Sequence record: PZ445502.1
Length of the DNA: 50,979 bases
Direction: 5' to 3' (one strand)
From: a phage
Translations under genes and position numbers: made by a program
The notes under the pieces: generated by a model
The model's database searches: none
Told to the model about the DNA's origin: nothing
Seen by the model: the letters and a program-made list of their open reading frames with translations, nothing else
Shown here: positions 1 to 50,979 of the stretch, piece after piece
How the letters are laid out: each line of letters begins with the position of its first letter
How positions within the stretch are numbered: the first letter of the stretch is position 1

Positions 1-1569
1 ATGATCATATGGGAAGATTTGACGGCAGCGCAAAAGCGAGCCATTAAAGAAATCAGTGAGCATTCATTCGAAAAGATGATCAGAATCTGGTTCCAGTTAT
101 TGCAGGGGCAAAAATTCCAGAGCAACTGGCATTTTAGCTTATTGTGCAGTGAGGTAGAGAAGATCATCAATGGAGAGTCGCAGAATGTGATTTTCAATAT
201 TACGCCAGGTAGCGGCAAGACTGAGATTTTCTCGATCCACATGTCACCCTACGCGTCATTGAAAAGCCGGAAGGTGAGAAACCTTAACCTTTCGTTTAGT
301 GATGGACTTGTCCAGCAAAACAGCAACAGGATAAAGGAGATTATCGGTTCTCCTGAGTGGCAAGAGCTATGGCCAGGAAAACTGGCAAAGGCGAGTGCAA
401 AAGATCTCATAGTTACGGATGGCGGCAAGGTTAAATTGCAAGTTAACTCACGATCTATTGGCGGACAGGTAACGGGTTTGCGTGGCGGCTATATGGACGA
501 TGGTTTTACTGGTATGCTGGTTCTTGACGATCCAGACAAGCCGGATGATATGCTTTCTAAGGTCAAGCGTGAGGCGATCCACATGAGGTTAAAAAACACA
601 GTGCGATCGCGTCGAATGAAAGACACTACGCCGATTGTTATGGTGCAACAGCGACTACACGTTAATGATTCCACCTGGTTTATGCTTAATGGCGGGATGG
701 GTGGTATTGAGTTTAAAGTTGTGAGTATTCCGGCGCTGGTTACGAAAGAATACCGCGAAACGCTTCCTGATTGGTTGAAGCCTGAATTTGATCGTGATGT
801 TCTGTCAAGTAAGCCAGTGATGATAGATGGCGTTGCTCATTATTCATTTTGGCCTGCAAAGGAAAGCGCGGAGGAATTGCTTGCATTGCGGAATGCAGAT
901 CCTTACACGTTCGCCAGCCAATACCAACAACAACCAATCGCGCTTGGCGGCAACGTGTTTAAAACAGAGTGGTTCCAGTATTACGGCAGAGGCGAAAAAT
1001 GCGCACTTCCTAAACCGGATCGCTTTGAATACACATTTATTACTGGAGATACAGCACAGAAGGCCGGAGAGCTTAACGACTATTCAGTTTTTTGTTATTG
1101 GGGGATGTATAAAAATCGCGTTTACTTCATTGATGGCATTCGCGGCAAGTGGGAAGCGCCAGATCTTGAATTAAATTTTATTGCCTTCGTTAATCAGTGC
1201 TGGAAGCGCAATAAGGAGTGTGGCAGCTTGCGACGTATTCACATTGAGGATAAGGCCAGCGGCACGGGTTTGATTCAGGGGGCCAAAAAGAAGATCCCGA
1301 TTGATATAAATCCCGTTCAGCGAAGCAATGACAAGGTAACGCGAGCAATGGACGCCGCGCCAGTAATGAGGGCCGGACGTGTGGCACTGCCAGAAAATCA
1401 TCCCATGCTGCCTGAGATACTGGCAGAGGTTGCAGCATTCACTTTTGATGATTCTCATCCCCATGATGATATTGTCGATAATATAGTTGATGCTGTTAAC
1501 GTCGAAATGAATTTGGCAGACGATCCGGTAGCAAGGATGAAAAAGCTGGCTGGTCTACGCAATAAATAG
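1..1569 (+). CDS. terL: terminase large subunit
   Basis: 522 aa; Walker A-like ITPGSGKTE and Walker B-like MLVLDDPDKPDD; first gene of the structural module; ATG at window position 1. Confidence 0.85.
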   Translation: MIIWEDLTAAQKRAIKEISEHSFEKMIRIWFQLLQGQKFQSNWHFSLLCSEVEKIINGESQNVIFNITPGSGKTEIFSIHMSPYASLKSRKVRNLNLSFSDGLVQQNSNRIKEIIGSPEWQELWPGKLAKASAKDLIVTDGGKVKLQVNSRSIGGQVTGLRGGYMDDGFTGMLVLDDPDKPDDMLSKVKREAIHMRLKNTVRSRRMKDTTPIVMVQQRLHVNDSTWFMLNGGMGGIEFKVVSIPALVTKEYRETLPDWLKPEFDRDVLSSKPVMIDGVAHYSFWPAKESAEELLALRNADPYTFASQYQQQPIALGGNVFKTEWFQYYGRGEKCALPKPDRFEYTFITGDTAQKAGELNDYSVFCYWGMYKNRVYFIDGIRGKWEAPDLELNFIAFVNQCWKRNKECGSLRRIHIEDKASGTGLIQGAKKKIPIDINPVQRSNDKVTRAMDAAPVMRAGRVALPENHPMLPEILAEVAAFTFDDSHPHDDIVDNIVDAVNVEMNLADDPVARMKKLAGLRNK

Positions 1570-1585
1570 CACTAATTGCTAAAAA
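1565..1585 (+). promoter_or_regulatory. variant copy of the conserved intergenic motif (AATAGCACTAATTGCTAAAAA), followed by TATATAAT and a hairpin
   Basis: overlaps the terL stop TAG; 4 mismatches to the consensus; -10-like box only ~8 nt downstream, so it does not fit the usual spacing. Confidence 0.4.
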
Positions 1586-1596
1586 GTTATATAATC

Positions 1597-1624
1597 AAGG
1601 CTGGATTTTTCCAGCCTTTTTTAT
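1597..1624 (+). terminator. rho-independent terminator-like hairpin between terL and portal
   Basis: AAGGCTGG-attttt-CCAGCCTT followed by a T-run. Confidence 0.5.
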
Positions 1625-1639
1625 TATGGAGATTTGACG

Positions 1640-2932
1640 ATGAGCGAAAAAACAAGGCTAGTTAAGGCCGATGGATACAACGAGATTTTCAAGGGTAGTA
1701 AGGGCAATGGGCGTGTAGAGTTGCCTTTCTTTATGCAGGGGTTCGAATACACCACGCACGCTGATTTTTACATTCGCGACGGCCTAGCAAAACGAATCAT
1801 CGACGTTGTTCCAGAAGAAATGGTGACGCCTGGATTTAATATTGATGGCGTGGAAGATGAGGAAAGTTTTAGATCTTTGTGGGATGAGAAGCGACTAAAC
1901 GATAAAATCATTGATGCGCTTTGCTGGTCGCGTCTTTTTGGTGGCGCTGCAATCGTGGCAATCGTCCAGGATGGCAGGGCGTTAAAGTCACCTGTAGCGC
2001 CCGGTGCAATCCTTGAAGATGTTCGCGTTTACGATCGCTTTCAGGTTCGCGTAGAAAAGCGCGAAACTAATCCACGCAAGGTGCGATATGGCGAGCCGTT
2101 AATTTACACCATTTCACCTGGTGCGGACTTGCCAGAATATCAGGTTCACTATTCGCGAGTCTGTATTATCGACGGTGAGCGGCTACCAAATCAGCGACGT
2201 CAATCAAATGATGGGTGGGGTGAATCGATCCTGAATAAGCGACTAGTTGAGGCCATTTGTGATTATAACTACTGCGAAAACTTAGCAACTCAATTGTTGC
2301 GACGTAAGCAACAGGCGGTATGGAAAGCTAAAGGTCTTGCTGATCTTTGTGATGATGATGATGGTGTTAACGCTGCACGTTTGCGCCTTGCTCAAGTTGA
2401 TGATGAGGGTGGCGTAGGCCGCGCGATCGGCATTGATGCGGAAGATGAGGAATATGATGTTTTAAATTCTGATATTTCCGGCGTCGATTCATTCCTGGAA
2501 AAGAAGATGGATCGCATTGTATCTCTTTCCGGCATCCATGAAATCATCCTCAAAAACAAGAACGTTGGCGGTGTTAGCGCGAGCCAAAACACGGCGCTTG
2601 AAACCTTCTACAAGCTGATCGATCGAAAGCGAAAGGAAGAATACAAACCAATCCTTGAATTTCTGATCCCGTTCCTGATTCAAGAGGAAGAATGGAGTAT
2701 TCAGTTTGCGCCGTTAAGCGTTCCCAGCGAAAAGGACCAGGCCGAGATCTTGAACAAGAATATTGATTCTTTGAGCAAGGCTATTGACGGTCAATTCATG
2801 GATGCAGATGAGGCACGCGACACATTGCGAGCCATTGCGCCTAACGTTAAACTAAAAGACGGCAATAACATTAAATTACCTGAGCAGGACGTAGAGCCGG
2901 AGCCAGGAACAACCGAGGGTAACGATCAATGA
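1640..2932 (+). CDS. portal protein
   Basis: 430 aa immediately after terL; GGAG 9 nt upstream of ATG 1640 (track begins at TTG 1634); acidic C-terminus. Confidence 0.75.
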   Translation: MSEKTRLVKADGYNEIFKGSKGNGRVELPFFMQGFEYTTHADFYIRDGLAKRIIDVVPEEMVTPGFNIDGVEDEESFRSLWDEKRLNDKIIDALCWSRLFGGAAIVAIVQDGRALKSPVAPGAILEDVRVYDRFQVRVEKRETNPRKVRYGEPLIYTISPGADLPEYQVHYSRVCIIDGERLPNQRRQSNDGWGESILNKRLVEAICDYNYCENLATQLLRRKQQAVWKAKGLADLCDDDDGVNAARLRLAQVDDEGGVGRAIGIDAEDEEYDVLNSDISGVDSFLEKKMDRIVSLSGIHEIILKNKNVGGVSASQNTALETFYKLIDRKRKEEYKPILEFLIPFLIQEEEWSIQFAPLSVPSEKDQAEILNKNIDSLSKAIDGQFMDADEARDTLRAIAPNVKLKDGNNIKLPEQDVEPEPGTTEGNDQ

Positions 2933-3684
2933 TAGTGAAAGGCGTCGTTAAACAATGGCGCTTTCCTGAGGCAAGCGAGCGGCAATTGCGCCGCTCAATT
3001 CAGGAGGCGATAAGGGATCTTGTTGTGCTGATGCGCAGCAAAACAAAGGAAATGAAATTTGACGCGGACACCGAAGAAATCAACGCCGCAGAGGATGAGA
3101 TTAGTAGCTTCGCGTTAAAGCTAATAGCTGGCATCGCCGCATCACTTCCGGCTATCGGTCTTGCTGTTTATAAATTCAACTCGAAGCAATTTATTAACGT
3201 AGCCAAATCAACGGGAGGCAAGTCAAATTCAGCCGTTATCATTCTTATGGCTATTGGGGCCAATGCGAATGAGAGTTGGTATAGGACGCTATACGGTCAA
3301 TGGCATGACATGACGATCGCATCTCTTCAAAAGCTATTTGGAAACATCGTGTCTGACTGGTCAACCAATATTAGATTGGCAAACTTTCGCGGAATGAGAG
3401 ATAGCCAGGTTAATGAATTGGCTGGTAAGAGGTTCGCAGTGTATAGCTCTTGGGGTAAGACAAGGGCGGAAAACATCATAGGCGCTTGGAATAGTAGACT
3501 CATGCGCCAGCGTCTTTATGATTCAAAAGTAACTCATTATTTTTGGCATGGTATGCTTGATGACAGAGAGCGATTGCAGCATGTACAATGGGAAGGTAAG
3601 CGCATTGCGCTAGATTCTGAACATGATTTTCCTGGTGAGCCTTTCGGTTGTCGTTGTTGGGCCATACCAGATTGGAACAGTTAA
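2929..3684 (+). CDS. head morphogenesis / minor head protein
   Basis: 251 aa; ATGA start-stop overlap with portal; position typical of an SPP1 gp7 / Mu F-like gene. Confidence 0.5.
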   Translation: MIVKGVVKQWRFPEASERQLRRSIQEAIRDLVVLMRSKTKEMKFDADTEEINAAEDEISSFALKLIAGIAASLPAIGLAVYKFNSKQFINVAKSTGGKSNSAVIILMAIGANANESWYRTLYGQWHDMTIASLQKLFGNIVSDWSTNIRLANFRGMRDSQVNELAGKRFAVYSSWGKTRAENIIGAWNSRLMRQRLYDSKVTHYFWHGMLDDRERLQHVQWEGKRIALDSEHDFPGEPFGCRCWAIPDWNS

Positions 3685-3694
3685 GAGGTATTAA

Positions 3695-4810
3695 ATGAAG
3701 GCAAAACAAAGATTTGATAGCGCCAAAGTAAAGGCGCACTTTGATGATAACGGGTTTTTAGTTGATCGCCCTATCGTGGCGCGAATTGGTTTACAAGTCT
3801 ATCAGACTCCTTTCGGTGAGCGCCGAGAATTTCGCCCTGCGTCAGAAGTATTCAAGGCCGACTCGCTCGCCACCTTTGCAGGGAAGCCGGTCACGGTTGG
3901 TCACGTCACGGTAACGCCAGAAAATGCCGAAAAGGTTGTGGTTGGTTCTTGTGCTGGCGCTGGTGTGCCTAACGGGATCGGCGTAGAGGTTCCGTTAAGC
4001 ATTTACTCAAAACGAGCAATCGAAAGCGCAAAGAAGCGAGACACGGCTGAAATTTCAGTTGGTTATACATCGGTTGATATTGATAAACCAGGCTGGGGCA
4101 ATAATAAAACTGGTGAGTATGTTTTCGATGAGGACGTTAGCGAAGACTGGAAACCTGATTCTCCTGATTGGGTTAAGTTTGATGCAATCCAGACTGAAAT
4201 CAAGGTAAACCACATCGCGCTAGTTTTCCGAGGTCGAGCTGGCATTGCAAAATTAAACCTTGATAGCCAGCAAGATTTTCCGTATAGTGACGACGTTATT
4301 AACAACAAAGAGGATCAAATCATGACTGTAAAAATTAAACTGGATGGCGCTGTAGAGTTTGACGTGCCGAAAGCGGTTGCGGATCACATTGAATCACTGA
4401 AAGCTGATACCAAAGCTCAGAAAGAAAAGGCTGACAGCCTTGAAGCTGAGCGAGACGCACTGCAAACCAAAGTAGATGGCATTCAGGATCAGATTGATGC
4501 CGCAGTCAAGAAGGCCAAAGAAGATGCCGAGCAATATGCTCAATTAGTGGCAGACGCTAAAGAGTTAGGCATCAAGTGCGACGGCCTGGATGCGAAAGCA
4601 ATCAAGGTTGCATACATCAAGGAAGTTATGGGCAATGACGTTTCTGATAAAACTGATGCCTATATCGAAACAGCTTTCGACATCGCCAAAAACTCTGATA
4701 AAATGGCGGCGCAGCGTAAGAGCATTAAAGGTGACTCTTTCGCGAATGAAAAGCAGGATGACGCAGGTTCTAAGCTGAATCCTAACGCTCGTTTTGAGAA
4801 ACTGAAATAA
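3695..4810 (+). CDS. putative head scaffolding / maturation protein
   Basis: 371 aa; C-terminal coiled-coil-like K/E/A/D-rich region; located between morphogenesis gene and capsid genes. Confidence 0.45.
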   Translation: MKAKQRFDSAKVKAHFDDNGFLVDRPIVARIGLQVYQTPFGERREFRPASEVFKADSLATFAGKPVTVGHVTVTPENAEKVVVGSCAGAGVPNGIGVEVPLSIYSKRAIESAKKRDTAEISVGYTSVDIDKPGWGNNKTGEYVFDEDVSEDWKPDSPDWVKFDAIQTEIKVNHIALVFRGRAGIAKLNLDSQQDFPYSDDVINNKEDQIMTVKIKLDGAVEFDVPKAVADHIESLKADTKAQKEKADSLEAERDALQTKVDGIQDQIDAAVKKAKEDAEQYAQLVADAKELGIKCDGLDAKAIKVAYIKEVMGNDVSDKTDAYIETAFDIAKNSDKMAAQRKSIKGDSFANEKQDDAGSKLNPNARFEKLK

Positions 4811-4822
4811 GGAGTAATTAAA

Positions 4823-5332
4823 ATGGCTAAAATTGGAGCAAGTTATTTTGACACTATGGCGCGTGCGCTTCCTGGTCAGGTATCCGATACTTCGGCATAT
4901 AACATCGACGGCGCTTGTGTTCTTGACAAGGAAGACGGCATCCCAATCCTGGTTGGCGTGGCTGTTAAGCTAAAAGGCGTTGACTCAATGGGTAATAAGC
5001 TGATCGACGCTATTTCTGGTAGTGGTGATGTTCCTTATGGCGTTGGCATCCGTTCGCACTTTCAAACTACGGCTGATAATGGACGAATGGTTTATGAGGC
5101 TGGCGGCGGAATCAACGTTATGACAGAGGGCCGCGTTTGGATGGTTGGCGATGATACCGACAAGAGCAAAAAACCATCGTATCGTGAGCCTGTAAAAATT
5201 GATGAAAACACTGGCAAGGTGAAAAGTGCTGGCACTATCAATACCAACTGGATTTACACGGGAGATAAAACCACATTTGGAACTGGCGATGATGTGTTGA
5301 CTTTGTTTGAAGTTCAGGTCTTCCCAAGCTAA
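4823..5332 (+). CDS. head protein, paralog 1 (possible decoration protein)
   Basis: 169 aa; strong SD; shares an N-terminal YNIDG-containing segment with the next gene; terminator follows. Confidence 0.4.
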   Translation: MAKIGASYFDTMARALPGQVSDTSAYNIDGACVLDKEDGIPILVGVAVKLKGVDSMGNKLIDAISGSGDVPYGVGIRSHFQTTADNGRMVYEAGGGINVMTEGRVWMVGDDTDKSKKPSYREPVKIDENTGKVKSAGTINTNWIYTGDKTTFGTGDDVLTLFEVQVFPS

Positions 5333-5337
5333 AATTA

Positions 5338-5362
5338 AGGCGCTCGCTTGAGCGCCTTTTTT
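5338..5362 (+). terminator. rho-independent terminator
   Basis: GGCGCTCGCTTGAGCGCC hairpin followed by TTTTTT. Confidence 0.6.
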
Positions 5363-5382
5363 ATTATGTAAGGAGAAATGAA

Positions 5383-6165
5383 ATGGCTAAAGATTATTCA
5401 TCTGTTATGGGTCTTTCTTGCCCTGGTTGTTTGGTTGATTCTACTCGCTACAATATTGATGGAACTGGCGTTTGCGGATCTGAGTCGATCATTGCTGGCA
5501 AAGTTGTTTTCTTCAAAGAGAGAGTGGAAGGTTATAACATATTTGTTGATCATAAAGAGTATGATGCTGTGGTTGCTGGTGTTGCTATAAGGAGCAATAT
5601 CACGACAACGGTTAACGAGGAAGACGGATACTCTGACTATAAGGAAGGAGATTCTATCAATATTTTAACAAGAGGGGTTGTATGGTGCTTAACTCAAACG
5701 ATTGAGTCTGCGCCTGAACATGGCGATCTTGTTTATGTTAACAATGATGGTTTTGTAGCAAAAAGTGATGGCGATGAAATCGTCGATGGCTGGATTTTTA
5801 CTGGTGACTTCTACAAGTTTGATGAAACAATGAACATAGTCGGAGTCAGAATAACGCCGCTTCATCATAGAAAATACCTTCTTACTGGTGCGATCATTGA
5901 GGCCGAAGATGGCTACATAGAGGGAACAGAGACGATTAATAACGTTCAATTAAAGGTAACGGTTGTTCCTACTTGGGCTGATGACAAAACGGGTCAGTGG
6001 ACAATTACAAACGAGCAAGATCCAAAGGTTGCCAGCGTTAGCCGTACAGGTCTTGTTGTTCCTACTGGTGTAGGAGGCAGAGTTAACGTCAACTGGACTG
6101 CTAATGATGGTTCTGGAGTTGCTGACCAGTTTGATATTGTATTTACGAAAACCGCTGGCGAATAA
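5383..6165 (+). CDS. head protein, paralog 2 with Ig-like C-terminal region (possible decoration protein)
   Basis: 260 aa; N-terminus similar to 4823..5332; C-terminal beta-rich T/V/G segment. Confidence 0.4.
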   Translation: MAKDYSSVMGLSCPGCLVDSTRYNIDGTGVCGSESIIAGKVVFFKERVEGYNIFVDHKEYDAVVAGVAIRSNITTTVNEEDGYSDYKEGDSINILTRGVVWCLTQTIESAPEHGDLVYVNNDGFVAKSDGDEIVDGWIFTGDFYKFDETMNIVGVRITPLHHRKYLLTGAIIEAEDGYIEGTETINNVQLKVTVVPTWADDKTGQWTITNEQDPKVASVSRTGLVVPTGVGGRVNVNWTANDGSGVADQFDIVFTKTAGE

Positions 6166-6192
6166 CTAATAGCATAAAAAAACATTGCACGT

Positions 6193-6209
6193 TTAACAAA
6201 AAGTGCTAT
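6193..6209 (+). promoter_or_regulatory. conserved motif, opposite orientation (TTAACAAAAAGTGCTAT), upstream of the major capsid gene
   Basis: exact core match; followed by a hairpin with T-run and then GGAGG before ATG 6256. Confidence 0.45.
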
Positions 6210-6215
6210 CATCTA

Positions 6216-6241
6216 GGCCGTTACATTTAACGGCCTTTTTT
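6216..6241 (+). terminator. hairpin plus T-run between motif and capsid gene
   Basis: GGCCGTTACATTTAACGGCC followed by TTTTTT. Confidence 0.45.
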
Positions 6242-6255
6242 ATGGAGGAAGCAAA

Positions 6256-7227
6256 ATGGCTAAAAAATACGATGAATTAGATGCTACCATTGTAGCAAAT
6301 CATTTACAGGTTCAGGGCGTTAAGGGTGATGCTTCTGATATGGGTATTTGGACCGCTCAGGAGCTACACAAGATCCGTTCAACGGCATACGAGAAAGAGT
6401 ATCCGGCAGGTTCCGCACTTCGCGTATTCCCTGTAACAAACGAGCTTTCTGATACTGATAAGACTTTTGAGTATCAGACTTTTGATAAGGTTGGCTACGC
6501 GAAAATTATCGCCGACTACACCGACGATCTGCCGACTGTGGACGCGCTGATGACTTCTGAGTTTGGCAAAGTGTTCCGCCTGGGTAACGCTTTTCTGATC
6601 TCCATTGATGAGATTAAAGCAGGTCAGCGAACTGGCAAGAGCCTGTCAACTCGCAAGGCTAACGCTGCGCAAAATGCGCATGATCAGTTGATTAACTTCC
6701 TGGTGTTCAAAGGTTCCAAGCCTCATAAGATCGTTTCCGTTTTCGATCACCCTAACCTTACGAAAATTGTTTCTAAAGGATGGATGAGCCAGGATGGAAA
6801 CACCAAGTTCCCTGATGTGGCAAGCGATGAACTGGAGGCCGCAATCGAAACGATCGAGGAAGTAACAAAAGGCCAGCACCGCGCGACTAGCATCCTGATC
6901 CCGCCGTCCATGCGCAAAGTCCTGACGGTTCGAATGGAAAATACCACTGAAAGTTATCTGGAATACTTCCAGAAGCAAAACGGCGGCATCACTATCGACT
7001 CTATCGCAGAGCTTGAGGATATTGACGGCAAAGGTACTAAAGGTTGCTTGGTTTACGAAAAAGATCCAATGAACATGAGCATTGAGATTCCAGAAGCGTT
7101 TAACATGCTTCCGGCGCAGCCAAAAGACCTTCATTTCAAGGTTCCTTGCACTTCCAAGTGTACTGGCCTTACGATTTACCGTCCGTTTACGATGGTGCTT
7201 ATTACTGGCTTGAAAAAGTCAGTTTAA
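6256..7227 (+). CDS. major capsid protein
   Basis: 323 aa; GGAGG SD; flanked by strong terminators; size and position fit an HK97-fold coat protein. Confidence 0.65.
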   Translation: MAKKYDELDATIVANHLQVQGVKGDASDMGIWTAQELHKIRSTAYEKEYPAGSALRVFPVTNELSDTDKTFEYQTFDKVGYAKIIADYTDDLPTVDALMTSEFGKVFRLGNAFLISIDEIKAGQRTGKSLSTRKANAAQNAHDQLINFLVFKGSKPHKIVSVFDHPNLTKIVSKGWMSQDGNTKFPDVASDELEAAIETIEEVTKGQHRATSILIPPSMRKVLTVRMENTTESYLEYFQKQNGGITIDSIAELEDIDGKGTKGCLVYEKDPMNMSIEIPEAFNMLPAQPKDLHFKVPCTSKCTGLTIYRPFTMVLITGLKKSV

Positions 7228-7237
7228 TTAGATAACA

Positions 7238-7266
7238 TGGGGAGCCTTAAGGGTTCCCCTTTTTTA
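7238..7266 (+). terminator. rho-independent terminator
   Basis: GGGGAGCCTTAAGGGTTCCCC hairpin followed by TTTTTT. Confidence 0.65.
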
Positions 7267-7283
7267 TTTATGGAGTACACAAA

Positions 7284-7550
7284 ATGAGCAAAACTTTAAA
7301 ACTTAAAGTAACTGGCGTTTGCATGATTATTATGGACGGTAAGCGTTATCATCCTGGTGATGAAATTGAAATTGAATCAGATCGCATTAATGATTCCGCA
7401 ATTGAATACCTGATCGCTCGCGGCGATGTGGAAGTTAAAGACAATTACGAAATTAACGAGCAAATCAAGGAGAAAGCGGAGAAGAAGCGCAAAAAAGATC
7501 CTACCGAGGGCAAGAGCCGCAAAGAGCTAGAGGATGGCGGCGAATATTAA
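7284..7550 (+). CDS. hypothetical protein, lysine/glutamate-rich C-terminus
   Basis: 88 aa; SD-like sequence upstream. Confidence 0.4.
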
Positions 7551-7594
7551 TAATTGGGGCGCTTATGCGCCCCTTGTCATATCTGGAGAAAAAA

Positions 7595-8014
7595 ATGGTA
7601 GATGAATTTTACACAGACGCTGAAATCGTTCAGCAAATCGTAAAGTTGGCCCCACCAATGCAGCAGGTTGATCCCGATTTAATTGTGGCATGGATTGAGA
7701 TTGCTAAAGAATTTGTTTGCAAAAAACGGTTTAAAAACTCATACCCGAAAGCGGTTGCGCTTTACACTCTTCACCTTATGACCTTAGACGGGGCAATGAA
7801 ACAGGAAGGTGAAAGCGTAGAAAGCTATTCCCGCCGCGTTGCCTCGTTCACTCTGACTGGTGAGTTTAGTCAGACGTTTGATCGAATTTCTTCCGATACA
7901 AGCGGAAAGCAGATCCGACAAACGCCGTGGGGCAAAATGTACGAAGTGTTAAACCGTAAGCACGGTGGCGGCTTTGGCCTTGTAACTGGATTGCGCCGGA
8001 GATGTTGCCGATGA
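7595..8014 (+). CDS. head-tail connector / head completion protein
   Basis: 139 aa from ATG 7595 with GGAG upstream; track start 7565 lies inside a hairpin; gene order. Confidence 0.45.
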
Positions 8015-8385
8015 ACTACAATGAGATTGCAAGAATGGCTACGGCTGGGATTAACTTTTTCAGCGACGCTAACGGTATGTTTAAGTGCATCACGCAGCAG
8101 GGAGGGGTTGAGATTATCGGCGGAGAGGAAGTTACCAAGCCGGAGATTTCAGTGATGATAAAGGGGCTTGTTAGATCCCCGAAAGCTAGAGAGGTTGACG
8201 GTGAAACAATCAGAGTAACAGACAAGTTGGGGATATTCACCAATGAAACTGAGATCAAAAATGGTTATCAGATTGAAATTGATGGCGATCGTTACGTTGT
8301 CGTTGAAGCAAGACCAGTCAGGCAGACTAACATCACGGCAGCTTATCGTCCGATATTAAGGAGGATTGCAGTGCATGGCGGATAA
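8002..8385 (+). CDS. head-tail adaptor / neck protein
   Basis: 127 aa; overlaps upstream gene; gene order. Confidence 0.4.
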
Positions 8386-8818
8386 TTATAAGATCAGGGA
8401 ATTTCACGGTGATATAAGCAGGTGGATTGATTCAGTAAGCAGCGGCCTTGTTGATTGCGTTGAAATGTTCGCGACAAACGTCCACGAGGATCTTGTAAAG
8501 CGTTCGCCAGTTGATACGGGCCGATATAAAGCTAACTGGCAGGTAACAGCAAACAAGCCGCCGCTATATGCTCTCAATCAATACGATCGCGATGGTAGTA
8601 AAACCATTGCAGAAGGCAAGCGAGCAATATATGCAATCATGCGGGGCGGTGGCGCGGTGCGGTCAATCTATTTTTCAAACATGCTTATTTACGCCAATGC
8701 GCTTGAATACGGGCATTCAAAACAAGCGCCGTCCGGCGTGCTGGGAATCGTGGCGGTAAAGCTGCGATCCTATATGACTAAGGCAATAAAGGATTCGAGG
8801 GCAAAAAATGCACTATGA
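8366..8818 (+). CDS. neck / tail component (HK97 gp10-like)
   Basis: 150 aa; gene order; overlapping starts. Confidence 0.4.
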   Translation: MQCMADNYKIREFHGDISRWIDSVSSGLVDCVEMFATNVHEDLVKRSPVDTGRYKANWQVTANKPPLYALNQYDRDGSKTIAEGKRAIYAIMRGGGAVRSIYFSNMLIYANALEYGHSKQAPSGVLGIVAVKLRSYMTKAIKDSRAKNAL

Positions 8819-9209
8819 TTTAATGTTAGCGGCAAGAAAGGCGCTGTCGGCGGAATATGAATCACGATTCAAGATCGCCTATGAAAACGTTGATTTTGTT
8901 CCGCCTGGTGATGGTTCGATGTGGTTAAAATTTGACTACATGGAAGCCGACACAGATCGCATATCTCTTGATAGAAAATGCGTTTCTTATATCGGATTGG
9001 TTCAGGTTGGAATTGTTATGCCTCCTGGCGGCGGCACTGATAAAGCGCGTTTGCTGGCTAAAGAGATTGCGAGATTTTTCTATGATGGTAGAATGTTTGA
9101 AACTGGCTATATTAGCGAGGGGGCAAACGTCCACGCATTACTAAAAAGTGAAACAGGTTGGTTCTTACCGATCCGTTTCAGTGTTAGGCTTGACACAAAG
9201 GAGGAATAA
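8808..9209 (+). CDS. tail completion / tail terminator protein
   Basis: 133 aa; directly upstream of the major tail gene. Confidence 0.4.
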   Translation: MHYDLMLAARKALSAEYESRFKIAYENVDFVPPGDGSMWLKFDYMEADTDRISLDRKCVSYIGLVQVGIVMPPGGGTDKARLLAKEIARFFYDGRMFETGYISEGANVHALLKSETGWFLPIRFSVRLDTKEE

Positions 9210-9211
9210 TC

Positions 9212-9874
9212 ATGCACTTGCCTAATGGTTCTCAAATTTTCATCGGCGTTAATATGGGTGAGCCAATTAGCGCGACTCAAATCAGCAATGCTGATAATCC
9301 TGTTTTTACAACCGAAAACACTCAAAGCATCAAAAAAGGCGCTTATGTTCTTATTGAAACATCTTCTTGGGGCAAACTTGTTAGTCGAGTGCTTCGAGTT
9401 AAGGAAGTATCAGATAATGCAAGTGTTACTCTTGAGGGTGTTAGCACTAAAGATACAAACGTATTTCCAGAAGGGCAGAACACAGCAACTTTCCGAGAAG
9501 TGAAATCTTGGGTAGAGGTTCCTTGCGTACAGGATCTTGCGCAGGACGGCGGCGAGCAACAGTATTACACTTATCAGTGTTTGGCTGATGACCAGGAGCA
9601 GCAGTTACCGACCTACAAGAGCGCGGTTTCTCTTACCTACACTTTCGCTCATGAATATGATAACCCGATTTATCCGATCTTGCGCGAGGCTGAGGAATCC
9701 GGCGACGTAACCGCTTTGCGTATGTACGTGCCGAAAGCTAAAGAGATGCGTTGCTGGGCTGGCGTATTGTCTTTTAATGACATTCCGCAAACCACTATGA
9801 ACGAAATGGAAACTGTTTCCCTTTCTGTATCTCTGAAAGGCCGATTCACGTTCTTACCTTCCGACGTTAAGTAA
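9212..9874 (+). CDS. major tail protein
   Basis: 220 aa; AGGAGG SD; followed by a strong terminator and then the chaperone and tape measure genes. Confidence 0.6.
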   Translation: MHLPNGSQIFIGVNMGEPISATQISNADNPVFTTENTQSIKKGAYVLIETSSWGKLVSRVLRVKEVSDNASVTLEGVSTKDTNVFPEGQNTATFREVKSWVEVPCVQDLAQDGGEQQYYTYQCLADDQEQQLPTYKSAVSLTYTFAHEYDNPIYPILREAEESGDVTALRMYVPKAKEMRCWAGVLSFNDIPQTTMNEMETVSLSVSLKGRFTFLPSDVK

Positions 9875-9878
9875 AACA

Positions 9879-9900
9879 AGGGGCGTTGCGCCCCTTTTTT
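9879..9900 (+). terminator. rho-independent terminator
   Basis: GGGGCGTTGCGCCCC hairpin followed by TTTTTT. Confidence 0.65.
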
Positions 9901-9942
9901 CATTCCTGTAAAATCAATCTATCAAATAAATTAATTCCACTT

Positions 9943-9959
9943 TTAACAAAAAGTGCTAT
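9943..9959 (+). promoter_or_regulatory. conserved motif, opposite orientation, directly upstream of the SD of the tail chaperone gene
   Basis: TTAACAAAAAGTGCTAT followed by AAGGAG and ATG 9974. Confidence 0.45.
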
Positions 9960-9973
9960 AAGGAGATCTTAAG

Positions 9974-10291
9974 ATGGCAAAGATGAAACTAACGTTAGGC
10001 CCACTGCCTGATTTTAAGCTGCCTGTTTCTTTCGTGCTTCCAAATGGTGATGAGCAAGTTATTGTTTTTACCGTGCGCCACAAGAAGGCAAGCGAAATTC
10101 ACGAACGATACACGGCAGAAAAGCCGATGAGCGACGTAGAAATGATCACCTTCCTTGCTTCCGGTTGGGATCTGGAAGATGAATTTAACGAGGAAAACGT
10201 TGCTAAATTGCTGGATTATTACCCGTCTGCGTCATTATCGCTGACTGGTCATTATATGAAAGCACTTGCGGGGCAGCGGGTAAAAAACTAA
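9974..10291 (+). CDS. tail assembly chaperone (G-like)
   Basis: 105 aa immediately upstream of the tape measure gene; ends in a slippery heptamer. Confidence 0.65.
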   Translation: MAKMKLTLGPLPDFKLPVSFVLPNGDEQVIVFTVRHKKASEIHERYTAEKPMSDVEMITFLASGWDLEDEFNEENVAKLLDYYPSASLSLTGHYMKALAGQRVKN

Positions 10292-10608
10292 AGCGGGCGG
10301 TTTACCTGTTTTACCTCAAGCCGCCAACTGACGCACAATTAGAGGCCGTCGGCCTATCCCGTTCAGACTACGAAGGGGAGGAGCCGCCGGAGGTAATTTT
10401 TGATGAATCAATGTTTCAATCTTGGGATCTGTTTTGCGCTATGCAGACGCAATGGAGATCGACTAGCGGCAGTGTGTATGGGTTCGACTATAACGTTTTG
10501 CCTATGCTTTTTGACATTTACAAGATTGAGGATCGGGAGATGGCGCTAAATGATTTGCGCATCATGGAACAAAAGGCGCTAGAAATGATTCATTCAAACA
10601 AAACATAA
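9974..10608 (+). CDS. tail assembly chaperone GT-like fusion made by -1 programmed frameshift at A_AAA_AAC (about 10282-10288)
   Basis: the -1 frame is open from about 10207 to 10608 and overlaps the end of the G frame; slippery heptamer sits just before the G stop. Confidence 0.5.
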
Positions 10609-10628
10609 GCGCCGCGAGGCGCTTTTTT
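10607..10628 (+). terminator. terminator-like hairpin between GT and tape measure
   Basis: GCGCCGCGAGGCGC hairpin followed by TTTTTT. Confidence 0.45.
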
Positions 10629-10647
10629 AATATCTGGAGGTTTTAAA

Positions 10648-13329
10648 ATGGCTGAAAAATACGCTGGCCTAACGCTAGGCGTTGACGTGTCGCAGGTCAA
10701 CAATGCTGTTAAATCATTGCAGCAATTCAAGAAGGCAAACGACGACGCAAAAAAAAGCGTTAATGAATTTGTTGATTCTGAGGTTGTGGCGCGACAGCAA
10801 GCAAAACAGTTTGCCGAAGAACTGGCGCGCCAGAAAGCAGAATTTAAGAAAATCCAGGAGTCAATTGATCCCACCGCGTCAAAGATGGATAAGCTGCGAA
10901 AGGCAGCGACACAGCTTGATGCGCTATGGAAAAAGGGCATTGTTCCTGATGAGACTTTTTTTGAGCTTGGATCAATTCTTGAGACGCAGCAAAACAAGCT
11001 GATCGCAACAAAAAAAGCGATGACGGAGGAAGGCCGCGCGGCGCTTGAGGAATCAAAGAACAAAGCGCGTGCAGCGGAAGAGGCTAAAAAATTCGTCCAG
11101 GCTTTGCGTGAGCAGGAAGAAGCAGCCGGAAAAAGCAAGTCTGAATTGCTGGAAATGAAAGCGGCACAGCTTGGTGTTAGCCAGGAGGCAGCGCCTTACA
11201 TCGCAAGGCTGAAAGAGCAGGAAAAGCAGATCCAAAAACTTGGAATTTCTACGGGCCAATACAAACAAGCAATGGCGCAATTGCCAATGCAGATCACAGA
11301 CGTGGTGACTTCACTTGCTTCTGGAATGCCTGTTTGGTTGGTCGCAATCCAGCAGGGCGGACAGATTAAGGATTCTTTTGGTGGCGCATCCAATGCTTTA
11401 AAAGCGTTGCTATCTTTCCTGAATCCGGTAAACGTGGCGTTTGGCTTGCTTTCCGGTACGCTGGCAATTGCTGCATATAATGCCTACAAAACACAGACAG
11501 AGTTTGAGGCAATTAAAAAAACCGTTCAGGAAACAACTGGCTTGACTGGTGATTTTGCCGAAAAGATTGCTACCGGAATACAGGAGCTTTCCGACAAGAC
11601 AGGCGAAAGCGCCGAAGATCTTGCAAAGGCTTACATCACTACGAAAGACGGCGCGAGCGAGGCGATTAAAAAACTGGTTGACGTTGGCATGACTTATGAT
11701 GACGCAAAAAAGAAAGTCAACGAGTACAAGGGCGCGTCTAGCTTTGTCAGCTTGAATAACGAAATTGCAAACCACAAAAACAAAGTCCTTGAGTTGGGCG
11801 ATTCGTGGTATGAGGTTTTGAAAGCGAAGCGTGATTACGCTTCCCCGTCCGGCGGCCTGTTAGGTAAGGAGCTTGGCTATGTTAACCCTATGCTTAAGTT
11901 TGCACTTAACACTTATGAAGACATTGGAAAGGTCGTAAAAGATGCGAATAAGGACATGGCGGAACGAGCGGAGCGAATCGACAAAGAAAACCTGGCCTTA
12001 AACAGAGTGCGCGCAGCACAGGAGGCTTTAAACAAAGCTATTGAGGATCAGAAAAATGTGGCGCGTTCGGCTGATGAAGAACTGAAAAAGCGCGCGGCTG
12101 AAAACGTGGAGTTTAGGCGCAAAGAGCTTGAGGAAATCAAGAAGCAGGAGCAGAAAAAGAAAGAGGCTAAAGGTGGAATAGTTCGCGGCCCGACTGAGCA
12201 GCTTGATAAAGAGTTGTACGTTTTAAAAGCGCAACTGGAGATGCTTAAAGAGCATCGCACTGTTAACGATGTTATTTCTCGCCAGCGTAAATCATTATGG
12301 AGTATCGAAAAGCAGATCGAGATCCTGGAGGAAGCGCAGAGCAAGCGTAAATTGACCGGAGCGGAACAGGCGCTACTAAACGAGCAAAAAGCCGTTCTTG
12401 AAATGGCAAGGCAAAAAGCGGAGCTAGGGGATCAGATTGTTTTACAGGAGCGCAAAAACAAGCTGGAGCAAGATAGCATTAAGTTTATCCGTGAAACTCA
12501 GGCGGCTATTGATGTGCTTGGCCTTAAGCAACTTGGCTACACTGAAAAGCAGATCGAGCGTGAGCTAGAGTTACGCAAGCTGCGCACCGACTACGAGGCG
12601 CAAGGCGGAAGCGTTAGCGATGAAGTTTTTCAGCAAATGGAGGCGAAACTTAAGCAGTATTATCAGACACAGGATGAGGTTCAAGGCAACTGGTTGGCAG
12701 GAGCAAAAAACGCATGGGAGATGTTCGCGCAAGATGCAAACAATGCATATGGCAATGTTCAGCAGATCGCAAGCGAGGCGTTAAACGGCCTTACAAACCA
12801 ATTAGCGAATTTTATCGCTACTGGCAAGGCAAACTTTAAAGACTTCTCGACGGCTATCATCAAAATGATTATTCAGATGATTACGAAAATGGTTGTCTTT
12901 AATGCGTTATCTGGCCTGATGGGTGGTCAAACCTGGACGATGGGGAGCTTGCTTAAGAATATTGGCGGATTTGCTGGCGGTGGATACACTGGCGACGGCG
13001 GGAAGTATGAGCCAGCCGGAATTGTCCATAAAGGTGAATTTGTCATGACGAAGGAGGCGACGCAGCGTATCGGGGTAGGAAACTTGTACCGCATGATGCG
13101 AGGCTATGCTAACGGCGGCGTTGTTGGTAGTTCCGGCTATACTGGCGGTGGCGCTGTAACTGGTGGAGCACCTCAATTTAACATCGGCGGGATTGATGTT
13201 AGCATCACTAACGGAAACGATCCGAAGGGCATCGAAACTGGTGTTAAGATGATCTTTACTGATATGATTAAACGTTCCTGTATGCAGGGCGGCGAGGTTT
13301 ACGAATTTGTTATGAGCAAGCGAGGTTGA
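10648..13329 (+). CDS. tail tape measure protein
   Basis: 893 aa; long coiled-coil-rich K/E/A/Q stretch; Gly-rich C-terminal region; position after G/GT. Confidence 0.85.
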   Translation: MAEKYAGLTLGVDVSQVNNAVKSLQQFKKANDDAKKSVNEFVDSEVVARQQAKQFAEELARQKAEFKKIQESIDPTASKMDKLRKAATQLDALWKKGIVPDETFFELGSILETQQNKLIATKKAMTEEGRAALEESKNKARAAEEAKKFVQALREQEEAAGKSKSELLEMKAAQLGVSQEAAPYIARLKEQEKQIQKLGISTGQYKQAMAQLPMQITDVVTSLASGMPVWLVAIQQGGQIKDSFGGASNALKALLSFLNPVNVAFGLLSGTLAIAAYNAYKTQTEFEAIKKTVQETTGLTGDFAEKIATGIQELSDKTGESAEDLAKAYITTKDGASEAIKKLVDVGMTYDDAKKKVNEYKGASSFVSLNNEIANHKNKVLELGDSWYEVLKAKRDYASPSGGLLGKELGYVNPMLKFALNTYEDIGKVVKDANKDMAERAERIDKENLALNRVRAAQEALNKAIEDQKNVARSADEELKKRAAENVEFRRKELEEIKKQEQKKKEAKGGIVRGPTEQLDKELYVLKAQLEMLKEHRTVNDVISRQRKSLWSIEKQIEILEEAQSKRKLTGAEQALLNEQKAVLEMARQKAELGDQIVLQERKNKLEQDSIKFIRETQAAIDVLGLKQLGYTEKQIERELELRKLRTDYEAQGGSVSDEVFQQMEAKLKQYYQTQDEVQGNWLAGAKNAWEMFAQDANNAYGNVQQIASEALNGLTNQLANFIATGKANFKDFSTAIIKMIIQMITKMVVFNALSGLMGGQTWTMGSLLKNIGGFAGGGYTGDGGKYEPAGIVHKGEFVMTKEATQRIGVGNLYRMMRGYANGGVVGSSGYTGGGAVTGGAPQFNIGGIDVSITNGNDPKGIETGVKMIFTDMIKRSCMQGGEVYEFVMSKRG

Positions 13330-13682
13330 TAATGAAGCTGGATCAGTTTAAGTGGTGCACGCAGGTTCAGAACGGTGGCGGGTCCATGACGTCATCAAAT
13401 AACGATCGAGAGATTGCATTCGGTAACGGATACACACAGGTAGCATCTGGAGGCTTTAACACAATCCGGCGAGAGTTTAGCATTGTTTACGCTGGGCTTG
13501 ATTACAGAGATGTTGTCAAGTTCCTAAATGAGCACAGACTAAAACCTTTCTTGTGGATCATGCCTGATGGAAGCCCTGGATTGTTCAGAGTGAAAAGCGG
13601 TAGCGTCGGCCTTACTCCATTGTCGCCAACCGTTCAGGAAGTAAAAGCCACTTTTACGGAGCAATTTACATCAATGCAGTAA
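13326..13682 (+). CDS. minor tail protein (lambda gpM-like)
   Basis: 118 aa; ATGA overlap with the tape measure gene; gene order. Confidence 0.6.
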   Translation: MIMKLDQFKWCTQVQNGGGSMTSSNNDREIAFGNGYTQVASGGFNTIRREFSIVYAGLDYRDVVKFLNEHRLKPFLWIMPDGSPGLFRVKSGSVGLTPLSPTVQEVKATFTEQFTSMQ

Positions 13683-13684
13683 TT

Positions 13685-13711
13685 TAAAGCCGCCTTTGTG
13701 CGGCTTTTTTC
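13685..13711 (+). terminator. rho-independent terminator
   Basis: AGCCGCCTTTGTGCGGCT hairpin followed by TTTTTT. Confidence 0.55.
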
Positions 13712-13744
13712 TTGATGTTACAATGAGCAAAAAGGAGGTAGAAA

Positions 13745-14506
13745 ATGGCTAATAAAGAATCAGGTAGAGTTGAATTTGAGAACTGCCTACAAAGTTTGTA
13801 CCCAGGCGAAATTATAACGCTTGTAGAGATTGACGGGACGAAGTTCGGAGCAAATATTTACCGATTTCACAATGAGAACATCTCTTATACTGCCGAGGAA
13901 TTAATGCAAGCGCAGCAAACCGGAATCTTGCCGCCGAAAGATATTATTTTTCAGGGTGATGTTTACGGAGCGCGGCCTTTCGGTGTGAGCGGGATTAACT
14001 TCACAAGTAACGGCAGGGCAGATAAGCCTCAGCTTATAGTGTCAAACCTTGACAGCAGGGTTAGCGCCATGATCAGAAATTACAATGGCATGATGCAAGC
14101 AAAGGTGACTTTCTGGATCACGGCAAAGGAATTTATAGGAGAAGGCGGAGCAATCAAAGATGGCGCTTACAGAAAATTGGTTTATTACATTGAGCGACCA
14201 AGCCAGTATAATAGAGAGGTGGCGAAATTTGATCTGACATCGCCTTACGATATGGATGGATTAATGATCCCGCCGCGCATCACTCAAAGCGTTTGCTATT
14301 GGGCGCAAAGGGGGTGGTACAGGAGCGGAAAGGGTTGCTCTTATAACGGATCGGCAATGTTCGATAAAGACAATAATCCAGTAACAGATCCATCACAAGA
14401 CTATTGCGCAGGAACTGTAACGGCTTGCAAATTGAGATTCGGTCAGCAAAACGAGTTGGATTTCGGCGGTTGCGCGGTGGCGTCACTGCTACGGAGGAAT
14501 CAATAA
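13745..14506 (+). CDS. minor tail protein (lambda gpL-like)
   Basis: 253 aa; Cys-rich C-terminal segment; gene order. Confidence 0.65.
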   Translation: MANKESGRVEFENCLQSLYPGEIITLVEIDGTKFGANIYRFHNENISYTAEELMQAQQTGILPPKDIIFQGDVYGARPFGVSGINFTSNGRADKPQLIVSNLDSRVSAMIRNYNGMMQAKVTFWITAKEFIGEGGAIKDGAYRKLVYYIERPSQYNREVAKFDLTSPYDMDGLMIPPRITQSVCYWAQRGWYRSGKGCSYNGSAMFDKDNNPVTDPSQDYCAGTVTACKLRFGQQNELDFGGCAVASLLRRNQ

Positions 14507-15237
14507 TGATTAGTGCAAAAATTAAACTTGAAATAATGCAGCACGTTAAAGAGGAATACCCTAAAGAGGCTTGCGGCGTCATAACTCAAAAGTCACGGGT
14601 ACAGAAATATCACCGCATAACCAACGTGCATGACGATCCAGAAAATCACTTTGAAATGGACGCCGTAGAATACGCTGAATCGCTCGACAAAGGCGAATTA
14701 ATCGCGGTGGTGCATTCCCATTGCGGGGATGGTGCTAGTACGATACCGAGCGCGCACGACTCATGTATGTGCGATGAAATGGGTGTGTCGTGGATTATAG
14801 TGTCATGGCCCGAAGGTGATATGAGAATTGTCGAGCCGCAGGAGAGGCCGCTTATCGGTCGCCCGTGGTCGCTGGGGTCGTTCGATTGCTGGGGTCTTAT
14901 CATGGCATGGCATAAACAGCACGGAGTAGTATTGAATGACTTCCGAAAGCCTTACGAGTGGTGGAAGTCAGAATATGGTGAAAATCTTTACCAGGATAAT
15001 TATTTGAAAGAGGGATTTGTTGAAACTAACGAGCCTCCAAAACCTGGTGATATGGTGATTATGCAACTATCATCACCAGTCTGGAATCATGCGGGAATTT
15101 ATTTGGGTAACAACCAGCTATTACATCATGCGTTTGGAAAGCTATCTCGCATCGACTTGTATTCTGGATGGTATCAGGAGCACACTGTAAAAATTTGTCG
15201 ACATAAGGATCTGAAATATGACATTGAAAGTAATTAA
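14506..15237 (+). CDS. tail assembly protein (lambda gpK-like, JAMM/MPN plus NlpC/P60-like)
   Basis: ATG 14506 with GGAGG upstream, TAATG overlap with the preceding stop; HSH..D metal-site-like and Cys/His motifs. Confidence 0.65.
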   Translation: MISAKIKLEIMQHVKEEYPKEACGVITQKSRVQKYHRITNVHDDPENHFEMDAVEYAESLDKGELIAVVHSHCGDGASTIPSAHDSCMCDEMGVSWIIVSWPEGDMRIVEPQERPLIGRPWSLGSFDCWGLIMAWHKQHGVVLNDFRKPYEWWKSEYGENLYQDNYLKEGFVETNEPPKPGDMVIMQLSSPVWNHAGIYLGNNQLLHHAFGKLSRIDLYSGWYQEHTVKICRHKDLKYDIESN

Positions 15238-15814
15238 GCTATCTGGTTCCCTGGGGCGTAGATTTGGCGTCTTTCACAAAATGGCGGTTGACTCATACCC
15301 CGAAGCAATACGTGCGTTATCTTCCCAGGTTGAAGGGTTCAAAGACTACATGCAAAGCGAAGTAGGATCGCGCATGAAGTACGCTGTATTCGTTGACGGT
15401 AAAAACGTTGGTCAGCATGATGAAAAATCATGGAAGTGCGCGCGAGAGGTTCGAATAGTTCCCGTTCCAACTGGTTCTAAGTCCGGCGGCCTGTTTAATG
15501 TTGTTCTTGGCGCTGCAATTATGGCCACTGCGTTCTTTACTGGTGGTGCAAGTCTTGCTGCTATGGGCGCTTTTGCATCTTCCGCATTTATGATGGGTGG
15601 TGCTATCGCGCTTGGCGGTGTCATGCAAATGATCTCGCCGCAGCAGGGAGGAATGAAACTGCAAAGCCAATCAGCAGAAAATAAGCCTTCTTACGCTTTC
15701 GGCGGTGCTGTAAATACCACGGCGGCAGGTTATCCGGTTCCTTTGCCATATGGATATAGGACAGTAGGCGGCGCAATCTGGTCGGCTGGCAGCTACGCAG
15801 AAGATAAAGCATAA
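15218..15814 (+). CDS. tail assembly protein (lambda gpI-like)
   Basis: 198 aa; Gly/Ala-rich hydrophobic C-terminal half; gene order. Confidence 0.6.
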   Translation: MTLKVIKLSGSLGRRFGVFHKMAVDSYPEAIRALSSQVEGFKDYMQSEVGSRMKYAVFVDGKNVGQHDEKSWKCAREVRIVPVPTGSKSGGLFNVVLGAAIMATAFFTGGASLAAMGAFASSAFMMGGAIALGGVMQMISPQQGGMKLQSQSAENKPSYAFGGAVNTTAAGYPVPLPYGYRTVGGAIWSAGSYAEDKA

Positions 15815-15845
15815 AAAAATACCCGCCTTGCGCGGGTTTTTTTGT
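15813..15845 (+). terminator. rho-independent terminator
   Basis: ACCCGCCTTGCGCGGGT hairpin followed by a T-run. Confidence 0.55.
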
Positions 15846-15892
15846 GCATTTATAATGTGCAAACCAAGAAACAGCACAAAAGGTTAAAAGTC

Positions 15893-18800
15893 ATGGCTAA
15901 ATATATGATAAGCGGCAGTAAGGGCGGAAGCAAAAAGCCATACGTGCCAAAAGAGATGGAAGATAACCTGATCTCGATAAACAAGATTAAAGTTTTGCTG
16001 GCTGTATCTGATGGCGAGTGCGATCCAGATTTCACGTTGCGCGATCTTTATCTTGATGATGTTCCGGTTATTGCCAGCGATGGCACTGTTAACTACGAGG
16101 GAGTTACGGCTGAATATCGACCGGGTACGCAGACGCAAGATTACATCCAGGGTTTTACTGACACATCAAGTGAGGTGACAGTTGCAAGAGATATTACCGG
16201 AGACAATCCTTATGTTATTTCTGTTACAAATAAAAATCTATCTGCGGTAAGAATAAAGATCCTGATGCCAGTAGGCATAAAACAGGAGGATAACGGCGAT
16301 CTTGTTGGCGTAAGGGTTGAGTATGCCGTAGATATGGCTATTGATGGCGGTTCTTATAGCGAGGTTATGAGAGATGTAATTGACGGCAAGACAAGATCAG
16401 GATACGACCGCAGCAGAAGGATTGATCTTCCTAAGTTTGATGAGCGCGTTTTAATCCGAGTAAAGCGACTGACTCCAGACAGCACATCTTCAAAGGTAAC
16501 TGATAAAATCAAGCTGCAAAGTTACGCTGAGGTTGTTGATGCAAAATTCCGTTATCCTCTGACTGGCCTTGTATTCGTAGAATTTGACAGTGAATTGTTT
16601 CCTACGCAAATCCCTAACATTTCTATAAAAAAGAAATGGAAGATTATTAATGTGCCAAGCAACTATGATCCAATATCAAGAGAATATCACGGGTCATGGG
16701 ATGGGACTTTTAAAAAAGCGTGGTCAAATAATCCCGCTTGGGTTCTTTATGATCTGGTGACAAATCAGCGTTATGGACTTGATCAGCGAGAGTTAGGAAT
16801 ACAGATCGACAAGTGGAGCTTATACGAGGCGGGCGTTTACTGTGATCAGAAAGTTCCAGACGGTAAGGGCGGTACTGAGCCTCGCTACCTATGCGATGTG
16901 GTGATTCAGAATCAAGTTGAGGCTTATCAGCTAATCCGTGACATTTGCTCAATCTTTCGCGGAATGAGTTTTTGGAATGGTGAGAGCTTATCAATCGTGA
17001 TTGATAAGCCACGCGATCCATCATACGTGTTTACTAATGAAAACGTCATCAACGGTGATTTTCAGTACACAACCGCAAGCGAAAAAAGCATGTACACGCA
17101 GTGTAACGTGACGTTTGACGACGAACAAAACATGTATCAGCAGGACGTAGAGGGTGTTTTTGATACTGAGGCGGCATTACGATTTGGATACAATCCAACA
17201 AGCATTACAGCGATCGGGTGCACACGCAGGAGCGAAGCGAATCGTCGCGGTCGGTGGGTTTTGAAAACAAACCTTAGAAGCACTACTGTAAACTTTGCTA
17301 CCGGACTAGAGGGGATGATTCCATCAATAGGTGATGTTATTGCTATCGCTGATAATTTTCAGAGTAGCAACCTAACGTTAAACCTATCGGGCCGAGTAAT
17401 GGAAGTTTCAGGATTGCAGGTTTTCGTTCCGTTTAAGGTTGATGCTCGCCCTGGTGATTTTATTATCATCAACAAGCCGGACGGCAAGCCAGTTAAGCGC
17501 ACGATCTCAAAGGTTAGCGCAGACGGAAAAACCATAGAGTTAAATATTGGATTTGGTTTTGATGTTAAGCCTGATACTGTTTTTGCGATTGACCGTACTG
17601 ATCTTGCGTTGCAGCAATACGTTGTGACAACTATCAGCAAGGGTGATGACGAAAACGAGTTTACCTATTCAATCACGGCTGTGGAGTACGATCCGAACAA
17701 ATACGACGAGATTGATTATGGCGTAAACATTGATGACAGGCCGACTTCAATTGTTCAGCCTGACGTGATGGCAGCGCCTGAGAACGTTAAGATCTCATCT
17801 TATTCTCGCGTCGTGCAGGGCGTTAGCGTTGAGACTATGGTTGTTTCATGGGATAAGGTTCCTTACGCATCGCTTTATGAAATGCAGTGGCGAAAAGGTG
17901 ATGGTAACTGGCTGAATACGCCGCAGACCGCTAACAAAGAGATAGAGGTAGAAGGGATTTATTCAGGCAACTACCAAGTAAGGGTGAGATCCGTTTCTGC
18001 AAGCGGTAACGCTTCCCCGTGGTCAAAGATTGCAACCGCCACTCTGACAGGTAAAGTTGGCGAGCCAGGAGCGCCGATTAATCTTACGGCTTCTGATAAT
18101 GAAGTTTTTGGCATTCGTGTCAAATGGGGTATGCCGGAAGGATCAGGCGATACGGCTTACATTGAGCTTCACCAATCGCCAGACGGAACGGTTGAAAACT
18201 CAAGTCTGCTTACGCTGATTCCATATCCTCAATATGAGTATTGGCATAGCACGTTACCAGCGGGGCAAGTTGTATGGTATAGAATCCGCAGCGTTGACAG
18301 AATAGGCAACGTTTCCAGTTGGACTGACTTTGTTCGCGGTATGGCGTCAGATGATGTTGAATCTGTTTTGGGCGACATTCTGGACAAGATTTTTGATACA
18401 GAAGCTGGTCAAGAAATCAAAGAGAACGCCATAGACAGCGCCAATAAAATCAAAGACCAGGCACAATCAATCATACAGAACGCGTTGGCAAATGATGCAG
18501 ATGTGAAGTGGACGCGAGTGCAAAACGGAAAGCGCAAGGCTGAATATGGTCATGCTCTTGAGCTTATCGCCAATGAAACAGAAGCGCGCGTAACTCAAAT
18601 CGAAGAGTTAAGGGCATCAATTGATGGCGAGATAACATCAAGCATCAAGACAGTGCAGGAGGCAATTGCCACTGAATCAGAGACGCGAGCGACTCAAATT
18701 CAGCAGCTTGATTCTAAATTCACAAAAGAAATCGACGGCGTGCGCAAGGATACTTCTGCAAGCATTAGCGATGTAAGGCAGACAATCACTAACGAGTCAG

Positions 18801-19471
18801 AAGCGCGCGCTCAGGCCGTTCAGCAGCTTGACGCTAAGTTCACGAAAGAGATAAACGACCTTGACGGAGTTATCAAAACAGAAGTCGAGGCTAACATCTC
18901 AGAAGTGAAACAGGCGATCGCCAATGAGACAGAGGCAAGGGTTCAGGCTGACCAGGCATTAACAGCACGATTTGGCGACGTTGAATCTGCATTGGTTGAA
19001 AAGTTGGATTCTTGGGCGAGCGTTGATTCAGTTGGCGCTAAATACGCTATGAAGCTTGGCCTTACTTACAAAGGCCAGCAATACAGCGCAGGAATGGTGA
19101 TGCAGCTTTCGCAGGGTTCATCCGGCCTTATCTCGCAAATTTTGTTTGATGCTAACAGGTTCGCCATTATGACTAGCTCTACTGGAGGGACTTTTACTTT
19201 GCCTTTCGTGGTTGAGAATAATCAGGTTTTCATTAATAGTCTTTTGGTTAAGAACGGTTCAATCACTAATGCGATGATTGGTAATGTGATTCAGTCAAAC
19301 AACTTTGTTCAAAACCAGCAAGGATGGAGGCTTGATAAAAACGGAATCTTTGAGAATTACGGATCAACGCCAGGAGAAGGAGCTACTAAATTCACCAATG
19401 AGGGATTGAAGGTAAAAGATGCAAACGGAGTATTGAGGGTTGAAGTCGGAAGGATTACCGGAAGCTGGTAA
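15893..19471 (+). CDS. central tail fibre / host specificity protein (lambda gpJ-like)
   Basis: about 1192 aa from ATG 15893 (track begins at TTG 15842); fibronectin-III-like segments; four ~33-aa repeats near the C-terminus; last gene of the tail module. Confidence 0.8.
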   Translation: MAKYMISGSKGGSKKPYVPKEMEDNLISINKIKVLLAVSDGECDPDFTLRDLYLDDVPVIASDGTVNYEGVTAEYRPGTQTQDYIQGFTDTSSEVTVARDITGDNPYVISVTNKNLSAVRIKILMPVGIKQEDNGDLVGVRVEYAVDMAIDGGSYSEVMRDVIDGKTRSGYDRSRRIDLPKFDERVLIRVKRLTPDSTSSKVTDKIKLQSYAEVVDAKFRYPLTGLVFVEFDSELFPTQIPNISIKKKWKIINVPSNYDPISREYHGSWDGTFKKAWSNNPAWVLYDLVTNQRYGLDQRELGIQIDKWSLYEAGVYCDQKVPDGKGGTEPRYLCDVVIQNQVEAYQLIRDICSIFRGMSFWNGESLSIVIDKPRDPSYVFTNENVINGDFQYTTASEKSMYTQCNVTFDDEQNMYQQDVEGVFDTEAALRFGYNPTSITAIGCTRRSEANRRGRWVLKTNLRSTTVNFATGLEGMIPSIGDVIAIADNFQSSNLTLNLSGRVMEVSGLQVFVPFKVDARPGDFIIINKPDGKPVKRTISKVSADGKTIELNIGFGFDVKPDTVFAIDRTDLALQQYVVTTISKGDDENEFTYSITAVEYDPNKYDEIDYGVNIDDRPTSIVQPDVMAAPENVKISSYSRVVQGVSVETMVVSWDKVPYASLYEMQWRKGDGNWLNTPQTANKEIEVEGIYSGNYQVRVRSVSASGNASPWSKIATATLTGKVGEPGAPINLTASDNEVFGIRVKWGMPEGSGDTAYIELHQSPDGTVENSSLLTLIPYPQYEYWHSTLPAGQVVWYRIRSVDRIGNVSSWTDFVRGMASDDVESVLGDILDKIFDTEAGQEIKENAIDSANKIKDQAQSIIQNALANDADVKWTRVQNGKRKAEYGHALELIANETEARVTQIEELRASIDGEITSSIKTVQEAIATESETRATQIQQLDSKFTKEIDGVRKDTSASISDVRQTITNESEARAQAVQQLDAKFTKEINDLDGVIKTEVEANISEVKQAIANETEARVQADQALTARFGDVESALVEKLDSWASVDSVGAKYAMKLGLTYKGQQYSAGMVMQLSQGSSGLISQILFDANRFAIMTSSTGGTFTLPFVVENNQVFINSLLVKNGSITNAMIGNVIQSNNFVQNQQGWRLDKNGIFENYGSTPGEGATKFTNEGLKVKDANGVLRVEVGRITGSW

Positions 19472-19500
19472 AAAAAGGGGGCATAGCCCCCTTTAATTTT
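19470..19500. terminator. bidirectional rho-independent terminator between convergent genes
   Basis: AAAAAAA-GGGGGCATAGCCCCC-TTTAATTTT. Confidence 0.65.
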
Positions 19501-20113
19501 AATCATAGTGTGATGCATTTATAACCAAAACAGATGAAGCGGTGTAAATACCAACAGGTCCAGGAGTTTGTGCAACCTGCCTAGAAAAAGAGTAGATCCC
19601 GTTACCATACGCGGCAGCTTGAGACTCAAAAATCATGAATCCACCTAAAGCCGGATTAGGAACAGAGTTTAATGCTGTCAGTGATGGCATTATGGCGCAA
19701 GGATAGCCCATGTTAACATCAAATGCGATCCCGCTTACTCCTACTTGCTTTGCATCTAGCGGCCTCATTTTTCCATGATAAACCATTTCACCATGAGCAT
19801 TATAAAACGCTATGCCGTGACTACCTGGGGGAGTCACCATATTACTAAAAGCATAAACAATAACCTCACCCTGATTATCAGATCTATCAAGTCTTATTGC
19901 GTGCCTTCCACCATTGTTAAATTGCGTGAATGATATGTATGATTTAGCGGTCAATCTAACAAAGAAAAAACATACCCTATCAACAGGAATTGACGAAGTA
20001 AAAACGGTTCCGGTATTAGCAGATATTACGGCCCGATCAATTAGATTAACTGGAGTGAAATCTGGACTTAACCATAACGATCCGTCTGATTTTTTTATAC
20101 TCATCCCGTACAT
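19499..20113 (-). CDS. hypothetical protein (candidate receptor-binding accessory protein)
   Basis: 204 aa from ATG with GGGGGTGA SD (track begins at TTG 20125); sits between the gpJ-like gene and the lipoprotein gene. Confidence 0.45.
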   Translation of the reverse strand: MYGMSIKKSDGSLWLSPDFTPVNLIDRAVISANTGTVFTSSIPVDRVCFFFVRLTAKSYISFTQFNNGGRHAIRLDRSDNQGEVIVYAFSNMVTPPGSHGIAFYNAHGEMVYHGKMRPLDAKQVGVSGIAFDVNMGYPCAIMPSLTALNSVPNPALGGFMIFESQAAAYGNGIYSFSRQVAQTPGPVGIYTASSVLVINASHYD

Positions 20114-20115
20114 TA

Positions 20116-20394
20116 TCACCCCCAAAAAGTATATATATATCTTGAATCAGATCCAGAAAGCCCACTCCATGTAACGGTGTCGCCACTCACCCCTAAGTTT
20201 GGTGCGCCAGGGTCGCCACCACGCCAGGAATTCATGCCAACATATATTGCTTTCAATGATTTACCTGGCGGCCTGTTTTGGTAAGTCTTGCTACCTGATG
20301 GCTGAGTGAATTTATCAAGGAAGAAAACAGGCGTTAAAAGTCCTGTAACTTCCCTTCCTCGATCGTCATATATTGCATAACCATATTGCGCCAT
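20116..20394 (-). CDS. hypothetical protein
   Basis: 92 aa; GAGGTG SD; in operon with the lipoprotein gene. Confidence 0.45.
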   Translation of the reverse strand: MAQYGYAIYDDRGREVTGLLTPVFFLDKFTQPSGSKTYQNRPPGKSLKAIYVGMNSWRGGDPGAPNLGVSGDTVTWSGLSGSDSRYIYTFWG

Positions 20395-20663
20395 TAATTA
20401 CACCTCAAATCAATAAATTTACTTTCATTTTGCCAACGGTTGATAAATTTAACTTCTTTATTGTCAACGCTCAACCTGTATTGCTTTTGGCTGAATCTGT
20501 TTTCGCGGACTGCATTAATTTTGACTTCATGGAATCCGTTAACAGGGAATGTTTTAACGTTAAATTTTGCCGTGCAATCGATCTCCTTGAAGTTGCCAGT
20601 AGGCGACGCTGCGCATCCTGTCAGAGCGGCTACAGTGGCGATAACTGCGATTAACTTTTTCAT
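20394..20663 (-). CDS. small outer-membrane lipoprotein, Cor/Llp-like superinfection exclusion candidate
   Basis: 89 aa; signal peptide with lipobox LTGC; AAGGAG SD; next to the tail fibre region. Confidence 0.55.
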   Translation of the reverse strand: MKKLIAVIATVAALTGCAASPTGNFKEIDCTAKFNVKTFPVNGFHEVKINAVRENRFSQKQYRLSVDNKEVKFINRWQNESKFIDLRCN

Positions 20664-20694
20664 CTTTATATCTCCTTAGTTGTTGTTGTTTTCA

Positions 20695-20740
20695 ACTATA
20701 CACGATCTTGGGCATCGCGTTTAGCAAAAAGTGCTATTTG
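20695..20740 (-). promoter_or_regulatory. motif-class promoter (motif, ~21 nt, TATAGT) reading toward the lipoprotein operon
   Basis: minus strand reads AATAGCACTTTTTGCTAAAC then 21 nt then TATAGT. Confidence 0.5.
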
Positions 20741-21105
20741 TTATTTTTTGTTTTCCGGTGTTATCGAATTTAAGACGGCGTAAATTTAGCGCAAATTTTA
20801 TCCAACACAAGAACAATAAACAATCAATAAAATAGATATATACATATAAAATCAATAGTTTATTTATTTATGTATGTATATTTGTTTTTTCTTGTTGTCT
20901 GCGTTTCTTGTGGTTTTGGTTGTTTGTGGTGATTTTTCTTTCTGAGTATCTGTATGTGCCATCATTCATGTGTATGTATATAATCCGGCGTATCTGAGAG
21001 AACAGGGGAACAAGAAAAATAACACATATTAATCATTAACTTATGAGTCAAATCTGTTTTCTTGCCATCTGAGAACGTTTAGAAAACAGAAAAAACAAAA
21101 CAGCT

Positions 21106-21134
21106 ATTGACTAAATCAACCAAATGGCTACAAT
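21106..21134 (+). promoter_or_regulatory. sigma70-like promoter (TTGACT-N16-TACAAT)
   Basis: near-consensus hexamers at canonical spacing about 30 nt upstream of ATG 21165. Confidence 0.5.
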
Positions 21135-21164
21135 GCACGCATAAAGCAACAAGGAGCATTAAAG

Positions 21165-22220
21165 ATGAGTGATTTTAACGCCTACACTAGCGAAGAAATG
21201 AGCAACGAGCTTTATCATGATCCTAACGCGTGGACGGCTGAATATGTCAGCGGTTCCAGCCTGGCGGAGATTTACAGCACTTGCCCGGCGTACTGGAAGT
21301 ACAAGCCGCGCCAGGAAACTAAAGCACTTGTTTTCGGTACGCAGTCGCATACCAACTTTGAAAGCAAGGAGCTATTCGAAAAAACATATCGCCGCGCACC
21401 GTCGCAGGATGATTTTAAAGATCTGATCACTAGCCAAACGGCGTTAGCATCAAAGCTGAAATCTTTTGGCCTGAAAGGTACGACGGGTAAACAATACCCT
21501 GAATTACTGGAAATGCTGTACAAGTGCGGCGAGGATCTCAATGTGTGGTGGCTTATCGAAATGATGGCAGAATGCCAGGCCGCAGCGGACGGAGTGCAGT
21601 TAATAGACGCTAAAGATTATGATGCCTGTGTAGCGATGCGGCGCGTACTTGAGGCCATACCGGAGCATAACGCTTGCATGAACAGCCCAACCGCGCAGCG
21701 TGAAATGTCAATATTTGGGATCATCAACGGCGTAAAAGTAAAAGTGCGTCTTGATCACGTTGACGTAAACAAGGATGTAAAGGCAACAATCATTAACGGT
21801 TACGACGAAAAAGGCAGGCCGATTTATGAAGAAGTCACCTATCCAGAAGCGGTGATTATCACTGACTACAAAACAACGGTTAGCGCAAATCCGGTTGACT
21901 TCCAGCGCCTGGCTTACAATCACGGCTATTATCTTAAAATGGCTTTGCAACATGACTTATTCAAAAAGGCGTATCCAGACGAGGAAAGGCCAGTAATTGT
22001 AAGATTGCTTGCGCAGGAGAAGAAAGAGCCTTACTTGCCGCTTGCTTTCCGCATGAATATTGAGCAATTGAAGATCGGGCGCATCCAGTACATGAGCGTG
22101 ATCAACAAGTTCAACGTTTGCCAGCAGTTAGATGAATGGCCTTCGTATGCAAACGGACAACCAGAAATTGATCTTGATACTCCTGATTGGGTTCGTGCTC
22201 AATTCAGGCAGTATCTGTGA
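21165..22220 (+). CDS. putative recombination exonuclease (PD-(D/E)XK-type)
   Basis: 351 aa; ITDYKTT-type motif; first gene of an exonuclease / annealing protein / SSB block. Confidence 0.5.
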   Translation: MSDFNAYTSEEMSNELYHDPNAWTAEYVSGSSLAEIYSTCPAYWKYKPRQETKALVFGTQSHTNFESKELFEKTYRRAPSQDDFKDLITSQTALASKLKSFGLKGTTGKQYPELLEMLYKCGEDLNVWWLIEMMAECQAAADGVQLIDAKDYDACVAMRRVLEAIPEHNACMNSPTAQREMSIFGIINGVKVKVRLDHVDVNKDVKATIINGYDEKGRPIYEEVTYPEAVIITDYKTTVSANPVDFQRLAYNHGYYLKMALQHDLFKKAYPDEERPVIVRLLAQEKKEPYLPLAFRMNIEQLKIGRIQYMSVINKFNVCQQLDEWPSYANGQPEIDLDTPDWVRAQFRQYL

Positions 22221-22292
22221 CAAACTAAACAAATAGCTAAACTTTTATAATGGTTGGTGATATAATTCACCAACCAGATAACGGGAGAATGA

Positions 22293-22949
<657 letters not shown>

Positions 22950-22950
22950 T

Positions 22951-22977
22951 AAACGGGGCGCTTGCGCCCCTTTTGTC
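22951..22977 (+). terminator. terminator-like hairpin
   Basis: GGGGCGCTTGCGCCCC followed by TTTTGT. Confidence 0.45.
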
Positions 22978-22992
22978 ATAGGAGAAAACAAA

Positions 22993-23445
22993 ATGCACGT
23001 TATTACAGGTGAGATTCGAAAAGAGCCAAAAGTAAAGCAAATGCCTAACGGCAGCACGCTATATGTTATTGAGCTTTCCGAGCGATACAAAGACCGAGAA
23101 GGAAATTGGCAGTATACAAACTATGTGTTTTTCTTTAACGCGAAAACAGACGGCCTGAATGGTTGGTATGCCGAGGCGTTCCAGGTAGGCAAGGTTGTTT
23201 CTGTTTCCTGCGATACCTTGCGAGTTGAAACGCGAGAATACAACGGAAAGATTTACAGCACCGTGCAGCCTGGCGGATTTGCAAACTTGCTATTTAGCCA
23301 GAGAGGTGAAAGCCAGCAACAATATCAGCAGCGAACGCAAGGAGGCTGGGGGCAACCACAACAGCAACAGCAACAAAATACTCAACAGCAGCCGCAGCAA
23401 AGCAATCAGCCTCCGATTGACTTTGACGATGATATACCATTCTGA
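22993..23445 (+). CDS. ssb: single-stranded DNA-binding protein
   Basis: 150 aa from ATG 22993 with GGAG upstream; Gln-rich linker; C-terminal tail DFDDDIPF as in E. coli SSB. Confidence 0.85.
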   Translation: MHVITGEIRKEPKVKQMPNGSTLYVIELSERYKDREGNWQYTNYVFFFNAKTDGLNGWYAEAFQVGKVVSVSCDTLRVETREYNGKIYSTVQPGGFANLLFSQRGESQQQYQQRTQGGWGQPQQQQQQNTQQQPQQSNQPPIDFDDDIPF

Positions 23446-23449
23446 TAAC

Positions 23450-23480
23450 AAAATGCCCCGCATATGCGGGGCATTTTTTA
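23450..23480. terminator. bidirectional rho-independent terminator
   Basis: AAAA-TGCCCCGCATATGCGGGGCA-TTTTTT between convergent ssb and fibre genes. Confidence 0.65.
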
Positions 23481-24215
23481 GTCTAACGTGGTTGGTTTGT
23501 TTACCAGTGCCGCTACAACCGCTTTTAGCTCGTCAATTTCTTTTCTCATCTCATCGTTTTCCGCTTTCAGTTTCTTAACGTGGTGAATCAGTGGAACAGT
23601 TAGGCGGTCATACATAACGCCTTCCGCCACCATGCCATTACTTGAAGCAATGGCAGGATCTTCTCCTTCTTGCAGCGGTCGCCAGTGAACGTACTCCGGA
23701 GCAATTTCTCCAACCTCTTCCGCGATTAGCCCGTACCATCCCCAATCTTTACGGTCGCTTTCACAAGTTGACCGATACCACACAGGACGCATTTCAAGCA
23801 TCAGATCCGCATATTCATCAATAACCGATTCTACGCTGCGCTTATAACGAGAAGAGGAAGTTGAGCGTAAAACTTGCGACACTCCAGCATTTGGATCAAG
23901 CCATAAGTTTGCTGATTGAGCGGTTGTGTTAATATTAAATAAATAAAATGCATCGTTACCAGTTAGGGGGTAAAAACTCCCACTATACCTTCCGCTACCC
24001 AACTCGGATGATAGATCAGTTTGTTTTAGATACGGTTTCAACTTATTGTCAACATCAGCAGTTGATGCTTTTCCTGCAACATCCTGTTTTAGTGTCGAAA
24101 CATCACTTTTCAGCTTCGTTATATCACCAGGAATAGTAGCAACATCCTGTTTTATCGTAGAAACATCATTTTTCAGCTTCGTTATATCACTAGGTATAAC
24201 AGTGACTGTAGCCAT
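23478..24215 (-). CDS. short tail fibre with C-terminal intramolecular chaperone (peptidase S74-like) domain
   Basis: 245 aa; two tandem 21-aa repeats at the N-terminus from a ~63-bp DNA repeat; C-terminal region resembling the self-cleaving fibre chaperone domain. Confidence 0.55.
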   Translation of the reverse strand: MATVTVIPSDITKLKNDVSTIKQDVATIPGDITKLKSDVSTLKQDVAGKASTADVDNKLKPYLKQTDLSSELGSGRYSGSFYPLTGNDAFYLFNINTTAQSANLWLDPNAGVSQVLRSTSSSRYKRSVESVIDEYADLMLEMRPVWYRSTCESDRKDWGWYGLIAEEVGEIAPEYVHWRPLQEGEDPAIASSNGMVAEGVMYDRLTVPLIHHVKKLKAENDEMRKEIDELKAVVAALVNKPTTLD

Positions 24216-24227
24216 TTTCCTAACTCC

Positions 24228-24506
24228 TTAAGCCCATTCTCTAATCGGCTGATCTAACTCAACCACGTAGCCGTTAAAAATTACGGCATCAAACTTATCA
24301 TCAATGATTCGCACATTGACGAAATAGCCGTCGTTCTTTCGCGCAATCTCATCGCCATCGTCAGATCGTGCAATTACTGTGTAAGTATTGCCGATTACAT
24401 CGAGCAGGATTGCATCCTGAATGGATTCGTTTTCGTTCCATTCAATTTCTTCCAGAAAGGCGGAAAAATCCGCCTTGTCTAAAAATTTCAGTGTTAAATC
24501 ACGCAT
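24228..24506 (-). CDS. hypothetical protein (possible fibre assembly factor)
   Basis: 92 aa from ATG 24506, TAATG overlap with the stop of the upstream fibre gene. Confidence 0.4.
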   Translation of the reverse strand: MRDLTLKFLDKADFSAFLEEIEWNENESIQDAILLDVIGNTYTVIARSDDGDEIARKNDGYFVNVRIIDDKFDAVIFNGYVVELDQPIREWA

Positions 24507-26482
24507 TATACAATTTCCCCCAATTGATGATCTGTTAGTGCCTTGTGCCATATACGGAAGTTTCTAACGTGCCCGAAAAGATGGCGTTCGCCCGTAGTTG
24601 TTTGTCCGCCAATCCTTATAGTAGCCGTTGATTCTATGTATCTCCATTCCGTTTTTGTTTCGCTTGATATTCTGGCATTACTTACACAGCAATTATTGTA
24701 ATCACTCTTTACTCTCATTCCCATGATCATCTTTTTTAGTTTTGCATTCTCGTAAACCCTTCTGTTTGATCCACCTATATCGCAATAAGGGAATCCATCA
24801 TTATCGCCCTCGGCAGATCCGAAAGCAAGAATAATTGCCGCACCAGATTGATGACCTACAGTATCAAAAACACGAGGCGCAGCATTTGGCGTTATACTCC
24901 AGTTTTTATTAGCTTCCACAAGAACTGTAAACGGCAAATTGTAAAGGTTGTTTTTTATTGGCACTGAAACCATATCGCTTGCCCTTGTTACTGGATTTTC
25001 TTCTGTAATTATGAAAGAAGAGGCACAAGATCCTCCCTCAACTTGTGGAGTTGCAATATAAATGTAATCATCCGCGCCAGTGCCCACTCCTTTTGCCGGG
25101 GCATACTGAACCATTCCACCTATCATATTTTCTGTATCAAGTGCCTTAATTGTCGCCTCAAAAAAGATCCATTTGCTTGCTTCATCTTTAACAGCCCTTG
25201 CAGTAATACGATTTGCAGCGACGCCAGTTTTTTCAATTGATAAATCTGTCAGATTTACGTAAGCATCACCCAAAAATGCATAAGCAGATCCATCGTAGTT
25301 TTCAAATCGTAATCGGCATCTTAAATTTGGAGTCCCACTTTGCGCCCTGCATGATATGGTTACATACTTTTCATTTCCTGTTACATCAAAACCTCTACTG
25401 CCGGAAACGGTTACTATGTTAATCGCTGAAGTTTGCCCTACCATTTCTGGTTTTAATGTAAATTTTGCGTACTGGAATCCGAAATTATCCACACCTGATC
25501 TAGCTAAGATCATATTTGATGACTTGTTCCATTTTGAAGGATTGACGCTATTTATAAGAAGGTTTGTTCTTTGCCCCTCAATGAGCAGACCATCCTTTTC
25601 AAATCTAGGTTCATCAATAGCAGCATTAGTAAGCACCCCAGACTTATTAATGTAAGTAGCGGTTGATGCGCGTTTAAACTTAACAATCTTGTCACCTGGC
25701 ATCGTGATCTCATCGTCACCTATAACAATCTTTTTATATGACGGAGAGAATCCGGTGATCATATCCAGGGAATCATTAAACGGTATCCACACGTCCGGCA
25801 ACGGTTGCAATAAATCTTTGTAAGGTTCTGCGGCCTGCTTTGCGTATTCCTCCGCTTGATCTCGCGCACTTTCAGCTCCTGCCTTTGCAGTGTTCGCAGC
25901 GTCACGCGCGGATTCAGCGCCTTTTCTTGCAGTTTCAGCGCCAGTCTTTGCAGTGTTTGCAGCGTCGCGCGCGGATTCAGCGGCAGCCTTTGCAGTGTCA
26001 GCACCTTTCTTGCTATTCTCTGCATTTGTTGCGCTTGTCTTTGCGTTATTCTCGCTAGTTTTAGCTGCCTTCTGGCTTGCTGCGGCTGCGTCAGCATTTG
26101 TCTTTACGTCTTCCTGGATCTTCTGTAGCTTATCCCAATCAAAATCCTTGATGATCTCAATAAATCCAGCAAACTCCGATTCCTTCCCCTGGTAATAACG
26201 CAACGTTTCCGCTACGTCTTGCGCAAGACCGTCAACCGTTAACGAGTCATGAAGCAAGATCAGGTAATTTGTCTTCTGTACTACCGCGCCGCCAGTAGTA
26301 ATTGCGCGAATGCTTGTATCGCTAATCACTTCTGTAATCACAGCAGCTTGCAAAGGTTGAGAAAGAAAGAAAATAGTTGCACCTGGGCGAATCAAGGTTA
26401 ATTGCTCACGCCATTTTGTACCGTAACCAGTTACATATCCTTGCGCGTCCATAGACGCTTGGCCTTGTCTGTAAATCGCCAT
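24506..26482 (-). CDS. long tail fibre protein with Ala-rich repeat region
   Basis: 658 aa from ATG 26482 with AGGAGG SD (track begins at 26506); N-terminal region with repeated AKxxAExARDAANTAK units; beta-rich C-terminal part. Confidence 0.55.
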   Translation of the reverse strand: MAIYRQGQASMDAQGYVTGYGTKWREQLTLIRPGATIFFLSQPLQAAVITEVISDTSIRAITTGGAVVQKTNYLILLHDSLTVDGLAQDVAETLRYYQGKESEFAGFIEIIKDFDWDKLQKIQEDVKTNADAAAASQKAAKTSENNAKTSATNAENSKKGADTAKAAAESARDAANTAKTGAETARKGAESARDAANTAKAGAESARDQAEEYAKQAAEPYKDLLQPLPDVWIPFNDSLDMITGFSPSYKKIVIGDDEITMPGDKIVKFKRASTATYINKSGVLTNAAIDEPRFEKDGLLIEGQRTNLLINSVNPSKWNKSSNMILARSGVDNFGFQYAKFTLKPEMVGQTSAINIVTVSGSRGFDVTGNEKYVTISCRAQSGTPNLRCRLRFENYDGSAYAFLGDAYVNLTDLSIEKTGVAANRITARAVKDEASKWIFFEATIKALDTENMIGGMVQYAPAKGVGTGADDYIYIATPQVEGGSCASSFIITEENPVTRASDMVSVPIKNNLYNLPFTVLVEANKNWSITPNAAPRVFDTVGHQSGAAIILAFGSAEGDNDGFPYCDIGGSNRRVYENAKLKKMIMGMRVKSDYNNCCVSNARISSETKTEWRYIESTATIRIGGQTTTGERHLFGHVRNFRIWHKALTDHQLGEIV

Positions 26483-26497
26483 TTGTAAAATCCTCCT

Positions 26498-26516
26498 AAA
26501 TAGCACTTTTTGCTAA
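26498..26516 (+). promoter_or_regulatory. conserved motif, directly upstream (opposite orientation) of the SD of the long fibre gene
   Basis: plus strand AATAGCACTTTTTGCTAA; minus strand reads TTAGCAAAAAGTGCTAT then TTAGGAGG then ATG. Confidence 0.45.
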
Positions 26517-26547
26517 TGACAATGCAGATAATAGCATTTTCAAGTGC

Positions 26548-26580
26548 AAAAAAAAACCCCGCATAAGCGGGGCAATACTA
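26548..26580 (-). terminator. rho-independent terminator downstream of primase
   Basis: minus strand CCCCGCTTATGCGGGG followed by a T-run. Confidence 0.6.
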
Positions 26581-26588
26581 GCGGAGTT

Positions 26589-27518
26589 TTATAGCAGTGA
26601 TTCAGGCTTGTAGATTTTTCTTTCTACGCCCTGTTTAAAATTATCGTTAACAGGCATCATTATGTCAAGCCCTCTTTCCTCTGCCGCGATTATCACATCA
26701 CGATCATCTTTCCGGCAGACTACGCGCATTCTTCTTTCTCCTTTATATCTATGCGCAACCATTTCAAGATTTGAAGGAGTAAAACAGGCCCACACCTCTT
26801 GACCAGTTGATAAATGAACATGCTGAGAATCAACCCAATCAAGGCACAAATAGATCGTCTTATCTGTGCTACCTGTTTTAACAACAGATCCGCGCGTGTA
26901 GTCGCGAGCTAAAAACCAATCCTTTCCATCCTCATCAATGAAAAGCACGTTACACATTTCATCATCCAGCCCGTCATCATGCACCAGGTGACAAGGTAGC
27001 GCGTGAATGTATCGACCATCCTTGACGCCGCAATCATAATGACAATCTTCCGGCGGATATATCCCCTCATAAACGCTTAAAGGTGTGCGATCGAATTTTA
27101 ATGTTTTTGCCATCACTTTTTCGCAACATTCATGACTTGCCTGTTTCCCGAACGAGTAACCAGAAGAACGCGAAGCGCGTTTGTTTGCTCTGATCCTGTA
27201 ATCTTGTGGCACTTTTCCGAGGAATCGGCCCAAAATGTTGATGGCCTCGCTGTAAGGTTCGCCAGTTAATTTCATTAACCAACCGATCCCCGTGTCGTTG
27301 CCGCATACGTTGCAGATCGCGCCGCCGTCGCCCTCTTCATTTAGCTTATCAGTCCACCTAAAACGATCCTTACCGCCGCAGTGTGGGCAAGGTTGATGCT
27401 TTTTGTTGAAAACATCGCTATGCAGTCCGCAAATGCTTTGTAGTGCTTCACGCCATAACCCCTTCATATATGGCAAAACATCTTCTTTCTGATAGGTCAT
27501 AAAGTTTTCAGTATTCAT
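26589..27518 (-). CDS. DNA primase-like protein
   Basis: about 309 aa from ATG 27518 with GAGGT SD; zinc-ribbon CPHCGG...CNVCG; adjacent to the helicase region. Confidence 0.5.
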   Translation of the reverse strand: MNTENFMTYQKEDVLPYMKGLWREALQSICGLHSDVFNKKHQPCPHCGGKDRFRWTDKLNEEGDGGAICNVCGNDTGIGWLMKLTGEPYSEAINILGRFLGKVPQDYRIRANKRASRSSGYSFGKQASHECCEKVMAKTLKFDRTPLSVYEGIYPPEDCHYDCGVKDGRYIHALPCHLVHDDGLDDEMCNVLFIDEDGKDWFLARDYTRGSVVKTGSTDKTIYLCLDWVDSQHVHLSTGQEVWACFTPSNLEMVAHRYKGERRMRVVCRKDDRDVIIAAEERGLDIMMPVNDNFKQGVERKIYKPESLL

Positions 27519-27573
27519 GGCAAACCTCAATAAAAAAGCCCAGCAAATATTATCATTTCGCTGAGCCTTATCA

Positions 27574-28050
27574 TTAGCTATTTGTGCTGTTATCACCTTT
27601 GTAGAATCGTCCGCCTGGTTCGTAGTCTGAATTCTTGACTACGCGCAACATTTCGTATTTGTCGCAACGGGTAGTAAGAGGCTTACCGTTAGAATCAAAC
27701 CGCAGATCTGGACGACAAAATGATGCGCGGTATCCTTTGCATCCATTATATTTGTAGTCGTTATGCACCTTTTGTGCTCCAGCGGCTGAAATCATACCAC
27801 GCTTTCGCCATTGGTTAACGACTTGCTGAGATACGCGTAGACGTCGAGCCATAGCAGGAACACCGCCATAATACTCGATCAGAATATCCAAGCGAGATTT
27901 CAGGCTTGCTTTTACCTCATCTCGCAGGATAAGAAATCCGGTTCGGTGTTTTCGTGGCTTTTTGTCTTTACCTCGTCGCGTTCCGTTGTTACCGTTAATA
28001 GTGCGCTTGTCGATCTCACCCGTAGACACCGCAATTCGTGCATCTTTCAT
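27574..28050 (-). CDS. putative HTH DNA-binding protein
   Basis: 158 aa; helix-turn-helix-like segment VPAMARRLRVSQQVVNQWRKRG; GAGGTGA SD. Confidence 0.4.
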   Translation of the reverse strand: MKDARIAVSTGEIDKRTINGNNGTRRGKDKKPRKHRTGFLILRDEVKASLKSRLDILIEYYGGVPAMARRLRVSQQVVNQWRKRGMISAAGAQKVHNDYKYNGCKGYRASFCRPDLRFDSNGKPLTTRCDKYEMLRVVKNSDYEPGGRFYKGDNSTNS

Positions 28051-28061
28051 CTAGTCACCTC

Positions 28062-28105
28062 ATAGCATTTTTTGTTAAAACAGTTTATTGTAATGAGTCT
28101 ATTAT
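28062..28105 (+). promoter_or_regulatory. motif-class promoter (motif, ~21 nt, TATTAT) for the helicase operon
   Basis: ATAGCATTTTTTGTTAAAAC then TATTAT; the same element lies just upstream of the SD of the divergent HTH gene. Confidence 0.5.
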
Positions 28106-28137
28106 ATACTCCAAATGGCATTTTTTAAAGGTTTAAG

Positions 28138-30135
28138 ATGATTCCAAATATCGAAAAACAAATATCAGCGTTAGGCGAGGCAGTAATAAAAAGCATCCAA
28201 GAGCGATTCACGGTTGGCAATATAGTGCCTTATCCTTATCAGTGCGTTGCGTATGCCGAGATCGCAAAGCGCATGAAAAACTATGAGCATCCTTTCTTTG
28301 TTAAGGCTTCTGTGTCGGCTGGCAAAACATTGATGTTTGCGATGGTTGCGGCGCAATGCCGAAAAATGGGATTGAAAATGATGGTCCTTGCTCGCCAGGC
28401 TGAAATTGTTGATCAGGATTCGGAAGAGATCAGCAATCTTGGAGTGCCAAACTCAATCTATTGCGCCGGACTGAAAACAAAAAGCGCATACTTTCCGATC
28501 GTGGTCGGTTCTGAGGGCACTGTAGTAAACGGATTGTTTAAGTCGTTAGGTGATTATGTTCCGCACGTTATCGGTATTGATGAATGTCACCAGGTGGATT
28601 GGGAGGATCTCGCGGACGCGATAGAAAATAATGAATCTTACCAGCAGATGACCACTAAGAAGGATTTGCCAGTGCTGATTGGAGAAGAACAGCAATTTGA
28701 TTCCAATGGCGATCCAATGTTCGGAACAGGACGCACACAGTACACCGTAATAATCATGGAAATGATGCGCAGGTGTCGCGAGGCATACGGGCACGAATTG
28801 CGAATATTCGGTATGACTGGATCTGAATTTCGCGGCGTGGTTCCAATACTGGTTGAAGATAAGAACAAAAAGGGATTCTGGCGTGAGCAGGTGACTAACA
28901 TAGACACAAACTACTTAATCAAATTCGGTTCGGTAGTGCCAACAAACTTCGGCGACGTAGGCGACCTGGGTTATGACCTTTCAGAGTTCGAAGCCAGTAG
29001 CGAGGATGGCGTTTCAGACTTTGACGCTAAAACATTGCGCAAGATGGAAGAAAAGATCCATCAAGACGCAACAATGACACAGAAAATCATGGCTAAAGTC
29101 CATGAGATATGCAAAGACAGGAACGGAGTTTTAGTTACATGCGCAGGGGAAAGACACTGCAAGGAGGCCGCCGCCGCACTGCCGCCAGGCGTTGAATACA
29201 GGATCATAACTGGCAAGACTGGAGATAATCAGCGTAAAGAGTGGCTGAGGGAGGCATACGAGGGAAAAGTAAAATACATCTTCCAGGTACAGGCGCTTAC
29301 CACTGGCGTTAACGTTCCGTTTTGGGATACTTCGGTAATACTGAGAAAGATAGGATCTCTAACATTGCTTATCCAGCTTTTGGGGCGCGGTATGCGACTG
29401 CTTAAGCAATGGCACATTGAGCAGGGATTCAAGAAAAAAGACCATCTTGTATTGGATTTTGCCGGTACTATGGATGAGTTAGGGGATTTGTATTTCGATC
29501 CAATCCTTGAGCAAGCGCAATTCCAAAAGAGATTTACAAACGGGAAAGAGCCTAAGACTTGTCCGATATGTGGAACGCTAAACAGCTTTTACGCTCGCCG
29601 ATGTATGCACGTAGACGATAACGGGAAGAGATGCGAGCATTTTTGGACTTACAGAATTTGCGAGGACCAGGTAGATCCGAGAACGAAAAAGATAATCAAG
29701 CGCGGTTGCGGAACAAAAAACGACGTAGTGGCGAGAGTATGCCGTTGTTGCGATATTTCTCTTGTCGATCCTAACGAGAAGTTAAGCGGTAAGCACTACA
29801 CCAAAAACGATTGGTGCAACGTTAAATCTTTCCGCGTTGATATGACGAAAAACCAGAAAGGAATTATTTTTTGCTATGAGCTTGAGGCCAACGGCGACAC
29901 GTTCAAGGCATACGAAAGATTTTTCCCTGAGTCAGAAAGCAACATTTGCAGGACGATATGGAGAAAAATAGCATTGCAGCACATACCGGATCGCAAGATT
30001 GCTGGTATGGTGGCGAGCTATAGAAATGCGCGTAAAATAATGTCATACGCTCATCACATCATGCCGCCTGTACGAGTAACGCATCGCAAAAACGGCAAAG
30101 GTGAGGATAACATTGCAAAACGGGAGTTTGTTTAA
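28138..30135 (+). CDS. SF2 DNA helicase with C-terminal Cys-rich zinc-binding region
   Basis: 665 aa; Walker A SAGKT; DECH box; multiple CxxC pairs near the C-terminus. Confidence 0.75.
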   Translation: MIPNIEKQISALGEAVIKSIQERFTVGNIVPYPYQCVAYAEIAKRMKNYEHPFFVKASVSAGKTLMFAMVAAQCRKMGLKMMVLARQAEIVDQDSEEISNLGVPNSIYCAGLKTKSAYFPIVVGSEGTVVNGLFKSLGDYVPHVIGIDECHQVDWEDLADAIENNESYQQMTTKKDLPVLIGEEQQFDSNGDPMFGTGRTQYTVIIMEMMRRCREAYGHELRIFGMTGSEFRGVVPILVEDKNKKGFWREQVTNIDTNYLIKFGSVVPTNFGDVGDLGYDLSEFEASSEDGVSDFDAKTLRKMEEKIHQDATMTQKIMAKVHEICKDRNGVLVTCAGERHCKEAAAALPPGVEYRIITGKTGDNQRKEWLREAYEGKVKYIFQVQALTTGVNVPFWDTSVILRKIGSLTLLIQLLGRGMRLLKQWHIEQGFKKKDHLVLDFAGTMDELGDLYFDPILEQAQFQKRFTNGKEPKTCPICGTLNSFYARRCMHVDDNGKRCEHFWTYRICEDQVDPRTKKIIKRGCGTKNDVVARVCRCCDISLVDPNEKLSGKHYTKNDWCNVKSFRVDMTKNQKGIIFCYELEANGDTFKAYERFFPESESNICRTIWRKIALQHIPDRKIAGMVASYRNARKIMSYAHHIMPPVRVTHRKNGKGEDNIAKREFV

Positions 30136-30554
30136 TGGCTATAACTGATAAAGGAGATTATCTTGAGTTTTACGAAAGAGATCCAACCGACACTAGAAAG
30201 GAAGTTAATCACCAGATAGATAGCTTTCAGTGGTTGACTTATGCTCATCCTTACTTGCTGGCGTGGCATACGGTAAACGAGAATGAGAAGTCTAAAGCAA
30301 CGGCGATGATTGATCAGCAGTCCGGCTTGGTTAAGGGTGTAAGCGATTTCATCATCCTGATTGGTTTAAACGGAAAATACCCATTTGCAGCGATTGAGAT
30401 CAAACGAGTGAATAAATCAGGCAAGGGTAAAGCATCACCAGTCAGCGATGAACAAAAGGCTTTTTTGCGTCGAGTTCGCAGCTTAGGAGGATTCGCTGCG
30501 GTCGCCTACGGATTTAATCAGTTTAAGTTGGCTATTGAATACATGCTTAAATAG
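30135..30554 (+). CDS. VRR-NUC domain nuclease
   Basis: 139 aa; acidic/Lys motif IEIKRVNKSGKG...Q..FL typical of VRR-NUC; ATGA overlap with helicase. Confidence 0.5.
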   Translation: MAITDKGDYLEFYERDPTDTRKEVNHQIDSFQWLTYAHPYLLAWHTVNENEKSKATAMIDQQSGLVKGVSDFIILIGLNGKYPFAAIEIKRVNKSGKGKASPVSDEQKAFLRRVRSLGGFAAVAYGFNQFKLAIEYMLK

Positions 30555-30594
30555 CACTTTTTGTTAAAACTTGCGCGATGGATTGCGCCATAAT
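30550..30594 (+). promoter_or_regulatory. motif-class promoter (motif, 22 nt, CATAAT)
   Basis: overlaps the stop TAG; GCGC inverted repeat in the spacer. Confidence 0.5.
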
Positions 30595-30633
30595 TCAATA
30601 ACACGAGATAGCTTTTAATAGCGGAGAAATGAA

Positions 30634-31359
30634 ATGGCTAAAGATATTTTAGATAAAGACACCCATGACGCATTCGTTAGCTTTGAGCAGTTGGAGAGAG
30701 AAACATTTATAGGGAATGCCCTTGCAACTGGAGGCCATTACCAGGCAGTAAAGCCAAATCAATATTATAAGGTAAGCGGCAACCGATACGCTGGAAGCAC
30801 TACGCCGGACGTTGTGCGCGATATGTGGAGCACACCTCAAGAGATCGTGGAGTGGATGGAATCAGAATTTGGCGAATACGATCTCGACGCGGCAGCAAGC
30901 CAGGAAAACGCAGTTTGCGAGAAGTTCTATAGCAAGGAAACAAACTGCTTAAAGCGTTGGTGGGGTAGCAACAAGCACGTATGGCTTAACCCGCCGTACA
31001 GCAACCCAACTCCATTTATCAAGAAAGCAATTGAGCAAATGGAGCACAACAACCAAATTGATGTTTTGTTGCCATCCGACAACTCTACAGCATGGTTTTA
31101 TGAGGCGCAGAAAAACGCGGCTGAAATCATCTGGATCACTGGCGAGGTTTACGAAGAGGGGGGAGTGGAATATTCCCGCACCGGAAGAATCGCCTTTGTG
31201 TCTGGATTGACTGGCGAGCCTGTACAGGGCAACAATAAGGGGAGCGTGATTTTTGTCATGCGTAAACTTAAAGAAGGCGAAGAGCAGAAAACGCGATACG
31301 TTAAGATCAGCGATATTTGTCCTTCTGTTACCGAACGCCGAGCACGCAAACGGAGTTAA
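30634..31359 (+). CDS. DNA N6-adenine methyltransferase (Dam-like)
   Basis: 241 aa; NPPY motif (WLNPPYSNP). Confidence 0.75.
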   Translation: MAKDILDKDTHDAFVSFEQLERETFIGNALATGGHYQAVKPNQYYKVSGNRYAGSTTPDVVRDMWSTPQEIVEWMESEFGEYDLDAAASQENAVCEKFYSKETNCLKRWWGSNKHVWLNPPYSNPTPFIKKAIEQMEHNNQIDVLLPSDNSTAWFYEAQKNAAEIIWITGEVYEEGGVEYSRTGRIAFVSGLTGEPVQGNNKGSVIFVMRKLKEGEEQKTRYVKISDICPSVTERRARKRS

Positions 31360-31363
31360 TACG

Positions 31364-31603
31364 ATGGAAAAAGAGAGAAGCGTTTTACTTAATGAGGATG
31401 GCGAATTTCTTTTATATCGCGCTATGGTGTGCGACTGTATGGAAAAAAATTCGTTCGTTAAGCCATATATTGATTGCGATTTGTGGGAGTTTTCCGGCTG
31501 CCTGGATATGAGTTTTGAGGAAACTAGAAAACATCCTCTTGAAAAATGGCATGAAATAATTGCTAAAGACCTGCAAGAATTTTACGATTCAGCGATCAAA
31601 TAG
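31364..31603 (+). CDS. hypothetical protein
   Basis: 79 aa from ATG 31364, 4 nt after the Dam stop; ends with AAA TAG inside the motif. Confidence 0.45.
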   Translation: MEKERSVLLNEDGEFLLYRAMVCDCMEKNSFVKPYIDCDLWEFSGCLDMSFEETRKHPLEKWHEIIAKDLQEFYDSAIK

Positions 31604-31643
31604 CACTTTTTGTTAAAACGCCCGGCCTAGTGTCGGGCATAAT
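31599..31643 (+). promoter_or_regulatory. motif-class promoter (motif, 22 nt, CATAAT)
   Basis: GCCCGGC...GTCGGGC inverted repeat in the spacer. Confidence 0.5.
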
Positions 31644-31675
31644 TATTTCAACGAAACAAACATGAGGAAATAAAA

Positions 31676-31855
31676 ATGGTAGTATTCGATAAACGCGCTT
31701 TTAATCTTGCTCAAGAGGTGGCAAAAGGTTCAGTGGATGGCGGTTCAAAGGAAGGATTCCAGTTTGATTGGGAGATCGCAATGTTTTTACTGAAAGTTGC
31801 ATACGGTCACGCACCAATTGAACAAGCGGAGGCATATTATAAGCATGAAGGTTGA
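31676..31855 (+). CDS. hypothetical small protein
   Basis: 59 aa, not in the ORF track; GAGGAAA SD; overlaps the next start. Confidence 0.4.
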   Translation: MVVFDKRAFNLAQEVAKGSVDGGSKEGFQFDWEIAMFLLKVAYGHAPIEQAEAYYKHEG

Positions 31856-32087
31856 GCAAGGAAGAGATGCGGTATGGAATCACGCTAAAGAATGCGGTAT
31901 TGCCGACGACATAAAGAAGATCGCGCAATACTTTGATATTGCAGATGTGAGCATAATTAGCGGCGACAAGATGACTTTCCTCAAGGAAAGGCCGCGAAAA
32001 ATGGTAAGAGTTCCAGCAGTTCCAACAAAAATTGATTTCAAAGAGGCAATGGCTAAAATCCGAGAGCCTCGCAAATATTATAAATGA
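31845..32087 (+). CDS. hypothetical protein
   Basis: 80 aa from ATG 31845 with GGAGG upstream. Confidence 0.4.
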   Translation: MKVEQGRDAVWNHAKECGIADDIKKIAQYFDIADVSIISGDKMTFLKERPRKMVRVPAVPTKIDFKEAMAKIREPRKYYK

Positions 32088-32181
32088 GGATAGTTATCAT
32101 GTGGCGCTTGTTTGTTCTACCGTTACCCGTTATCATCGCTGTTACAGTTATGTACCATATAGTGATGAGATAGGTAGCAGA

Positions 32182-33297
32182 ATGAAAAATGTAAAAATTA
32201 CAGATGAGCAATTCAAGATCGAACGGGCGGCGGGTAAGACATATAAACAGATCGCTCAAGAGTACGGAATGAATGTGAGAAGCGTCGAGCGTCGCGCGGC
32301 GCGTCTTGCAAAGCAAGGCCAGGTATCCACCATTGGAGCGCCTGGTTTTGGCGTTCATGGTGAGTCAGTAATGACTGACAAAGAAGGCAACATAATCCTA
32401 AAGTGGACTAAAACCAGCAAGGATAAAGAGCAATTAGAAGCATTAATGCGCGCAGCAATGGAGGCATTTAGCGAGGAAGTTCCGCGATTAGATCCGGTCC
32501 CATTACAGGAGCGCGACTATAACGAAACGCTTTCCTTGTATCCGATCTTTGACATGCACTTAGGCGCTATGGCCCATAAGCACGAATGCGGCGAAAATTG
32601 GGATACTGCCACGGCAGAGCGCGTTATGAATAACTTTATCGACTATGCTTTAATGTGCGCACCGGATAGCGAAAAGGCTGTCATCCTGATTGGTGGCGAT
32701 ATGCTGCATAGCGACGGCCTGGAGGCGGTTACACCTGCAAGCGGTCACGTACTGGATCAAGATAGTCGATATGCAAAATTGGTTTACGTTGCCATCCGTG
32801 CAATGCGACGCGCAATCAATAAAATGTTGTTAAAGCATAAACATGTTGAAGTCCAGATCGTAGAGGGCAATCATGACCAATCAGGAATGATTTGGCTACG
32901 CGCAGCAATGGCGGCAGCATATGAAAACGATCCGCGCGTTTACGTTGATGTTTCCCCTCGCGTTGTGCACCACACGCAATACGGAAAAACTTTCCTTGCG
33001 TACCATCACGGGCACACAGTGCGTAAACCGGAGACTTTGCTAATGATGTGCGCGTCAGATTGGCGGGAGGACTTCGGAAACTCAAAAACGATGTATGCGC
33101 ACGTAGGGCACTGGCATCACCAGACCGTGACAGAAACGTCGCTTGGCATCGTTGAGGTGCATAGCACCCTGGCTGCAAAAGACGCATACGCCGCGCGAGG
33201 TGGCTGGAGATCTCGACGCCGTGCGGCGGTTATCATTTACGACAAAGAGCATGGAGAAGTGGGGCGATTTGTTCACTATCCAGAAATGATGAATTGA
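32182..33297 (+). CDS. metallophosphoesterase (calcineurin-like) with N-terminal HTH-like segment
   Basis: GDMLHSDG, GNHDQSG and GHWHH metal-site-like motifs; N-terminal 70 aa basic/HTH-like. Confidence 0.5.
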   Translation: MKNVKITDEQFKIERAAGKTYKQIAQEYGMNVRSVERRAARLAKQGQVSTIGAPGFGVHGESVMTDKEGNIILKWTKTSKDKEQLEALMRAAMEAFSEEVPRLDPVPLQERDYNETLSLYPIFDMHLGAMAHKHECGENWDTATAERVMNNFIDYALMCAPDSEKAVILIGGDMLHSDGLEAVTPASGHVLDQDSRYAKLVYVAIRAMRRAINKMLLKHKHVEVQIVEGNHDQSGMIWLRAAMAAAYENDPRVYVDVSPRVVHHTQYGKTFLAYHHGHTVRKPETLLMMCASDWREDFGNSKTMYAHVGHWHHQTVTETSLGIVEVHSTLAAKDAYAARGGWRSRRRAAVIIYDKEHGEVGRFVHYPEMMN

Positions 33298-33342
33298 TGA
33301 ATTTTTATTTAAATCAATGACAAATTAAATCAAAAACTTGCA

Positions 33343-33372
33343 AGGGGGCGGCGTTTGTCGCCTCTTTTTTTT
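33343..33372 (+). terminator. terminator-like hairpin plus T-run
   Basis: GGCGGCG..TCGCC followed by nine T. Confidence 0.45.
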
Positions 33373-33442
33373 GTTTAATTTTTTACCATGTGCGTTTATC
33401 ATGCGGTCAATATATTGACTTTAATTAATATGGAGAATAAAA

Positions 33443-33658
33443 ATGAAAGATTTTATTAACGCAGCTACCGCCGGATCTGGCGGTTCATCTATCGCAAGCG
33501 CCGCTACAGGGCAGTTAACCATTGCTATTGCCAGTTTTGTTTTAATGGCTGCATTCGGTGCGTGGGGCGCTTACCTTCGCTGGCGTGATAGTAAAAAATT
33601 CCACGAGGCGATCGAAAAAGGTGATATTCAAAAAGCTATTGAGATCAGGGGCAAGTAA
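33443..33658 (+). CDS. holin
   Basis: 71 aa; single hydrophobic helix; charged C-terminus; directly upstream of the endolysin. Confidence 0.55.
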
Positions 33659-34149
33659 TGAGCATAAAGAACAGGGTAGCGGCGGCGGCCTTTGGCGTTG
33701 CGGTTGCCTTGACTTCTCCACTTCTTGAAGAGATCGAAGGGGTAAGATACAAGCCATACAAAGATATTGCGGGAGTATGGACGGTTTGCGCAGGAATCAC
33801 CGGACCCGATGTTATCCTGGGGAAAACGTACACTAAAAAAGAGTGTGATGCTTTGTTGGCTAAGCATATCCAGGTTGCTAAAAAGGAAGTTGACAAGCAA
33901 GTTAAGGTTTACATTCCTGATAGTATGCGTGCAGCAATGTACTCATTCACTTACAATGCAGGTGTGGGAGCTTTCAGAAATTCAACAATGCTGAAACTCA
34001 TCAACCAGGGGAAATTAAACGAGGCTTGCGATCAGCTTTATCGTTGGACTTATTACCATAACCCAAAAACAGGAAAGCGAGAGAAGTCTAAAGGCTTGCT
34101 TAACAGGCGCAAGGTCGAATACAAATATTGCACAATGGATCTTAAATGA
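33658..34149 (+). CDS. SAR endolysin (T4-lysozyme-type muramidase)
   Basis: 163 aa; N-terminal weakly hydrophobic signal-anchor-release segment; catalytic E-D-T spacing in EEIEG...YKD...T. Confidence 0.7.
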
Positions 34150-34541
34150 TGAAGAAATTTTTACTTACACCAATCGCAATGGCGGTGATCTTGTCTGGAT
34201 GTTCAAGCGTTACGCCACTGACCGGATTAATCGGCAGTAAGCCGGAAATCACAGCGCAGGCTGGCGCGGAGAACGTGAAGCAGACAGTTGGCATTACAGC
34301 AAGGCAGGACGCCAGCACAAAACAGGAAACCACAATAAAGGAATCTGCGGTTGACAAGGTGGACACGTCCAGCAAGAAGGATTTCACAACATCAACCATT
34401 CAGGCCAATACCATCAAGGCAGACAAAATTCAGGTCGTGCAGGGTAATAACGGCAGATGGTACGATCCAGTAATCATATGCGTGGTTGTGTTTCTTGTGC
34501 TGATTTGTCTTTACTGGATAGAAAAGAAAAAGGAGGCTTAA
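34146..34541 (+). CDS. unimolecular spanin (lipoprotein with C-terminal transmembrane helix)
   Basis: 131 aa; lipobox LSGC at the N-terminus and C-terminal TM helix, as in the T1 u-spanin. Confidence 0.6.
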
Positions 34542-34556
34542 CGCCTCCTTTATTTT
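34518..34556. terminator. bidirectional rho-independent terminator
   Basis: AAAAAGGAGGCTTAACGCCTCCTTT flanked by A-run and T-run, between convergent operons. Confidence 0.65.
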
Positions 34557-34780
34557 TATGCGTCGGGCCACATATGGCTTTCGTTTGTTGGCTTGTTCGA
34601 TTCGTCGTACTTCCTTACTTCAATGCTGCAAGTGTCGCCGTATAGTCCTGCAATCTTGCGCTCATTTTCAACCGCCGATTGCTCACTCCAGCCTGAATCC
34701 TTATCGTAAACTGTCGGGATTTCAGAAGAAGATCCATTTGCATGATTGTATACGCGAACTACTAAAAACTTGCTGGACAT
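34556..34780 (-). CDS. hypothetical protein
   Basis: 74 aa from ATG 34780 with AAGGA SD (track start 34831 lies upstream). Confidence 0.4.
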   Translation of the reverse strand: MSSKFLVVRVYNHANGSSSEIPTVYDKDSGWSEQSAVENERKIAGLYGDTCSIEVRKYDESNKPTNESHMWPDA

Positions 34781-34817
34781 AATTTTTCCTTTTTGGTTGT
34801 TTCGTTTCGATGAAACA

Positions 34818-34862
34818 AATATACCCGACACAAGGTCGGGAGTTTTAACAAAAAATGCTATT
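34818..34862 (-). promoter_or_regulatory. motif-class promoter (motif, 22 nt, TATATT)
   Basis: CCCGAC...GTCGGG inverted repeat in the spacer. Confidence 0.5.
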
Positions 34863-35052
34863 CCATACGCTTTACTGTAACCAATAACACACCATCATCA
34901 TTGCATAAAACGTGTTCATTGGTGCTAAAAGCGCGCATATCTGAATAAAGCAGCGTAAGTAACGCATGAATAAAATCCTCATGTGATATTGAATTTACGG
35001 CGCAGTGCTTCAAGATCTTGTCTATTAGCTTTTGCCTGGAACAATTCATCAT
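34858..35052 (-). CDS. hypothetical protein (uncertain; overlaps the upstream gene)
   Basis: 64-aa ORF whose stop TAG lies inside the motif like other genes; overlaps 34979..35374 by 74 nt. Confidence 0.25.
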   Translation of the reverse strand: MMNCSRQKLIDKILKHCAVNSISHEDFIHALLTLLYSDMRAFSTNEHVLCNDDGVLLVTVKRME

Positions 35053-35374
35053 CGCCCATCTCCCCTATTCTAGCCATATCCCTGATCCAGTCGTTGCGCA
35101 TACCATCCAGGCTATACAATTCGAATCCGAAAGGCCGCTTTGACGATCCTTTGGACCAGTATTTTCCGCAGACTCCATCTATATAACCAGCCGTCATCAT
35201 TCTTGCGCAAAATTCCTTAGATGCAAGGCTGGCGAACATTCGCGGCGTAAGTCCGGCGGCCCGTGCGAGCCGCTCACATTCTCTATGCTGATAGATAAAT
35301 TTGGCTATGTGCTGCCTGTTAAACCAATCGTATGACTCACACCATTTATACAGATCAAGCAAAAACATAATCAT
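34979..35374 (-). CDS. hypothetical protein
   Basis: 131 aa; ATGA-type coupling to the upstream NTPase gene. Confidence 0.45.
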   Translation of the reverse strand: MIMFLLDLYKWCESYDWFNRQHIAKFIYQHRECERLARAAGLTPRMFASLASKEFCARMMTAGYIDGVCGKYWSKGSSKRPFGFELYSLDGMRNDWIRDMARIGEMGDDELFQAKANRQDLEALRRKFNIT

Positions 35375-36951
35375 CCCAGCAGTATTGGATTGACAAAAAT
35401 AACACCATTAATCACACAAACATAATTTCTTTCTTCCAGCATTGGCAGTAAGTGCCCTTCTATCCTTTTCATTACGCCAGCCTGACCAACGAAAGGTTTT
35501 ACCTTTCTCGCTGATTCGTACAGGGCGCGAATATTCAGGATCCCTTTGTTAGCCTTGCCGTGCCTCGTGATCAATTCAATCAATTTACCCATTTCAGCAT
35601 CATCACCAGCATAACCAGAAGCATTGGCGGCGCTAATGTATGTTTTGCTCAATTCCTGAAACATGATCAACGCCTCTTGCATTGTTTCCACGTCGATCTC
35701 TTTCGACTTCTGCGGGTATCCGGCAGGATTAAACCAGTTACGGATAACATGCAGGACGGAAGCAAGCCTGATCACCTGTTTATCCATTTTACCCAGCGCA
35801 CCGCGTAACATTGTATGAGAATACTTTCCTCCGTCTGCAAGATGCGGTTCCATATCCTGGCGAGCAATGTTGAGCACTCGCATAGCTGAACGGCTTATTT
35901 TCAGCGATATATTTGATTCGCTCATGATGTTATGCACCAATTGATAATATTGGGCTTTCAATTCAGAATCCACCGCCTCATAGGTAGAATCACCATTTTC
36001 ATCAATGAATGAGCGACGGCCTAAGAATGATTCCTCGCGGACCAACAAAAAACGCTCACTAACACCGATGCCTCGCGAACCAGCGTCCATGATTCCGCTT
36101 ATCGTTTCATCCTGGGCTATAACGCTCATACATCCAAGCGCGCGAAAACTCATATTATTGTCAGCATTAGCACGGGCAATTGATACGTGACCATTATCCC
36201 ACGCCTTAAGCACTAACTCACTGTTAGTCTTCCTTTCGCTATTTGCATAGGTCAAACCTAACAGACTGTTAATACTTGTTGCTTCATCAGAAATTACGGC
36301 AAAGTTACCTTGCTTGTTGTTGATTTTCGCCAAGCCTTCTGGAGTTGTATCTGAAACAGGAAAAGTTATATCACACATTTTTTCCAGCTTTTCCTCCAGA
36401 TCCTCTTTTTCCTGGTATAGAGATTCCATATCAGCGCCGGATCTTTCGCTTTTCATCTCCTTTGCAAGACCTGCCAGCTTTGCCTGTATTTTCTTTCTTT
36501 CCTTGCGGCGTTGCTCGTTGATCTTCTCAACTTCCGCAATCATCGGAGCAATAGCCATGCTGTTGATCGCAGATTTACCAGTTGACGGCGGCTGGCTTGT
36601 AACGACGTAAAGCGCAGTCGGCTGATCGGTTCCGTGATAGTCAACCGTAAAGCGTCCAAGCATAGCGGCAGAAATGCAGCCGATAAAGTGCATGTAAGCC
36701 GATGATTCAGGGAATTGAACGGATCGCGCAATGCTGCGTGATAACTTGCCGACAACATCAATATCATTACCAAGAGAAATAACGGGGTAGCGATCGTGAC
36801 CGCTATTCACATCCTTTACGTCGCCCCAAAAGCTGGACGACTGGCGATAGCCGTTAGCCTGAATTGATACGCGAACTGGTGAAAGGTTCTGGCTTTCAGC
36901 CATAGCGATTATTTGCTGTGGAGTTAATTTGTTCGTTTCTAATGAAAACAT
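35371..36951 (-). CDS. P-loop NTPase of unknown function
   Basis: 526 aa; Walker A SQPPSTGKSA and Walker B-like FAVISDEAT; AAGGAG SD; largest early gene. Confidence 0.55.
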   Translation of the reverse strand: MFSLETNKLTPQQIIAMAESQNLSPVRVSIQANGYRQSSSFWGDVKDVNSGHDRYPVISLGNDIDVVGKLSRSIARSVQFPESSAYMHFIGCISAAMLGRFTVDYHGTDQPTALYVVTSQPPSTGKSAINSMAIAPMIAEVEKINEQRRKERKKIQAKLAGLAKEMKSERSGADMESLYQEKEDLEEKLEKMCDITFPVSDTTPEGLAKINNKQGNFAVISDEATSINSLLGLTYANSERKTNSELVLKAWDNGHVSIARANADNNMSFRALGCMSVIAQDETISGIMDAGSRGIGVSERFLLVREESFLGRRSFIDENGDSTYEAVDSELKAQYYQLVHNIMSESNISLKISRSAMRVLNIARQDMEPHLADGGKYSHTMLRGALGKMDKQVIRLASVLHVIRNWFNPAGYPQKSKEIDVETMQEALIMFQELSKTYISAANASGYAGDDAEMGKLIELITRHGKANKGILNIRALYESARKVKPFVGQAGVMKRIEGHLLPMLEERNYVCVINGVIFVNPILLG

Positions 36952-36979
36952 TCGTTAGCTTCTCCTTTGTGGGCCGTAA

Positions 36980-37025
36980 ATTTTAACGGCCCAATACTAC
37001 CCCGTTTTGTCAAAAAGTGCTATTT
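36980..37025 (-). promoter_or_regulatory. motif-class promoter with TTGACA in the motif, 22 nt, TAAAAT
   Basis: minus strand AATAGCACTTTTTGACAAAAC; hairpin GGGCCGTTAAAATTTACGGCCC encloses the -10 box. Confidence 0.5.
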
Positions 37026-37241
37026 GATCCGCTCTATTGCAACCAGAAGTCGATCAGGATGGCGGTCGCTATAGCATTCCCCCATGATCCCATCCTTAAA
37101 CGTAAAGTAAAGAGCCTTATGATATGAAAAACCAATCAGCCAACCTACCGCCGTTTTTTTGATGGGCCTGACTATATCGCCAGGCTTGAAAGTCTTTGTG
37201 GTAGAATTCGTTACTTTGTAACGGTTTTCACTGTTTATCAC
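37020..37241 (-). CDS. hypothetical protein
   Basis: 73 aa; stop TAG inside the motif. Confidence 0.4.
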   Translation of the reverse strand: MINSENRYKVTNSTTKTFKPGDIVRPIKKTAVGWLIGFSYHKALYFTFKDGIMGECYSDRHPDRLLVAIERIK

Positions 37242-37624
37242 AGATATTTACCCTCAAAAAGATAACAGCCGCCAGCAGAGAATCCGACCTCTTCACGGTA
37301 CAGGTTCCAGCGGTCGCCGCACTCATCAAAAACATAACCCGCAACGCTTCCAAGCGGTCGCCCTTTCTCGATCTGGTATCGCTTTCCCTGCTTAAAGTGC
37401 TTTTTGCACGGCATGTTATGATCTACAAACGTGCAAAGAACGGTTTTTGTGTTAATGACGCGGTAATCATCTCGGTTTGCTGGAAGCCAGCGGCTACCCT
37501 TAACAAGCGTCTTAACCTGGAATTCTTCCACCTCGATCACATCATTACTTCCTGCAATCTTCTGATAAACCGTTTTAAATCGGCCTTTCATCAATACGTT
37601 GGTTTCATTACAGATAACATTCAT
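37238..37624 (-). CDS. hypothetical protein
   Basis: 128 aa; overlaps the downstream start by 4 nt. Confidence 0.4.
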   Translation of the reverse strand: MNVICNETNVLMKGRFKTVYQKIAGSNDVIEVEEFQVKTLVKGSRWLPANRDDYRVINTKTVLCTFVDHNMPCKKHFKQGKRYQIEKGRPLGSVAGYVFDECGDRWNLYREEVGFSAGGCYLFEGKYL

Positions 37625-37652
37625 GATCAGATCTCCTTTGTTTGTTCGATGT

Positions 37653-37699
37653 GATTATGCCAGGTTTTTACACCTGGCTTTTAACAAAAAGTGCTATTT
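37653..37699 (-). promoter_or_regulatory. motif-class promoter (motif, 22 nt, CATAAT)
   Basis: GCCAGGT...ACCTGGC inverted repeat abutting the -10 box. Confidence 0.5.
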
Positions 37700-38410
37700 T
37701 GAGTTTGACTCAAAGACGGCGCGAGCAAAGCCGCGCGGAGTGAGGGAGCGGATCATCTTTGTGCGCGATGACTTGCCGCCAGTTTTGGCCCAGCCTGGAT
37801 TATCTTTGTCTTTCTCTTTCGGCAGGATTAAAGCGCGTGGAGGAATAACAAAGCCGTTGCCAGTCCAGAGGCATGTTTTCTTAAAATAGCGATCCCGCGC
37901 CGGAATAATATCAGGGAAGTCGGGATGTTTATCATCTTCCGGCAGATAGCCAGCGTAATCGCACGGATGGAACGTATAATCAGGCTTTCGCCATAACGTT
38001 GACAACTTGCCAACCGGATTTTCGATCATGTATGGAACACCGAAATAATCAGCTATATCAGCCGCGATTCTGCAAGTGTCGGCGGCCTCATCCTGGAAAG
38101 ATGGATTTTTAAGGCGCTTTTTAGCCCAATGGCGAGATCCGCTATTTGCAAGGTCGGTGCATGGTGGGAAGGCCATAATAAAATCAGGATTGCCCCACTC
38201 ATTATTGATTGCCTTAACATAAAAAGCATCATCAATCCAGACGTTAACGTATTCGATATTCTCATGCTGTATGCGCACTGACTGGTAATCACCGTGATCG
38301 CCGCCGTCAGCATTAAAGCAAATGCACTTATAGCCATTATCAGCCCAATCTTTAACGGCTTTACCAGATCCATCAAATAGGGAGAATATTAAACCTTTAT
38401 ACATCGTCAT
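37694..38410 (-). CDS. putative DNA methyltransferase (C5-cytosine-methyltransferase-like motifs)
   Basis: about 238 aa from ATG 38410 with GAGGTA SD; FSLFDGSG, FPPC and ENPVG motifs resembling motifs I, IV and VI. Confidence 0.4.
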   Translation of the reverse strand: MTMYKGLIFSLFDGSGKAVKDWADNGYKCICFNADGGDHGDYQSVRIQHENIEYVNVWIDDAFYVKAINNEWGNPDFIMAFPPCTDLANSGSRHWAKKRLKNPSFQDEAADTCRIAADIADYFGVPYMIENPVGKLSTLWRKPDYTFHPCDYAGYLPEDDKHPDFPDIIPARDRYFKKTCLWTGNGFVIPPRALILPKEKDKDNPGWAKTGGKSSRTKMIRSLTPRGFARAVFESNSK

Positions 38411-38414
38411 TACC

Positions 38415-38639
38415 TCAAAACGGAAAACAGCGCGCACAACCAGGATCGAAATCGCATCCACAATCATTAACAATCATAGTGGGATCTGCAAATATTGCGC
38501 TTGATTCAAGATCCATATCCATATCACCTAAAGCCTCATCAAGAGTCTTAATTTTATATGCCACTTCAAGCGCCGACTCTTTATTTAGTCCGGCATCTTC
38601 TGCCATTTGAAGGCGCTCAAAAAATCCGTCTTGACTCAT
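38415..38639 (-). CDS. hypothetical acidic protein
   Basis: 74 aa; AAGGGG SD. Confidence 0.4.
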   Translation of the reverse strand: MSQDGFFERLQMAEDAGLNKESALEVAYKIKTLDEALGDMDMDLESSAIFADPTMIVNDCGCDFDPGCARCFPF

Positions 38640-38752
38640 CGCATAATCCCCTTAATAACAGCCAAGATAATAGCCAGGCCAGCAGCAGTAACCAAAAAGC
38701 CAACCGCGCCAATAATCGAATAAAAAAAGAAATCAATAGCTTTATCTATCAT
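38636..38752 (-). CDS. small hydrophobic membrane protein
   Basis: 38 aa, not in the ORF track; GAGGTGG SD; single TM helix; ATGA overlap with the downstream gene. Confidence 0.35.
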   Translation of the reverse strand: MIDKAIDFFFYSIIGAVGFLVTAAGLAIILAVIKGIMR

Positions 38753-38764
38753 TTCCACCTCATT

Positions 38765-38786
38765 TAAAAGGCGGCAAAACGCCGCC
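38765..38786 (-). terminator. terminator-like hairpin
   Basis: minus strand GGCGGCGTTTTGCCGCC followed by TTTT. Confidence 0.4.
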
Positions 38787-38793
38787 ATATTAA

Positions 38794-39021
38794 TTAAAGA
38801 GCACGCCAACTTTGAATATAGAAAGCGTTTTCTTCCAGTAATTCTTTTAACTGATCTTTATTGCATTTGCGCACCTTACCTCCTGGATGAATACCAATAA
38901 GATAGCCGCCCTTTCCCTCGGTGATAGTGATTTGGCTAATTCCGCAGGACTTATCAAGTTTTACAGCCACGCGGTGATGAGCGTCAATAGTTGACATAAT
39001 GTTTAAAACTTTTGCTTTCAT
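38794..39021 (-). CDS. hypothetical protein
   Basis: 75 aa ORF. Confidence 0.4.
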   Translation of the reverse strand: MKAKVLNIMSTIDAHHRVAVKLDKSCGISQITITEGKGGYLIGIHPGGKVRKCNKDQLKELLEENAFYIQSWRAL

Positions 39022-39129
39022 TTAAATATCCTCAATTGAAATATGAATGGCGTCGTGCTCTTTTCCCGTCGCCGCCGTAATGGTCATTTGCAACCGCTAC
39101 CATCCAAGCATTTTTGAAAATAAATAGCC

Positions 39130-39342
39130 TCATTTCTTATTTTTCATCTTAAATTTATGGCCCGGAACACCAGCGCCAATATAGCCATCGTTGTATTCCA
39201 TTAAATAAAGGTGAAGACCATTATCTGAAATTACATGAGGATCTTCTTTGAGATTTCCCATTAGTGGATATTCTTTTTCGCGCGTGAATTTCCAAATTGA
39301 GTTATAAGTTTCTACGCATTTAAGTTTTAATTGCTTTGCCAT
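39130..39342 (-). CDS. hypothetical protein
   Basis: 70 aa ORF. Confidence 0.4.
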   Translation of the reverse strand: MAKQLKLKCVETYNSIWKFTREKEYPLMGNLKEDPHVISDNGLHLYLMEYNDGYIGAGVPGHKFKMKNKK

Positions 39343-39623
39343 TATACGATCCCAGCTACGTTAAAACTTACAGCCTTTGTTGCGCCAAATACATAAGCCT
39401 CAACAGCGCCGCCAAATACACGAATTTTACCCTGGCCGTACTGCGCATTCATATTTCGCCAAACCGTTCTATTGGAGCAGAATGCGCTACCAGTCTTAAT
39501 AAGCGTATCCATCTCTTTTCTTAGATCGCGATAGTCAAGCCAGAATCTAAAGGCGCGCTGTTTAATTCGCGCCGCCTTGATTTTTTCTCTTGCGCTATTG
39601 AAATCATTCTTTTCGTATGCCAT
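39342..39623 (-). CDS. hypothetical protein
   Basis: 93 aa; coupled to flanking genes by 1-nt overlaps. Confidence 0.4.
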   Translation of the reverse strand: MAYEKNDFNSAREKIKAARIKQRAFRFWLDYRDLRKEMDTLIKTGSAFCSNRTVWRNMNAQYGQGKIRVFGGAVEAYVFGATKAVSFNVAGIV

Positions 39624-39820
39624 TAAATGATCTCCATGTATGTTTCAAAGCCATTTAACTTGAACAGGCCGTTTTCACATTTGCGCACGTTCCAAGTTAG
39701 CCCTGAGTGGTACGCCTCCATATCATCAAGGTCAATGGTGATTTCAGCACCTTTCTTAAACAAACCTTTTTCGTGAGACTTGTCGCGCTTAACAACTTTA
39801 ACATCAACCTGATTTTCCAT
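39623..39820 (-). CDS. hypothetical protein
   Basis: 65 aa ORF. Confidence 0.4.
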   Translation of the reverse strand: MENQVDVKVVKRDKSHEKGLFKKGAEITIDLDDMEAYHSGLTWNVRKCENGLFKLNGFETYMEII

Positions 39821-39851
39821 CTTTAAATCCTCGTTTGTTGTCGATGCGCTT

Positions 39852-39897
39852 ACTATACCAATCAGCAGCGCATCGTTTTTAACAAAAAGTGCTATTT
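39852..39897 (-). promoter_or_regulatory. motif-class promoter (motif, 22 nt, TATAGT)
   Basis: minus strand AATAGCACTTTTTGTTAAAAA then 22 nt then TATAGT. Confidence 0.5.
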
Positions 39898-40159
39898 AGT
39901 CCAGAAATTCGATTTCACGCTCTCCAGTTAACGGATCTACAAGCCAGAATCCGAGCGGTTCGCCGTGAGCACCGCCATAGAATCCAAGCGCCGCCAGATC
40001 TTCACCTTTAACGAATACCAGGTTTCCGCTGCGGCTTACGTGAGACACGTTAACGATAACCGGAAATGTGCGATCCTTAAATGCAGGCCGCAGGGCGTAA
40101 CACCCGTTATTGAGCAAACGTGCTTTGCGCTTAACTGGAATAGGTGCATTAATTTTCAT
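39896..40159 (-). CDS. hypothetical protein
   Basis: 87 aa; AAGGAG SD; stop TAA abuts the motif. Confidence 0.45.
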   Translation of the reverse strand: MKINAPIPVKRKARLLNNGCYALRPAFKDRTFPVIVNVSHVSRSGNLVFVKGEDLAALGFYGGAHGEPLGFWLVDPLTGEREIEFLD

Positions 40160-40171
40160 GGTTATTACTCC

Positions 40172-40384
40172 TTATCGTAAAGATTTAAAGACGTATAGTT
40201 TATTGCGGTAACTATATATCCGCATTGTTATTTCTCGCAGCGCAATATATTCCTTCCTGTTTTCCGGCAGACTGGCTAGCAACAACAGGCAGTATTTATA
40301 AGCGCGGTCAAGATTCCTTTCCGTGCCCATGCAATATCCCTTATTGCGCCTGGAGCGGTACAGCCATAACAATTTCTTGAACAT
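40172..40384 (-). CDS. hypothetical protein (uncertain)
   Basis: 70 aa from ATG with GGGAGGA SD; the track's longer 132-aa version is rejected. Confidence 0.3.
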   Translation of the reverse strand: MFKKLLWLYRSRRNKGYCMGTERNLDRAYKYCLLLLASLPENRKEYIALREITMRIYSYRNKLYVFKSLR

Positions 40385-40385
40385 T

Positions 40386-40595
40386 TCAGATCCTCCCATA
40401 CAGATCGCAAACTTCATTGATAAAGCAGCGTTGAGACTCTTTATCCTGCTTCTCAAACATCGCACGGCACTCATAGCGGTGATTATGCACGATGACAACA
40501 ACCATATTTTCAGGCGCTGACGGGTGACGCGCGGAAGCGTCGCAGATTGAAACATCCATACCCATCTCACGGGCTTTCTTGATCACATCCAACAT
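40386..40595 (-). CDS. hypothetical protein
   Basis: 69 aa from ATG 40595 with GGAG upstream (track begins at TTG 40619). Confidence 0.4.
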   Translation of the reverse strand: MLDVIKKAREMGMDVSICDASARHPSAPENMVVVIVHNHRYECRAMFEKQDKESQRCFINEVCDLYGRI

Positions 40596-40849
40596 TTTTT
40601 CTTCTCCTGCAATAAGCAAACATCATTGATAAAATCAGCACGGCCCTTAATGTTGCTGATGTGGAACGTCTTTTCAGCGTACAGGCCATTACCTTCAATC
40701 ACGATCATTACGCGAGTCGGTTTATTCACGGGCGCACGAGAAAAGGGTTGGCGCACCGGAAGAAATTTAGTCATCACATCCAGGTTAGAACTGGCGGCCC
40801 TGCAAAATGCCTCCGCCAGATCCAAATCATTTTCGGTAATCACCGCCAT
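40583..40849 (-). CDS. hypothetical protein
   Basis: 88 aa from ATG 40849, TAATG overlap with the upstream stop. Confidence 0.4.
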   Translation of the reverse strand: MAVITENDLDLAEAFCRAASSNLDVMTKFLPVRQPFSRAPVNKPTRVMIVIEGNGLYAEKTFHISNIKGRADFINDVCLLQEKKKCWM

Positions 40850-41121
40850 TACTTCTTGATCTCCTTGCTGATAAATTTCAGCACCTGGCGCAAGAAAACC
40901 TCGTTGTTGATAGTCGCTGGCAATTCTTCTTTCACTTCTTGCGGCAGATAGATATTGCCGTGCCAGGTCAAGCAATCGTAGTTGATACGATAAGAGCAAA
41001 GCCACTCGCAATCGTTATCTGCTTCCCAAATGCAGAGTTGCAGAACATCGCCAAAATCTTCAACAGTCAGATCCAGACCGTGACGCTTAGCGAAATTGAA
41101 AGTGGTTTTGCTGATGTTCAT
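40849..41121 (-). CDS. hypothetical protein, first gene of the minus-strand early operon
   Basis: 90 aa; GGAGA SD. Confidence 0.45.
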   Translation of the reverse strand: MNISKTTFNFAKRHGLDLTVEDFGDVLQLCIWEADNDCEWLCSYRINYDCLTWHGNIYLPQEVKEELPATINNEVFLRQVLKFISKEIKK

Positions 41122-41152
41122 TGCTATCTCCTGTGCGGTTCGTTTCGATGTG

Positions 41153-41200
41153 TGTAATGTACCCGATCAGGTGGCCTGAGTTTTAACAAAAAGTGCTATT
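41153..41200 (-). promoter_or_regulatory. motif-class promoter (motif, 22 nt, TACATT) at the head of the minus-strand early operon
   Basis: minus strand AATAGCACTTTTTGTTAAAAC then 22 nt then TACATT. Confidence 0.5.
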
Positions 41201-41754
41201 TGACGGTTAGCGCCAGGATTGCGATCGAAATAATCAAAAGTAATCATTCGTAATCAAATCACGTCAAAATGATGATTGCCTTTGCAAATTTGATGAGAAA
41301 AGTAATCACGTTTAATCATTGGTTGCAGGGGAGATAGTGAAACCCTCCCCTCTTGCCTCACTTTTTCGCCTGGCTGTCAGTGGTTGTTGTCTTTTGTTCA
41401 CCCCTGTTACCGATTTCAGGCGGCGTGTTTCCGCGCGGTTTTCCGGTGTAGCGAAAACGGAAAAAACAAAGAAAATCCTCTATAATACATTGAAAATAAA
41501 GATTATTTATTTATATATATCTATAATGTTTTCTTTTTGTTCTCACTGTTACAGTGCTTTTTGTTGGTTATGGTGTGGTTGTGTGTGGGTATATATGGAT
41601 AGTTGCGCGCGCGGCGGATTGCATATGTATATATACTTTTTCCGGCGGATTGCGTTAACAGAGTGAACAGAAAAATAACAGCCGCGAAATCAATAACTTG
41701 CGCATGATTTTGTAGTTTTTCGATATTGGTAACGTTTTGAATACAACAAAAACA

Positions 41755-41783
41755 TTGACACGCACCAAATAGCTTTTATAATG
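41755..41783 (+). promoter_or_regulatory. sigma70-like promoter (TTGACA-N16-TATAAT) for the plus-strand early operon
   Basis: consensus hexamers at canonical spacing about 30 nt upstream of ATG 41814. Confidence 0.55.
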
Positions 41784-41813
41784 CGCCAACAGTCAACAAC
41801 TGGAGGAAAGGAA

Positions 41814-42278
41814 ATGGAACAGAAGACCACTAAGGACTATTGCGATTGGCTTCGCGAGCTTGGTCGCCGCCTGGCTAGTGGCGATATTGAAGAGTATAAA
41901 ATGTCACTAATTGACCTGGCCGGAATGTTAAGCGGTGACGACTGCTACAAGATCACGCGCAGTTCATCCTACAGCCGGACCATTATCAACCGCGTTCCAG
42001 AAGTAAGGGCCGCAGGTCGGGTAAGCATCAAGGTAGAGGAAACGGAAGATGATAAATTTTACGTTTTCCGCATGGTCCGCGAATCGAAAAGGAAAATCAT
42101 CACACCCGAAGAATTGCCAGCCATCAAGGCAAGGGCGATCAAAAAGTTTGCCGATCGCATACTGGCAGCAATCCCGAATATCGTTGACCTGGAAGGGGAT
42201 AAACTGGCTGGGGCTTGCGAGGGCGTAAGCCGCTACCAGGATATGATCCGCGAAATCATCAAAGAGGAAGAGCAATGA
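41814..42278 (+). CDS. hypothetical protein, first early gene
   Basis: 154 aa from ATG 41814 with GGAGG SD. Confidence 0.45.
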   Translation: MEQKTTKDYCDWLRELGRRLASGDIEEYKMSLIDLAGMLSGDDCYKITRSSSYSRTIINRVPEVRAAGRVSIKVEETEDDKFYVFRMVRESKRKIITPEELPAIKARAIKKFADRILAAIPNIVDLEGDKLAGACEGVSRYQDMIREIIKEEEQ

Positions 42279-42547
42279 AAAAGGCATTAATCAGCGTTTT
42301 GGCGGCAATGGCATTCCTGACCGGATGCAAAGAAGATGGCGCGCATGTTGGCAATGTGCAGATGGCTAACCCTGGCGATGACTACAGCGTAAGGGAGCTA
42401 TTCACCGCTGACGGTTGCACCGTTTACCGATTCTATGACGATCGCACTGTTTACTTCACCAACTGCAAGGGCGCTACTAGCTGGGAAGTGTCGAAAAGCA
42501 ATGGCAAAGGCACGAAGACAGAACATATGACCGTCGAGACAAAATAG
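42275..42547 (+). CDS. small lipoprotein (second lipoprotein; Llp/Cor-like candidate)
   Basis: 90 aa; signal peptide with lipobox LTGC; ATGA overlap with the upstream gene. Confidence 0.5.
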   Translation: MKKALISVLAAMAFLTGCKEDGAHVGNVQMANPGDDYSVRELFTADGCTVYRFYDDRTVYFTNCKGATSWEVSKSNGKGTKTEHMTVETK

Positions 42548-42587
42548 CACTTTTTGTTAAAACGCCAGGCGCGAAGCCTGGCATAAT
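42543..42587 (+). promoter_or_regulatory. motif-class promoter (motif, 22 nt, CATAAT)
   Basis: GCCAGGC...GCCTGGC inverted repeat abutting the -10 box. Confidence 0.5.
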
Positions 42588-42619
42588 AGCCTCATCGAAA
42601 CGAGATTGAGGAAACAAAA

Positions 42620-42805
42620 ATGGCACGTCGCATCACCAAAGACCTTAAAGTCCTGAACAAAGAAAACGTAGTTAAAATCCTGGTTATCTGGGGCTACAAC
42701 GAAGAAACAGCAAAGCAGAAGGTAGAGGCAGGTTATGACCTGGCTGTAAAAGCAATGCCAAACGACGACGCCAAAGGCATTGCAAACTATGTAGCGTTCT
42801 TTTAA
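42620..42805 (+). CDS. hypothetical protein
   Basis: 61 aa; GAGGA SD. Confidence 0.4.
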   Translation: MARRITKDLKVLNKENVVKILVIWGYNEETAKQKVEAGYDLAVKAMPNDDAKGIANYVAFF

Positions 42806-42820
42806 TTAGCGGGTGAATAA

Positions 42821-43006
42821 ATGAAAACGAAATTAGTCCATAAATCAGAAATCAAGATCGGCGATACTGTGATTCACAACGGCGAGCTTAGAACGGTTGG
42901 CAAAGAGTCAATAAGCCACGATGAATTTATGGGGATCTTGTTGTTCGGTGACTCTTATCGTCTTGGTTACAAGATGGTTGAGCTTGTGGAAGAGGTAAAA
43001 TTCTAA
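42821..43006 (+). CDS. hypothetical protein
   Basis: 61 aa ORF. Confidence 0.4.
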   Translation: MKTKLVHKSEIKIGDTVIHNGELRTVGKESISHDEFMGILLFGDSYRLGYKMVELVEEVKF

Positions 43007-43050
43007 ATAGCACTTTTTGTTAAAACTCAAAAGCGATAACCAGGCATAAT
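43005..43050 (+). promoter_or_regulatory. motif-class promoter (motif, 22 nt, CATAAT)
   Basis: shares CCAGGCATAAT with the promoters near 42543 and 37653. Confidence 0.5.
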
Positions 43051-43252
43051 ACACACATAGACGGGCGGCAAGGATTGCTGCGGGAGAGGAGTAACGCAGG
43101 GGCTTGATCGAAGTGTCAGGATTCCCAACCGTGAGGCCAGAACTATCACACTCGCCACCAGGCAGAACGCTAGATAGGTCACTGAGCTGAGGCTACCGAC
43201 GAAGTGAAGCCCGTCACCAAAGATTAAACGGTTATTTATGTTAAAGGGGTTA

Positions 43253-43435
43253 ATGATGGATAAGATCATCAAAATGAGCGAAGTCAAGCCGGGAATGATG
43301 GTTAAGTTTGCTGGCAAATATCGCCTAGTGCTGGATAACTGCCGCAAAGAGAACATTCTTACCATTCGTGTAAATGGCAAGGCGCAGCTATTCGCCCCTA
43401 GCGCAGATATTGACGTTGAAGTTAGAATTAAGTAA
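43253..43435 (+). CDS. hypothetical protein
   Basis: about 60 aa from ATG 43253 with AAGGGG SD. Confidence 0.4.
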   Translation: MMDKIIKMSEVKPGMMVKFAGKYRLVLDNCRKENILTIRVNGKAQLFAPSADIDVEVRIK

Positions 43436-43450
43436 TTAGGAGGAAACACC

Positions 43451-44344
43451 ATGTTAAAACTTGCTGACATTAAATTCCCGATCACCTTCGAATCTCGCGG
43501 AATTGGTCATTACATTTTTACTGATGAAAAAACATGCCATAAGGTTGATTTGCATAGCTACAAGCGTGCGCCATCAAGCATGGAGATTGATCACTTCATT
43601 GATGCGCATAACAAGCACTACAACTCGCTTAAAGACTACGGCTACGCAATGCCAGGATATACCAGCTTCCACTACAAGCCATACAAGGGCCAGGTGTTAC
43701 CAGTTCGCTCACCGGAACGCGCAGAGATTCCGATGGTCAATATGAAAACCTGCGACTACAAAAAGCTGTGGTGCTTAAGTGTGGACAATATCAAGTATCC
43801 GATCACGTTCCACACAACTGGTAACTCAACGATTCGCTTCACATCACGCGACAATGGCGTTTATAGCGATGGTCAGAAATCAGGGTTGAAAGTTGATTTC
43901 TTTGTCAATGCTCACAACGATTTCAATCCGCACAACGAAAAAGATAAAGTGTACTACGTGGAAGACATTACAAAACACTTATTTGGAGAAACTCCATTCG
44001 GCGGCGGTAAGACGTCAATTCAGCAAATCATTGGCGATGAGATCCACAAAGCGGCTGCCGAAATGAAAGCGCCTGGAGGCTGGCGTATTGACAAGAGCGC
44101 CTTTGCAAATCAAGAAATCGTAACGCAGGGCGCAATTGAAGATATGCCAGTTGCAGCCACGCTAAAAGGAGTCCGGCTTGATGATGGTGTGTGGTTTGAA
44201 GTAACGGCTACACCAAAGACGTTCGAGATTCATGATGACGTTGTTATTCTTCTGCTTCACTACGGCGGCGCAAAAAACCGCACCGTTGCAGGTGAGATCA
44301 GCATCAAGCGCGGAACGATGGTTAAGTGGAAGGTCAAAGTGTAA
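43451..44344 (+). CDS. hypothetical early protein with internal tandem duplication
   Basis: 297 aa; segments around residues 5-60 and 110-165 are clear repeats (IKFPITFESRG... versus IKYPITFHTTG...). Confidence 0.5.
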   Translation: MLKLADIKFPITFESRGIGHYIFTDEKTCHKVDLHSYKRAPSSMEIDHFIDAHNKHYNSLKDYGYAMPGYTSFHYKPYKGQVLPVRSPERAEIPMVNMKTCDYKKLWCLSVDNIKYPITFHTTGNSTIRFTSRDNGVYSDGQKSGLKVDFFVNAHNDFNPHNEKDKVYYVEDITKHLFGETPFGGGKTSIQQIIGDEIHKAAAEMKAPGGWRIDKSAFANQEIVTQGAIEDMPVAATLKGVRLDDGVWFEVTATPKTFEIHDDVVILLLHYGGAKNRTVAGEISIKRGTMVKWKVKV

Positions 44345-44387
44345 ATAGCACGAATTGTTAAAACTCAAATGTGGGGCCAGGTATAAT
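44343..44387 (+). promoter_or_regulatory. motif-class promoter, GAATTG variant (motif, 21 nt, TATAAT)
   Basis: AATAGCACGAATTGTTAAAAC; hairpin TGGGG...CCCCA encloses the TATAAT. Confidence 0.5.
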
Positions 44388-44417
44388 TGCCCCACTTTCA
44401 ACGAAGGAGATAAAACG

Positions 44418-44636
44418 ATGTACATTAGCAAGAAGATGAAATGTGTTTCCGTTAACTATGCTTGCTCTGGCATGTTCAAGCCTGGCGAAATCTATACGGC
44501 GCAAAAACTGAAATCATCAACCGGATCTTTTTACGTGAGCAATAATAAGGGGCATCGCATGTTCCTGAACGGCGGCGAAGGCACTAAGGTTATGGCGCAC
44601 GCTATGGTAATTGCTGAATTTGAGGAAGTGAAATAA
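44418..44636 (+). CDS. hypothetical protein
   Basis: 72 aa from ATG 44418 with AAGGAG SD. Confidence 0.4.
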   Translation: MYISKKMKCVSVNYACSGMFKPGEIYTAQKLKSSTGSFYVSNNKGHRMFLNGGEGTKVMAHAMVIAEFEEVK

Positions 44637-44818
44637 TGGATGATTTTACTCGGCTTGTTCTCGGCTGGATTGTGTTTCTTTTTGCGTGGCTTATCCACTG
44701 TGCGAGATATAAATTCAGACTGAGCTATGATAATTCATTCGTTATGACCTGCTTCAGTATTCCAGGATGGATCATTTTACTTTTGGCTACTGCTGAATAC
44801 ATCCATAAAACATTTTAA
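44636..44818 (+). CDS. small membrane protein
   Basis: 60 aa; two hydrophobic helices. Confidence 0.4.
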   Translation: MDDFTRLVLGWIVFLFAWLIHCARYKFRLSYDNSFVMTCFSIPGWIILLLATAEYIHKTF

Positions 44819-44828
44819 GGATTAATAT

Positions 44829-45368
44829 ATGAAAAAATACACTTTCGAACTATGGGGCAAGAAATACGAATTAATGACCAGCAAGCCGATTGTTATCGTT
44901 GATCTGGATGGTACGCTATCGGACGGATCGCATCGTTTGCACTTGCTGCCAACCGAAAACTTGCACCTTACGGAATCGTGGAGCGAATTTAACAGAGCAG
45001 CCGCCGGAGATTCACCGATTAAAAGCACGATAGCGGTTATTAACGGTTTATGGGTGTCGGGATTTGCCATCGTCATCTTGACCGGACGTAGCGACGAGGT
45101 TCGCTATAAAACCTGCAAATGGTTGAATGAGAACGGTGTGAAGTTTGACGAAATCATCATGCGCCGCCAGGAGGACAACCGAAAGGATACGGTTATTAAA
45201 GAAGAAGCCTTGCGCGCCATTGGCCTGGACAGCATTGTTTGCGCCTTTGACGATTCGCCGAACGTGGTTAAGCACTTCCGCAGCCTGGGGATCACAACCT
45301 ATCAGGTCACGGAATACGACAAGCCACACGCTCACCTGCAATCTCACGGAGTGGAGTGTTTAAAATGA
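44829..45368 (+). CDS. HAD-superfamily phosphatase (5'-nucleotidase or polynucleotide-phosphatase-like)
   Basis: 179 aa; HAD motif I VDLDGTL, motif II ILTGR, motif IV FDDSPN. Confidence 0.55.
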   Translation: MKKYTFELWGKKYELMTSKPIVIVDLDGTLSDGSHRLHLLPTENLHLTESWSEFNRAAAGDSPIKSTIAVINGLWVSGFAIVILTGRSDEVRYKTCKWLNENGVKFDEIIMRRQEDNRKDTVIKEEALRAIGLDSIVCAFDDSPNVVKHFRSLGITTYQVTEYDKPHAHLQSHGVECLK

Positions 45369-45526
45369 CTTGGTTGCTTTTAATCTTTGTCACAAGTTAC
45401 AACTCCGCAGCTATTGAGTCGCAGGAGTTCCACGGCGAATCAAGATGCCAGGAGGCGCGAAAGCAAGTTATTCTCCACATGTCAGATAGTGGGAAGGATG
45501 TAACAGCGTTATGCGTTCGTAAATAG
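45365..45526 (+). CDS. small protein with N-terminal hydrophobic segment
   Basis: 53 aa, not in the ORF track; ATGA overlap with the upstream gene; ends AAA TAG inside the motif. Confidence 0.35.
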   Translation: MTWLLLIFVTSYNSAAIESQEFHGESRCQEARKQVILHMSDSGKDVTALCVRK

Positions 45527-45566
45527 CACTTTTTGCAAAAACAGATTATCGGGCTTGCGGTATAGT
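45522..45566 (+). promoter_or_regulatory. motif-class promoter (TTGCAA variant, 22 nt, TATAGT)
   Basis: GGGCTT...AAGCCC inverted repeat encloses the -10 box. Confidence 0.5.
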
Positions 45567-45597
45567 AAGCCCATAAACAACAAACGAGGATTAAATC

Positions 45598-45861
45598 ATG
45601 GCTAACAAGATTGAGTTTTTTAAAGCGGTGGACGTTATCGACGGCGCGCCTAGCTTCTTTGCCATCCATTCTATTGACGGCAAGGATATTGGGTACAACG
45701 TTATCCTTAGAGATGGAATCTCAAAACTTAGTGACCTGGTAGGTCGAGTTGTGTCATACGGTAAATGTTCACACCCCGATTCGAAACGAGAGCCACGCCG
45801 CCGCGACATGGTAGAGCCTGTTCTGCTTTACACTCTGGTAGTAGAAGGAGAAAATAAATGA
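45598..45861 (+). CDS. hypothetical protein
   Basis: 87 aa; GAGGA SD. Confidence 0.4.
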   Translation: MANKIEFFKAVDVIDGAPSFFAIHSIDGKDIGYNVILRDGISKLSDLVGRVVSYGKCSHPDSKREPRRRDMVEPVLLYTLVVEGENK

Positions 45862-46043
45862 TTTGGTTACTTGCTTTTTTGGTTGTTTTTCTTTACATTT
45901 CAGGCTTGTTTACGTTCCGCGCGTTGGTGAAATATTCTGACGCGACAGACAAAGACGATAAAATCGTTCTCGCTTTCTGGTTTGTTTGGGTGTGGTTAGC
46001 AATTTACGAGATCATCAGAGACAAACAGAAATTTGAGTGGTGA
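45858..46043 (+). CDS. small membrane protein
   Basis: 61 aa; two hydrophobic helices; ATGA overlap. Confidence 0.4.
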   Translation: MIWLLAFLVVFLYISGLFTFRALVKYSDATDKDDKIVLAFWFVWVWLAIYEIIRDKQKFEW

Positions 46044-46098
46044 TTCTTGCTATGGCGCATTCATGCAGTGCGCCATGTTGAGAAAACCTAAAGGGGAA

Positions 46099-46251
46099 AT
46101 GATGCGTAACTTTGAAAAAATCATTACCAAAAAGAAGCGTCGCGGGTACGATGAGCATGTTGAGCTTGTGAAAAAGCAACGCAAGAAGCGCAACGAAGAC
46201 AAGAAGCGCGGGAAAAAATTTAATGCGATTTTTCGCTATGGAGGAAACTAA
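46099..46251 (+). CDS. small highly basic protein
   Basis: about 50 aa from ATG 46099 with AAGGGG SD; Lys/Arg-rich. Confidence 0.35.
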   Translation: MMRNFEKIITKKKRRGYDEHVELVKKQRKKRNEDKKRGKKFNAIFRYGGN

Positions 46252-46443
46252 ATGCAATTGCCACCATTTAACGAAAAAAGCGAAGAGATTGCCAAAACTG
46301 CATGTCACCTTCGAGAGCTTGCCGACATGATAGAGCGCGGTAAGGTTATGATTGTCAATATGACTATCAAAAGCGAGAATAGAAATTTCAAGGTTTTAAG
46401 CGAGACAACAGAAATTACTGTGTTGAAAGCAAGGGGAGAATAA
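46252..46443 (+). CDS. hypothetical protein
   Basis: 63 aa; GGAGG SD. Confidence 0.4.
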   Translation: MQLPPFNEKSEEIAKTACHLRELADMIERGKVMIVNMTIKSENRNFKVLSETTEITVLKARGE

Positions 46444-46445
46444 TC

Positions 46446-47036
46446 ATGAAGCGAGACATTATTATCCTTAATGGGCCGCCTGGTTGTGGAAAGGACACTA
46501 TTGCAGCTTACCTAACGGGCCATCGTTACCCAGCGGTTAAGGCGTCATTCAAACAGCCGATGTTCGATATTGCGTTTTCCATGCTGGGCGTGTACCGATA
46601 CGATGAATTTATGGACCTGTACAACGACCGAGAACAAAAAGAAAGGCCTCAAGTTATCTTAGGCGGCAAGTCACCTCGACAATTCATGATCTGGATTAGC
46701 GAGGATGTAATGAAGCCAGTTTTTGGAGATCACTATTTCGGGCGTCGAATGGTTGAAGAGATTCACGAGATGTACCGAGATTTGGCGGTTGTGATCAGTG
46801 ATGGCGGATTCCCCGAAGAAATCAAGCCGCTCGTTAAGGCGGGGCATGAGGTGCATATTTGCCGATTGCATCGCGACGGCTTCACGTTTGCTGGCGATTC
46901 GAGAGACTACATTGACCTGAGCGGTTATCACTATCGAATCCATCACTATGACTTCCACTTGCAGGACGGCAAGCCGGAACTGGCTGTAAACGAGATCGTC
47001 AATGCAGTCAAATGGAAGCACACACAGATTAAATAG
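46446..47036 (+). CDS. P-loop nucleotide kinase (dNMP-kinase-like)
   Basis: 196 aa; N-terminal P-loop ILNGPPGCGKDT. Confidence 0.5.
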   Translation: MKRDIIILNGPPGCGKDTIAAYLTGHRYPAVKASFKQPMFDIAFSMLGVYRYDEFMDLYNDREQKERPQVILGGKSPRQFMIWISEDVMKPVFGDHYFGRRMVEEIHEMYRDLAVVISDGGFPEEIKPLVKAGHEVHICRLHRDGFTFAGDSRDYIDLSGYHYRIHHYDFHLQDGKPELAVNEIVNAVKWKHTQIK

Positions 47037-47077
47037 CACGAATTGCTAAACGCGGGGTTATCGGCCCCGCTATAATG
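47032..47077 (+). promoter_or_regulatory. motif-class promoter, GAATTG variant (22 nt, TATAAT)
   Basis: GCGGGG...CCCCGC inverted repeat abutting the TATAAT. Confidence 0.5.
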
Positions 47078-47106
47078 CTCGCATCAACAATCAAGAGGAA
47101 ATCACA

Positions 47107-47487
47107 ATGGTTAACATCCGAAAAATCCGCGTCGGCACTAAATTCTTAGTTACTTATGCCATTCCAGATAGCGGAATGAAGAAGGGCCAGATTGTTAAGG
47201 TTGATAGCAAAAGATCCGGAATCCCTAGTATCAATGGCTATCTAATCAATAGAGATCTTGGATTCGACGGCTTCGCTATCCGTGCGCTTGAGGGTATTGT
47301 TGCCACTCTTAAGCGAATCACTAATCATCGCGGCTGCCCAATCAAGACGATTAAAGCGCCAGTAAATTACGGCAAACTGGATAATCGTCGAATCCGCCGC
47401 CTGGCGCGTAACGCGTTAAAATTCCGTGGCGTAGGCGATGATTTCTACTATGGATACAAGAGGATTGCGCGCAATGCTGGGAAATAA
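47107..47487 (+). CDS. hypothetical protein
   Basis: 126 aa ORF. Confidence 0.4.
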   Translation: MVNIRKIRVGTKFLVTYAIPDSGMKKGQIVKVDSKRSGIPSINGYLINRDLGFDGFAIRALEGIVATLKRITNHRGCPIKTIKAPVNYGKLDNRRIRRLARNALKFRGVGDDFYYGYKRIARNAGK

Positions 47488-47586
47488 CAATAACGCAACG
47501 AATCCTAAGCCACCTTTTGATTTTCATTCCGCAATGATTGCGGTATTATCAATGCTACTTTTTCTTTATAGCATGAGGGCGCTACT

Positions 47587-47835
47587 ATGGTTTTTAACGC
47601 ATTGAAACGACTGTTTAAGCCGGAATACCGGATCGTGTTTTGCCGAGACTGTTCTACTTATCATGTGCAGCGACGCAGCTTAGGCGGCAATTGGCACTAT
47701 GTTACAGATGACTTTTTCGGCATCATTGCCACTGAATTTAAGTATTACAGTGATGCTTATATGTACGTGAAGAAGCGCCACCGCTTACGCAAGTGTCGTT
47801 TTTCCGTGCTGATTCACGTTAATGATTGTTACTGA
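47587..47835 (+). CDS. hypothetical Cys-containing protein
   Basis: 82 aa; GAGGG SD. Confidence 0.4.
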   Translation: MVFNALKRLFKPEYRIVFCRDCSTYHVQRRSLGGNWHYVTDDFFGIIATEFKYYSDAYMYVKKRHRLRKCRFSVLIHVNDCY

Positions 47836-47842
47836 GGTTAAA

Positions 47843-48025
47843 ATGAAAACTGGTATTATTATTCTTTTTCTGATCCTTTTCGGCAGTCATTTAACCATTA
47901 ACTACGAGGGCATTATGGCATTTTGGGGCAACTTGATGATGTTTGCCGCTGGTTCGATTGCTGGCTACTCTGACGGGAAAAAGGATGGCGTTCGCAAGAT
48001 GCTGATGGGGCTTAAACAAAAATAA
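47843..48025 (+). CDS. small membrane protein
   Basis: about 60 aa from ATG 47843 with GAGGT SD; two hydrophobic helices. Confidence 0.4.
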   Translation: MKTGIIILFLILFGSHLTINYEGIMAFWGNLMMFAAGSIAGYSDGKKDGVRKMLMGLKQK

Positions 48026-48036
48026 GGGGATCTGAA

Positions 48037-48327
48037 ATGGCAAACAAAACTTACCGCAAACTACTGGTTAACGCTTTTGAAAATATCGCGCAGTGTAACA
48101 AGTGGAACGACTCTAAACACTCGCCAGTCACAATGAAGCGCGCAGGATTCAAAAATGCTCGTTCATGGGCGCGAGCTTTCGCAGCTTGCTATATGCCGGA
48201 TGGCGGACTAGGGGTGATGAACGATTTTTTGATCAACATGATAGAGGAAGCGGCGCGAGAGGATCGACCGCTGACACAGCGAGATTTTGACGACTTCGCG
48301 CGCGATGAGCTTTACTATCTGAGCTAA
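48037..48327 (+). CDS. hypothetical protein
   Basis: 96 aa; AAGGGG SD. Confidence 0.4.
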   Translation: MANKTYRKLLVNAFENIAQCNKWNDSKHSPVTMKRAGFKNARSWARAFAACYMPDGGLGVMNDFLINMIEEAAREDRPLTQRDFDDFARDELYYLS

Positions 48328-48370
48328 TAGCACTTTTTGTTAAAACTTCCGCAAGGGCATTTGGTAAAGT
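48326..48370 (+). promoter_or_regulatory. motif-class promoter (motif, 22 nt, TAAAGT)
   Basis: AAGGGCA...TGCCCTT inverted repeat encloses the -10 box. Confidence 0.5.
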
Positions 48371-48402
48371 GCCCTTATTGAAGCGAAACAGAGGAAAGCG
48401 CA

Positions 48403-48615
48403 ATGAAAATCAAAATCACCAAAATCGACACTATCAACGGCGACGGATCAATCACTCTTGAGCAATGTGGCCTGGTTGTTGGTGATGTGCTGGAAGTTGA
48501 CGGACATTTCAGCGACGGATCTTATTGTGTTATTGCGCCGCGTAACAGCGAGTTTATCAAGGCTGGCGACAATATTAGTGTTAACCATGAAGAATGCGAG
48601 GTAGTAGAAGAATGA
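48403..48615 (+). CDS. hypothetical acidic protein
   Basis: 70 aa; GAGGA SD. Confidence 0.4.
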   Translation: MKIKITKIDTINGDGSITLEQCGLVVGDVLEVDGHFSDGSYCVIAPRNSEFIKAGDNISVNHEECEVVEE

Positions 48616-48875
48616 TCACGATTAACCTGTCAGAGCAGCAAGCGCGCATTATGTTAGCGGCCTTTGGCTGGCGAGATGATGACGGCATCCAGGCAACGGT
48701 TAAAATTCCTGAGCAAGTGGCCCGTGAAGTTTTCAGCCAGCTAGAACACGCATTTGATCCTGCTGGGACTGAGCAAGCGGAAGCTGCCGCATGGTTCGGA
48801 GAGAATGGATACAGAGATCAGCAAGTCGAAAACTGGAAGCGCATAAACGAGACTATGGAGGAATCAGGTTTATGA
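48612..48875 (+). CDS. hypothetical protein
   Basis: 87 aa from ATG 48612, ATGA overlap. Confidence 0.4.
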   Translation: MITINLSEQQARIMLAAFGWRDDDGIQATVKIPEQVAREVFSQLEHAFDPAGTEQAEAAAWFGENGYRDQQVENWKRINETMEESGL

Positions 48876-49186
48876 TTTACATTCACTACTACCAAATCGG
48901 AACTAACGAGAACAAGAAAGAGCATCGTTTCATCCATGATGATTTGGACAAGGCAAAGGCGCAGCAACAGGTTTTAGGAGGTGTCATTCAGGCTTTTGAG
49001 CCTGTAGAAGATATTGAGTACCGCGAGCATTTAAAAGATGTTGTTATTGATGAGATCTCTTGCTTGATTGATGATATGACAAATCACGGCCCTTGTTCCC
49101 CGTGGGAAGATGCAGGATCTGTAACGTGGGATAAGGCCAAAGTTAAGACGCTAAACAACTTCCGAGAGATTCTCGACGGTTTTTAA
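48872..49186 (+). CDS. hypothetical protein
   Basis: 104 aa from ATG 48872, ATGA overlap. Confidence 0.4.
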   Translation: MIYIHYYQIGTNENKKEHRFIHDDLDKAKAQQQVLGGVIQAFEPVEDIEYREHLKDVVIDEISCLIDDMTNHGPCSPWEDAGSVTWDKAKVKTLNNFREILDGF

Positions 49187-49256
49187 TTAAAAACGCATAG
49201 CCGTTAGAGCGCCTAAATCGCATTCTAACGAGCTATTTTTCTGGTAAGGTGATTTA

Positions 49257-49385
49257 ATGGATGAGTACAAACAACCTTCGCAATGGTGCAAAGAGAAGCA
49301 GGAGGAAGCACTTGAGCGCGGAGATGTAGAAGAAGCTATGAACTATTTCAAACTTGCGGAAGAATGGAAGGGGAGAGGATACTGA
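49257..49385 (+). CDS. small hypothetical protein
   Basis: 42 aa, not in the ORF track; AAGGTGA SD; TGATG overlap with the next gene. Confidence 0.3.
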   Translation: MDEYKQPSQWCKEKQEEALERGDVEEAMNYFKLAEEWKGRGY

Positions 49386-49615
49386 TGTTCGGCATGAACG
49401 AGGCGCAATTCAACGCAGCTAAACGCCAGGCTAAAAAGTGCGGCGAGGCAATGAAAGCGGATGTGGAAAAGCGCGGGAAGTATGTTGATGAAGTAATGAA
49501 GGGCATCATTGCAGAACACTACCAGCCAATCGCGCCAATGTTGACGATCACTCAATTCATTTGGCTATGTGGTTACTTGCGCGGACGTTGGGGGAACGCT
49601 TTCGACAGGGAATGA
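49385..49615 (+). CDS. hypothetical protein
   Basis: 76 aa from ATG 49385. Confidence 0.4.
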   Translation: MFGMNEAQFNAAKRQAKKCGEAMKADVEKRGKYVDEVMKGIIAEHYQPIAPMLTITQFIWLCGYLRGRWGNAFDRE

Positions 49616-49777
49616 TTGACAACTCTTTCCTGATTGGTTAGCATGGCGTCGTTTACATAAGAGCGGCTTGGTCCGAACGCGTGACGCGATAGTCACACAA
49701 CAACGGCGATATGCAGGAGGTTTTTGCAATGCAAAATAATCCGTAAGACGTATCGCCTTTTTTAATGGAGATTCAAA

Positions 49778-50011
49778 ATGATCAAATACAAATTAACCGT
49801 TTCTTTCCGTGATACCGTTATTCATCCTTTCCACAATAGCTTTGTTAACAGCTTTACAGTAGAAGCGACAGAGGATCAGTTGGACGGTGACGAAACTTGC
49901 ATTTCTATTGGAAATGTTGCTTACCCGATTCACAACATTACCAGCATTAAGCGTGAGGTTGTCGCTGATGAATTACAAAGTGAAGATGACGATCCGGCGA
50001 ATGGGGCGTAA
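49778..50011 (+). CDS. hypothetical acidic protein
   Basis: 77 aa; GGAG SD; preceded by a leader with a mini-ORF and hairpin. Confidence 0.4.
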   Translation: MIKYKLTVSFRDTVIHPFHNSFVNSFTVEATEDQLDGDETCISIGNVAYPIHNITSIKREVVADELQSEDDDPANGA

Positions 50012-50149
50012 TTGCCAATCCTGCAAACAGGAATATGAATGCGTAGTTGATGCTCTTGATGAACTGGAAGCGGTAGCAAAAGCAAAAGAGCAATCGGGCG
50101 CTAATCCTGAAACACATCAATTTTCAATTAATCTTGTGAGGGCTTTACA

Positions 50150-50374
50150 ATGATCGCATTATCTTTCTGCATTGGTTTTATCATGGCTATCATTATCTTT
50201 TCCGTTGTCATGCGCTTTGCTTATAAGTTCGTGATTAATAAAGGTTGGTACGCTTCTGCAATCTGGAGCGAAAAACAAAAGAAATGGCTTGTCCGTGGTC
50301 AATACCTGATGATCGGCAGCAAGATCCTAAATTCCATTCGAGCCAAAGATGGAAAAGTAAAATATACAGCTTAA
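50150..50374 (+). CDS. small membrane protein
   Basis: 74 aa; N-terminal TM helix; terminator follows. Confidence 0.4.
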   Translation: MIALSFCIGFIMAIIIFSVVMRFAYKFVINKGWYASAIWSEKQKKWLVRGQYLMIGSKILNSIRAKDGKVKYTA

Positions 50375-50406
50375 AAATTACCCGCCGCACGGCGGGTTTT
50401 TTATTG
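50374..50406 (+). terminator. rho-independent terminator
   Basis: ACCCGCCGCACGGCGGGT hairpin followed by TTTTTT. Confidence 0.65.
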
Positions 50407-50452
50407 CCCGTTGTCTGGTATAATCAGGCATCTAACCAAAGGAGGATTAATA

Positions 50453-50979
50453 ATGGCTAAAAATGTTGAGCCTGCTGTAAAGGCATTAAATTTCAAAGAG
50501 TTATACAATAAAACTTATGGCGATATTGTCACGCTAAACAACCGCCACAAGTACACGCCGGAACAGGTTTTTGATATGGCGATCCGCTATTTCACTTGGG
50601 CTGAAGAGAATCACATCCAGGCGGCTGAAACTGCTTCCTTTCAGGGTGACGTGTACGAGAGCAGAGTTTACAAGCCTCGCGTTTTCACGGTTAACGGATT
50701 CAGCTTGTATCTCGGCGTGACTGAGGCTGCCGTAAGCAAATGGCGTAAAGAGCCTGGATTCTGCGATGTGATGGAGTTTGTTGATAAAGTAATTTACGAG
50801 CAAAAATTCCAGCTTGCGGCAAATAACATGATTAACGCTGGATTTATCGGTAAAGAGATCGGAGTAGAGAAGCCAGCAACAGTGAGCGTTGAAGCGAGCG
50901 CGGCAGCTAATGCAAGCATTGACGCAGTAACTGCCGATGAGGTGAAAGAGGCTGTGATTGATATTCTGGAGCAACTTTA
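50453..50979 (+). CDS. terS: terminase small subunit, 3' end runs off the window
   Basis: GGAGG SD; HTH-like segment FSLYLGVTEAAVSKWRK; open to the last base; the final TA plus window base 1 would give TAATG coupling to terL. Confidence 0.6.
   Translation, partial: MAKNVEPAVKALNFKELYNKTYGDIVTLNNRHKYTPEQVFDMAIRYFTWAEENHIQAAETASFQGDVYESRVYKPRVFTVNGFSLYLGVTEAAVSKWRKEPGFCDVMEFVDKVIYEQKFQLAANNMINAGFIGKEIGVEKPATVSVEASAAANASIDAVTADEVKEAVIDILEQL

What the first reader, a model, noticed from the sequence alone, without database searches (positions are those of the whole stretch)
41201..41813. Second copy of the AT-rich element, with a consensus sigma70 promoter and a hairpin, heading both early operons
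This 600-bp noncoding region lies between the divergent minus-strand (40849..41121 onward) and plus-strand (41814 onward) early operons. It contains the repeat blocks described for 20.7-21.2 kb, a hairpin AGGGGAG-atagtgaaacc-CTCCCCT near 41325-41350, a TG-rich tract GTTGGTTATGGTGTGGTTGTGTGTGG, and a near-perfect TTGACA-N16-TATAAT at 41755-41783. Leftward transcription instead starts from a motif-class promoter at 41153-41200. One side therefore uses a canonical host promoter and the other the phage motif, which hints at a temporal switch.
Basis: partly seen in the sequence, partly recalled or inferred. Interest (0 to 1): 0.6.

Follow-up and report, generated by a model that had tools for sequence, protein, structure and literature searches.

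The report
T1-like phage central control region
This 0.7-kb gene-free stretch of a T1-like coliphage is its main control region, combining divergent early promoters, the probable DNA-packaging start and one of two copies of a family-wide AT-rich module that is a good, untested candidate for the still-unknown replication origin.

Summary
The window is a T1-like phage (Drexlerviridae, Warwickvirus), and 41122-41813 is a non-coding gap between divergent operons. Its right 430 bp (41384-41813) is a true paralogue of 20738-21164: z = 25.6, and a leave-window-out HMM finds only these two sites (E ~1e-37). All seven Drexlerviridae genomes examined carry the same two-copy module, and the copies are their two most AT-rich loci.

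TTGACA-N16-TATAAT (41755-41782) is the only 12/12 sigma70 match in the window and corresponds to published promoter P01 of phage TLS. The leftward promoter is a copy of the known 21-nt 'DR' repeat. That repeat sits exactly 19 nt from a -10 hexamer in 87 of 119 copies.

The hairpin is neither significant nor conserved.

New points:
- Covarying inverted repeats flank the TA-rich core of the module.
- A B-only 180-bp insert carries five helically phased TAATCA repeats. It lies where the pac end was mapped in T1 and TLS.

Best reading: a composite hub of divergent early promoters, a pac-proximal array and a probable replication origin. The origin role is inferred, not shown.

The parts
40849..41121 (-). 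First gene of the leftward early operon (90 aa, unknown function)
   Evidence: ORF list; phrog_6147, E 5e-44. ATG at 41119-41121 and SD GGAG at 41128-41131. Annotated as a CDS in FritzSarasin and atuna.
41156..41199 (-). Leftward DR-class promoter. DR ATAGCACTTTTTGTTAAAA at 41181-41199, a 19-nt spacer holding the small inverted repeat TCAGG-TGG-CCTGA (41167-41179), and the -10-like TACATT at 41156-41161.
   Evidence: Exact match to the published TLS consensus. The 19-nt DR-to--10 register is shared by 14 of 19 window copies and 87 of 119 copies in seven genomes. Coordinates checked.
41202..41383 (.). B-only segment, absent from copy A. Candidate pac / terminase-recognition region. Five TAATCA repeats, all on the + strand, at 41231, 41241, 41251, 41303 and 41313 (10-bp phasing).
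   Evidence: Not aligned to copy A. 5 of the window's 52 TAATCA lie in 88 bp, against about 0.09 expected. TGATT/AATCA words: 7 against 0.9 expected, also enriched in T1, TLS and LL5. Position 1 of the T1 and TLS records (the mapped pac end) falls in the homologous segment. TLS HindIII at 5876 and EcoRV at 2733 fit the published 6-kb and 2.7-kb pac fragments.
41327..41351 (.). Not supported as a structure.
   Evidence: DNA fold -6.1 kcal/mol, z -0.7, 35 of 200 shuffles as good. Two uncompensated changes in atuna; not conserved in WaterSpirit or W011D. No T-run follows, so it is not terminator-like.
41384..41813 (+). Copy B of the family-wide AT-rich module, including the sigma70 promoter at its right end
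   Evidence: Pairwise z 25.6. Leave-window-out HMM, E 8.5e-38. Second most AT-rich 300-bp window of the genome, tied for most TA steps. Matches across about 200 Drexlerviridae records.
41395..41411 (+). Left repeats TGTTCACC (41395-41402) and TGTTACC (41405-41411), 10 bp apart
   Evidence: TGTTCAC occurs only 4 times in the window. Two are in B, inverted, flanking the core (41395 + and 41663 -). The left-right inverted-word excess over 17 elements is 49 against 12.2 +/- 4.6.
41479..41527 (+). Most conserved core: TCTATAATACATTGAAAATAAAGATTATTTATTTATATATATCTATAAT. It holds a TATAAT box without a -35 (41481-41486) and a TA tract (41511-41527).
   Evidence: Near-invariant in Warwickvirus and W011D. 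This is the part that matches distant genera in BLAST. Half of all TATATA hexamers of each genome lie in the two modules.
41563..41589 (+). TG-rich tract GTTGGTTATGGTGTGGTTGTGTGTGGG
   Evidence: Homologous TG-rich tract in copy A. In the central 220 nt, T>A in 13 of 14 elements and G>C in 11 of 14.
41613..41653 (+). Direct repeat GGCGGATTGC (41613-41622 and 41644-41653) around the palindrome GTATATATAC (41627-41636)
   Evidence: GTATAT/ATATAC is the most enriched non-pure-AT hexamer in the modules (6 of 13 in the genome, p 1e-7).
41655..41681 (+). Right repeats TTAACAG / GTGAACAG / ATAACAG at 9-11 bp spacing, inverted relative to the left repeats
   Evidence: Same block in copy A (GAGAACAGGGGAACAAGAAAAATAACAC).
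41688..41700 (+). IHF-core-like site AATCAATAACTTG
   Evidence: Exact match to WATCAANNNNTTR. Only 6 occur in the window, one of them in copy A at 20850. The block AAATCA..ACTT is conserved in A and B of several genera. Suggestive only.
41731..41782 (+). Rightward early promoter: A-rich upstream stretch (41731-41753), TTGACA 41755-41760, 16-nt spacer, TATAAT 41777-41782
   Evidence: 12/12, the only such site in the window. Conserved in atuna, WaterSpirit and W011D. Positional homologue of TLS P01.
41802..42278 (+). SD GGAGGA (41802-41807) and first gene of the rightward early operon (ATG 41814, 154 aa, unknown function)
   Evidence: phrog_4841, E 1e-31.
20695..21164 (+). Copy A of the same cassette. 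Leftward DR (20719-20737, -) with TATAGT (20695-20700, -), the AT-rich module at 20738-21164, and the sigma70 promoter TTGACT-N16-TACAAT (21107-21134) heading the recE-like / ERF operon.
   Evidence: Downstream genes identified.

Best explanation
41122-41813 is the central non-coding control region of a T1-like phage. It has three layers.

(1) A divergent promoter cassette. A consensus sigma70 promoter (41755-41782) lets unmodified host RNA polymerase start the rightward early operon straight after injection. The leftward operon starts at a DR-class promoter (41156-41199). This class has a -10 hexamer but no usable -35, so it probably needs a phage factor bound at about -50 to -32. My candidate is the Cro-like HTH protein (27574-28050), which is made from a third sigma70 promoter.

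(2) A B-only 180-bp insert (41202-41383) with five helically phased TAATCA repeats. This is the likely recognition region for terminase at pac, from which headful packaging runs rightward.

(3) A ~430-bp AT-rich module, present twice per genome (here and at 20738-21164) throughout the family. I read it as a replication origin: a TA-rich unwinding core flanked about 260 bp apart by covarying inverted repeats. In this model the repeats are bound in opposite orientations by the phage's MCM/Orc-like AAA+ helicase through its winged-helix domain. Negative supercoiling from the divergent promoters would help melting. Priming would be by the P4-alpha-like primase and extension by host polymerase.

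Shown: the anatomy, the paralogy, the family-wide conservation, the promoter geometry and the position of the published pac coordinates. Inferred: which proteins bind what, origin activity, and the timing.
For: Paralogy and conservation:
- z 25.6 for copy A against copy B.
- The leave-window-out HMM hits only the two sites.
- The two copies are the two most AT-rich 300-bp windows in all 7 genomes, covering 6 genera.
- Half or more of each genome's TATATA hexamers lie in them.

Inverted repeats:
- 49 left-block 7-mers have a reverse complement in the right block, against 12.2 +/- 4.6 in shuffles.
- The shared word differs by phage: TGTTCAC, TGTTAT, TGTAACC, GTTCACGA, TCCGCGGAAA, TGTTCGCGC.
- Two of the window's four TGTTCAC flank the core of B in inverted orientation.
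- Phage-specific words are enriched in both copies: T1 GTTACA p 9e-10, Rtp TCCGCG p 6.5e-9.

Replication proteins:
- The primase is homologous to the P4 alpha N-terminus, E 7e-17.
- The DUF3987 helicase model (pLDDT 88) has a C-terminal winged-helix topology. Its best PDB matches are MCM2-7 subunits, with Cdc6/Orc1 on origin DNA also matched.
- No origin has been reported for TLS or SU57.

Promoters. In the HTH-helicase gap the only conserved motif is a DR, and the two opposing -10 boxes overlap at 28100-28106.

pac.
Against: - There are no experimental data for this phage, and I found no published transcriptome or origin mapping for any T1-like phage.
- In the window the iteron-like words are not enriched genome-wide. 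The left-right symmetry is individually weak for B (P 0.10) and A (P 0.05), and is strong only when pooled.
- The module is always fused to, and co-oriented with, a sigma70 promoter, so it could be purely transcriptional.
- The P4 resemblance is a 7-nt word. The HMM finds nothing in P4, and neither the helicase nor the HTH protein is sequence-related to the P4 alpha helicase or origin-binding domain.
- The pac mapping in T1 and TLS is at restriction-fragment resolution, and the exact TLS base was chosen by likeness to P22 pac.
- Many GenBank records simply copy the T1 orientation, so their start positions add nothing.
Confidence: 0.45

Rival explanations
1. The AT-rich module is only an extended upstream regulatory region of the two strongest early sigma70 promoters. 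It would consist of curved or UP-like DNA, an IHF-type bend and operator sites. In this reading the covarying inverted repeats are operators for the Cro-like regulator, which loops the DNA and shuts off (or boosts) early transcription. No origin function.
For: - The HMM match runs from the left block through to the promoter, and the module is always co-oriented with a sigma70 promoter.
- There is an A-rich stretch just upstream of the -35 and an IHF-core match.
- A Cro-type HTH protein is encoded and conserved family-wide.
- Repeats 260 bp apart fit a repression loop as well as they fit an origin.
Against: - The third sigma70 promoter (28101-28128) works from an 87-bp gap with no such module.
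- More than 300 bp of conserved upstream DNA and the extreme TA-step content are more than known phage early promoters need (from my own knowledge of T5, T7 and lambda).
- The recognition helix of the HTH protein varies, while the DR, its other candidate target, is nearly invariant. The protein's target is therefore unresolved.
Confidence: 0.3
2. The AT-rich core itself is the packaging site, with terminase cutting in the easily melted TA tract. Copy A would then be a second or decoy pac site.
For: The mapped pac ends of T1 and TLS lie within the homologue of B at a resolution of perhaps +/-150 bp. SU57 read coverage changes abruptly in the same untranslated region.
Against: - TLS shows a single sub-molar pac fragment.
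- Copy A lacks the phased TAATCA/GATT array that distinguishes B.
- A second pac site 20 kb away would give a second packaging series, which has not been reported.
Confidence: 0.1
3. The conserved core encodes a small non-coding RNA or a small protein. It would be transcribed from the -35-less TATAAT box at 41481-41486 and end at the terminator-like CACTGTTACAGTG-CTTTTTGTTG (41544-41566).
For: - TATAAT(AC) is the best conserved block across genera.
- A terminator-like site follows about 60 nt downstream.
- A 115-codon frame is open across the region.
Against: - No Rfam family matches.
- The hairpin is absent from copy A and from other genera.
- The open frame is not conserved in frame, strand or position in any relative.
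- Sequence that is 65-70% A+T with TA repeats has little folding potential.
Confidence: 0.07

Closest known systems
Left-end intergenic region of coliphages T1 and TLS (TLS promoter P01, repeat DR18, mapped pac site)
   Same: Homologous region in the same gene context. It has the same sigma70 promoter heading the rightward small-gene operon and the same 21-nt DR heading the leftward operon. The pac coordinate lies inside it.
   Different: - Sequence identity outside the core blocks is only about 60-70%.
- The published descriptions treat the promoter, DR and pac separately.
- In what I could read, they do not mention the duplicated AT-rich module, its inverted repeats, or the fixed 19-nt DR-to--10 register.
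- The TLS authors list the DR function as an open question and report finding no iteron-type origin repeats.
Satellite phage P4 ori plus crr (type 1 repeats TGTTCACC bound by the alpha primase-helicase)
   Same: - Two cis elements per genome.
- Short TGTTCAC(C)-type words at 9-11 bp spacing next to AT-rich DNA (P4 record; window 41395-41402 and 41663-41670).
- The window primase is homologous to the alpha primase domain.
   Different: - No detectable DNA homology.
- P4 has 6-10 exact copies per element, whereas the window has one inverted pair plus degenerate copies.
- The arms are about 260 bp apart rather than clustered.
- The helicase is an MCM/Orc-like DUF3987 protein, not the D5-type alpha helicase, and lacks the Pox_D5 origin-binding domain.
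Origins built from initiator sites in inverted orientation around an unwinding element (SaPI/PICI ori; SV40 core origin; paired ORC sites for head-to-head MCM loading). Recalled from my own knowledge, not tested here.
   Same: Inverted binding-site sets flank easily melted AT-rich DNA, and the phage encodes an AAA+ helicase with a winged-helix domain.
   Different: - The spacing is much larger.
- No binding or unwinding data exist.
- The module is fused to promoters on both sides.
pac sites made of short repeated words (P1 hexamer arrays with Dam sites, SPP1 pacL/pacR, P22 pac). Recalled from my own knowledge.
   Same: A helically phased array of a 6-nt word (TAATCA x5) sits at the place where relatives start packaging. 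GATC sites are moderately enriched there in T1, TLS and LL5.
   Different: - The site lies about 8 kb upstream of the terminase genes, not within or beside terS.
- The word differs between genera.
- The window has only one GATC in the segment.
Activator-dependent promoters that lack a -35 (T4 MotA/AsiA middle promoters; class II activator sites centred near -41.5). Recalled from my own knowledge.
   Same: A good -10 hexamer, no -35 at 16-18 nt, and a conserved upstream box at fixed distance.
   Different: - The box spans about -50 to -32 (the MotA box is centred at -30).
- The sequence is unrelated.
- The spacer often holds a GC-rich inverted repeat whose sequence varies.
- No activator has been identified.

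Membership tests
Sigma70-type promoter | -35 TTGACA and -10 TATAAT hexamers separated by 16-18 nt, upstream of a gene with a ribosome-binding site | tested here: met
   12/12 with a 16-nt spacer at 41755-41782, SD 41802-41807, ATG 41814. Conserved in three relatives. Equivalent to TLS P01.
Sigma70-type promoter | Transcription start in vivo or in vitro with host holoenzyme alone | not testable with these tools
   No transcript data were found for any T1-like phage.
DR-class ('21-nt repeat') promoter of T1-like phages | Match to aaATAGCACnnnTTGnTAAAA, oriented with the downstream gene | tested here: met
   Exact match at 41181-41199(-). There are 22 matches in the window against 2.7 expected. 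Consensus taken from PMC11447400.
DR-class ('21-nt repeat') promoter of T1-like phages | -10-like hexamer at a fixed distance downstream (a register found in this study) | tested here: met
   TACATT lies 19 nt after the DR. The same offset occurs in 14 of 19 window copies and 87 of 119 copies in seven genomes.
   -6.1 kcal/mol, z -0.7, 11-nt loop, no T-run. The changes in atuna are uncompensated.
Iteron-type replication origin | Markedly AT-rich unwinding element | tested here: met
   The two modules are the two most AT-rich 300-bp windows in 7 of 7 genomes, and they hold at least half of all TATATA hexamers.
Iteron-type replication origin | Several copies of a short initiator-binding word, helically phased, beside the AT-rich element | tested here: inconclusive
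   - The left-right inverted words covary across phages: pooled 49 against 12.2 +/- 4.6.
- Enrichment is strong in T1 and Rtp.
- In the window only one exact inverted TGTTCAC pair plus degenerate copies are present, with no genome-wide enrichment.
Iteron-type replication origin | A cognate initiator protein with a DNA-binding domain encoded by the element | tested here: inconclusive
   The DUF3987 helicase is predicted to be an AAA+ protein with a C-terminal winged helix. It is MCM/Orc-like by Foldseek (E 3e-5, prob 1.0). No binding data exist.
Iteron-type replication origin | Replication initiates there, or the element supports autonomous replication | not testable with these tools
   Needs marker-frequency, 2D-gel or plasmid-ori assays.
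P4 ori/crr family | Clusters of 6-10 TGTTCACC type 1 repeats and an alpha protein with a Pox_D5 origin-binding domain | tested here: not met
   - There is one exact TGTTCACC in B and none in A.
- The module HMM does not hit P4.
- No Pox_D5 domain is found in the window helicase C-terminus, whereas P4 alpha has it.
- Only the primase domain is shared.
Headful pac site | First packaging cut mapped to the site | tested here: inconclusive
   Met only by homology. The T1 and TLS records are numbered from the mapped pac end, which lies inside the homologue of B. The TLS restriction sites fit the published fragments. There are no terminus data for this phage.
Headful pac site | Repeated short words suited to small-terminase binding | tested here: met
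   Five TAATCA repeats on one strand at 10-bp phasing within 88 bp, against about 0.09 expected. GATT-type words are enriched in the same segment of T1, TLS and LL5.
Known RNA families (Rfam 15) | Covariance-model match at gathering score | tested here: not met
   No match anywhere in the window.

The most novel reading that the evidence does not exclude
T1-like phages, which lack a DNA polymerase and have no identified origin, would replicate from two paralogous origins. Each origin is embedded in a divergent promoter cassette. In each, an MCM/Orc-like AAA+ helicase with a winged-helix domain is loaded head-to-head on covarying inverted repeats either side of a TA-rich core. Loading is helped by transcription from the flanking promoters, or by an R-loop started at the conserved -35-less TATAAT box and stabilised by the G/T-rich tract. 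One of the two origins has additionally captured the pac site. Early transcription, replication start and packaging start would then be physically coupled in one 0.7-kb region.
Probability: 0.3. Interest if true: 0.7.

Novelty: new member of a known kind. Interest (0 to 1): 0.5.

Why it matters
T1 is one of the seven classical T phages, and its relatives are common therapy candidates and laboratory contaminants. Even so, their origin of replication, their transcription programme and the role of the 21-nt repeat remain open. The 2024 TLS re-annotation lists the repeat as an unanswered question and reports finding no origin-type iterons.

This analysis makes those questions testable:
- The repeat is a promoter element in fixed register with a -10 box.
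- Only three promoters look usable by unmodified host polymerase, and one of them makes a Cro-like regulator.
- Two precisely delimited, family-wide modules are the obvious places to look for replication initiation.
- A phased repeat array marks the likely pac recognition site.

The same coordinates are useful for engineering, for example in deciding where not to insert payloads and what a minimal replicon or packaging signal might need.

Tried and rejected
- **Rfam scan of the whole window:** nothing.
- **Hairpin as a structure:** rejected on energy and lack of covariation.
- **Coding potential of the gap:** the 115-codon open frame and smaller ORFs are not conserved.
- **Concerted evolution of copies A and B:** not supported. 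Within-phage identity is 66-74%, about the same as between-phage same-type identity.
- **Exact TGAACA/TGTTCA enrichment:** weak or absent in most genomes. TLS GTGAAC is not significant after correction.
- **Sequence homology of the DUF3987 helicase or the HTH protein to the P4 alpha helicase or origin-binding domain, or to any solved structure:** none.
- **IHF core sites:** not enriched genome-wide (6 against 4.3 expected).
- **GenBank record start positions as independent pac evidence:** rejected, because starts differ widely and authors state they copy the T1 orientation.
- **IMG/VR search with the first rightward gene:** only two loci. One call failed on a frame error.
- **Literature searches for T1-like transcriptomes, origin mapping or the motif:** only the TLS and SU57 papers were relevant. 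One search was wasted on unrelated hits. The BASEL, LL5, KanT1 and O157-phage papers add nothing on this region.
- **The Rtp genome paper and the 2004 T1 genome paper:** could not be read. The basis of T1's position 1 is therefore taken from the GenBank feature table only.
Full report
**Identity of the window.** The region is 98-99% identical to Escherichia phages SECphi27, vB_EcoS-95 and FritzSarasin, which belong to Drexlerviridae, Tempevirinae, Warwickvirus. The window is therefore a T1-like virulent siphophage of about 51 kb. These phages have no RNA polymerase or DNA polymerase of their own (PMC11447400).

**Check of the observation.** Reading the sequence confirms each item.
- The gap 41122-41813 lies between a minus-strand gene (ATG 41119-41121, SD GGAG 41128-41131) and a plus-strand gene (SD 41802-41807, ATG 41814).
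- The inverted repeat AGGGGAG / CTCCCCT is at 41327-41333 / 41345-41351.
- The TG-rich tract is at 41563-41589.
- TTGACA-N16-TATAAT is at 41755-41782.

The promoter is the only 12/12 match in the region and in the whole window. No ORF in the gap is conserved in relatives, and no Rfam family matches.

The 'second copy' claim is correct and strong.
- 20740-21164 against 41384-41813 gives a local score of 88, against 21.8 +/- 2.6 for dinucleotide shuffles. The best other tile of the window scores 33.
- A profile built only from six other phages finds exactly these two places in the window (E about 1e-37 each, both on the + strand).

The hairpin is the one item that fails. It folds at -6.1 kcal/mol and 35 of 200 shuffles do as well. 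Phage atuna carries two uncompensated changes, and WaterSpirit and W011D lack it.

**The promoters.** The 19-21-nt motif is the published 'DR' repeat of TLS, consensus aaATAGCACnnnTTGnTAAAA. Its function is stated to be unknown. The window has 22 matches against 2.7 expected.

I find that a -10-like hexamer starts exactly 19 nt after the motif in 14 of 19 window copies. The same offset holds in 87 of 119 copies across seven genomes, with 8 at 18 nt and 3 at 20 nt. The motif is therefore a promoter element in fixed register. Its TTGnTA lies 22 nt from the -10, too far to serve as a -35, and the motif spans roughly -50 to -32. That fits an activator site (inference).

The copy in the finding is DR 41181-41199(-), then 19 nt, then TACATT 41156-41161(-), then SD, then ATG.

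Sigma70 matches of at least 10/12 that sit in a sensible intergenic context are few:
- 41755-41782, heading the rightward early operon;
- 21107-21134, heading the recE-like/ERF operon;
- 28101-28128(-), heading the HTH-primase operon;
- one at 4260 in the structural region.

The first three are the positional equivalents of the only three sigma70 promoters reported for TLS: P01, P51 and P57.

The third makes a Cro-type HTH protein (Pfam/PDB; model and Foldseek). This protein is confined to Drexlerviridae-sized contigs and has an invariant basic N-terminal arm. In the 87-bp gap between its gene and the divergent helicase gene, the only recognisable motif is a DR. The leftward TATAAT (28101-28106) overlaps the rightward DR-linked TATTAT (28100-28105). 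The TLS coordinates give the same overlap. This layout suggests, but does not show, that the HTH protein is the DR-binding factor.

One correction is needed: the rightward operon also has six internal DR promoters. The contrast is therefore between the first promoter and the rest, not between the plus and minus strands.

**The duplicated module.** I compared the window with T1, TLS, Rtp, LL5, Salmonella phage STSR3 and Klebsiella phage K50PH164C1.
- Every genome has the module twice, in the same orientation. One copy lies before the recE-like operon and one before the rightward early operon.
- In all seven genomes the two copies are the two most AT-rich 300-bp windows, and nearly always the two richest in TA steps.
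- They hold half or more of all TATATA hexamers of the genome.
- BLAST finds the core in about 200 records from Escherichia, Klebsiella, Salmonella, Citrobacter, Enterobacter and others.

The order of blocks is shared:
1. left repeats (TGTTCACC, TGTTACC);
2. a GC-rich word (GGCGGCGT);
3. an A-rich run ending in a -35-less TATAAT(AC);
4. a TA tract;
5. a T/G-rich tract;
6. a second TA box (GTATATATAC, flanked in B by two copies of GGCGGATTGC);
7. right repeats (TTAACAG, GTGAACAG, ATAACAG);
8. an IHF-core-like block;
9. an A-rich stretch;
10. the sigma70 promoter.

The duplicated unit also includes the leftward DR promoter, so the unit is a complete divergent promoter cassette.

Copies A and B are old paralogues rather than recently homogenised ones. 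B-type copies of distant genera share their own motif, TGTATAGCGTGT, which Warwickvirus lacks.

**Inverted repeats.** Words in the left block recur as reverse complements in the right block about 260 bp away. Over 17 elements there are 49 such 7-mers, against 12.2 +/- 4.6 in shuffles (maximum 29 of 300). The shared word changes from phage to phage:
- TGTTCAC in window B;
- TGTTAT in window A;
- TGTAACC and GTGTTAATC in T1;
- TGTTCAC plus TGTTCCA in TLS A;
- GTTCACGA in TLS B;
- TCCGCGGAAA in Rtp;
- TGTTCGCGC in WaterSpirit.

In the window, TGTTCAC occurs only four times. Two of these flank the core of B in inverted orientation. Phage-specific words are strongly enriched in both copies of T1 (GTTACA, p 9e-10) and Rtp (TCCGCG, p 6.5e-9). 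In the window and TLS the enrichment is not significant after correction.

Covariation between two arms too far apart to pair implies a protein that reads both arms (inference).

**Which protein, and why an origin.**
- The window encodes a primase homologous to the primase domain of P4 alpha (E 7e-17).
- It also encodes a DUF3987 helicase.
- The helicase model (pLDDT 88) shows an AAA+ core and a C-terminal helix-strand-helix-helix-strand-strand unit, which is a winged-helix topology.
- Its best PDB matches are MCM2-7 subunits, and Cdc6/Orc1 bound to origin DNA is also matched.

P4 is the nearest described system. Its GenBank record annotates TGTTCACC 'type 1 repeats' at 9-11 bp spacing in two separate cis elements, ori and crr. 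However, the P4 family test fails here.
- There is no DNA homology.
- There is only one exact octamer.
- There is no Pox_D5 origin-binding domain.
- There is no similarity between the helicases.

No origin has been identified for TLS or SU57.

Taken together, the features fit a replication origin better than any other single role:
- extreme and conserved TA richness;
- inverted covarying sites on both flanks;
- a helicase of the initiator/MCM type with a DNA-binding domain;
- divergent promoters that would underwind the DNA between them;
- the absence of any other candidate.

I put this at somewhat under one half. The module is always attached to a sigma70 promoter, and a purely transcriptional role (an operator loop for the Cro-like protein, or an upstream activating region) explains much of the same evidence. 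Against that rival, the third sigma70 promoter has no such module.

**The B-only segment and pac.** In T1 the record is numbered so that position 1 lies between ST1 (start 48674, minus) and ST77 (start 539). Bases 1-2800 are annotated as the repeat region, that is, the terminal redundancy. In TLS, position 1 lies between gp86 and gp01.

[quoted passage not shown] The record has HindIII at 5876 and EcoRV at 2733. Position 1 is therefore the mapped pac end, and packaging runs rightward. The SU57 paper reports an abrupt coverage change in the same untranslated region and says pac lies there in T1-like phages.

In both T1 and TLS, position 1 falls in the segment between the leftward DR promoter and the shared module. 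That is the homologue of 41202-41383, which is rich in GATT/AATC words.

In the window this segment holds five TAATCA repeats, all on one strand, at 41231, 41241, 41251, 41303 and 41313. About 0.09 would be expected in 88 bp. A phased array of this kind is what small terminases or initiators bind (from my own knowledge of the P1, SPP1 and P22 pac sites). Given the mapping in relatives, I assign it to pac recognition.

The limits are the coarse resolution of the mapping and the fact that the exact TLS base was picked by likeness to P22 pac.

**Verdict.** It is worse in another, the hairpin. The promoter reading agrees with published annotation of a relative.

Not described in the papers I could read:
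- the two-copy, family-wide module with covarying inverted repeats;
- the fixed DR-to--10 register;
- the phased TAATCA array.

All are of known kinds (promoter, origin-like element, pac-like array), so this is a new member rather than a new kind. Its value lies in making the open questions about T1-like replication, transcription timing and packaging directly testable.

Noticed in passing
window 6191-6209 (-) and 9941-9959 (-): Two good DR copies lie in the plus-strand structural gene region but point the opposite way. No gene follows them, and the -10-like hexamer is not at the usual 19-nt offset. Their role is unclear; antisense promoters or relics are possible.
   Followed up: partly
window, DR spacers e.g. 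31619-31638, 42563-42582, 37659-37678, 47052-47070, 45547-45565: The 19-nt spacer between the DR and the -10 box is often filled by a GC-rich inverted repeat (-12 to -16 kcal/mol). The sequence differs between copies but the pairing is kept. Read on the opposite strand, stem plus TTTTAAC looks like a terminator. Unexplained.
   Followed up: partly
window 28051-28137: This 87-bp gap lies between the Cro-like HTH/primase operon and the SNF2-type helicase gene. The leftward sigma70 -10 (TATAAT, 28101-28106) overlaps the rightward DR-linked -10 (TATTAT, 28100-28105), and the DR lies in the leader of the HTH transcript. The TLS coordinates (P57 / DR11) show the same overlap. It looks like a built-in either/or switch.
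   Followed up: partly
window 35371-36951 (-): The DUF3987 'DNA helicase' is predicted with high confidence to be an AAA+ protein with a C-terminal winged helix. Its best structural matches are eukaryotic/archaeal MCM subunits, with Cdc6/Orc1 also matched, not bacterial DnaB- or P4-type helicases.
   Followed up: partly
window 27574-28050 (-): The Cro-like protein has a disordered N-terminal arm that is invariant across the family (D14, R16, N19-G20-N21-N22, R26, D29, R33), and a conserved C-terminal GYRASFCRPDLxFDxNGK motif, neither of known function. Its stop overlaps the primase start by 23 nt.
   Followed up: partly
L002 (T1), L004 (TLS), L010 (STSR3), L011 (K50PH164C1): B-type modules: The motif TGTATAGCGTGT (TGTATAGCTCGT in K50) is conserved just after the TA tract in the B copies of four distant genera. 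It is absent from A copies and replaced by CACTGTTACAGTG in Warwickvirus.
   Followed up: no
L005 (Rtp) modules A and B: All three CCGCGG (SacII) sites of the Rtp genome, and 7 of its 16 TCCGCG words, lie in the two modules, arranged as TCCGCGGAAA on both flanks.
   Followed up: partly
window 41319-41666 (+): A 115-codon open frame (TTG start, Cys/Trp/Tyr-rich product) runs through the AT-rich core. This is unusual for such composition, but it is not conserved in any relative. Several GenBank records annotate 3-5 small 'hypothetical proteins' here, probably overcalls.
   Followed up: yes
window 24076-24198, 25866-25991, 18566-18941: Tandem 63-nt repeats lie inside the minus-strand tail-fibre region, and a four-fold repeat with about 100-130 nt period lies in the tail region. 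These are probably repeated protein modules.
   Followed up: no
public records MG065641-MG065685 ('Campylobacter phage') and ON843697 ('Pseudomonas phage Motto'): These records match the core of a coliphage-type Drexlerviridae module at about 79-82% identity. The host labels look doubtful, possibly through contamination with T1-like phages.
   Followed up: no
window 41563-41589 and 20920-20950; TLS A, K50 A: The T/G-rich tracts contain GGTGG / TGGTGG words that resemble part of the E. coli Chi sequence GCTGGTGG. No exact Chi was looked for, and any relation to RecBCD is speculation.
   Followed up: no

What the first reader, a model, noticed from the sequence alone, without database searches (positions are those of the whole stretch)
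42275..42547. A second, unrelated small lipoprotein in the early operon
The 90-aa product (MKKALISVLAAMAFLTGC...) is the second gene after the early sigma70 promoter and is translationally coupled (ATGA) to the first. Its mature part is Cys-containing (two or three Cys) and shows no obvious similarity to the lipoprotein at 20394..20663. Two different lipoproteins expressed at different times could target two different envelope components (receptor and co-receptor, or a host defence or uptake system).
Basis: partly seen in the sequence, partly recalled or inferred. Interest (0 to 1): 0.5.

Follow-up and report, generated by a model that had tools for sequence, protein, structure and literature searches.

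The report
Early phage lipoprotein of unknown function
The gene is real and encodes a small exported, lipid-anchored protein of a large, uncharacterised phage family (DUF4884); it probably acts on the host cell envelope early in infection, but nothing links it to the phage's own receptor.

Summary
Window 42275..42547 (+) encodes a 90-aa protein with a textbook lipoprotein signal peptide (MKK, hydrophobic core, LTGC). It is the second gene behind a perfect TTGACA-16-TATAAT promoter and overlaps gene 1 by ATGA. The window is a T1-like coliphage (Drexlerviridae, Warwickvirus).

The protein belongs to Pfam DUF4884, with about 1,900 clusters at 50% identity. Every genomic context I inspected was a phage or prophage. 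Function is unknown and I found no literature on it. The predicted layout is signal peptide, a roughly 20-residue tether, then a five-strand beta-meander with a Cys48-Cys64 staple. No structure of known function matches it.

It is unrelated to the other lipoprotein (20394..20663, minus strand), which is the Cor-type exclusion protein of the receptor-binding locus.

Among near-identical phages the mature domain alone is swapped as a cassette: about 46% identity inside, about 98% in the flanks. In eight genomes this allele co-segregates with no other gene, including the receptor-binding locus, the tail tip, the tape measure and the operon partner.

So the lipoprotein and early-position claims are supported. 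A receptor or co-receptor mask of the Llp/Cor type is disfavoured. My best guess, at modest confidence, is a stand-alone periplasmic effector on a conserved host envelope component. It is ordinary as a sequence but a reasonable experimental target.

The parts
41755..41782 (+). Sigma-70 promoter, TTGACA-16 nt-TATAAT (12/12 match), drives the two-gene unit
   Evidence: Identical in 5 of the 7 Warwickvirus genomes compared. Replaced by TTGACA-17-GATAAT at the same place in tiwna and atuna, and by TTGATA-16-TAATAT in Rtp. Function is inferred, not measured.
41814..42278 (+). Gene 1 of the unit: 154-aa DUF7174 protein, no signal peptide, function unknown
   Evidence: Pfam PF23796, E 4e-51; PHROG 4841. 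The ATG at 41781 lies inside the -10 hexamer, so 41814, with GGAGGA 8 nt upstream, is the likely start. No solved relative. It has its own ~30%-identity alternative allele, which is not linked to the lipoprotein allele.
42275..42547 (+). Gene 2: 90-aa DUF4884 lipoprotein precursor (the finding)
   Evidence: Pfam PF16225: 31.9 bits against a cut-off of 30. 2,166 homologues; 1,872 clusters at 50% identity.
42275..42328 (+). Signal peptide (aa 1-17: MKK + ALISVLAAMAFL) with lipobox LTGC (42317..42328). Cys18 is the predicted lipidated N-terminus. Lys at +2 implies Lol sorting to the outer membrane.
   Evidence: Sequence. Cys18 is invariant in 122 of 122 sequences. 242 of 254 family members have a strict lipobox and only 9 of 242 have Asp at +2. 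The signal-peptide DNA is ~98% identical between alleles whose mature parts differ.
42329..42385 (+). Low-confidence, variable tether (aa 19-37) between the lipid anchor and the folded domain
   Evidence: AF2 pLDDT 54-62 here. The family spacing from lipid-Cys to core-Cys is tightly set: median 24 residues, interquartile range 24-25 (5th percentile 23). The window protein has 29.
42386..42538 (+). Folded domain (aa 38-88): five-strand antiparallel beta-meander. Carries the invariant core L42 F43 ... G47 C48 T V Y51 R52 F53 . D55 ... Y60 F T N C64 ... G77 K78. Cys48 (42416..42418) and Cys64 (42464..42466) are cross-strand partners of one hairpin.
   Evidence: AF2 with 122 sequences: mean pLDDT 73.8, about 81 over residues 40-90, strands 38-45, 48-54, 58-64, 67-75, 80-88. 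Invariant columns. The disulfide is inferred from the hairpin register (48+64 = 54+58). 193 of 242 relatives have a second pair, CGKxC, which this allele lacks (SNGKGT).
42579..42587 (+). Extended -10-like element TGGCATAAT just after the stop codon; probable next promoter, bounding the two-gene unit
   Evidence: Conserved in all 7 Warwickvirus genomes compared, including swan01 where the downstream genes differ. TGGTATAAT sits at the same place in Rtp. Not picked up by the -35/-10 scan. Inference only.

Best explanation
What it is (confidence about 0.9): an accessory gene of a virulent T1-like phage. It is transcribed from a consensus host-type promoter at the head of the small-gene arm and translationally coupled to a DUF7174 gene. 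The product is exported by Sec, lipidated at Cys18 and sorted by Lol to the inner leaflet of the outer membrane. From there a flexible tether of about 20 residues hangs a 50-residue, disulfide-stapled beta-meander (DUF4884) into the periplasm.

How it most likely works (inferred; the confidence figure below refers to this part): it acts alone, as a periplasmic effector. Its invariant hairpin (DGCTVYRF.D...YFTNC) binds a host envelope component that is conserved across Gammaproteobacteria. It does not bind the phage's own terminal receptor or a phage-encoded partner. The most probable consequence is a change in envelope passage early in infection: a receptor-independent block to entry of further phage DNA or other incoming macromolecules, additional to the Cor-type receptor mask that the phage already carries. 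The variable tether and C-terminal strands, exchanged between phages as a cassette, would tune or disguise the protein without changing the target.
For: Lipoprotein status:
- Canonical n-region, h-region and lipobox.
- Cys18 invariant in 122 of 122 sequences.
- 242 of 254 relatives have a strict lipobox and Asp at +2 is rare.
- Conserved Cys pairs fit an oxidising compartment.

Early placement:
- Perfect promoter, retained positionally across diverged sequences.
- First transcription unit of the roughly 9-kb arm of small genes that leads to the terminase.
- It occupies the position of T1's leftmost gene, inside the annotated terminal repeat of T1.

Stand-alone action:
- DUF7174 accompanies it only in Drexlerviridae.
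- In other phages it sits among unrelated small early or accessory genes. In one case it is next to rIIA/rIIB and a Band_7 membrane protein.
- No domain fusions.

Not tied to receptor or tail:
- Of all window ORFs, only this one separates four allele-A genomes from four allele-B genomes.
- The Cor-like protein is 95-100% identical in both groups.

Conserved target:
- The core motif is nearly invariant from coliphages to Pseudomonas and Xanthomonas phages and Pseudomonas prophages.
- The tether length is tightly constrained.
- Both alleles occur in phages isolated on the same E. coli K-12 MG1655 host.

Precedent: small early periplasmic phage lipoproteins that jam an outer-membrane machine (T5 Llp on FhuA, PMC9586334).
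Against: - No experiment, and no homologue of known function.
- No literature on DUF4884 function.
- The AF2 model is only moderately confident and the disulfide is inferred.
- 'Early' rests on promoter and position only; I found no T1-like transcriptome.
- Exclusion is one of several possible outcomes of binding an envelope target, and nothing here distinguishes them.
- The linkage test used only 8 genomes.
- T1 lacks the gene in its equivalent 12 kb, so it is dispensable for the T1-like life cycle.
Confidence: 0.35

Rival explanations
1. Llp/Cor-type receptor mask. The lipoprotein binds the periplasmic side of a second outer-membrane receptor or co-receptor used by this phage and closes it, preventing superinfection and loss of progeny on cell debris.
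For: It shares the general format of T5 Llp and T1 Cor: a small outer-membrane lipoprotein, Cys-stabilised and made from a strong promoter (PMC9586334; PMC13164509). Divergent alleles in otherwise identical phages are what a specificity determinant would show.
Against: - Not next to any receptor-binding gene; it is 22 kb from the gpJ/RBP/Cor locus.
- The allele is uncoupled from the RBP, Cor-like, gpJ, lateral-fibre and tape-measure alleles.
- Homologues are present in Drexlerviridae reported to use LptD and in those carrying this window's RBP locus, and in myoviruses and other phages of five further genera.
- The core is far more conserved than known receptor masks, which track their receptor.
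- No sequence or fold match to Cor or Llp.
Confidence: 0.12
2. Counter-defence or host-takeover factor. The lipoprotein neutralises a host envelope-located function that would otherwise limit infection, such as an envelope-stress or capsule-inducing sensor, a membrane-associated defence system, or a periplasmic enzyme. Allele turnover would be driven by host systems that recognise it.
For: It is placed among early accessory genes, which in other phages include anti-restriction functions: Lar-like, queuosine-type DNA modification genes and a Stp-like gene in Rtp. It is accessory rather than core (absent from the T1 left arm). Cassette-like diversification with a fixed core is typical of proteins under recognition pressure.
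Against: No match in PADLOC and no known anti-defence family. Context associations are loose and differ from phage to phage. No known defence system has a periplasmic lipoprotein inhibitor that resembles it.
Confidence: 0.25
3. Envelope-stabilising or lysis-timing factor. The domain binds peptidoglycan, LPS or a tethering protein. This holds the envelope together, or prevents lysis from without, until the holin, endolysin and u-spanin act.
For: The invariant face is rich in aromatic, Arg and Asp residues. There is a weak, sub-threshold resemblance to single beta-propeller blades and to the Lipoprotein_15 repeat. One relative neighbours rIIA/rIIB, which are linked to lysis control in T4. The constrained tether length fits a fixed distance between outer membrane and target.
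Against: The gene is far from the lysis cassette (33443..34541), which is complete on its own. The propeller and lectin similarities are not significant: 3-4 bits per repeat, and 16.6 bits against a cut-off of 24.4. There is no peptidoglycan-binding motif of any known family.
Confidence: 0.13
4. Little or no function in this phage: a mobile accessory gene that hitch-hikes through recombination.
For: Absent from T1's equivalent region. This allele has lost the second Cys pair present in 193 of 242 relatives. Nothing co-varies with it.
Against: The core is invariant across about 1,900 clusters. The lipobox Cys is invariant. The reading frame is intact in 116 of 118 phage records at 80% coverage or more. 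A strong promoter and translational coupling are retained.
Confidence: 0.05

Closest known systems
Pfam DUF4884 (PF16225) / PHROG 6360; same-family genes in GenBank phages (e.g. rtp3 of phage Rtp, JLBYU26_30, Dolphis gp86)
   Same: Passes the Pfam gathering score (31.9 against 30 bits). It shares the signal peptide with lipobox, the tether, and the LF..DGCTVYRF.D...YFTNC.G...GK core. It is 100% identical to the gene in phages tunus, SECphi27, Tuinin and others.
   Different: This allele has a longer tether (29 residues against a median of 24) and lacks the second CGKxC pair. The family has no assigned function, so membership explains nothing mechanistically.
T5 Llp and T1/phi80 Cor superinfection-exclusion lipoproteins
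   Same: A small phage-encoded outer-membrane lipoprotein facing the periplasm, stabilised by cysteine(s), made by a virulent siphovirus. Llp jams a TonB-dependent transporter from the periplasmic side (PMC9586334).
   Different: No sequence or fold similarity. Not adjacent to, and not co-varying with, the receptor-binding gene. Far wider host and phage distribution, with a near-invariant core. The window already has its own Cor-type protein at 20394..20663 (-).
Spanin lipoproteins (Rz1 o-spanin; T1 gp11-type u-spanin)
   Same: A phage-encoded outer-membrane lipoprotein with a lipobox and a short mature part.
   Different: Not in the lysis cassette. No C-terminal transmembrane segment and no i-spanin partner. 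Beta-rich rather than extended or Pro-rich. The window's u-spanin is a separate gene at 34146..34541.
Single blades of PQQ-like beta-propellers (designed 'Cake' proteins, PDB 6TJC-6TJI) and the Pfam Lipoprotein_15 repeat
   Same: The pattern DG.(T)(V/I)Y....D....Y.....G.T.W....GK aligns with one propeller blade, and a four-to-five-strand meander is predicted.
   Different: Only 3-4 bits per repeat, and 16.6 bits against a cut-off of 24.4, so not significant. There is a single copy, not a repeat. Oligomerisation into a propeller is pure speculation.

Membership tests
Bacterial lipoprotein precursor (Lgt/LspA/Lnt substrate) | Positively charged n-region, a hydrophobic h-region of about 7-22 residues, and a lipobox [LVI][ASTVI][GAS]C ending within roughly the first 15-35 residues | tested here: met
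   MKK, then ALISVLAAMAFL, then L-T-G-C18. A whole-window regex scan found this pattern in only two real genes, and the u-spanin was found by hand.
Bacterial lipoprotein precursor (Lgt/LspA/Lnt substrate) | The lipobox cysteine is conserved among homologues | tested here: met
   Cys18 is invariant in 19 of 19 and 122 of 122 aligned sequences. 242 of 254 have a strict lipobox and the rest a near-lipobox.
Bacterial lipoprotein precursor (Lgt/LspA/Lnt substrate) | Actual diacylglyceryl modification and signal peptidase II cleavage; outer-membrane localisation | not testable with these tools
   Only the +2 rule can be read: Lys at +2, and Asp in 9 of 242 relatives. This predicts outer-membrane sorting in Enterobacteria.
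Pfam DUF4884 (PF16225) | Whole-protein score at or above the curated gathering threshold of 30 bits | tested here: met
   31.9 bits, E 1.1e-7, residues 35-64. All but one of the 139 relatives listed in the two protein searches carry a precomputed PF16225 hit; the exception is P0003, an 84-aa sequence I treated as a frameshifted variant.
Llp/Cor-type receptor-masking exclusion lipoproteins | Sequence or fold relationship to Cor (PHROG 1119) or Llp (PDB 8A60) | tested here: not met
Llp/Cor-type receptor-masking exclusion lipoproteins | Encoded next to the cognate receptor-binding protein gene and co-varying with it | tested here: not met
   The gene is 22 kb from the gpJ/RBP/Cor locus. RBP-locus proteins are 85-100% identical in genomes of both DUF4884 alleles.
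Llp/Cor-type receptor-masking exclusion lipoproteins | Expression confers resistance to phages using one specific receptor | not testable with these tools
   Needs plating and adsorption assays.
Spanins (o-spanin or u-spanin) | Located in the lysis cassette; i-spanin partner or C-terminal transmembrane segment | tested here: not met
   The lysis genes are at about 33443..34541, with the u-spanin at 34146..34541. The DUF4884 protein has no hydrophobic segment after the signal peptide.
Beta-propeller blade / Lipoprotein_15 (PF03640) repeat | Score above the family threshold; repeated blades | tested here: not met
   16.6 bits against a cut-off of 24.4. Matches to designed propellers are 3-4 bits per repeat and reach significance only by summing over 3-10 repeats of the target. 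The protein has a single copy.
Early (pre-replicative) phage gene | Transcribed by unmodified host RNA polymerase immediately after DNA entry | tested here: inconclusive
   Consensus promoter, positional conservation, and position equivalent to T1's leftmost genes within its terminal repeat. No transcript data found.

The most novel reading that the evidence does not exclude
DUF4884 is a previously unrecognised, very widespread class of phage periplasmic effector. Tethered to the outer membrane at a fixed distance, its invariant hairpin would plug or hijack a universally conserved envelope machine, for example the TonB, Lol, Bam or Lpt pathway. That would give receptor-independent, broad-spectrum exclusion or host takeover, mechanistically distinct from the Llp/Cor receptor masks. 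The freely exchanged variable shell would be selected to escape host recognition.
Probability: 0.15. Interest if true: 0.7.

Novelty: new member of a known kind. Interest (0 to 1): 0.35.

Why it matters
Phage-encoded envelope lipoproteins with known roles are few: Llp, Cor, the spanins and Bor. Each has been informative about how the outer membrane is crossed or blocked.

DUF4884 is a large family, with about 1,900 clusters at 50% identity. It is carried by unrelated phages of many Gammaproteobacteria and has a near-invariant core, yet no function is assigned. If it targets a conserved envelope machine, it would be a new tool and a new exclusion or takeover mechanism.

For this window specifically, the result is modest. 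The gene is identical to ones already deposited, some already labelled DUF4884. The main new points are negative or descriptive: it is not linked to the receptor-binding locus, it is exchanged as a mature-domain cassette, and its tether length is constrained.

Tried and rejected
- The first AF2 run, with 19 sequences, was too weak to use (pLDDT 58).
- The PDB sequence search with the family profile hit only designed 'Cake' propellers, through summed repeats. I rejected this as evidence of homology.
- NCBIfam hits (entericidin, EexN, LptM and others) cover only the signal peptide and fall far below their cut-offs.
- PADLOC gave nothing.
- Literature searches for DUF4884, DUF7174, PF16225, SECphi27 plus lipoprotein, early Drexlerviridae transcription, and recent phage outer-membrane lipoproteins gave no functional information.
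- There are no copies on plasmids or in 5,426 complete E. coli genomes, so I dropped the prophage-moron and plasmid entry-exclusion readings for the coliphage alleles.
- DUF7174 as an obligatory partner is rejected. It is absent next to homologues outside Drexlerviridae, and its alleles assort independently.
- Domain fusions as functional hints are rejected. All the long 'fusions' keep an internal signal peptide and are mis-called starts.
- The spanin reading is rejected, because a separate u-spanin is present.

Full report
**Observation.** Window 42275..42547 (+) is an intact ORF of 90 codons. It encodes MKKALISVLAAMAFLTGCKEDGAHVGNVQMANPGDDYSVRELFTADGCTVYRFYDDRTVYFTNCKGATSWEVSKSNGKGTKTEHMTVETK.
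- Its ATG overlaps the TGA of the preceding ORF (ATGA at 42275-42278), and a GAGGAAG stretch precedes it.
- The preceding ORF most likely starts at 41814, with GGAGGA 8 nt upstream, because the earlier in-frame ATG at 41781 lies inside the -10 hexamer.
- At 41755..41782 there is a 12-of-12 match to TTGACA-16-TATAAT. It is the only perfect match in a 5-kb scan that otherwise found fewer promoter-like sites than shuffled sequence gives.
- The N-terminus is a canonical lipoprotein signal: MKK, a 12-residue hydrophobic core, and the lipobox L-T-G-C18.
- The mature part has two more cysteines, C48 and C64.

Three corrections apply. The lipoprotein at 20394..20663 is on the minus strand. The window holds a third lipoprotein, the u-spanin at 34146..34541. 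Different expression times for the two lipoproteins are assumed, not shown.

**Where the window comes from.** The region is 99.8% identical to Escherichia phages tunus, ExeQuayColi and MartyMcPhage, and 97-99% identical to many other members of Drexlerviridae, Tempevirinae, Warwickvirus. These are virulent T1-like siphoviruses of E. coli. Annotated relatives show the gene order. The DUF7174/lipoprotein pair opens a rightward arm of about 9 kb containing some 30 small genes. That arm runs into the small and large terminase genes, and the window starts at the large terminase. This is the position of the leftmost genes of T1, which lie inside T1's annotated 2.8-kb terminal repeat. 'Early' is thus a reasonable inference from promoter and position, but I found no transcript data for any T1-like phage.

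The promoter is conserved in position even where the surrounding sequence is not. Examples are TTGACA-17-GATAAT in tiwna and atuna, and TTGATA-16-TAATAT in Rtp. Immediately after the lipoprotein stop codon an extended -10-like TGGCATAAT (42579..42587) is conserved in all seven Warwickviruses compared, and appears as TGGTATAAT in Rtp. The two genes therefore look like a discrete unit between two promoters.

**Family.** The protein passes the gathering threshold of Pfam DUF4884 (31.9 against 30 bits). Its best PHROG hits are 6360 and 902, both of unknown function. Several GenBank records already label the orthologue 'DUF4884 domain-containing protein'.
- A word-indexed search with a 19-sequence profile found 2,166 relatives.
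- An exhaustive profile search found 1,872 clusters at 50% identity, 832 of them at E<=1e-10.
- In 122 aligned sequences the invariant positions are the lipobox Cys18, L42, F43, C48, Y51, R52, F53, D55, Y60, C64 and G77. G47, T49, V50, T62, G66 and K78 are near-invariant.
- Among 254 retrieved members with the core motif, 242 have a strict lipobox and the rest a near-lipobox.
- Asp at +2, the Lol-avoidance signal, occurs in only 9 of 242.
- The spacing from lipid-Cys to core-Cys has a median of 24 residues and an interquartile range of 24-25 (5th percentile 23). The window protein has 29.
- 193 members have four mature cysteines, with a second CGKxC pair. 37 members, including this one, have two.

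**Structure.** With 122 sequences AlphaFold2 gives a mean pLDDT of 73.8, and about 81 over residues 40-90. The model has three parts.
- A signal-peptide helix.
- A low-confidence tether (19-37).
- A five-strand antiparallel meander (38-45, 48-54, 58-64, 67-75, 80-88).

In the 48-54/58-64 hairpin, residues 48 and 64 are cross-strand partners, which fits a disulfide staple. This is an inference. No solved or predicted structure of known function matches.
- Foldseek against the PDB found nothing at E<=0.001.
- BFVD returned only other unknown phage lipoproteins.

A sub-threshold likeness to single propeller blades is noted but not relied on.

**Distribution and context.** Every context I examined is a phage or prophage.
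- Drexlerviridae of two subfamilies: Warwickvirus, and Rtp and JeanPiccard in Braunvirinae.
- Serratia myoviruses, and Pantoea, Erwinia, Pseudomonas and Xanthomonas phages.
- Large metagenomic phage contigs.
- The one Pseudomonas chromosomal locus I examined sits among methyltransferase, excisionase-like and other phage-type genes.

There are no copies on plasmids or in 5,426 complete E. coli genomes. T1 has none in its equivalent left 12 kb. The gene is therefore accessory.

The neighbours are small early or accessory genes that differ from phage to phage. DUF7174 accompanies the gene only in Drexlerviridae. One relative lies next to rIIA/rIIB and a Band_7 protein. Apparent long 'fusions' all retain an internal signal peptide and are mis-called starts. 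There is thus no conserved partner gene and no informative fusion.

**The other lipoprotein.** The 89-aa product of 20394..20663 (-) matches PHROG 1119, 'Cor superinfection exclusion protein' (E 8e-8). It lies with PHROG 557 and PHROG 425 proteins directly downstream of the gpJ homologue. This is the locus that the BASEL study identifies as the receptor-binding-protein locus with its cognate exclusion protein (PMC8594841), and that a 2026 study describes as the Cor cassette (PMC13164509). It shows no alignment to the DUF4884 protein. 'Second, unrelated lipoprotein' is correct.

**Cassette behaviour and linkage.** tblastn against 50,697 phage records gives a bimodal result: 43 records at 90% identity or more and 75 below 60%. 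Yet the flanks of several low-identity records are 97-98% identical to the window.

Aligned with JLBYU26, the divergence begins at the codon after the lipobox Cys and ends at the stop codon. The signal peptide and both flanks are about 98% identical. A third allele class, at about 56-58% identity, also exists.

To ask what the allele tracks, I ran tblastn of every window ORF against seven full Warwickvirus genomes. Three carry allele A, like the window, and four carry allele B.
- Only the DUF4884 ORF separates the two groups: 94-98% against 43-55%.
- The RBP-locus proteins (85-100%), gpJ (88-99%), the tape measure (97-99%) and the lateral fibre do not.
- DUF7174 has its own ~30%-identity alternative allele in two of the four B genomes only.
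- The Cor-like protein is 95-100% identical in phages of either allele.
- Phages of both alleles were isolated on the same host, E. coli K-12 MG1655.

The sample is small, but it excludes a perfectly linked partner among the phage's own genes.

**Interpretation.** What is shown or nearly shown is an accessory, promoter-proximal gene for an exported, lipid-anchored, cysteine-stabilised small beta-domain. By the +2 rule it is sorted to the outer membrane. It belongs to a very large phage-borne family with a near-invariant core and a constrained tether.

What is inferred is that it acts alone on a conserved host envelope component. The reasons are that it has no conserved partner, no linkage to receptor or tail genes, a core conserved across hosts from E. 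coli to Xanthomonas, and a fixed reach from the membrane.

The consequence I consider most likely is a receptor-independent change in envelope passage early in infection. That means exclusion of further incoming DNA or other macromolecules, in addition to the Cor-type mask. The precedent is small periplasmic phage lipoproteins that jam outer-membrane machines (PMC9586334). My confidence in this functional reading is about 0.35.

The rivals are:
- counter-defence or stress-response modulation (0.25);
- envelope stabilisation or lysis timing (0.13);
- no significant function (0.05).

**Novelty and value.** The sequence is already in GenBank many times and its family is catalogued, so this is a new member of a known, uncharacterised kind. 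It is not surprising to a specialist that a T1-like phage carries such a gene.

The points that add value are the size and phage-borne contexts of the family, the conserved tether, the exact mature-domain cassette exchange, and the lack of linkage to the receptor-binding locus. Together they make DUF4884 a sensible target for the experiments listed under next steps. Interest is 0.35. The most novel reading not excluded, a new broad class of periplasmic effector on a universal envelope machine, has a probability of about 0.15 and would deserve about 0.7.

Noticed in passing
window 34146..34541 (+): A third lipoprotein in the window: the unimolecular spanin. It has the lipobox ILSGC ([19 protein letters not shown]...) and a C-terminal transmembrane segment ([21 protein letters not shown]). 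It lies after the holin and endolysin genes and is annotated 'Rz-like spanin' in relatives.
   Followed up: partly
window 19499..20663 (-): A Cor-type cassette directly downstream of gpJ (15842..19471). It comprises a 208-aa PHROG 425 protein, a 92-aa PHROG 557 protein and the 89-aa Cor-like lipoprotein (PHROG 1119, E 8e-8). It is 85-100% conserved across the seven Warwickviruses compared. Tonijn and JLBYU26 carry a slightly different version (85-94%).
   Followed up: partly
window 42554..42587 (+): Just after the lipoprotein stop codon there is TTGTTA, a hairpin GCCAGGC-GCGAA-GCCTGGC (42564..42582) and an extended -10-like TGGCATAAT. TTGTTAAAAC and GGCATAAT are conserved in all relatives. The hairpin is not conserved in swan01 and MatMar. 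Rtp has TGGTATAAT at the same place. This is probably the next promoter, and no T-rich terminator follows.
   Followed up: partly
window 41814..42278 (+); L027 47720..48184; L030 41682..42146: The operon partner DUF7174 has a ~30%-identity alternative allele in phages tiwna and atuna. The upstream region there is also diverged, but a near-consensus promoter is kept at the same position. This dimorphism is not linked to the lipoprotein allele.
   Followed up: partly
window 23478..26506 (-): The lateral tail fibre block (666-aa, 107-aa and 245-aa ORFs) is shared only with swan01 among the seven genomes compared. This is an independent mosaic module, as expected for O-antigen-binding fibres.
   Followed up: no
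window 43027..43485: This segment, with a 65-aa ORF at 43238..43435 (+), is present in swan01 and ExeQuayColi-type genomes but absent from the other six genomes compared. Swan01 in turn lacks the two 61-aa genes at 42620..43006. The arm downstream of the lipoprotein is a patchwork of small insertions and deletions.
   Followed up: no
GenBank MG065649, MG065680, MG065685 (hits H80-H82): Records named 'Campylobacter phage A143/A113/A112a' carry a DUF4884 relative (37% identity). 'Campylobacter' records also appear among the Cor-like protein hits. They look like Drexlerviridae-type sequences and may be mislabelled or contaminants.
   Followed up: no
L034 (phage T1, 1..12000): T1 has no DUF4884 homologue in its left 12 kb (profile search at E<=10). 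Its first gene, ST77, is a 191-aa protein in the position of DUF7174. T1's record marks 1..2800 as a terminal repeat, which suggests that the equivalent first operon of Warwickviruses lies in the terminal redundancy.
   Followed up: partly
L022 1..5223 (246-kb metagenomic phage contig): Here a DUF4884 gene follows rIIA-like, rIIB, Band_7 (SPFH) and a pilin-like N_methyl protein. This is a cluster of membrane-associated proteins and could be a functional hint.
   Followed up: no

What the first reader, a model, noticed from the sequence alone, without database searches (positions are those of the whole stretch)
43051..43237. About 185 nt of GC-rich noncoding sequence downstream of a motif promoter: candidate structured RNA or leader
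A motif-class promoter (43005-43050) is followed by ~185 nt with no credible ORF before the next SD at ~43245. The only ORF-track entry here is an antisense minus-strand ORF. The segment is GC-rich relative to neighbours and has complementary ends, GACGGGC near 43060 and GCCCGTC near 43218, able to close a long-range stem. No tRNA T-loop signature was recognised. It could be a phage small RNA, a riboregulatory leader, or an RNA-processing substrate.
Basis: partly seen in the sequence, partly recalled or inferred. Interest (0 to 1): 0.55.

Follow-up and report, generated by a model that had tools for sequence, protein, structure and literature searches.

The report
Conserved structured leader RNA in coliphages
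The GC-rich gap encodes a roughly 160-nucleotide, intricately folded RNA made at the very start of a phage transcript; it is shared by about 170 unrelated enterobacterial phages, matches no catalogued RNA family, and its function is unknown.

Summary
Window 43060-43215 (+ strand) is non-coding, GC-rich (0.57 against about 0.40-0.47) and closed by GACGGGC (43060-66) pairing with GCCCGTC (43209-15). The window's sequence alone folds no better than shuffles (z +0.46); the evidence is comparative.

About 170 phage records carry the element, one copy each: Dhillonvirus, some Drexlerviridae, and 38-44 kb siphophages (Jilinvirus, Murrayvirus, Sortsnevirus, Arya, KA2-1, MQ-4, BUCT618). Ten helices form two nested three-way junctions. 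Twenty to 26 base pairs show compensatory changes. About 68 junction and loop nucleotides are invariant.

No Rfam family, tRNA or tmRNA matches. E. coli chromosomes, plasmids and bacterial species genomes hold no copy. No ORF is conserved.

The element always begins within a few nt of a predicted transcription start. Usually about 30-35 nt after it comes the ribosome site and start codon of unrelated small genes. Close T1-like relatives keep only a mini-hairpin made of the closing-stem arms.

Best reading (about 0.4): a mobile "promoter + structured RNA + A/C-rich tail" 5' leader acting in cis. Main rival (about 0.3): a processed trans-acting decoy RNA. Function is inferred, not shown.

The parts
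43007..43024 (+). Phage promoter motif ATAGCACTTTTTGTTAAA (one of 20 copies in the window)
   Evidence: 20 matches against 1.75 expected, always co-oriented with the downstream genes.
43045..43050 (+). -10-like hexamer CATAAT. The predicted transcription start is near A43057, 3 nt before P1.
   Evidence: and direct reading. In 16 lineages read by eye, the spacing from the -10 hexamer to P1 is 7-10 nt. The start site is inferred, not measured.
43060..43066 (+). P1 5' arm GACGGGC (closing stem)
   Evidence: It pairs with 43209-43215, and different sequences keep the pairing in every lineage.
43067..43079 (+). P2 hairpin GCAA-GGA-UUGC; the GGA in the loop is invariant
   Evidence: The stem covaries: GCA/UGC, UGC/GCA, UAUA/UAUA.
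43079..43081 (+). P3 5' arm UGC (pairs with GUG at 43204-43206)
   Evidence: Variants AGC/GC, AAC/GUU, AUC/GAU and UGC/GUG all pair.
43083..43087 (+). Invariant junction GGAGA
   Evidence: invariant columns.
43088..43092 (+). P4 5' arm GGAGU (pairs with GCU(A)CC at 43192-43197)
   Evidence: Pair 37-144 switches between A-U (17 sequences) and G-C (16 sequences).
43094..43132 (+). Arm A. P5 is ACG/CGU, P6 is GGGG/UCCC, and P7 is CUUGAU/GUCAGG with loop CGAAGU. It includes the nearly invariant GGAUUCCCAACCGUGA.
   Evidence: P7 has compensatory changes in KA2-1 (GAU/GUC to GUU/AAC) and in L042 (C-G to U-A).
43135..43188 (+). Arm B. P8 is GGCCAG/CUGAGCU, P9 is CUAUC/GAUAG, and P10 is CU.GCC-ACCA-GGC.AG. 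It carries invariant CACU and AGAACGC.
   Evidence: P9 has 12 different complementary versions. The P10 loop is GNRA in all other lineages.
43192..43203 (+). P4 3' arm GCUACC plus invariant junction GACGAA
43204..43215 (+). P3 3' arm GUG, a linker, and the P1 3' arm GCCCGUC (43209-43215)
43216..43232 (+). Semi-conserved tail ACCAAAGAUUAAACGGU, rich in A and C and poor in G
   Evidence: RCC lies within 0-2 nt of P1 in 16 of 25 variants, and UAAC lies about 10 nt after P1.
43256..43435 (+). First gene of the unit: 59 aa, phrog_8121, unknown function. It is absent, together with the RNA core, from SECphi27-type relatives.

Best explanation
Shown: 43060-43215 is the template for a highly structured RNA domain of about 156 nt. 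It has closing stem P1, hairpin P2 and short stem P3 at a first three-way junction. Stem P4 opens a second junction that carries two composite arms, P5-P6-P7 and P8-P9-P10. It is read on the + strand. It is a single-copy module (promoter + RNA + short A/C-rich tail) shared by virulent enterobacterial siphophages of several unrelated groups, always placed ahead of unrelated small genes.

Inferred, and my commitment: it works as RNA, in cis, as a generic 5'-leader domain of the operon transcript.
- P1 starts only 0-3 nt from the predicted 5' end. It would therefore bury the 5' terminus. By established knowledge of RppH- and RNase E-dependent, 5'-end-dependent decay in E. coli, this protects the message.
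- The compact, invariant core serves as a binding platform or roadblock for a conserved host factor. Candidates are the ribosome or S1, CsrA (via the hairpin-loop GGA and GGAGAGG), RNase E, or RNA polymerase.
- The unstructured G-poor tail hands the transcript to the ribosome for whichever ORF follows.

Which factor binds the core is unknown.
For: - Structure. On a MAFFT alignment not fitted to the model, 81.7% of cells pair, against 72.8% in shuffles and 30-45% when partners are slid. Twenty pairs have double changes, and 0 or 1 of 500 shuffles reach the observed values on four of five measures. On the model-fitted alignment the figures are 85.9% and 26 pairs. RNAalifold independently recovers P3-P10.
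- P1 forms in every lineage with different sequence.
- With only P4 enforced, the window sequence folds into the full consensus at -42.5 kcal/mol, against an MFE of -47.6.
- Strand. Invariant G-U pairs (49-70; 55-62 in 32 of 33 sequences) would be C-A mismatches on the other strand.
- Position. P1 starts 7-10 nt after the -10 hexamer in 16 lineages read by eye.
- No terminator lies between the RNA and the next gene in 20 loci.
- Downstream proteins are unrelated and fall in different PHROGs.
- The other motif promoters that precede genes in the window have leaders of only about 25 nt.
- Relatives that lost the core keep a 7-bp hairpin made of the P1 arms (GGGCGGC/GUCGCCC). The loops differ between two sub-lineages, which argues for selection on a 5'-terminal helix.
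- One copy per genome.
Against: - About 68 invariant nucleotides and ten helices are far more than a 5' stabiliser needs, so the core must do something not identified here.
- No transcript ends, half-lives or binding partners were measured.
- Eighteen other motif-promoter sites in the same window lack any 5' hairpin, so such a cap is not a general requirement.
- The mini-hairpin could be a neutral deletion scar.
- Closure of the 5' and 3' ends, plus the frequent ACC after P1, fits a discrete processed RNA equally well.
Confidence: 0.4

Rival explanations
1. A discrete trans-acting non-coding RNA. Its 5' end is set by the transcription start, or by RNase P at the base of P1. Its 3' end is set by cleavage in the A/U/C-rich tail and trimming back to P1. 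It would accumulate and act as a decoy or sponge for a host factor or an anti-phage defence component. The downstream genes merely share its promoter, as with P1 c4 RNA or T4 stable RNAs.
For: - The module is conserved independently of its neighbours, and its ends are paired.
- It is accessory in Drexlerviridae: present in about 22 records and absent from near-identical relatives.
- A 7-8 bp terminal stem is followed by RCC within 0-2 nt in 16 of 25 variants.
- In the 38-44 kb phages it heads a short terminator-to-terminator unit with swappable cargo.
- It is found only in virulent phages. No copy was found in E. coli chromosomes, plasmids or bacterial species genomes.
Against: - No copy has its own terminator or stands alone, across 20 loci.
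- The ACC tail is not universal, and it differs between near-identical copies: ACCA in the window against ACUC in L044.
- ARAGORN finds nothing tRNA-like.
- No target is known.
Confidence: 0.3
2. A put-like RNA that modifies elongation. The nascent RNA would bind the RNA polymerase that made it and suppress pausing or termination across the operon.
For: - It is promoter-proximal, like HK022 putL (PMC9378689).
- It is independent of downstream gene identity.
- In Dhillonvirus a strong intrinsic terminator lies 0.5-0.76 kb downstream, and the next gene starts 20 nt after it.
Against: - put RNAs are about 70 nt with two stem-loops. This element is about 156 nt with ten helices and no sequence likeness.
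- In the 38-44 kb group the first downstream terminator simply ends a 1.3-1.8 kb unit. In BUCT618 a promoter-like site follows it.
- T1-like genomes restart transcription every 1-3 genes from motif promoters, so read-through is not needed.
Confidence: 0.1
3. A ligand-sensing RNA: a riboswitch with an unconventional platform, or an aptamer acting as a sponge for a small molecule such as an immune signalling nucleotide.
For: - It has junctions with invariant nucleotides, and an arm capped by a GNRA loop (GAAA or GCAA) in all lineages except the window's.
- It sits in a 5'-UTR.
Against: - There is no terminator. No conserved alternative pairing with the SD was seen on inspection; the SD lies about 20 nt beyond P1, outside the conserved block.
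- Downstream genes are functionally unrelated.
- No riboswitch family in Rfam matches at E<=10 over the element in 12 homologous loci.
- The window's own copy has ACCA instead of GNRA.
Confidence: 0.07
4. A self-cleaving ribozyme that processes the 5' end of the operon transcript.
For: The core is compact and conserved with invariant unpaired nucleotides. It lies in an intergenic, co-transcribed position in phage genomes, where such ribozymes are common (own knowledge).
Against: No known ribozyme family matches, no cleavage site can be proposed, and the element is larger than most self-cleaving classes.
Confidence: 0.04
5. Not an RNA at all: a DNA-level element (replication origin or protein-binding site), a missed small protein gene, or chance.
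For: - The element lies next to primase or helicase genes in several phages.
- Some records annotate a CDS over it.
Against: - Compensatory changes include strand-specific G-U pairs.
- No frame is open in all lineages. The UUG start of the + strand ORF is missing in Dhillonvirus and Lumpael. There are 1-nt indels between lineages. Variable columns are not biased towards a third codon position (7:4:3).
- It is dispensable in close relatives, which argues against a sole origin.
Confidence: 0.03

Closest known systems
HK022 putL/putR antiterminator RNAs
   Same: A phage RNA element just downstream of an early promoter. It acts as RNA without depending on the identity of the genes that follow (PMC9378689).
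   Different: put is about 70 nt with two stem-loops in a V shape and a triplex. This element is about 156 nt with two nested three-way junctions and no sequence similarity. A need for terminator read-through is not evident in most carrier phages.
P1/P7 c4 and P4 CI RNAs (Rfam C4 family)
   Same: A structured RNA embedded in the leader of a phage operon, with a terminal acceptor-like stem followed by CCA and RNase P processing (own knowledge).
   Different: No Rfam match. It is about twice the size. Downstream targets cannot be conserved because the downstream genes differ. RCC after P1 occurs in only 16 of 25 variants.
5'-terminal stabiliser stem-loops (E. coli ompA 5' UTR hairpin; phage early-mRNA 5' hairpins)
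   Same: A helix beginning within a few nt of the 5' end. The mini-hairpin of relatives looks exactly like such an element.
   Different: Stabilisers are simple hairpins. Here about 140 nt of conserved multi-helix core is inserted in the hairpin.
Riboswitch aptamers built on junctions with a GNRA-capped arm (for example c-di-GMP-I); local likeness to the FMN element (GGGGC...AUUCCCNACCG, recalled from memory)
   Same: A 5'-UTR location, multi-helix junctions with invariant unpaired nucleotides, and a GNRA tetraloop on one arm.
   Different: No Rfam hit to any riboswitch over the element, no expression platform, and unrelated downstream genes.
CsrB/RsmZ-type protein sponges
   Same: P2 presents CAGGAUG or CAGGACG, the CsrB repeat consensus CAGGA(U/C/A)G (own knowledge), in a hairpin loop. 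A second GGA-rich site, GGAGAGG, lies 10-17 nt away.
   Different: Sponges are arrays of many simple GGA hairpins. Here there is one such hairpin inside a complex fold whose other invariant parts have no GGA. The third GGA is a base-paired position that covaries in L042.
T4 stable RNAs species 1 and 2 (rnaD, rnaC) and other orphan phage RNAs
   Same: Phage-encoded, structured, of unknown function, and co-transcribed with other genes (own knowledge).
   Different: No sequence or family relation was found. The T4 RNAs lie in the tRNA cluster.

Membership tests
Any Rfam 15 family | Covariance-model match at the gathering score, or at least at E<=10 | tested here: not met
   whole window, gathering; region, E<=10: only a chance snoRNA hit on the minus strand; 11 homologous loci, E<=10: nothing over the element.
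tRNA / tmRNA / tRNA-like | Cloverleaf or tmRNA architecture detectable by ARAGORN | tested here: not met
   zero genes in the window and 11 loci.
tRNA / tmRNA / tRNA-like | A 7-bp acceptor-like terminal stem followed by a discriminator base and CCA | tested here: inconclusive
   P1 is 7-8 bp. RCC lies within 0-2 nt in 16 of 25 variants, but full CCA is not conserved and differs between near-identical copies.
HK022 put-type antiterminator RNA | About 70 nt, two stem-loops | tested here: not met
   The structure has ten helices over about 156 nt, against the description in PMC9378689.
HK022 put-type antiterminator RNA | Promoter-proximal and co-transcribed with the operon | tested here: met
HK022 put-type antiterminator RNA | Downstream terminators that must be read through | tested here: inconclusive
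   Present in Dhillonvirus. In the 38-44 kb phages the terminator ends the unit. None was found in 6 kb downstream in the window.
HK022 put-type antiterminator RNA | Binding to the RNA polymerase beta' zinc-binding domain | not testable with these tools
   Needs biochemistry or genetics.
Riboswitch | Conserved aptamer fold with covariation | tested here: met
Riboswitch | Expression platform (terminator/antiterminator, or sequestration of the SD) | tested here: not met
   No terminator lies after the element in 20 loci. The SD lies about 20 nt beyond P1, outside the conserved pairing.
Riboswitch | Functionally coherent regulated genes | tested here: not met
   Downstream proteins are unrelated. 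Six different PHROGs, all of unknown function, and no Pfam match.
Riboswitch | Specific ligand binding | not testable with these tools
   Needs in-line probing or ITC.
CsrB/RsmZ-type sponge | Many repeated GGA hairpins | tested here: not met
   There is one invariant hairpin-loop GGA (P2) plus GGAGAGG. The P7 GGA is paired and changes to GAA with a compensating change in L042.
Protein-coding small ORF | A start codon and open frame conserved across homologues, with codon-like substitution | tested here: not met
   no frame is open in all lineages, there are 1-nt indels, and variable columns split 7:4:3. The UUG start is absent in Dhillonvirus and Lumpael.
5'-terminal stabiliser helix | A helix starting within about 0-4 nt of the transcript's 5' end | tested here: inconclusive
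   This holds if transcription starts about 7 nt after the -10 hexamer. The start site itself is predicted, not measured.

The most novel reading that the evidence does not exclude
This is a new class of phage riboregulator. The invariant core would be a specific receptor for a host protein, for RNA polymerase or the ribosome, or for a small molecule such as an immune signalling nucleotide. Phages would deploy it from a strong promoter to reprogram expression or blunt host defence. Its fold would be unrelated to any known RNA family.
Probability: 0.25. Interest if true: 0.85.

Novelty: new variant of a known kind. Interest (0 to 1): 0.66.

Why it matters
Complex, strongly conserved RNA folds are rare. 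When followed up they have repeatedly turned out to be riboswitches, ribozymes, guide RNAs or protein sponges.

This one has ten helices and about 68 invariant nucleotides. It moves between unrelated virulent coliphage groups. It is present in seemingly every Dhillonvirus yet dispensable in T1-like phages, and it sits in model-system phages: the BASEL collection, HK578, and tunus-like phages that plate on E. coli K-12 (tunus itself was isolated on K-12 MG1655).

That makes it directly testable. Natural plus and minus variants already exist (window-type against SECphi27-type), so a function in mRNA protection, transcription elongation or counter-defence could be established with standard phage genetics.

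It also flags spurious "hypothetical protein" annotations over the element in public records.

Tried and rejected
- **Rfam.** Gathering and E<=10 scans on the window and 11 homologous loci found nothing.
- **ARAGORN.** Nothing.
- **Single-sequence thermodynamics.** Uninformative, z +0.46.
- **Host copies.** BLAST against 5,426 E. coli genomes and 72,556 plasmids gave no match.
- **Species-genome pattern scan.** One chance coding hit and one mis-binned phage contig.
- **Degenerate pattern scans for distant relatives.** Three viral scans and one metagenome scan yielded only one new lineage (L042/L087). The many other hits failed the covariance model and are coding sequences.
- **Conserved partner protein downstream.** Rejected: the proteins are unrelated.
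- **Multiple copies per genome.** Rejected. The record with three places is an assembly of about two genome lengths.
- **Pseudoknot between the P7 loop AGUG and invariant CACU.** Not favoured, because the IME279 G-to-A change improves the P7 pair rather than the pseudoknot.
- **boxA-like reading of the tail (CUUUAAC).** Fits only some lineages.
- **Resemblances recalled from memory** (FMN element, 5S loop E region, glycine riboswitch GGAGAG). None is supported by Rfam.
- **Literature.** Eight full-text searches, including the sequence itself, found no description. The ACCGACGAAG hit was an unrelated spacer. The supplement of the 10,006-candidate phage RNA catalogue (PMC10690425) is not held, so prior listing there cannot be excluded.

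Full report
**Source of the window.** The window is a T1-like coliphage (Drexlerviridae, Warwickvirus). It is 99.6-99.7% identical over the queried 701 bases to phages ExeQuayColi, MartyMcPhage and tunus.

**The observation.**
- The finding lies in an unannotated gap within a long array of small early genes.
- The promoter motif ATAGCACTTTTTGTTAAA is at 43007-24 and CATAAT at 43045-50. There is no credible ORF. GC is 0.567 against about 0.40-0.47 in the flanks. GACGGGC is at 43060-66 and its complement GCCCGTC at 43209-15.
- The single sequence gives no thermodynamic signal: MFE -48.1 kcal/mol against -50.1 +/- 4.3 for shuffles.
- Rfam and ARAGORN find nothing.

**Comparative evidence.**
- BLASTN finds the segment of about 165 nt in 171-173 phage records.
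- About 134 carry the Dhillonvirus-type copy, including HK578, JL1, SSL-2009a and BASEL phages.
- About 22 are T1-like Warwickvirus or Hanrivervirus. Other Drexlerviridae carriers are KMI8 and PHB17.
- A set of 38-44 kb siphophages also carries it: Jilinvirus PT1, Murrayvirus Lumpael, Sortsnevirus IME279, Arya, KA2-1, Serratia MQ-4, BUCT618 and HeidiAbel_Bas97.
- In most records the stretch is unannotated.
- Identity across groups is 73-87% inside the element, and blastn similarity does not extend into the flanks.
- It was not found in 5,426 E. coli genomes, 72,556 plasmids or 185,579 species genomes. The only true hit in the species genomes is a mis-binned phage contig.

**Structure.**
- Alignments show about 68 invariant positions. 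They are concentrated in GGAGAGG, ACGC.GGGGC, GAUCG.AGU, GGAUUCC.AACCGUGA, CACU, AGAACGC and AGGC.ACCGACGA.G. These are separated by segments that vary in a compensatory way.
- RNAalifold recovers P3-P10.
- I wrote a 47-pair structure and built covariance model R1. It finds exactly one copy per phage at 146-187 bits, and the window copy at 43054-43222 scores 148 bits.
- On the MAFFT alignment, which is not fitted to the structure, 81.7% of cells pair. Shuffles give 72.8% and slid partners 30-45%. Twenty pairs have changes on both sides, and 0 or 1 of 500 shuffles reach the observed values on four of five measures.
- On the model-fitted alignment the figures are 85.9% and 26 pairs.
- P9 exists in 12 complementary versions.
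- P4 switches between A-U and G-C (17 against 16 sequences).
- P10 switches between GCC/GGC, CCG/CGG, CCC/GGG and CUC/GAG.
- P3 appears as AGC/GC, AAC/GUU, AUC/GAU and UGC/GUG.
- P7 has double changes in KA2-1 and L042.
- MAFFT mis-registers P1, P2 and P8 between groups. Per-lineage cofolding shows P1 in every lineage: GACGGGC/GCCCGUC, GACGG..GCG/CGC.CCGUC, GGCAG/CUGCC, GGGCGGCG/CGCCGCCC, GGGaGGCG/CGCCaCCC, GUCGaCAG/CUGcCGAC, GUCGAC/GUCGAC.
- Invariant G-U pairs fix the strand as +.
- With only P4 enforced, the window sequence adopts the whole consensus.
- The architecture is P1-P2-P3 around one three-way junction. A purine-rich internal loop (GGAGA opposite GACGAA) follows. P4 then opens a second junction with two composite arms, one capped by a GNRA loop. 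The window lineage has ACCA there instead.

**Not coding.** No frame is open in all lineages. The window has at least 2 stops in every + frame. The antisense ORF is closed in Dhillonvirus, KMI8, L042 and BUCT618. Lineages differ by 1-nt indels. Variable columns are not concentrated at one codon position. The CDSs called over the element in some records are therefore probably spurious.

**Context.**
- In every lineage a promoter precedes the element. It is a near-consensus sigma-70 promoter in Dhillonvirus and BUCT618 and the phage motif promoter in T1-likes, KMI8, Lumpael and L087.
- P1 starts 7-10 nt after the -10 hexamer, so the transcript should begin 0-3 nt before P1. This is inferred.
- P1 is followed by a G-poor A/C-rich tail. 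RCC lies within 0-2 nt in 16 of 25 variants, and UAAC about 10 nt on.
- An SD and start codon follow, in most lineages about 30-35 nt after P1 and up to about 60 nt where an extra hairpin intervenes (MQ-4, PT1, HeidiAbel). No terminator intervenes in 20 loci.
- The first downstream proteins are unrelated, even between phages with nearly identical RNA such as BUCT618, L018 and L052. They fall in different PHROGs of unknown function.
- In the 38-44 kb phages the unit is terminator, promoter, RNA, 1.3-1.8 kb of small genes, terminator.
- In Dhillonvirus the element heads the rightward early operon, divergent from primase/helicase. A strong terminator lies 0.5-0.76 kb downstream.
- In the window, the other motif promoters that precede genes have leaders of about 25 nt.

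**Natural deletion variants.**
- SECphi27, tonnikala, aaroes and pSf-1 share the promoter and flanks but lack the RNA core and the 59-aa gene.
- They retain a 7-bp hairpin, GGGCGGC/GUCGCCC, made of P1-type arms. The loops differ (GCGGU against ACGGC). The tail is AAAACCAAUCAGGAG.
- vB_EcoP_06 has a mini-hairpin unit and a full-RNA unit in tandem.
- This shows that the core is dispensable in T1-likes. It also suggests that a 5'-terminal helix is itself selected.

**Interpretation.** That this is a genuine, conserved, structured RNA I hold at about 0.9. Its function is not shown.
- **About 0.4: a generic cis-acting 5' leader.** It is always fused to a promoter and an ORF, never has its own terminator, is indifferent to gene identity, and the P1 hairpin is retained after core loss. 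P1 would cap the 5' end against RppH- and RNase E-dependent decay (established E. coli biology). The core would be a platform or roadblock for a host factor. The tail would be a ribosome entry region. The size and invariance of the core are not explained by stabilisation alone.
- **About 0.3: a processed trans-acting RNA (decoy or sponge).** Paired ends, an ACC-rich 3' flank, accessory distribution and restriction to virulent phages favour this.
- **About 0.1: a put-like modifier of RNA polymerase.** This fits the position and the Dhillonvirus terminator, but not the fold or the terminator-bounded short units.
- **About 0.07: a riboswitch or aptamer.** It lacks a platform and coherent regulated genes.
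- **About 0.04: a ribozyme.**
- **About 0.03: a DNA element, an ORF or chance.**

**Literature.** Eight full-text searches found no description. The element may be among the 10,006 anonymous candidates of Fremin et al. 2023 (PMC10690425), whose supplement I could not read.

**Verdict.** It is a previously uncatalogued, complex RNA fold that is widespread in model coliphages, and natural plus and minus variants are available for experiments.

Noticed in passing
window, 20 sites (for example 1566, 30551, 31600, 42544, 43007, 44345, 47033, 48327 on +; 6209, 9959, 20737, 37697, 39895, 41199 on -): The motif ATAGCAC-N4-TGNTAAA occurs 20 times against 1.75 expected. Most copies are followed 22 nt later by a TAATNN or TAGTNN hexamer and then a leader of about 25 nt plus an SD. 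The 22-nt spacing is too long for a sigma-70 -35/-10 pair, which suggests an activator-dependent phage promoter class. The same motif precedes the RNA in KMI8, Lumpael and L087.
   Followed up: partly
L061 (SECphi27) about 840-880; L112, L113, L114: T1-like relatives that lack the RNA core keep a 7-bp GC-rich hairpin, GGGCGGC/GUCGCCC, built from P1-type arms at the same place after the promoter. The loop differs between two sub-lineages.
   Followed up: yes
L115 (vB_EcoP_06) 307-420 and 844-1060: One genome carries two successive motif-promoter units, the first with a mini-hairpin leader and the second with the full structured RNA.
   Followed up: partly
window 43216-43232 and homologous tails: After P1 the sequence is G-poor and A/C-rich. 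RCC lies within 0-2 nt in 16 of 25 distinct variants and UAAC about 10 nt downstream. This resembles a tRNA-like RCCA end or a ribosome or S1 landing site. It is unexplained.
   Followed up: partly
window 43027-43485 (- strand); ExeQuayColi CDS0077; PT1 QIG65642; HeidiAbel Bas97_0052: ORFs or annotated hypothetical proteins that overlap the RNA are not conserved between lineages and are probably annotation artefacts.
   Followed up: yes
public records PQ843332.1, MG065648.1, QFQS01000013.1: P-GXEC-L2P5 (88.6 kb) is about two Dhillonvirus genome lengths joined, with a garbled copy of the element. "Campylobacter phage A144" carries a 98.8% identical Dhillonvirus copy. A "Cereibacter sphaeroides MAG" contig of 42.7 kb is an IME279-like phage.
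   Followed up: partly
L002, L014, L021, L063, L064, L065: about 60-100 nt upstream of the RNA: The 38-44 kb phages share an upstream block, TTGATAGGTAnAAACGnTT...TTTACC, ahead of the -10 hexamer. It may be an operator or promoter element specific to that group.
   Followed up: no
L003 2322-2341; L019 and L117 equivalents: The Dhillonvirus intrinsic terminator GGCCCGC-loop-GCGGGCC plus a U-tract lies 0.5-0.76 kb after the RNA. The loop sequence varies, and the next gene starts only about 20 nt later. Downstream early genes therefore need read-through or an overlapping promoter.
   Followed up: partly
window 42821-43006 and 43256-43435: The two small genes flanking the element (61 aa and 59 aa, phrog_3623 and phrog_8121) look alike at their N-termini (KSEIKIGDTV against MSEVKPGMMV). 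They may be distant paralogues.
   Followed up: no

What the first reader, a model, noticed from the sequence alone, without database searches (positions are those of the whole stretch)
43451..44344. Early 297-aa protein built from an internal tandem duplication
Residues around 5-60 (DIKFPITFESRGIGHYIFTDEKTCHKVDLHSYKRAP...IDAHNKH) and 110-165 (NIKYPITFHTTGNSTIRFTSRDNGVYSDGQKSGLKVDFFVNAHNDFNPH) are clearly related. It is one of the largest products of the plus-strand early operon, which otherwise encodes proteins under 100 aa. Repeat-domain early proteins in virulent phages are often host-factor binders or inhibitors.
Basis: seen in the sequence. Interest (0 to 1): 0.5.

Follow-up and report, generated by a model that had tools for sequence, protein, structure and literature searches.

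The report
Orphan phage protein with repeated module
A T1-like coliphage gene of unknown function really does contain two copies of a small protein module plus an unrelated end domain; relatives carry one to three copies, but nothing known resembles it and it looks dispensable on a laboratory host, so it is a modestly interesting orphan.

Summary
ORF 43451-44344 (+, 297 aa, strong RBS) contains two homologous ~65-aa modules (residues 1-68 and 108-175). Only this module is repeated. The rest is two linkers and an unrelated ~73-aa all-beta C-domain.

The window is a Warwickvirus-like T1-type coliphage, and the gene equals SECphi27 gp30 (PHROG 7116, function unknown). T1, TLS and most relatives have one module plus the C-domain (161-190 aa). 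This clade has two modules and one metagenomic relative has three. Each domain also occurs alone, always at the same syntenic early locus.

The copies share about 27% identity, and each is closer to single-copy modules elsewhere than to its partner. The event is therefore old or recombinational.

All segments are under purifying selection (dN/dS 0.12-0.38). A loop in m1 is hypervariable, and linker 1 is the most constrained segment.

Three isolates carry nonsense or frameshift alleles, so the gene is accessory.

The best guess, which is inferred and not shown, is a non-enzymatic multivalent binder of a host or defence target. Interest is moderate to low.

The parts
41755..41782 (+). Perfect sigma-70 consensus promoter (TTGACA, 16-nt spacer, TATAAT) at the head of the plus-strand block that contains the gene
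   Evidence: 12 of 12 matches. Its function as the early promoter is inferred, not tested.
43438..43443 (+). Shine-Dalgarno AGGAGG, 7-nt spacer to the start codon
   Evidence: sequence read directly
43451..44344 (+). Whole CDS, 297 aa plus stop. It is a PHROG 7116 / VOG7646 family member and the orthologue of SECphi27 gp30, T1 QEG04329.1 and TLS gp06.
43451..43654 (+). N-module copy 1 (m1, residues 1-68). This is the diverged 'm1-type': it lacks the NPxN motif and has HNxHY...DYGYAMPGY instead.
   Evidence: HMM hits; AF2 pLDDT about 75-88; alignment
43520..43585 (+). Hypervariable loop of m1 (residues 24-45), with several distinct allelic types and length variation among close relatives
   Evidence: Entropy 0.97 bits against 0.39 for the equivalent m2 stretch. 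dN 0.335, dS 0.89, dN/dS 0.38.
43655..43771 (+). Linker 1 (residues 69-107). AF2 predicts it disordered, yet it is the most conserved segment. Its middle, after QVLPV, is where insertions occur in relatives, including the whole third module.
   Evidence: pLDDT below 50; entropy 0.22; dN/dS 0.12; insertion sites
43772..43975 (+). N-module copy 2 (m2, residues 108-175). This is the canonical type, resembling the single module of T1, TLS and SH2 (FPITF...FTS...HNxxNPxN).
   Evidence: AF2 of the module alone gives pLDDT 95.7, pTM 0.84.
43976..44119 (+). Linker 2 (residues 176-223), predicted mostly disordered with one helix. It is variable in length and sequence across the family.
44120..44341 (+). 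C-terminal all-beta domain (residues 224-297), with motif IE[DN]MPxGA ... IEVHDD ... E.NIKRGT. It also occurs as a standalone ~80-aa protein (related to phrog_10425).

Best explanation
SHOWN. The gene encodes an accessory protein specific to T1-like (Drexlerviridae) phages. It is built as beads on a string: one to three copies of a ~65-aa beta-meander-plus-helix module, flexible linkers, and a ~73-aa all-beta C-terminal domain. The window's version has two modules. m2 is the canonical copy found in all relatives. m1 is an old, diverged extra copy with a hypervariable loop. The gene is under purifying selection but can be lost on a laboratory host.

INFERRED. The protein has no enzymatic signature and most likely acts by binding. 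The conserved C-domain and conserved linker motifs would provide a constant contact or oligomerisation function. The N-modules would be recognition units for a host or anti-phage-defence component. Extra modules would add avidity or a second specificity, and the variable m1 loop would track variation in the target. Expression is probably early, from the consensus sigma-70 promoter at the head of the block.
For: Architecture and copy-number series:
- NC form in T1, TLS, SH2 and JLBYU16; NNC here and in about 168 clusters; NNNC in P0001.
- Further two-module forms in distant lineages (P0150, P0156, P0157/P0162).
- N alone (P0167), C alone (P0159, P0169, P0172), and N fused to another C-terminus (P0161).
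- Sources.

Same syntenic locus in every case.

Folded domains joined by disordered linkers.

No catalytic signature: the HDD triad is not conserved family-wide, and there are no Pfam, NCBIfam or PADLOC hits.

Selection: dN/dS is 0.12-0.38 in all segments. The m1 loop has about 5-fold higher dN, and linker 1 is the most constrained segment.

Accessory status: independent nonsense or frameshift alleles occur in damhaus, haarsle and tonnikala.

Promoter and RBS.
Against: - No partner, phenotype or expression data exist; the binder role rests on architecture and on exclusion of alternatives.
- dN/dS in the variable loop is below 1 and dS is also raised there. The variability may reflect old recombining alleles rather than an arms race.
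- Three conserved glutamates and an arginine in the C-domain could still form an active or metal site.
- Published escape-mutant and trigger screens with SECphi27 and Bas phages, which carry the gene, never implicated it.
Confidence: 0.4

Rival explanations
1. It is a nucleic-acid-binding regulator. The small beta-barrel-like domains (Tudor/Sm/KOW/OB-like) would bind phage or host RNA or ssDNA, and tandem modules would increase the footprint.
For: Weak, sub-threshold POT1 (ssDNA-binding OB) matches occur in 8 of 60 family members (best E 0.018). The best, non-significant structural neighbours are Tudor, chromo, Sm and SH3-type barrels.
Against: - Net charge is near zero here (+3 over 297 aa; modules 0 and -1).
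- pI ranges from 4.5 to 8.5 among homologues, so there is no conserved basic surface.
Confidence: 0.15
2. It is a small enzyme. The conserved acidic, His and Arg residues of the C-domain (or the HNxxNPxN motif of the module) would form an active site acting on a host molecule.
For: Near-invariant E230, E259, E282 and R287 in the C-domain, and conserved H155, N156, N159, P160 and N162 in m2-type modules.
Against: - No similarity to any enzyme family by sequence, profile or fold.
- The HDD triad varies (DSE, DCN, NGN, SDG).
- The NPxN motif is lost in m1-type modules, which are nevertheless under purifying selection.
- Domains of 65-75 aa joined by long disordered linkers are atypical for enzymes.
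Confidence: 0.08
3. It is a decaying or functionless ORF. The repeat would be a leftover of recombination in a hypervariable accessory region with no selected role.
For: Three independent disrupted alleles in cultured isolates. The family is tiny, with 43 representatives among 1.84 billion proteins.
Against: - Purifying selection acts on every segment (dN/dS 0.12-0.38).
- The gene is retained at the same locus across Tunavirinae, Tempevirinae and more distant T1-like contigs.
- It has a strong RBS.
- The domains are confidently foldable.
Confidence: 0.05
4. It is a virion or tail-fibre component, as annotated in phage phiE31-2.
For: One GenBank record labels the orthologue 'tail fiber protein'.
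Against: - It lies in the promoter-proximal block of small non-structural genes, far from the structural module (see the SECphi27 map).
- It has no similarity to any structural family.
- All other records call it hypothetical.
Confidence: 0.02

Closest known systems
PHROG 7116 / VOG7646 (uncharacterised Drexlerviridae protein; T1 QEG04329.1, TLS gp06, SECphi27 gp30, pSf-1 gp38)
   Same: It is a true member. Residues 108-296 match the 173-position profile end to end (E 1.8e-75), and residues 1-~70 match its first third again. Orthologues are 96-98% identical in tunus, XY3 and ExeQuayColi, and the syntenic position is the same.
   Different: The family profile and most members (T1, TLS, SH2) describe a one-module protein of 161-190 aa. 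The window protein carries an additional diverged module plus a conserved linker. No member has a known function.
Gp54 of phage Bas11 (66-aa six-stranded beta-barrel, trigger of CapRelSJ46; PDB 9AXB; PMC11578894)
   Same: It is a small beta-rich accessory protein of unknown native function from the same group of T1-like phages, and it acts (as a trigger) purely by protein-protein contact. This is a useful precedent for how such proteins meet host immunity.
   Different: There is no sequence or profile relationship: hhalign probability is 0.3% against the SECphi27 homologue gp19. Gp54 is encoded in the other, minus-strand early block, is single-domain, and was not among the top 50 Foldseek PDB hits for our model.
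Tudor / chromo-barrel / SH3 / Sm-like small beta-barrels (e.g. Spindlin-4 4UY4, Tip60 chromobarrel 4QQG)
   Same: These are the only structural neighbours found. They share a partial overlap of a 3-5-strand beta-meander, over 45-60 aligned residues.
Copy-number-variable tandem domain arrays in viral accessory proteins (general phenomenon; from my own knowledge, e.g. Ig-like repeats of T4 Hoc, gene or domain 'accordions' in poxviruses)
   Same: The number of a small module varies between close relatives (1, 2 or 3) at one locus, with insertions at one linker position.
   Different: The copies here are old and diverged (27-55% identity), not recent amplifications. The module is unrelated to Ig-like folds. 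No selective agent is known.

Membership tests
PHROG 7116 (Drexlerviridae early protein, unknown function) | Significant full-length match to the family HMM | tested here: met
   E 1.8e-75, 253.7 bits. Residues 108-296 cover profile positions 1-173, and a second stretch is reported.
PHROG 7116 (Drexlerviridae early protein, unknown function) | Conserved genomic position in the early block between the DUF7174 gene and the PNKP-type phosphatase | tested here: met
   Window neighbours. The same order is seen in ExeQuayColi, JLBYU16, T1, TLS, SH2, SECphi27 and metagenomic contigs.
POT1/CDC13 OB-fold ssDNA-binding domain (PF02765) | Score at or above the Pfam gathering threshold (29 bits) | tested here: not met
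   12.7 bits, E 0.11 for the window protein. Only 8 of 60 members give any sub-threshold hit, with best E 0.018.
Gp54(Bas11)-like six-stranded beta-barrel | Sequence or profile homology to Gp54 and its SECphi27 homologue gp19 | tested here: not met
   hhalign probability 0.3% for the C-domain profile against gp19. PDB sequence searches with both domain profiles find nothing.
Known anti-phage defence components (PADLOC-DB) | Match to any PADLOC model | tested here: not met
   0 families at E up to 1.
Characterised phage triggers or anti-defence proteins of SECphi27/Bas phages | Identity with a gene implicated experimentally (MCP, Gp54/gp19, Gp77 Erf-like, portal, 128-aa Mokosh determinant) | tested here: not met
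   Our gene is SECphi27 gp30. The implicated genes are gp57 (MCP), gp19, gp77, gp52 and the only 128-aa CDS, gp13.
   No experimental data were found. This needs pull-downs and genetics.

The most novel reading that the evidence does not exclude
The ~65-aa module would be a previously undescribed fold-level recognition domain unique to T1-like phages. Its copy number (1-3) and hypervariable m1 loop would be tuned by selection to bind, multivalently, an oligomeric host immunity or takeover target. The conserved 'disordered' linker 1 would be a short linear motif that engages a second partner. On this reading the protein is a new class of modular anti-defence or host-takeover adaptor.
Probability: 0.2. 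Interest if true: 0.6.

Novelty: new variant of a known kind. Interest (0 to 1): 0.35.

Why it matters
T1-like phages (SECphi27, the BASEL Bas01-13 set) are now standard tools for dissecting bacterial immunity, yet most of their early genes are blank. This work turns one 'hypothetical protein' into a defined domain map:
- two orphan domains, one of which is confidently foldable
- a natural series of 1-, 2- and 3-module alleles
- natural knock-outs
- a hypervariable loop
- an unexpectedly constrained linker

That gives a ready-made set of alleles and constructs for testing whether the gene modulates host range or counter-defence. If it does not, the result is simply a tidier annotation of an accessory orphan.

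Tried and rejected
- Pfam, NCBIfam and PADLOC scans of the whole protein, of each domain and of 60 family members gave nothing above threshold.
- PDB sequence searches with the whole-family, N-module and C-domain profiles found nothing.
- Proteins with 6-8 'stretches' in the exhaustive search (P0160, P0163, P0171) looked like giant module arrays. They are unrelated repeat proteins whose weak matches add up, and my module and C-domain HMMs do not hit them.
- The 375-aa 'NCNC' protein of Shigella phage 2019SD1 is a perfect 187-aa repeat with a frameshifted C-domain. It is most likely an assembly or sequencing artefact, so I did not use it as evidence.
- I considered that the 128-aa Mokosh type I determinant of SECphi27 might be a fragment of this gene, because P0134 is a 128-aa linker-plus-C-domain fragment. 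I rejected this: SECphi27 has the intact 297-aa gene (gp30), and its only 128-aa CDS is gp13 on the other strand.
- The split genes in damhaus and tonnikala are not an ancestral two-gene state. They are a single TGG-to-TAG change and a frameshift.
- An internal GTG start producing a separate m2-C protein is unlikely, because there is no convincing SD upstream of V111.
- Positive selection on the m1 loop is not demonstrated (dN/dS 0.38, with dS also raised).
- The C-domain profile shows no homology to the N-module, to Gp54/gp19, or to the two small upstream neighbours at 42821-43006 and 43238-43435.
- Rfam found nothing, and repeat scans of the gene region and the operon head found nothing notable.
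- Literature searches for the family identifiers and for T1-like transcriptomes found nothing.

Full report
**1. What is there**

The ORF 43451..44344 on the plus strand encodes 297 aa. An AGGAGG Shine-Dalgarno at 43438-43443 lies 7 nt before the ATG.

The window is a T1-like siphovirus of Drexlerviridae/Tempevirinae, closest to Warwickvirus phages. The region is 96% identical at the nucleotide level to phage tunus and about 95% to ExeQuayColi, XY3 and SECphi27. Every GenBank record calls the orthologue 'hypothetical protein'. One record says 'tail fiber protein', which is almost certainly a misannotation. In the RefSeq numbering of SECphi27 the gene is gp30.

**2. The repeat is real**

- Aligning residues 1-105 against 106-297 gives a Smith-Waterman score of 67, against 27.7 +/- 4.6 for shuffles (z 8.5, 0 of 2000).
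- PHROG 7116 is a 173-position profile of unknown function. It covers residues 108-296 end to end (E 1.8e-75) and matches a second stretch.
- As a non-circular control I built an HMM only from single-copy modules of other phages. It hits the window protein at 1-68 (41.5 bits, E 7e-15) and 109-172 (79.1 bits, E 1.3e-26). Shuffled m1 reaches at most 5.8 bits.
- At the DNA level almost nothing remains: 21 nt at 76% identity, offset 321 nt.

**3. Anatomy**

AF2 with a 60-sequence family alignment gives three folded units joined by low-confidence linkers:

| Segment | Residues | pLDDT |
|---|---|---|
| m1 | 1-68 | about 75-88 |
| linker 1 | 69-107 | below 50 |
| m2 | 108-175 | about 90 |
| linker 2 | 176-223 | below 50, with one helix |
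| C-domain (all-beta) | 224-297 | about 80 |

The module modelled alone, with an alignment of 40 diverse module copies, reaches pLDDT 95.7 and pTM 0.84. It forms a beta-meander followed by a helix.

Conserved module features are FPITF, FTS and HNxxNPxN. m1-type copies lack NPxN and instead carry HNxHY...DYGYAMPGY.

The C-domain has near-invariant E230, M232, P233, A236, E259, E282 and R287. Its eye-catching HDD triad is not conserved across the family.

**4. Family and architecture series**

An exhaustive HMMER search of 1.84 billion representative proteins finds only 43 clusters. The real ones come from ~50-kb T1-like phage genomes or contigs. With HMMs for the two domains I classified 219 fetched proteins:

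- 168 are N-N-C, like the window.
- 34 are N-C (T1 161 aa, TLS gp06 188 aa, SH2 168 aa, JLBYU16 190 aa).
- One is N-N-N-C (P0001, 374 aa).
- Distant lineages also have two-module forms (P0150, P0156, P0157/P0162).
- The module occurs alone (P0167, 66 aa).
- The C-domain occurs alone at about 80 aa (P0159, P0169, P0172; these also match phrog_10425).
- P0161 joins a module to a different C-terminal region.

All of these lie at the same syntenic position, in the early block that begins with a DUF7174 gene and contains a PNKP-type HAD phosphatase.

Apparent 6-8-copy proteins (P0160, P0163, P0171) are spurious. The 375-aa 'NCNC' protein of phage 2019SD1 is a perfect repeat with a frameshift and is probably an artefact.

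**5. History of the repeat**

m1 and m2 share about 27% identity. Each scores higher against single-copy modules of other lineages (P0165, P0144, SH2-like, P0161) than against its partner. The extra middle module of P0001 is an m2-type copy at about 55% identity.

Single-module proteins with an m1-type module also exist (P0133, P0165). The arrangement therefore reflects an old duplication, or recombination between diverged alleles. It is not a recent in-place copy.

All length variants, including the third module, are inserted at one place: the middle of linker 1, just after QVLPV.

**6. Selection**

Across 164 two-module proteins, the m1 loop (about residues 30-43) is hypervariable. Entropy is 0.97 bits for residues 24-45, against 0.39 for the equivalent part of m2. 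Linker 1 is the most conserved segment at 0.22 bits.

Nei-Gojobori estimates on 21 coding sequences give the following dN/dS values:

| Segment | dN/dS |
|---|---|
| m1 core | 0.22 |
| m1 loop | 0.38 (dN 0.335, dS 0.89) |
| linker 1 | 0.12 |
| m2 | 0.19 |
| linker 2 | 0.28 |
| C-domain | 0.23 |

Everything is under purifying selection. The loop's variability comes with raised dS, so it looks like old allelic types being exchanged, and positive selection is not shown. A 'disordered' linker with the strongest constraint suggests a binding motif, or a region that folds on a partner (inference).

**7. Dispensability**

Three cultured isolates carry simple knock-outs of the fused gene:

- damhaus has TGG to TAG at W107.
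- haarsle has a stop at codon 52.
- tonnikala has a frameshift in m2.

The gene is therefore not needed on E. coli K-12, which is typical of accessory genes.

**8. Function**

The C-domain profile is unrelated to the module, to the two small upstream neighbours tested, and to the solved Gp54(Bas11)/gp19 barrel.

Net charge is near zero here, and pI ranges from 4.5 to 8.5 across homologues. This argues against a conserved nucleic-acid-binding or DNA-mimic surface.

Published work on SECphi27 and Bas phages implicates other genes: the MCP and Gp54 for CapRel, the Erf-like Gp77 and portal for RAZR, and the 128-aa gp13 for Mokosh I. No paper mentions this family, and no T1-like transcriptome was found.

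'Early' therefore rests on the perfect sigma-70 consensus promoter at 41755-41782 and on the gene's position.

**9. Verdict**

- My best-supported model is a non-enzymatic, modular, multivalent binding protein with accessory function (confidence about 0.4 for the mechanism; the architecture itself is secure).
- Rivals are a nucleic-acid binder (0.15), a small enzyme (0.08), a functionless remnant (0.05) and a virion component (0.02).
- The sequence family is already in databases as 'unknown function'. What is new is the domain map, the 1-3 copy series, the variable loop, the constrained linker and the natural knock-outs.
- Interest is moderate to low (0.35). It would rise if the module proves to be a new recognition fold used against host immunity.

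Noticed in passing
window 41755-41782 (+), within the 660-bp gene-free region 41122-41780: There is a perfect sigma-70 consensus promoter (TTGACA-16-TATAAT) between the divergent minus- and plus-strand blocks. The AT-rich intergenic region also has short direct and inverted repeats (for example 41228-41251 and 41300-41323).
   Followed up: partly
window 44418-44636 (+), 72-aa ORF just downstream of the gene: The ORF matches computationally designed 'Cake' beta-propeller proteins (6TJH and others; whole-sequence E down to 4e-21, with no single stretch passing on its own), via residues 19-56. It looks like a single PQQ-like propeller blade motif in a tiny phage protein, which could only form a propeller by oligomerising.
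   Followed up: no
window 44829-45368 (+), 179 aa: The protein annotated in relatives as 'polynucleotide kinase' matches only the HAD phosphatase domain of PNKP (PF25109, E 8.6e-21). No kinase domain hit was seen, so it may be a phosphatase-only protein.
   Followed up: no
window 42275-42547 (+), 90 aa: This is a DUF4884 protein with a lipoprotein signal and lipobox (MKKALISVLAAMAFLTGC), encoded early. It is a candidate envelope or superinfection-exclusion-type lipoprotein. The first gene of the block (41781-42278) is DUF7174, and 42620-42805 is DUF7421.
   Followed up: no
window 43007-43237: There is a 231-nt gap with no plus-strand ORF inside the otherwise tightly packed operon. Relatives annotate a minus-strand ORF here (ExeQuayColi CDS0077), which is probably spurious. 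No repeats or Rfam hits were found.
   Followed up: partly
L031 (damhaus), L013 (haarsle), L030 (tonnikala): Independent inactivating mutations of the orthologue occur in three Danish wastewater isolates grown on K-12: TGG to TAG at W107, a stop at codon 52, and a frameshift in m2. In GenBank these are annotated as two separate genes.
   Followed up: yes
L006 / L015 (Shigella phage 2019SD1, gp57, 375 aa): The gene is a perfect tandem repeat of a 187-aa unit whose C-domain is frameshifted, in a 53-kb 'circular' record that is larger than its relatives. This is likely an assembly or sequencing artefact rather than a real whole-gene duplication.
   Followed up: partly
L029 (SECphi27 NC_047938.1) 6629-7015 (-) and 8850-9047 (-): gp13 is the only 128-aa CDS, so it is presumably the Mokosh type I determinant of Stokar-Avihail et al. 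gp19 is the Gp54(Bas11) homologue. Both lie in the minus-strand early block. The window should carry orthologues in its own minus-strand block (about 34-41 kb), which I did not examine.
   Followed up: no
L024: About a dozen GenBank records named 'Campylobacter phage' (UNVERIFIED, host C. jejuni) are ~50-kb Hanrivervirus-like genomes 80-83% identical to this coliphage gene. The host attribution looks doubtful.
   Followed up: no
L026 (phage phiE31-2, XDJ03808.1): The orthologue is annotated 'tail fiber protein'. There is no supporting similarity and the genomic position is wrong for a tail gene, so this is probably a propagating misannotation.
   Followed up: partly
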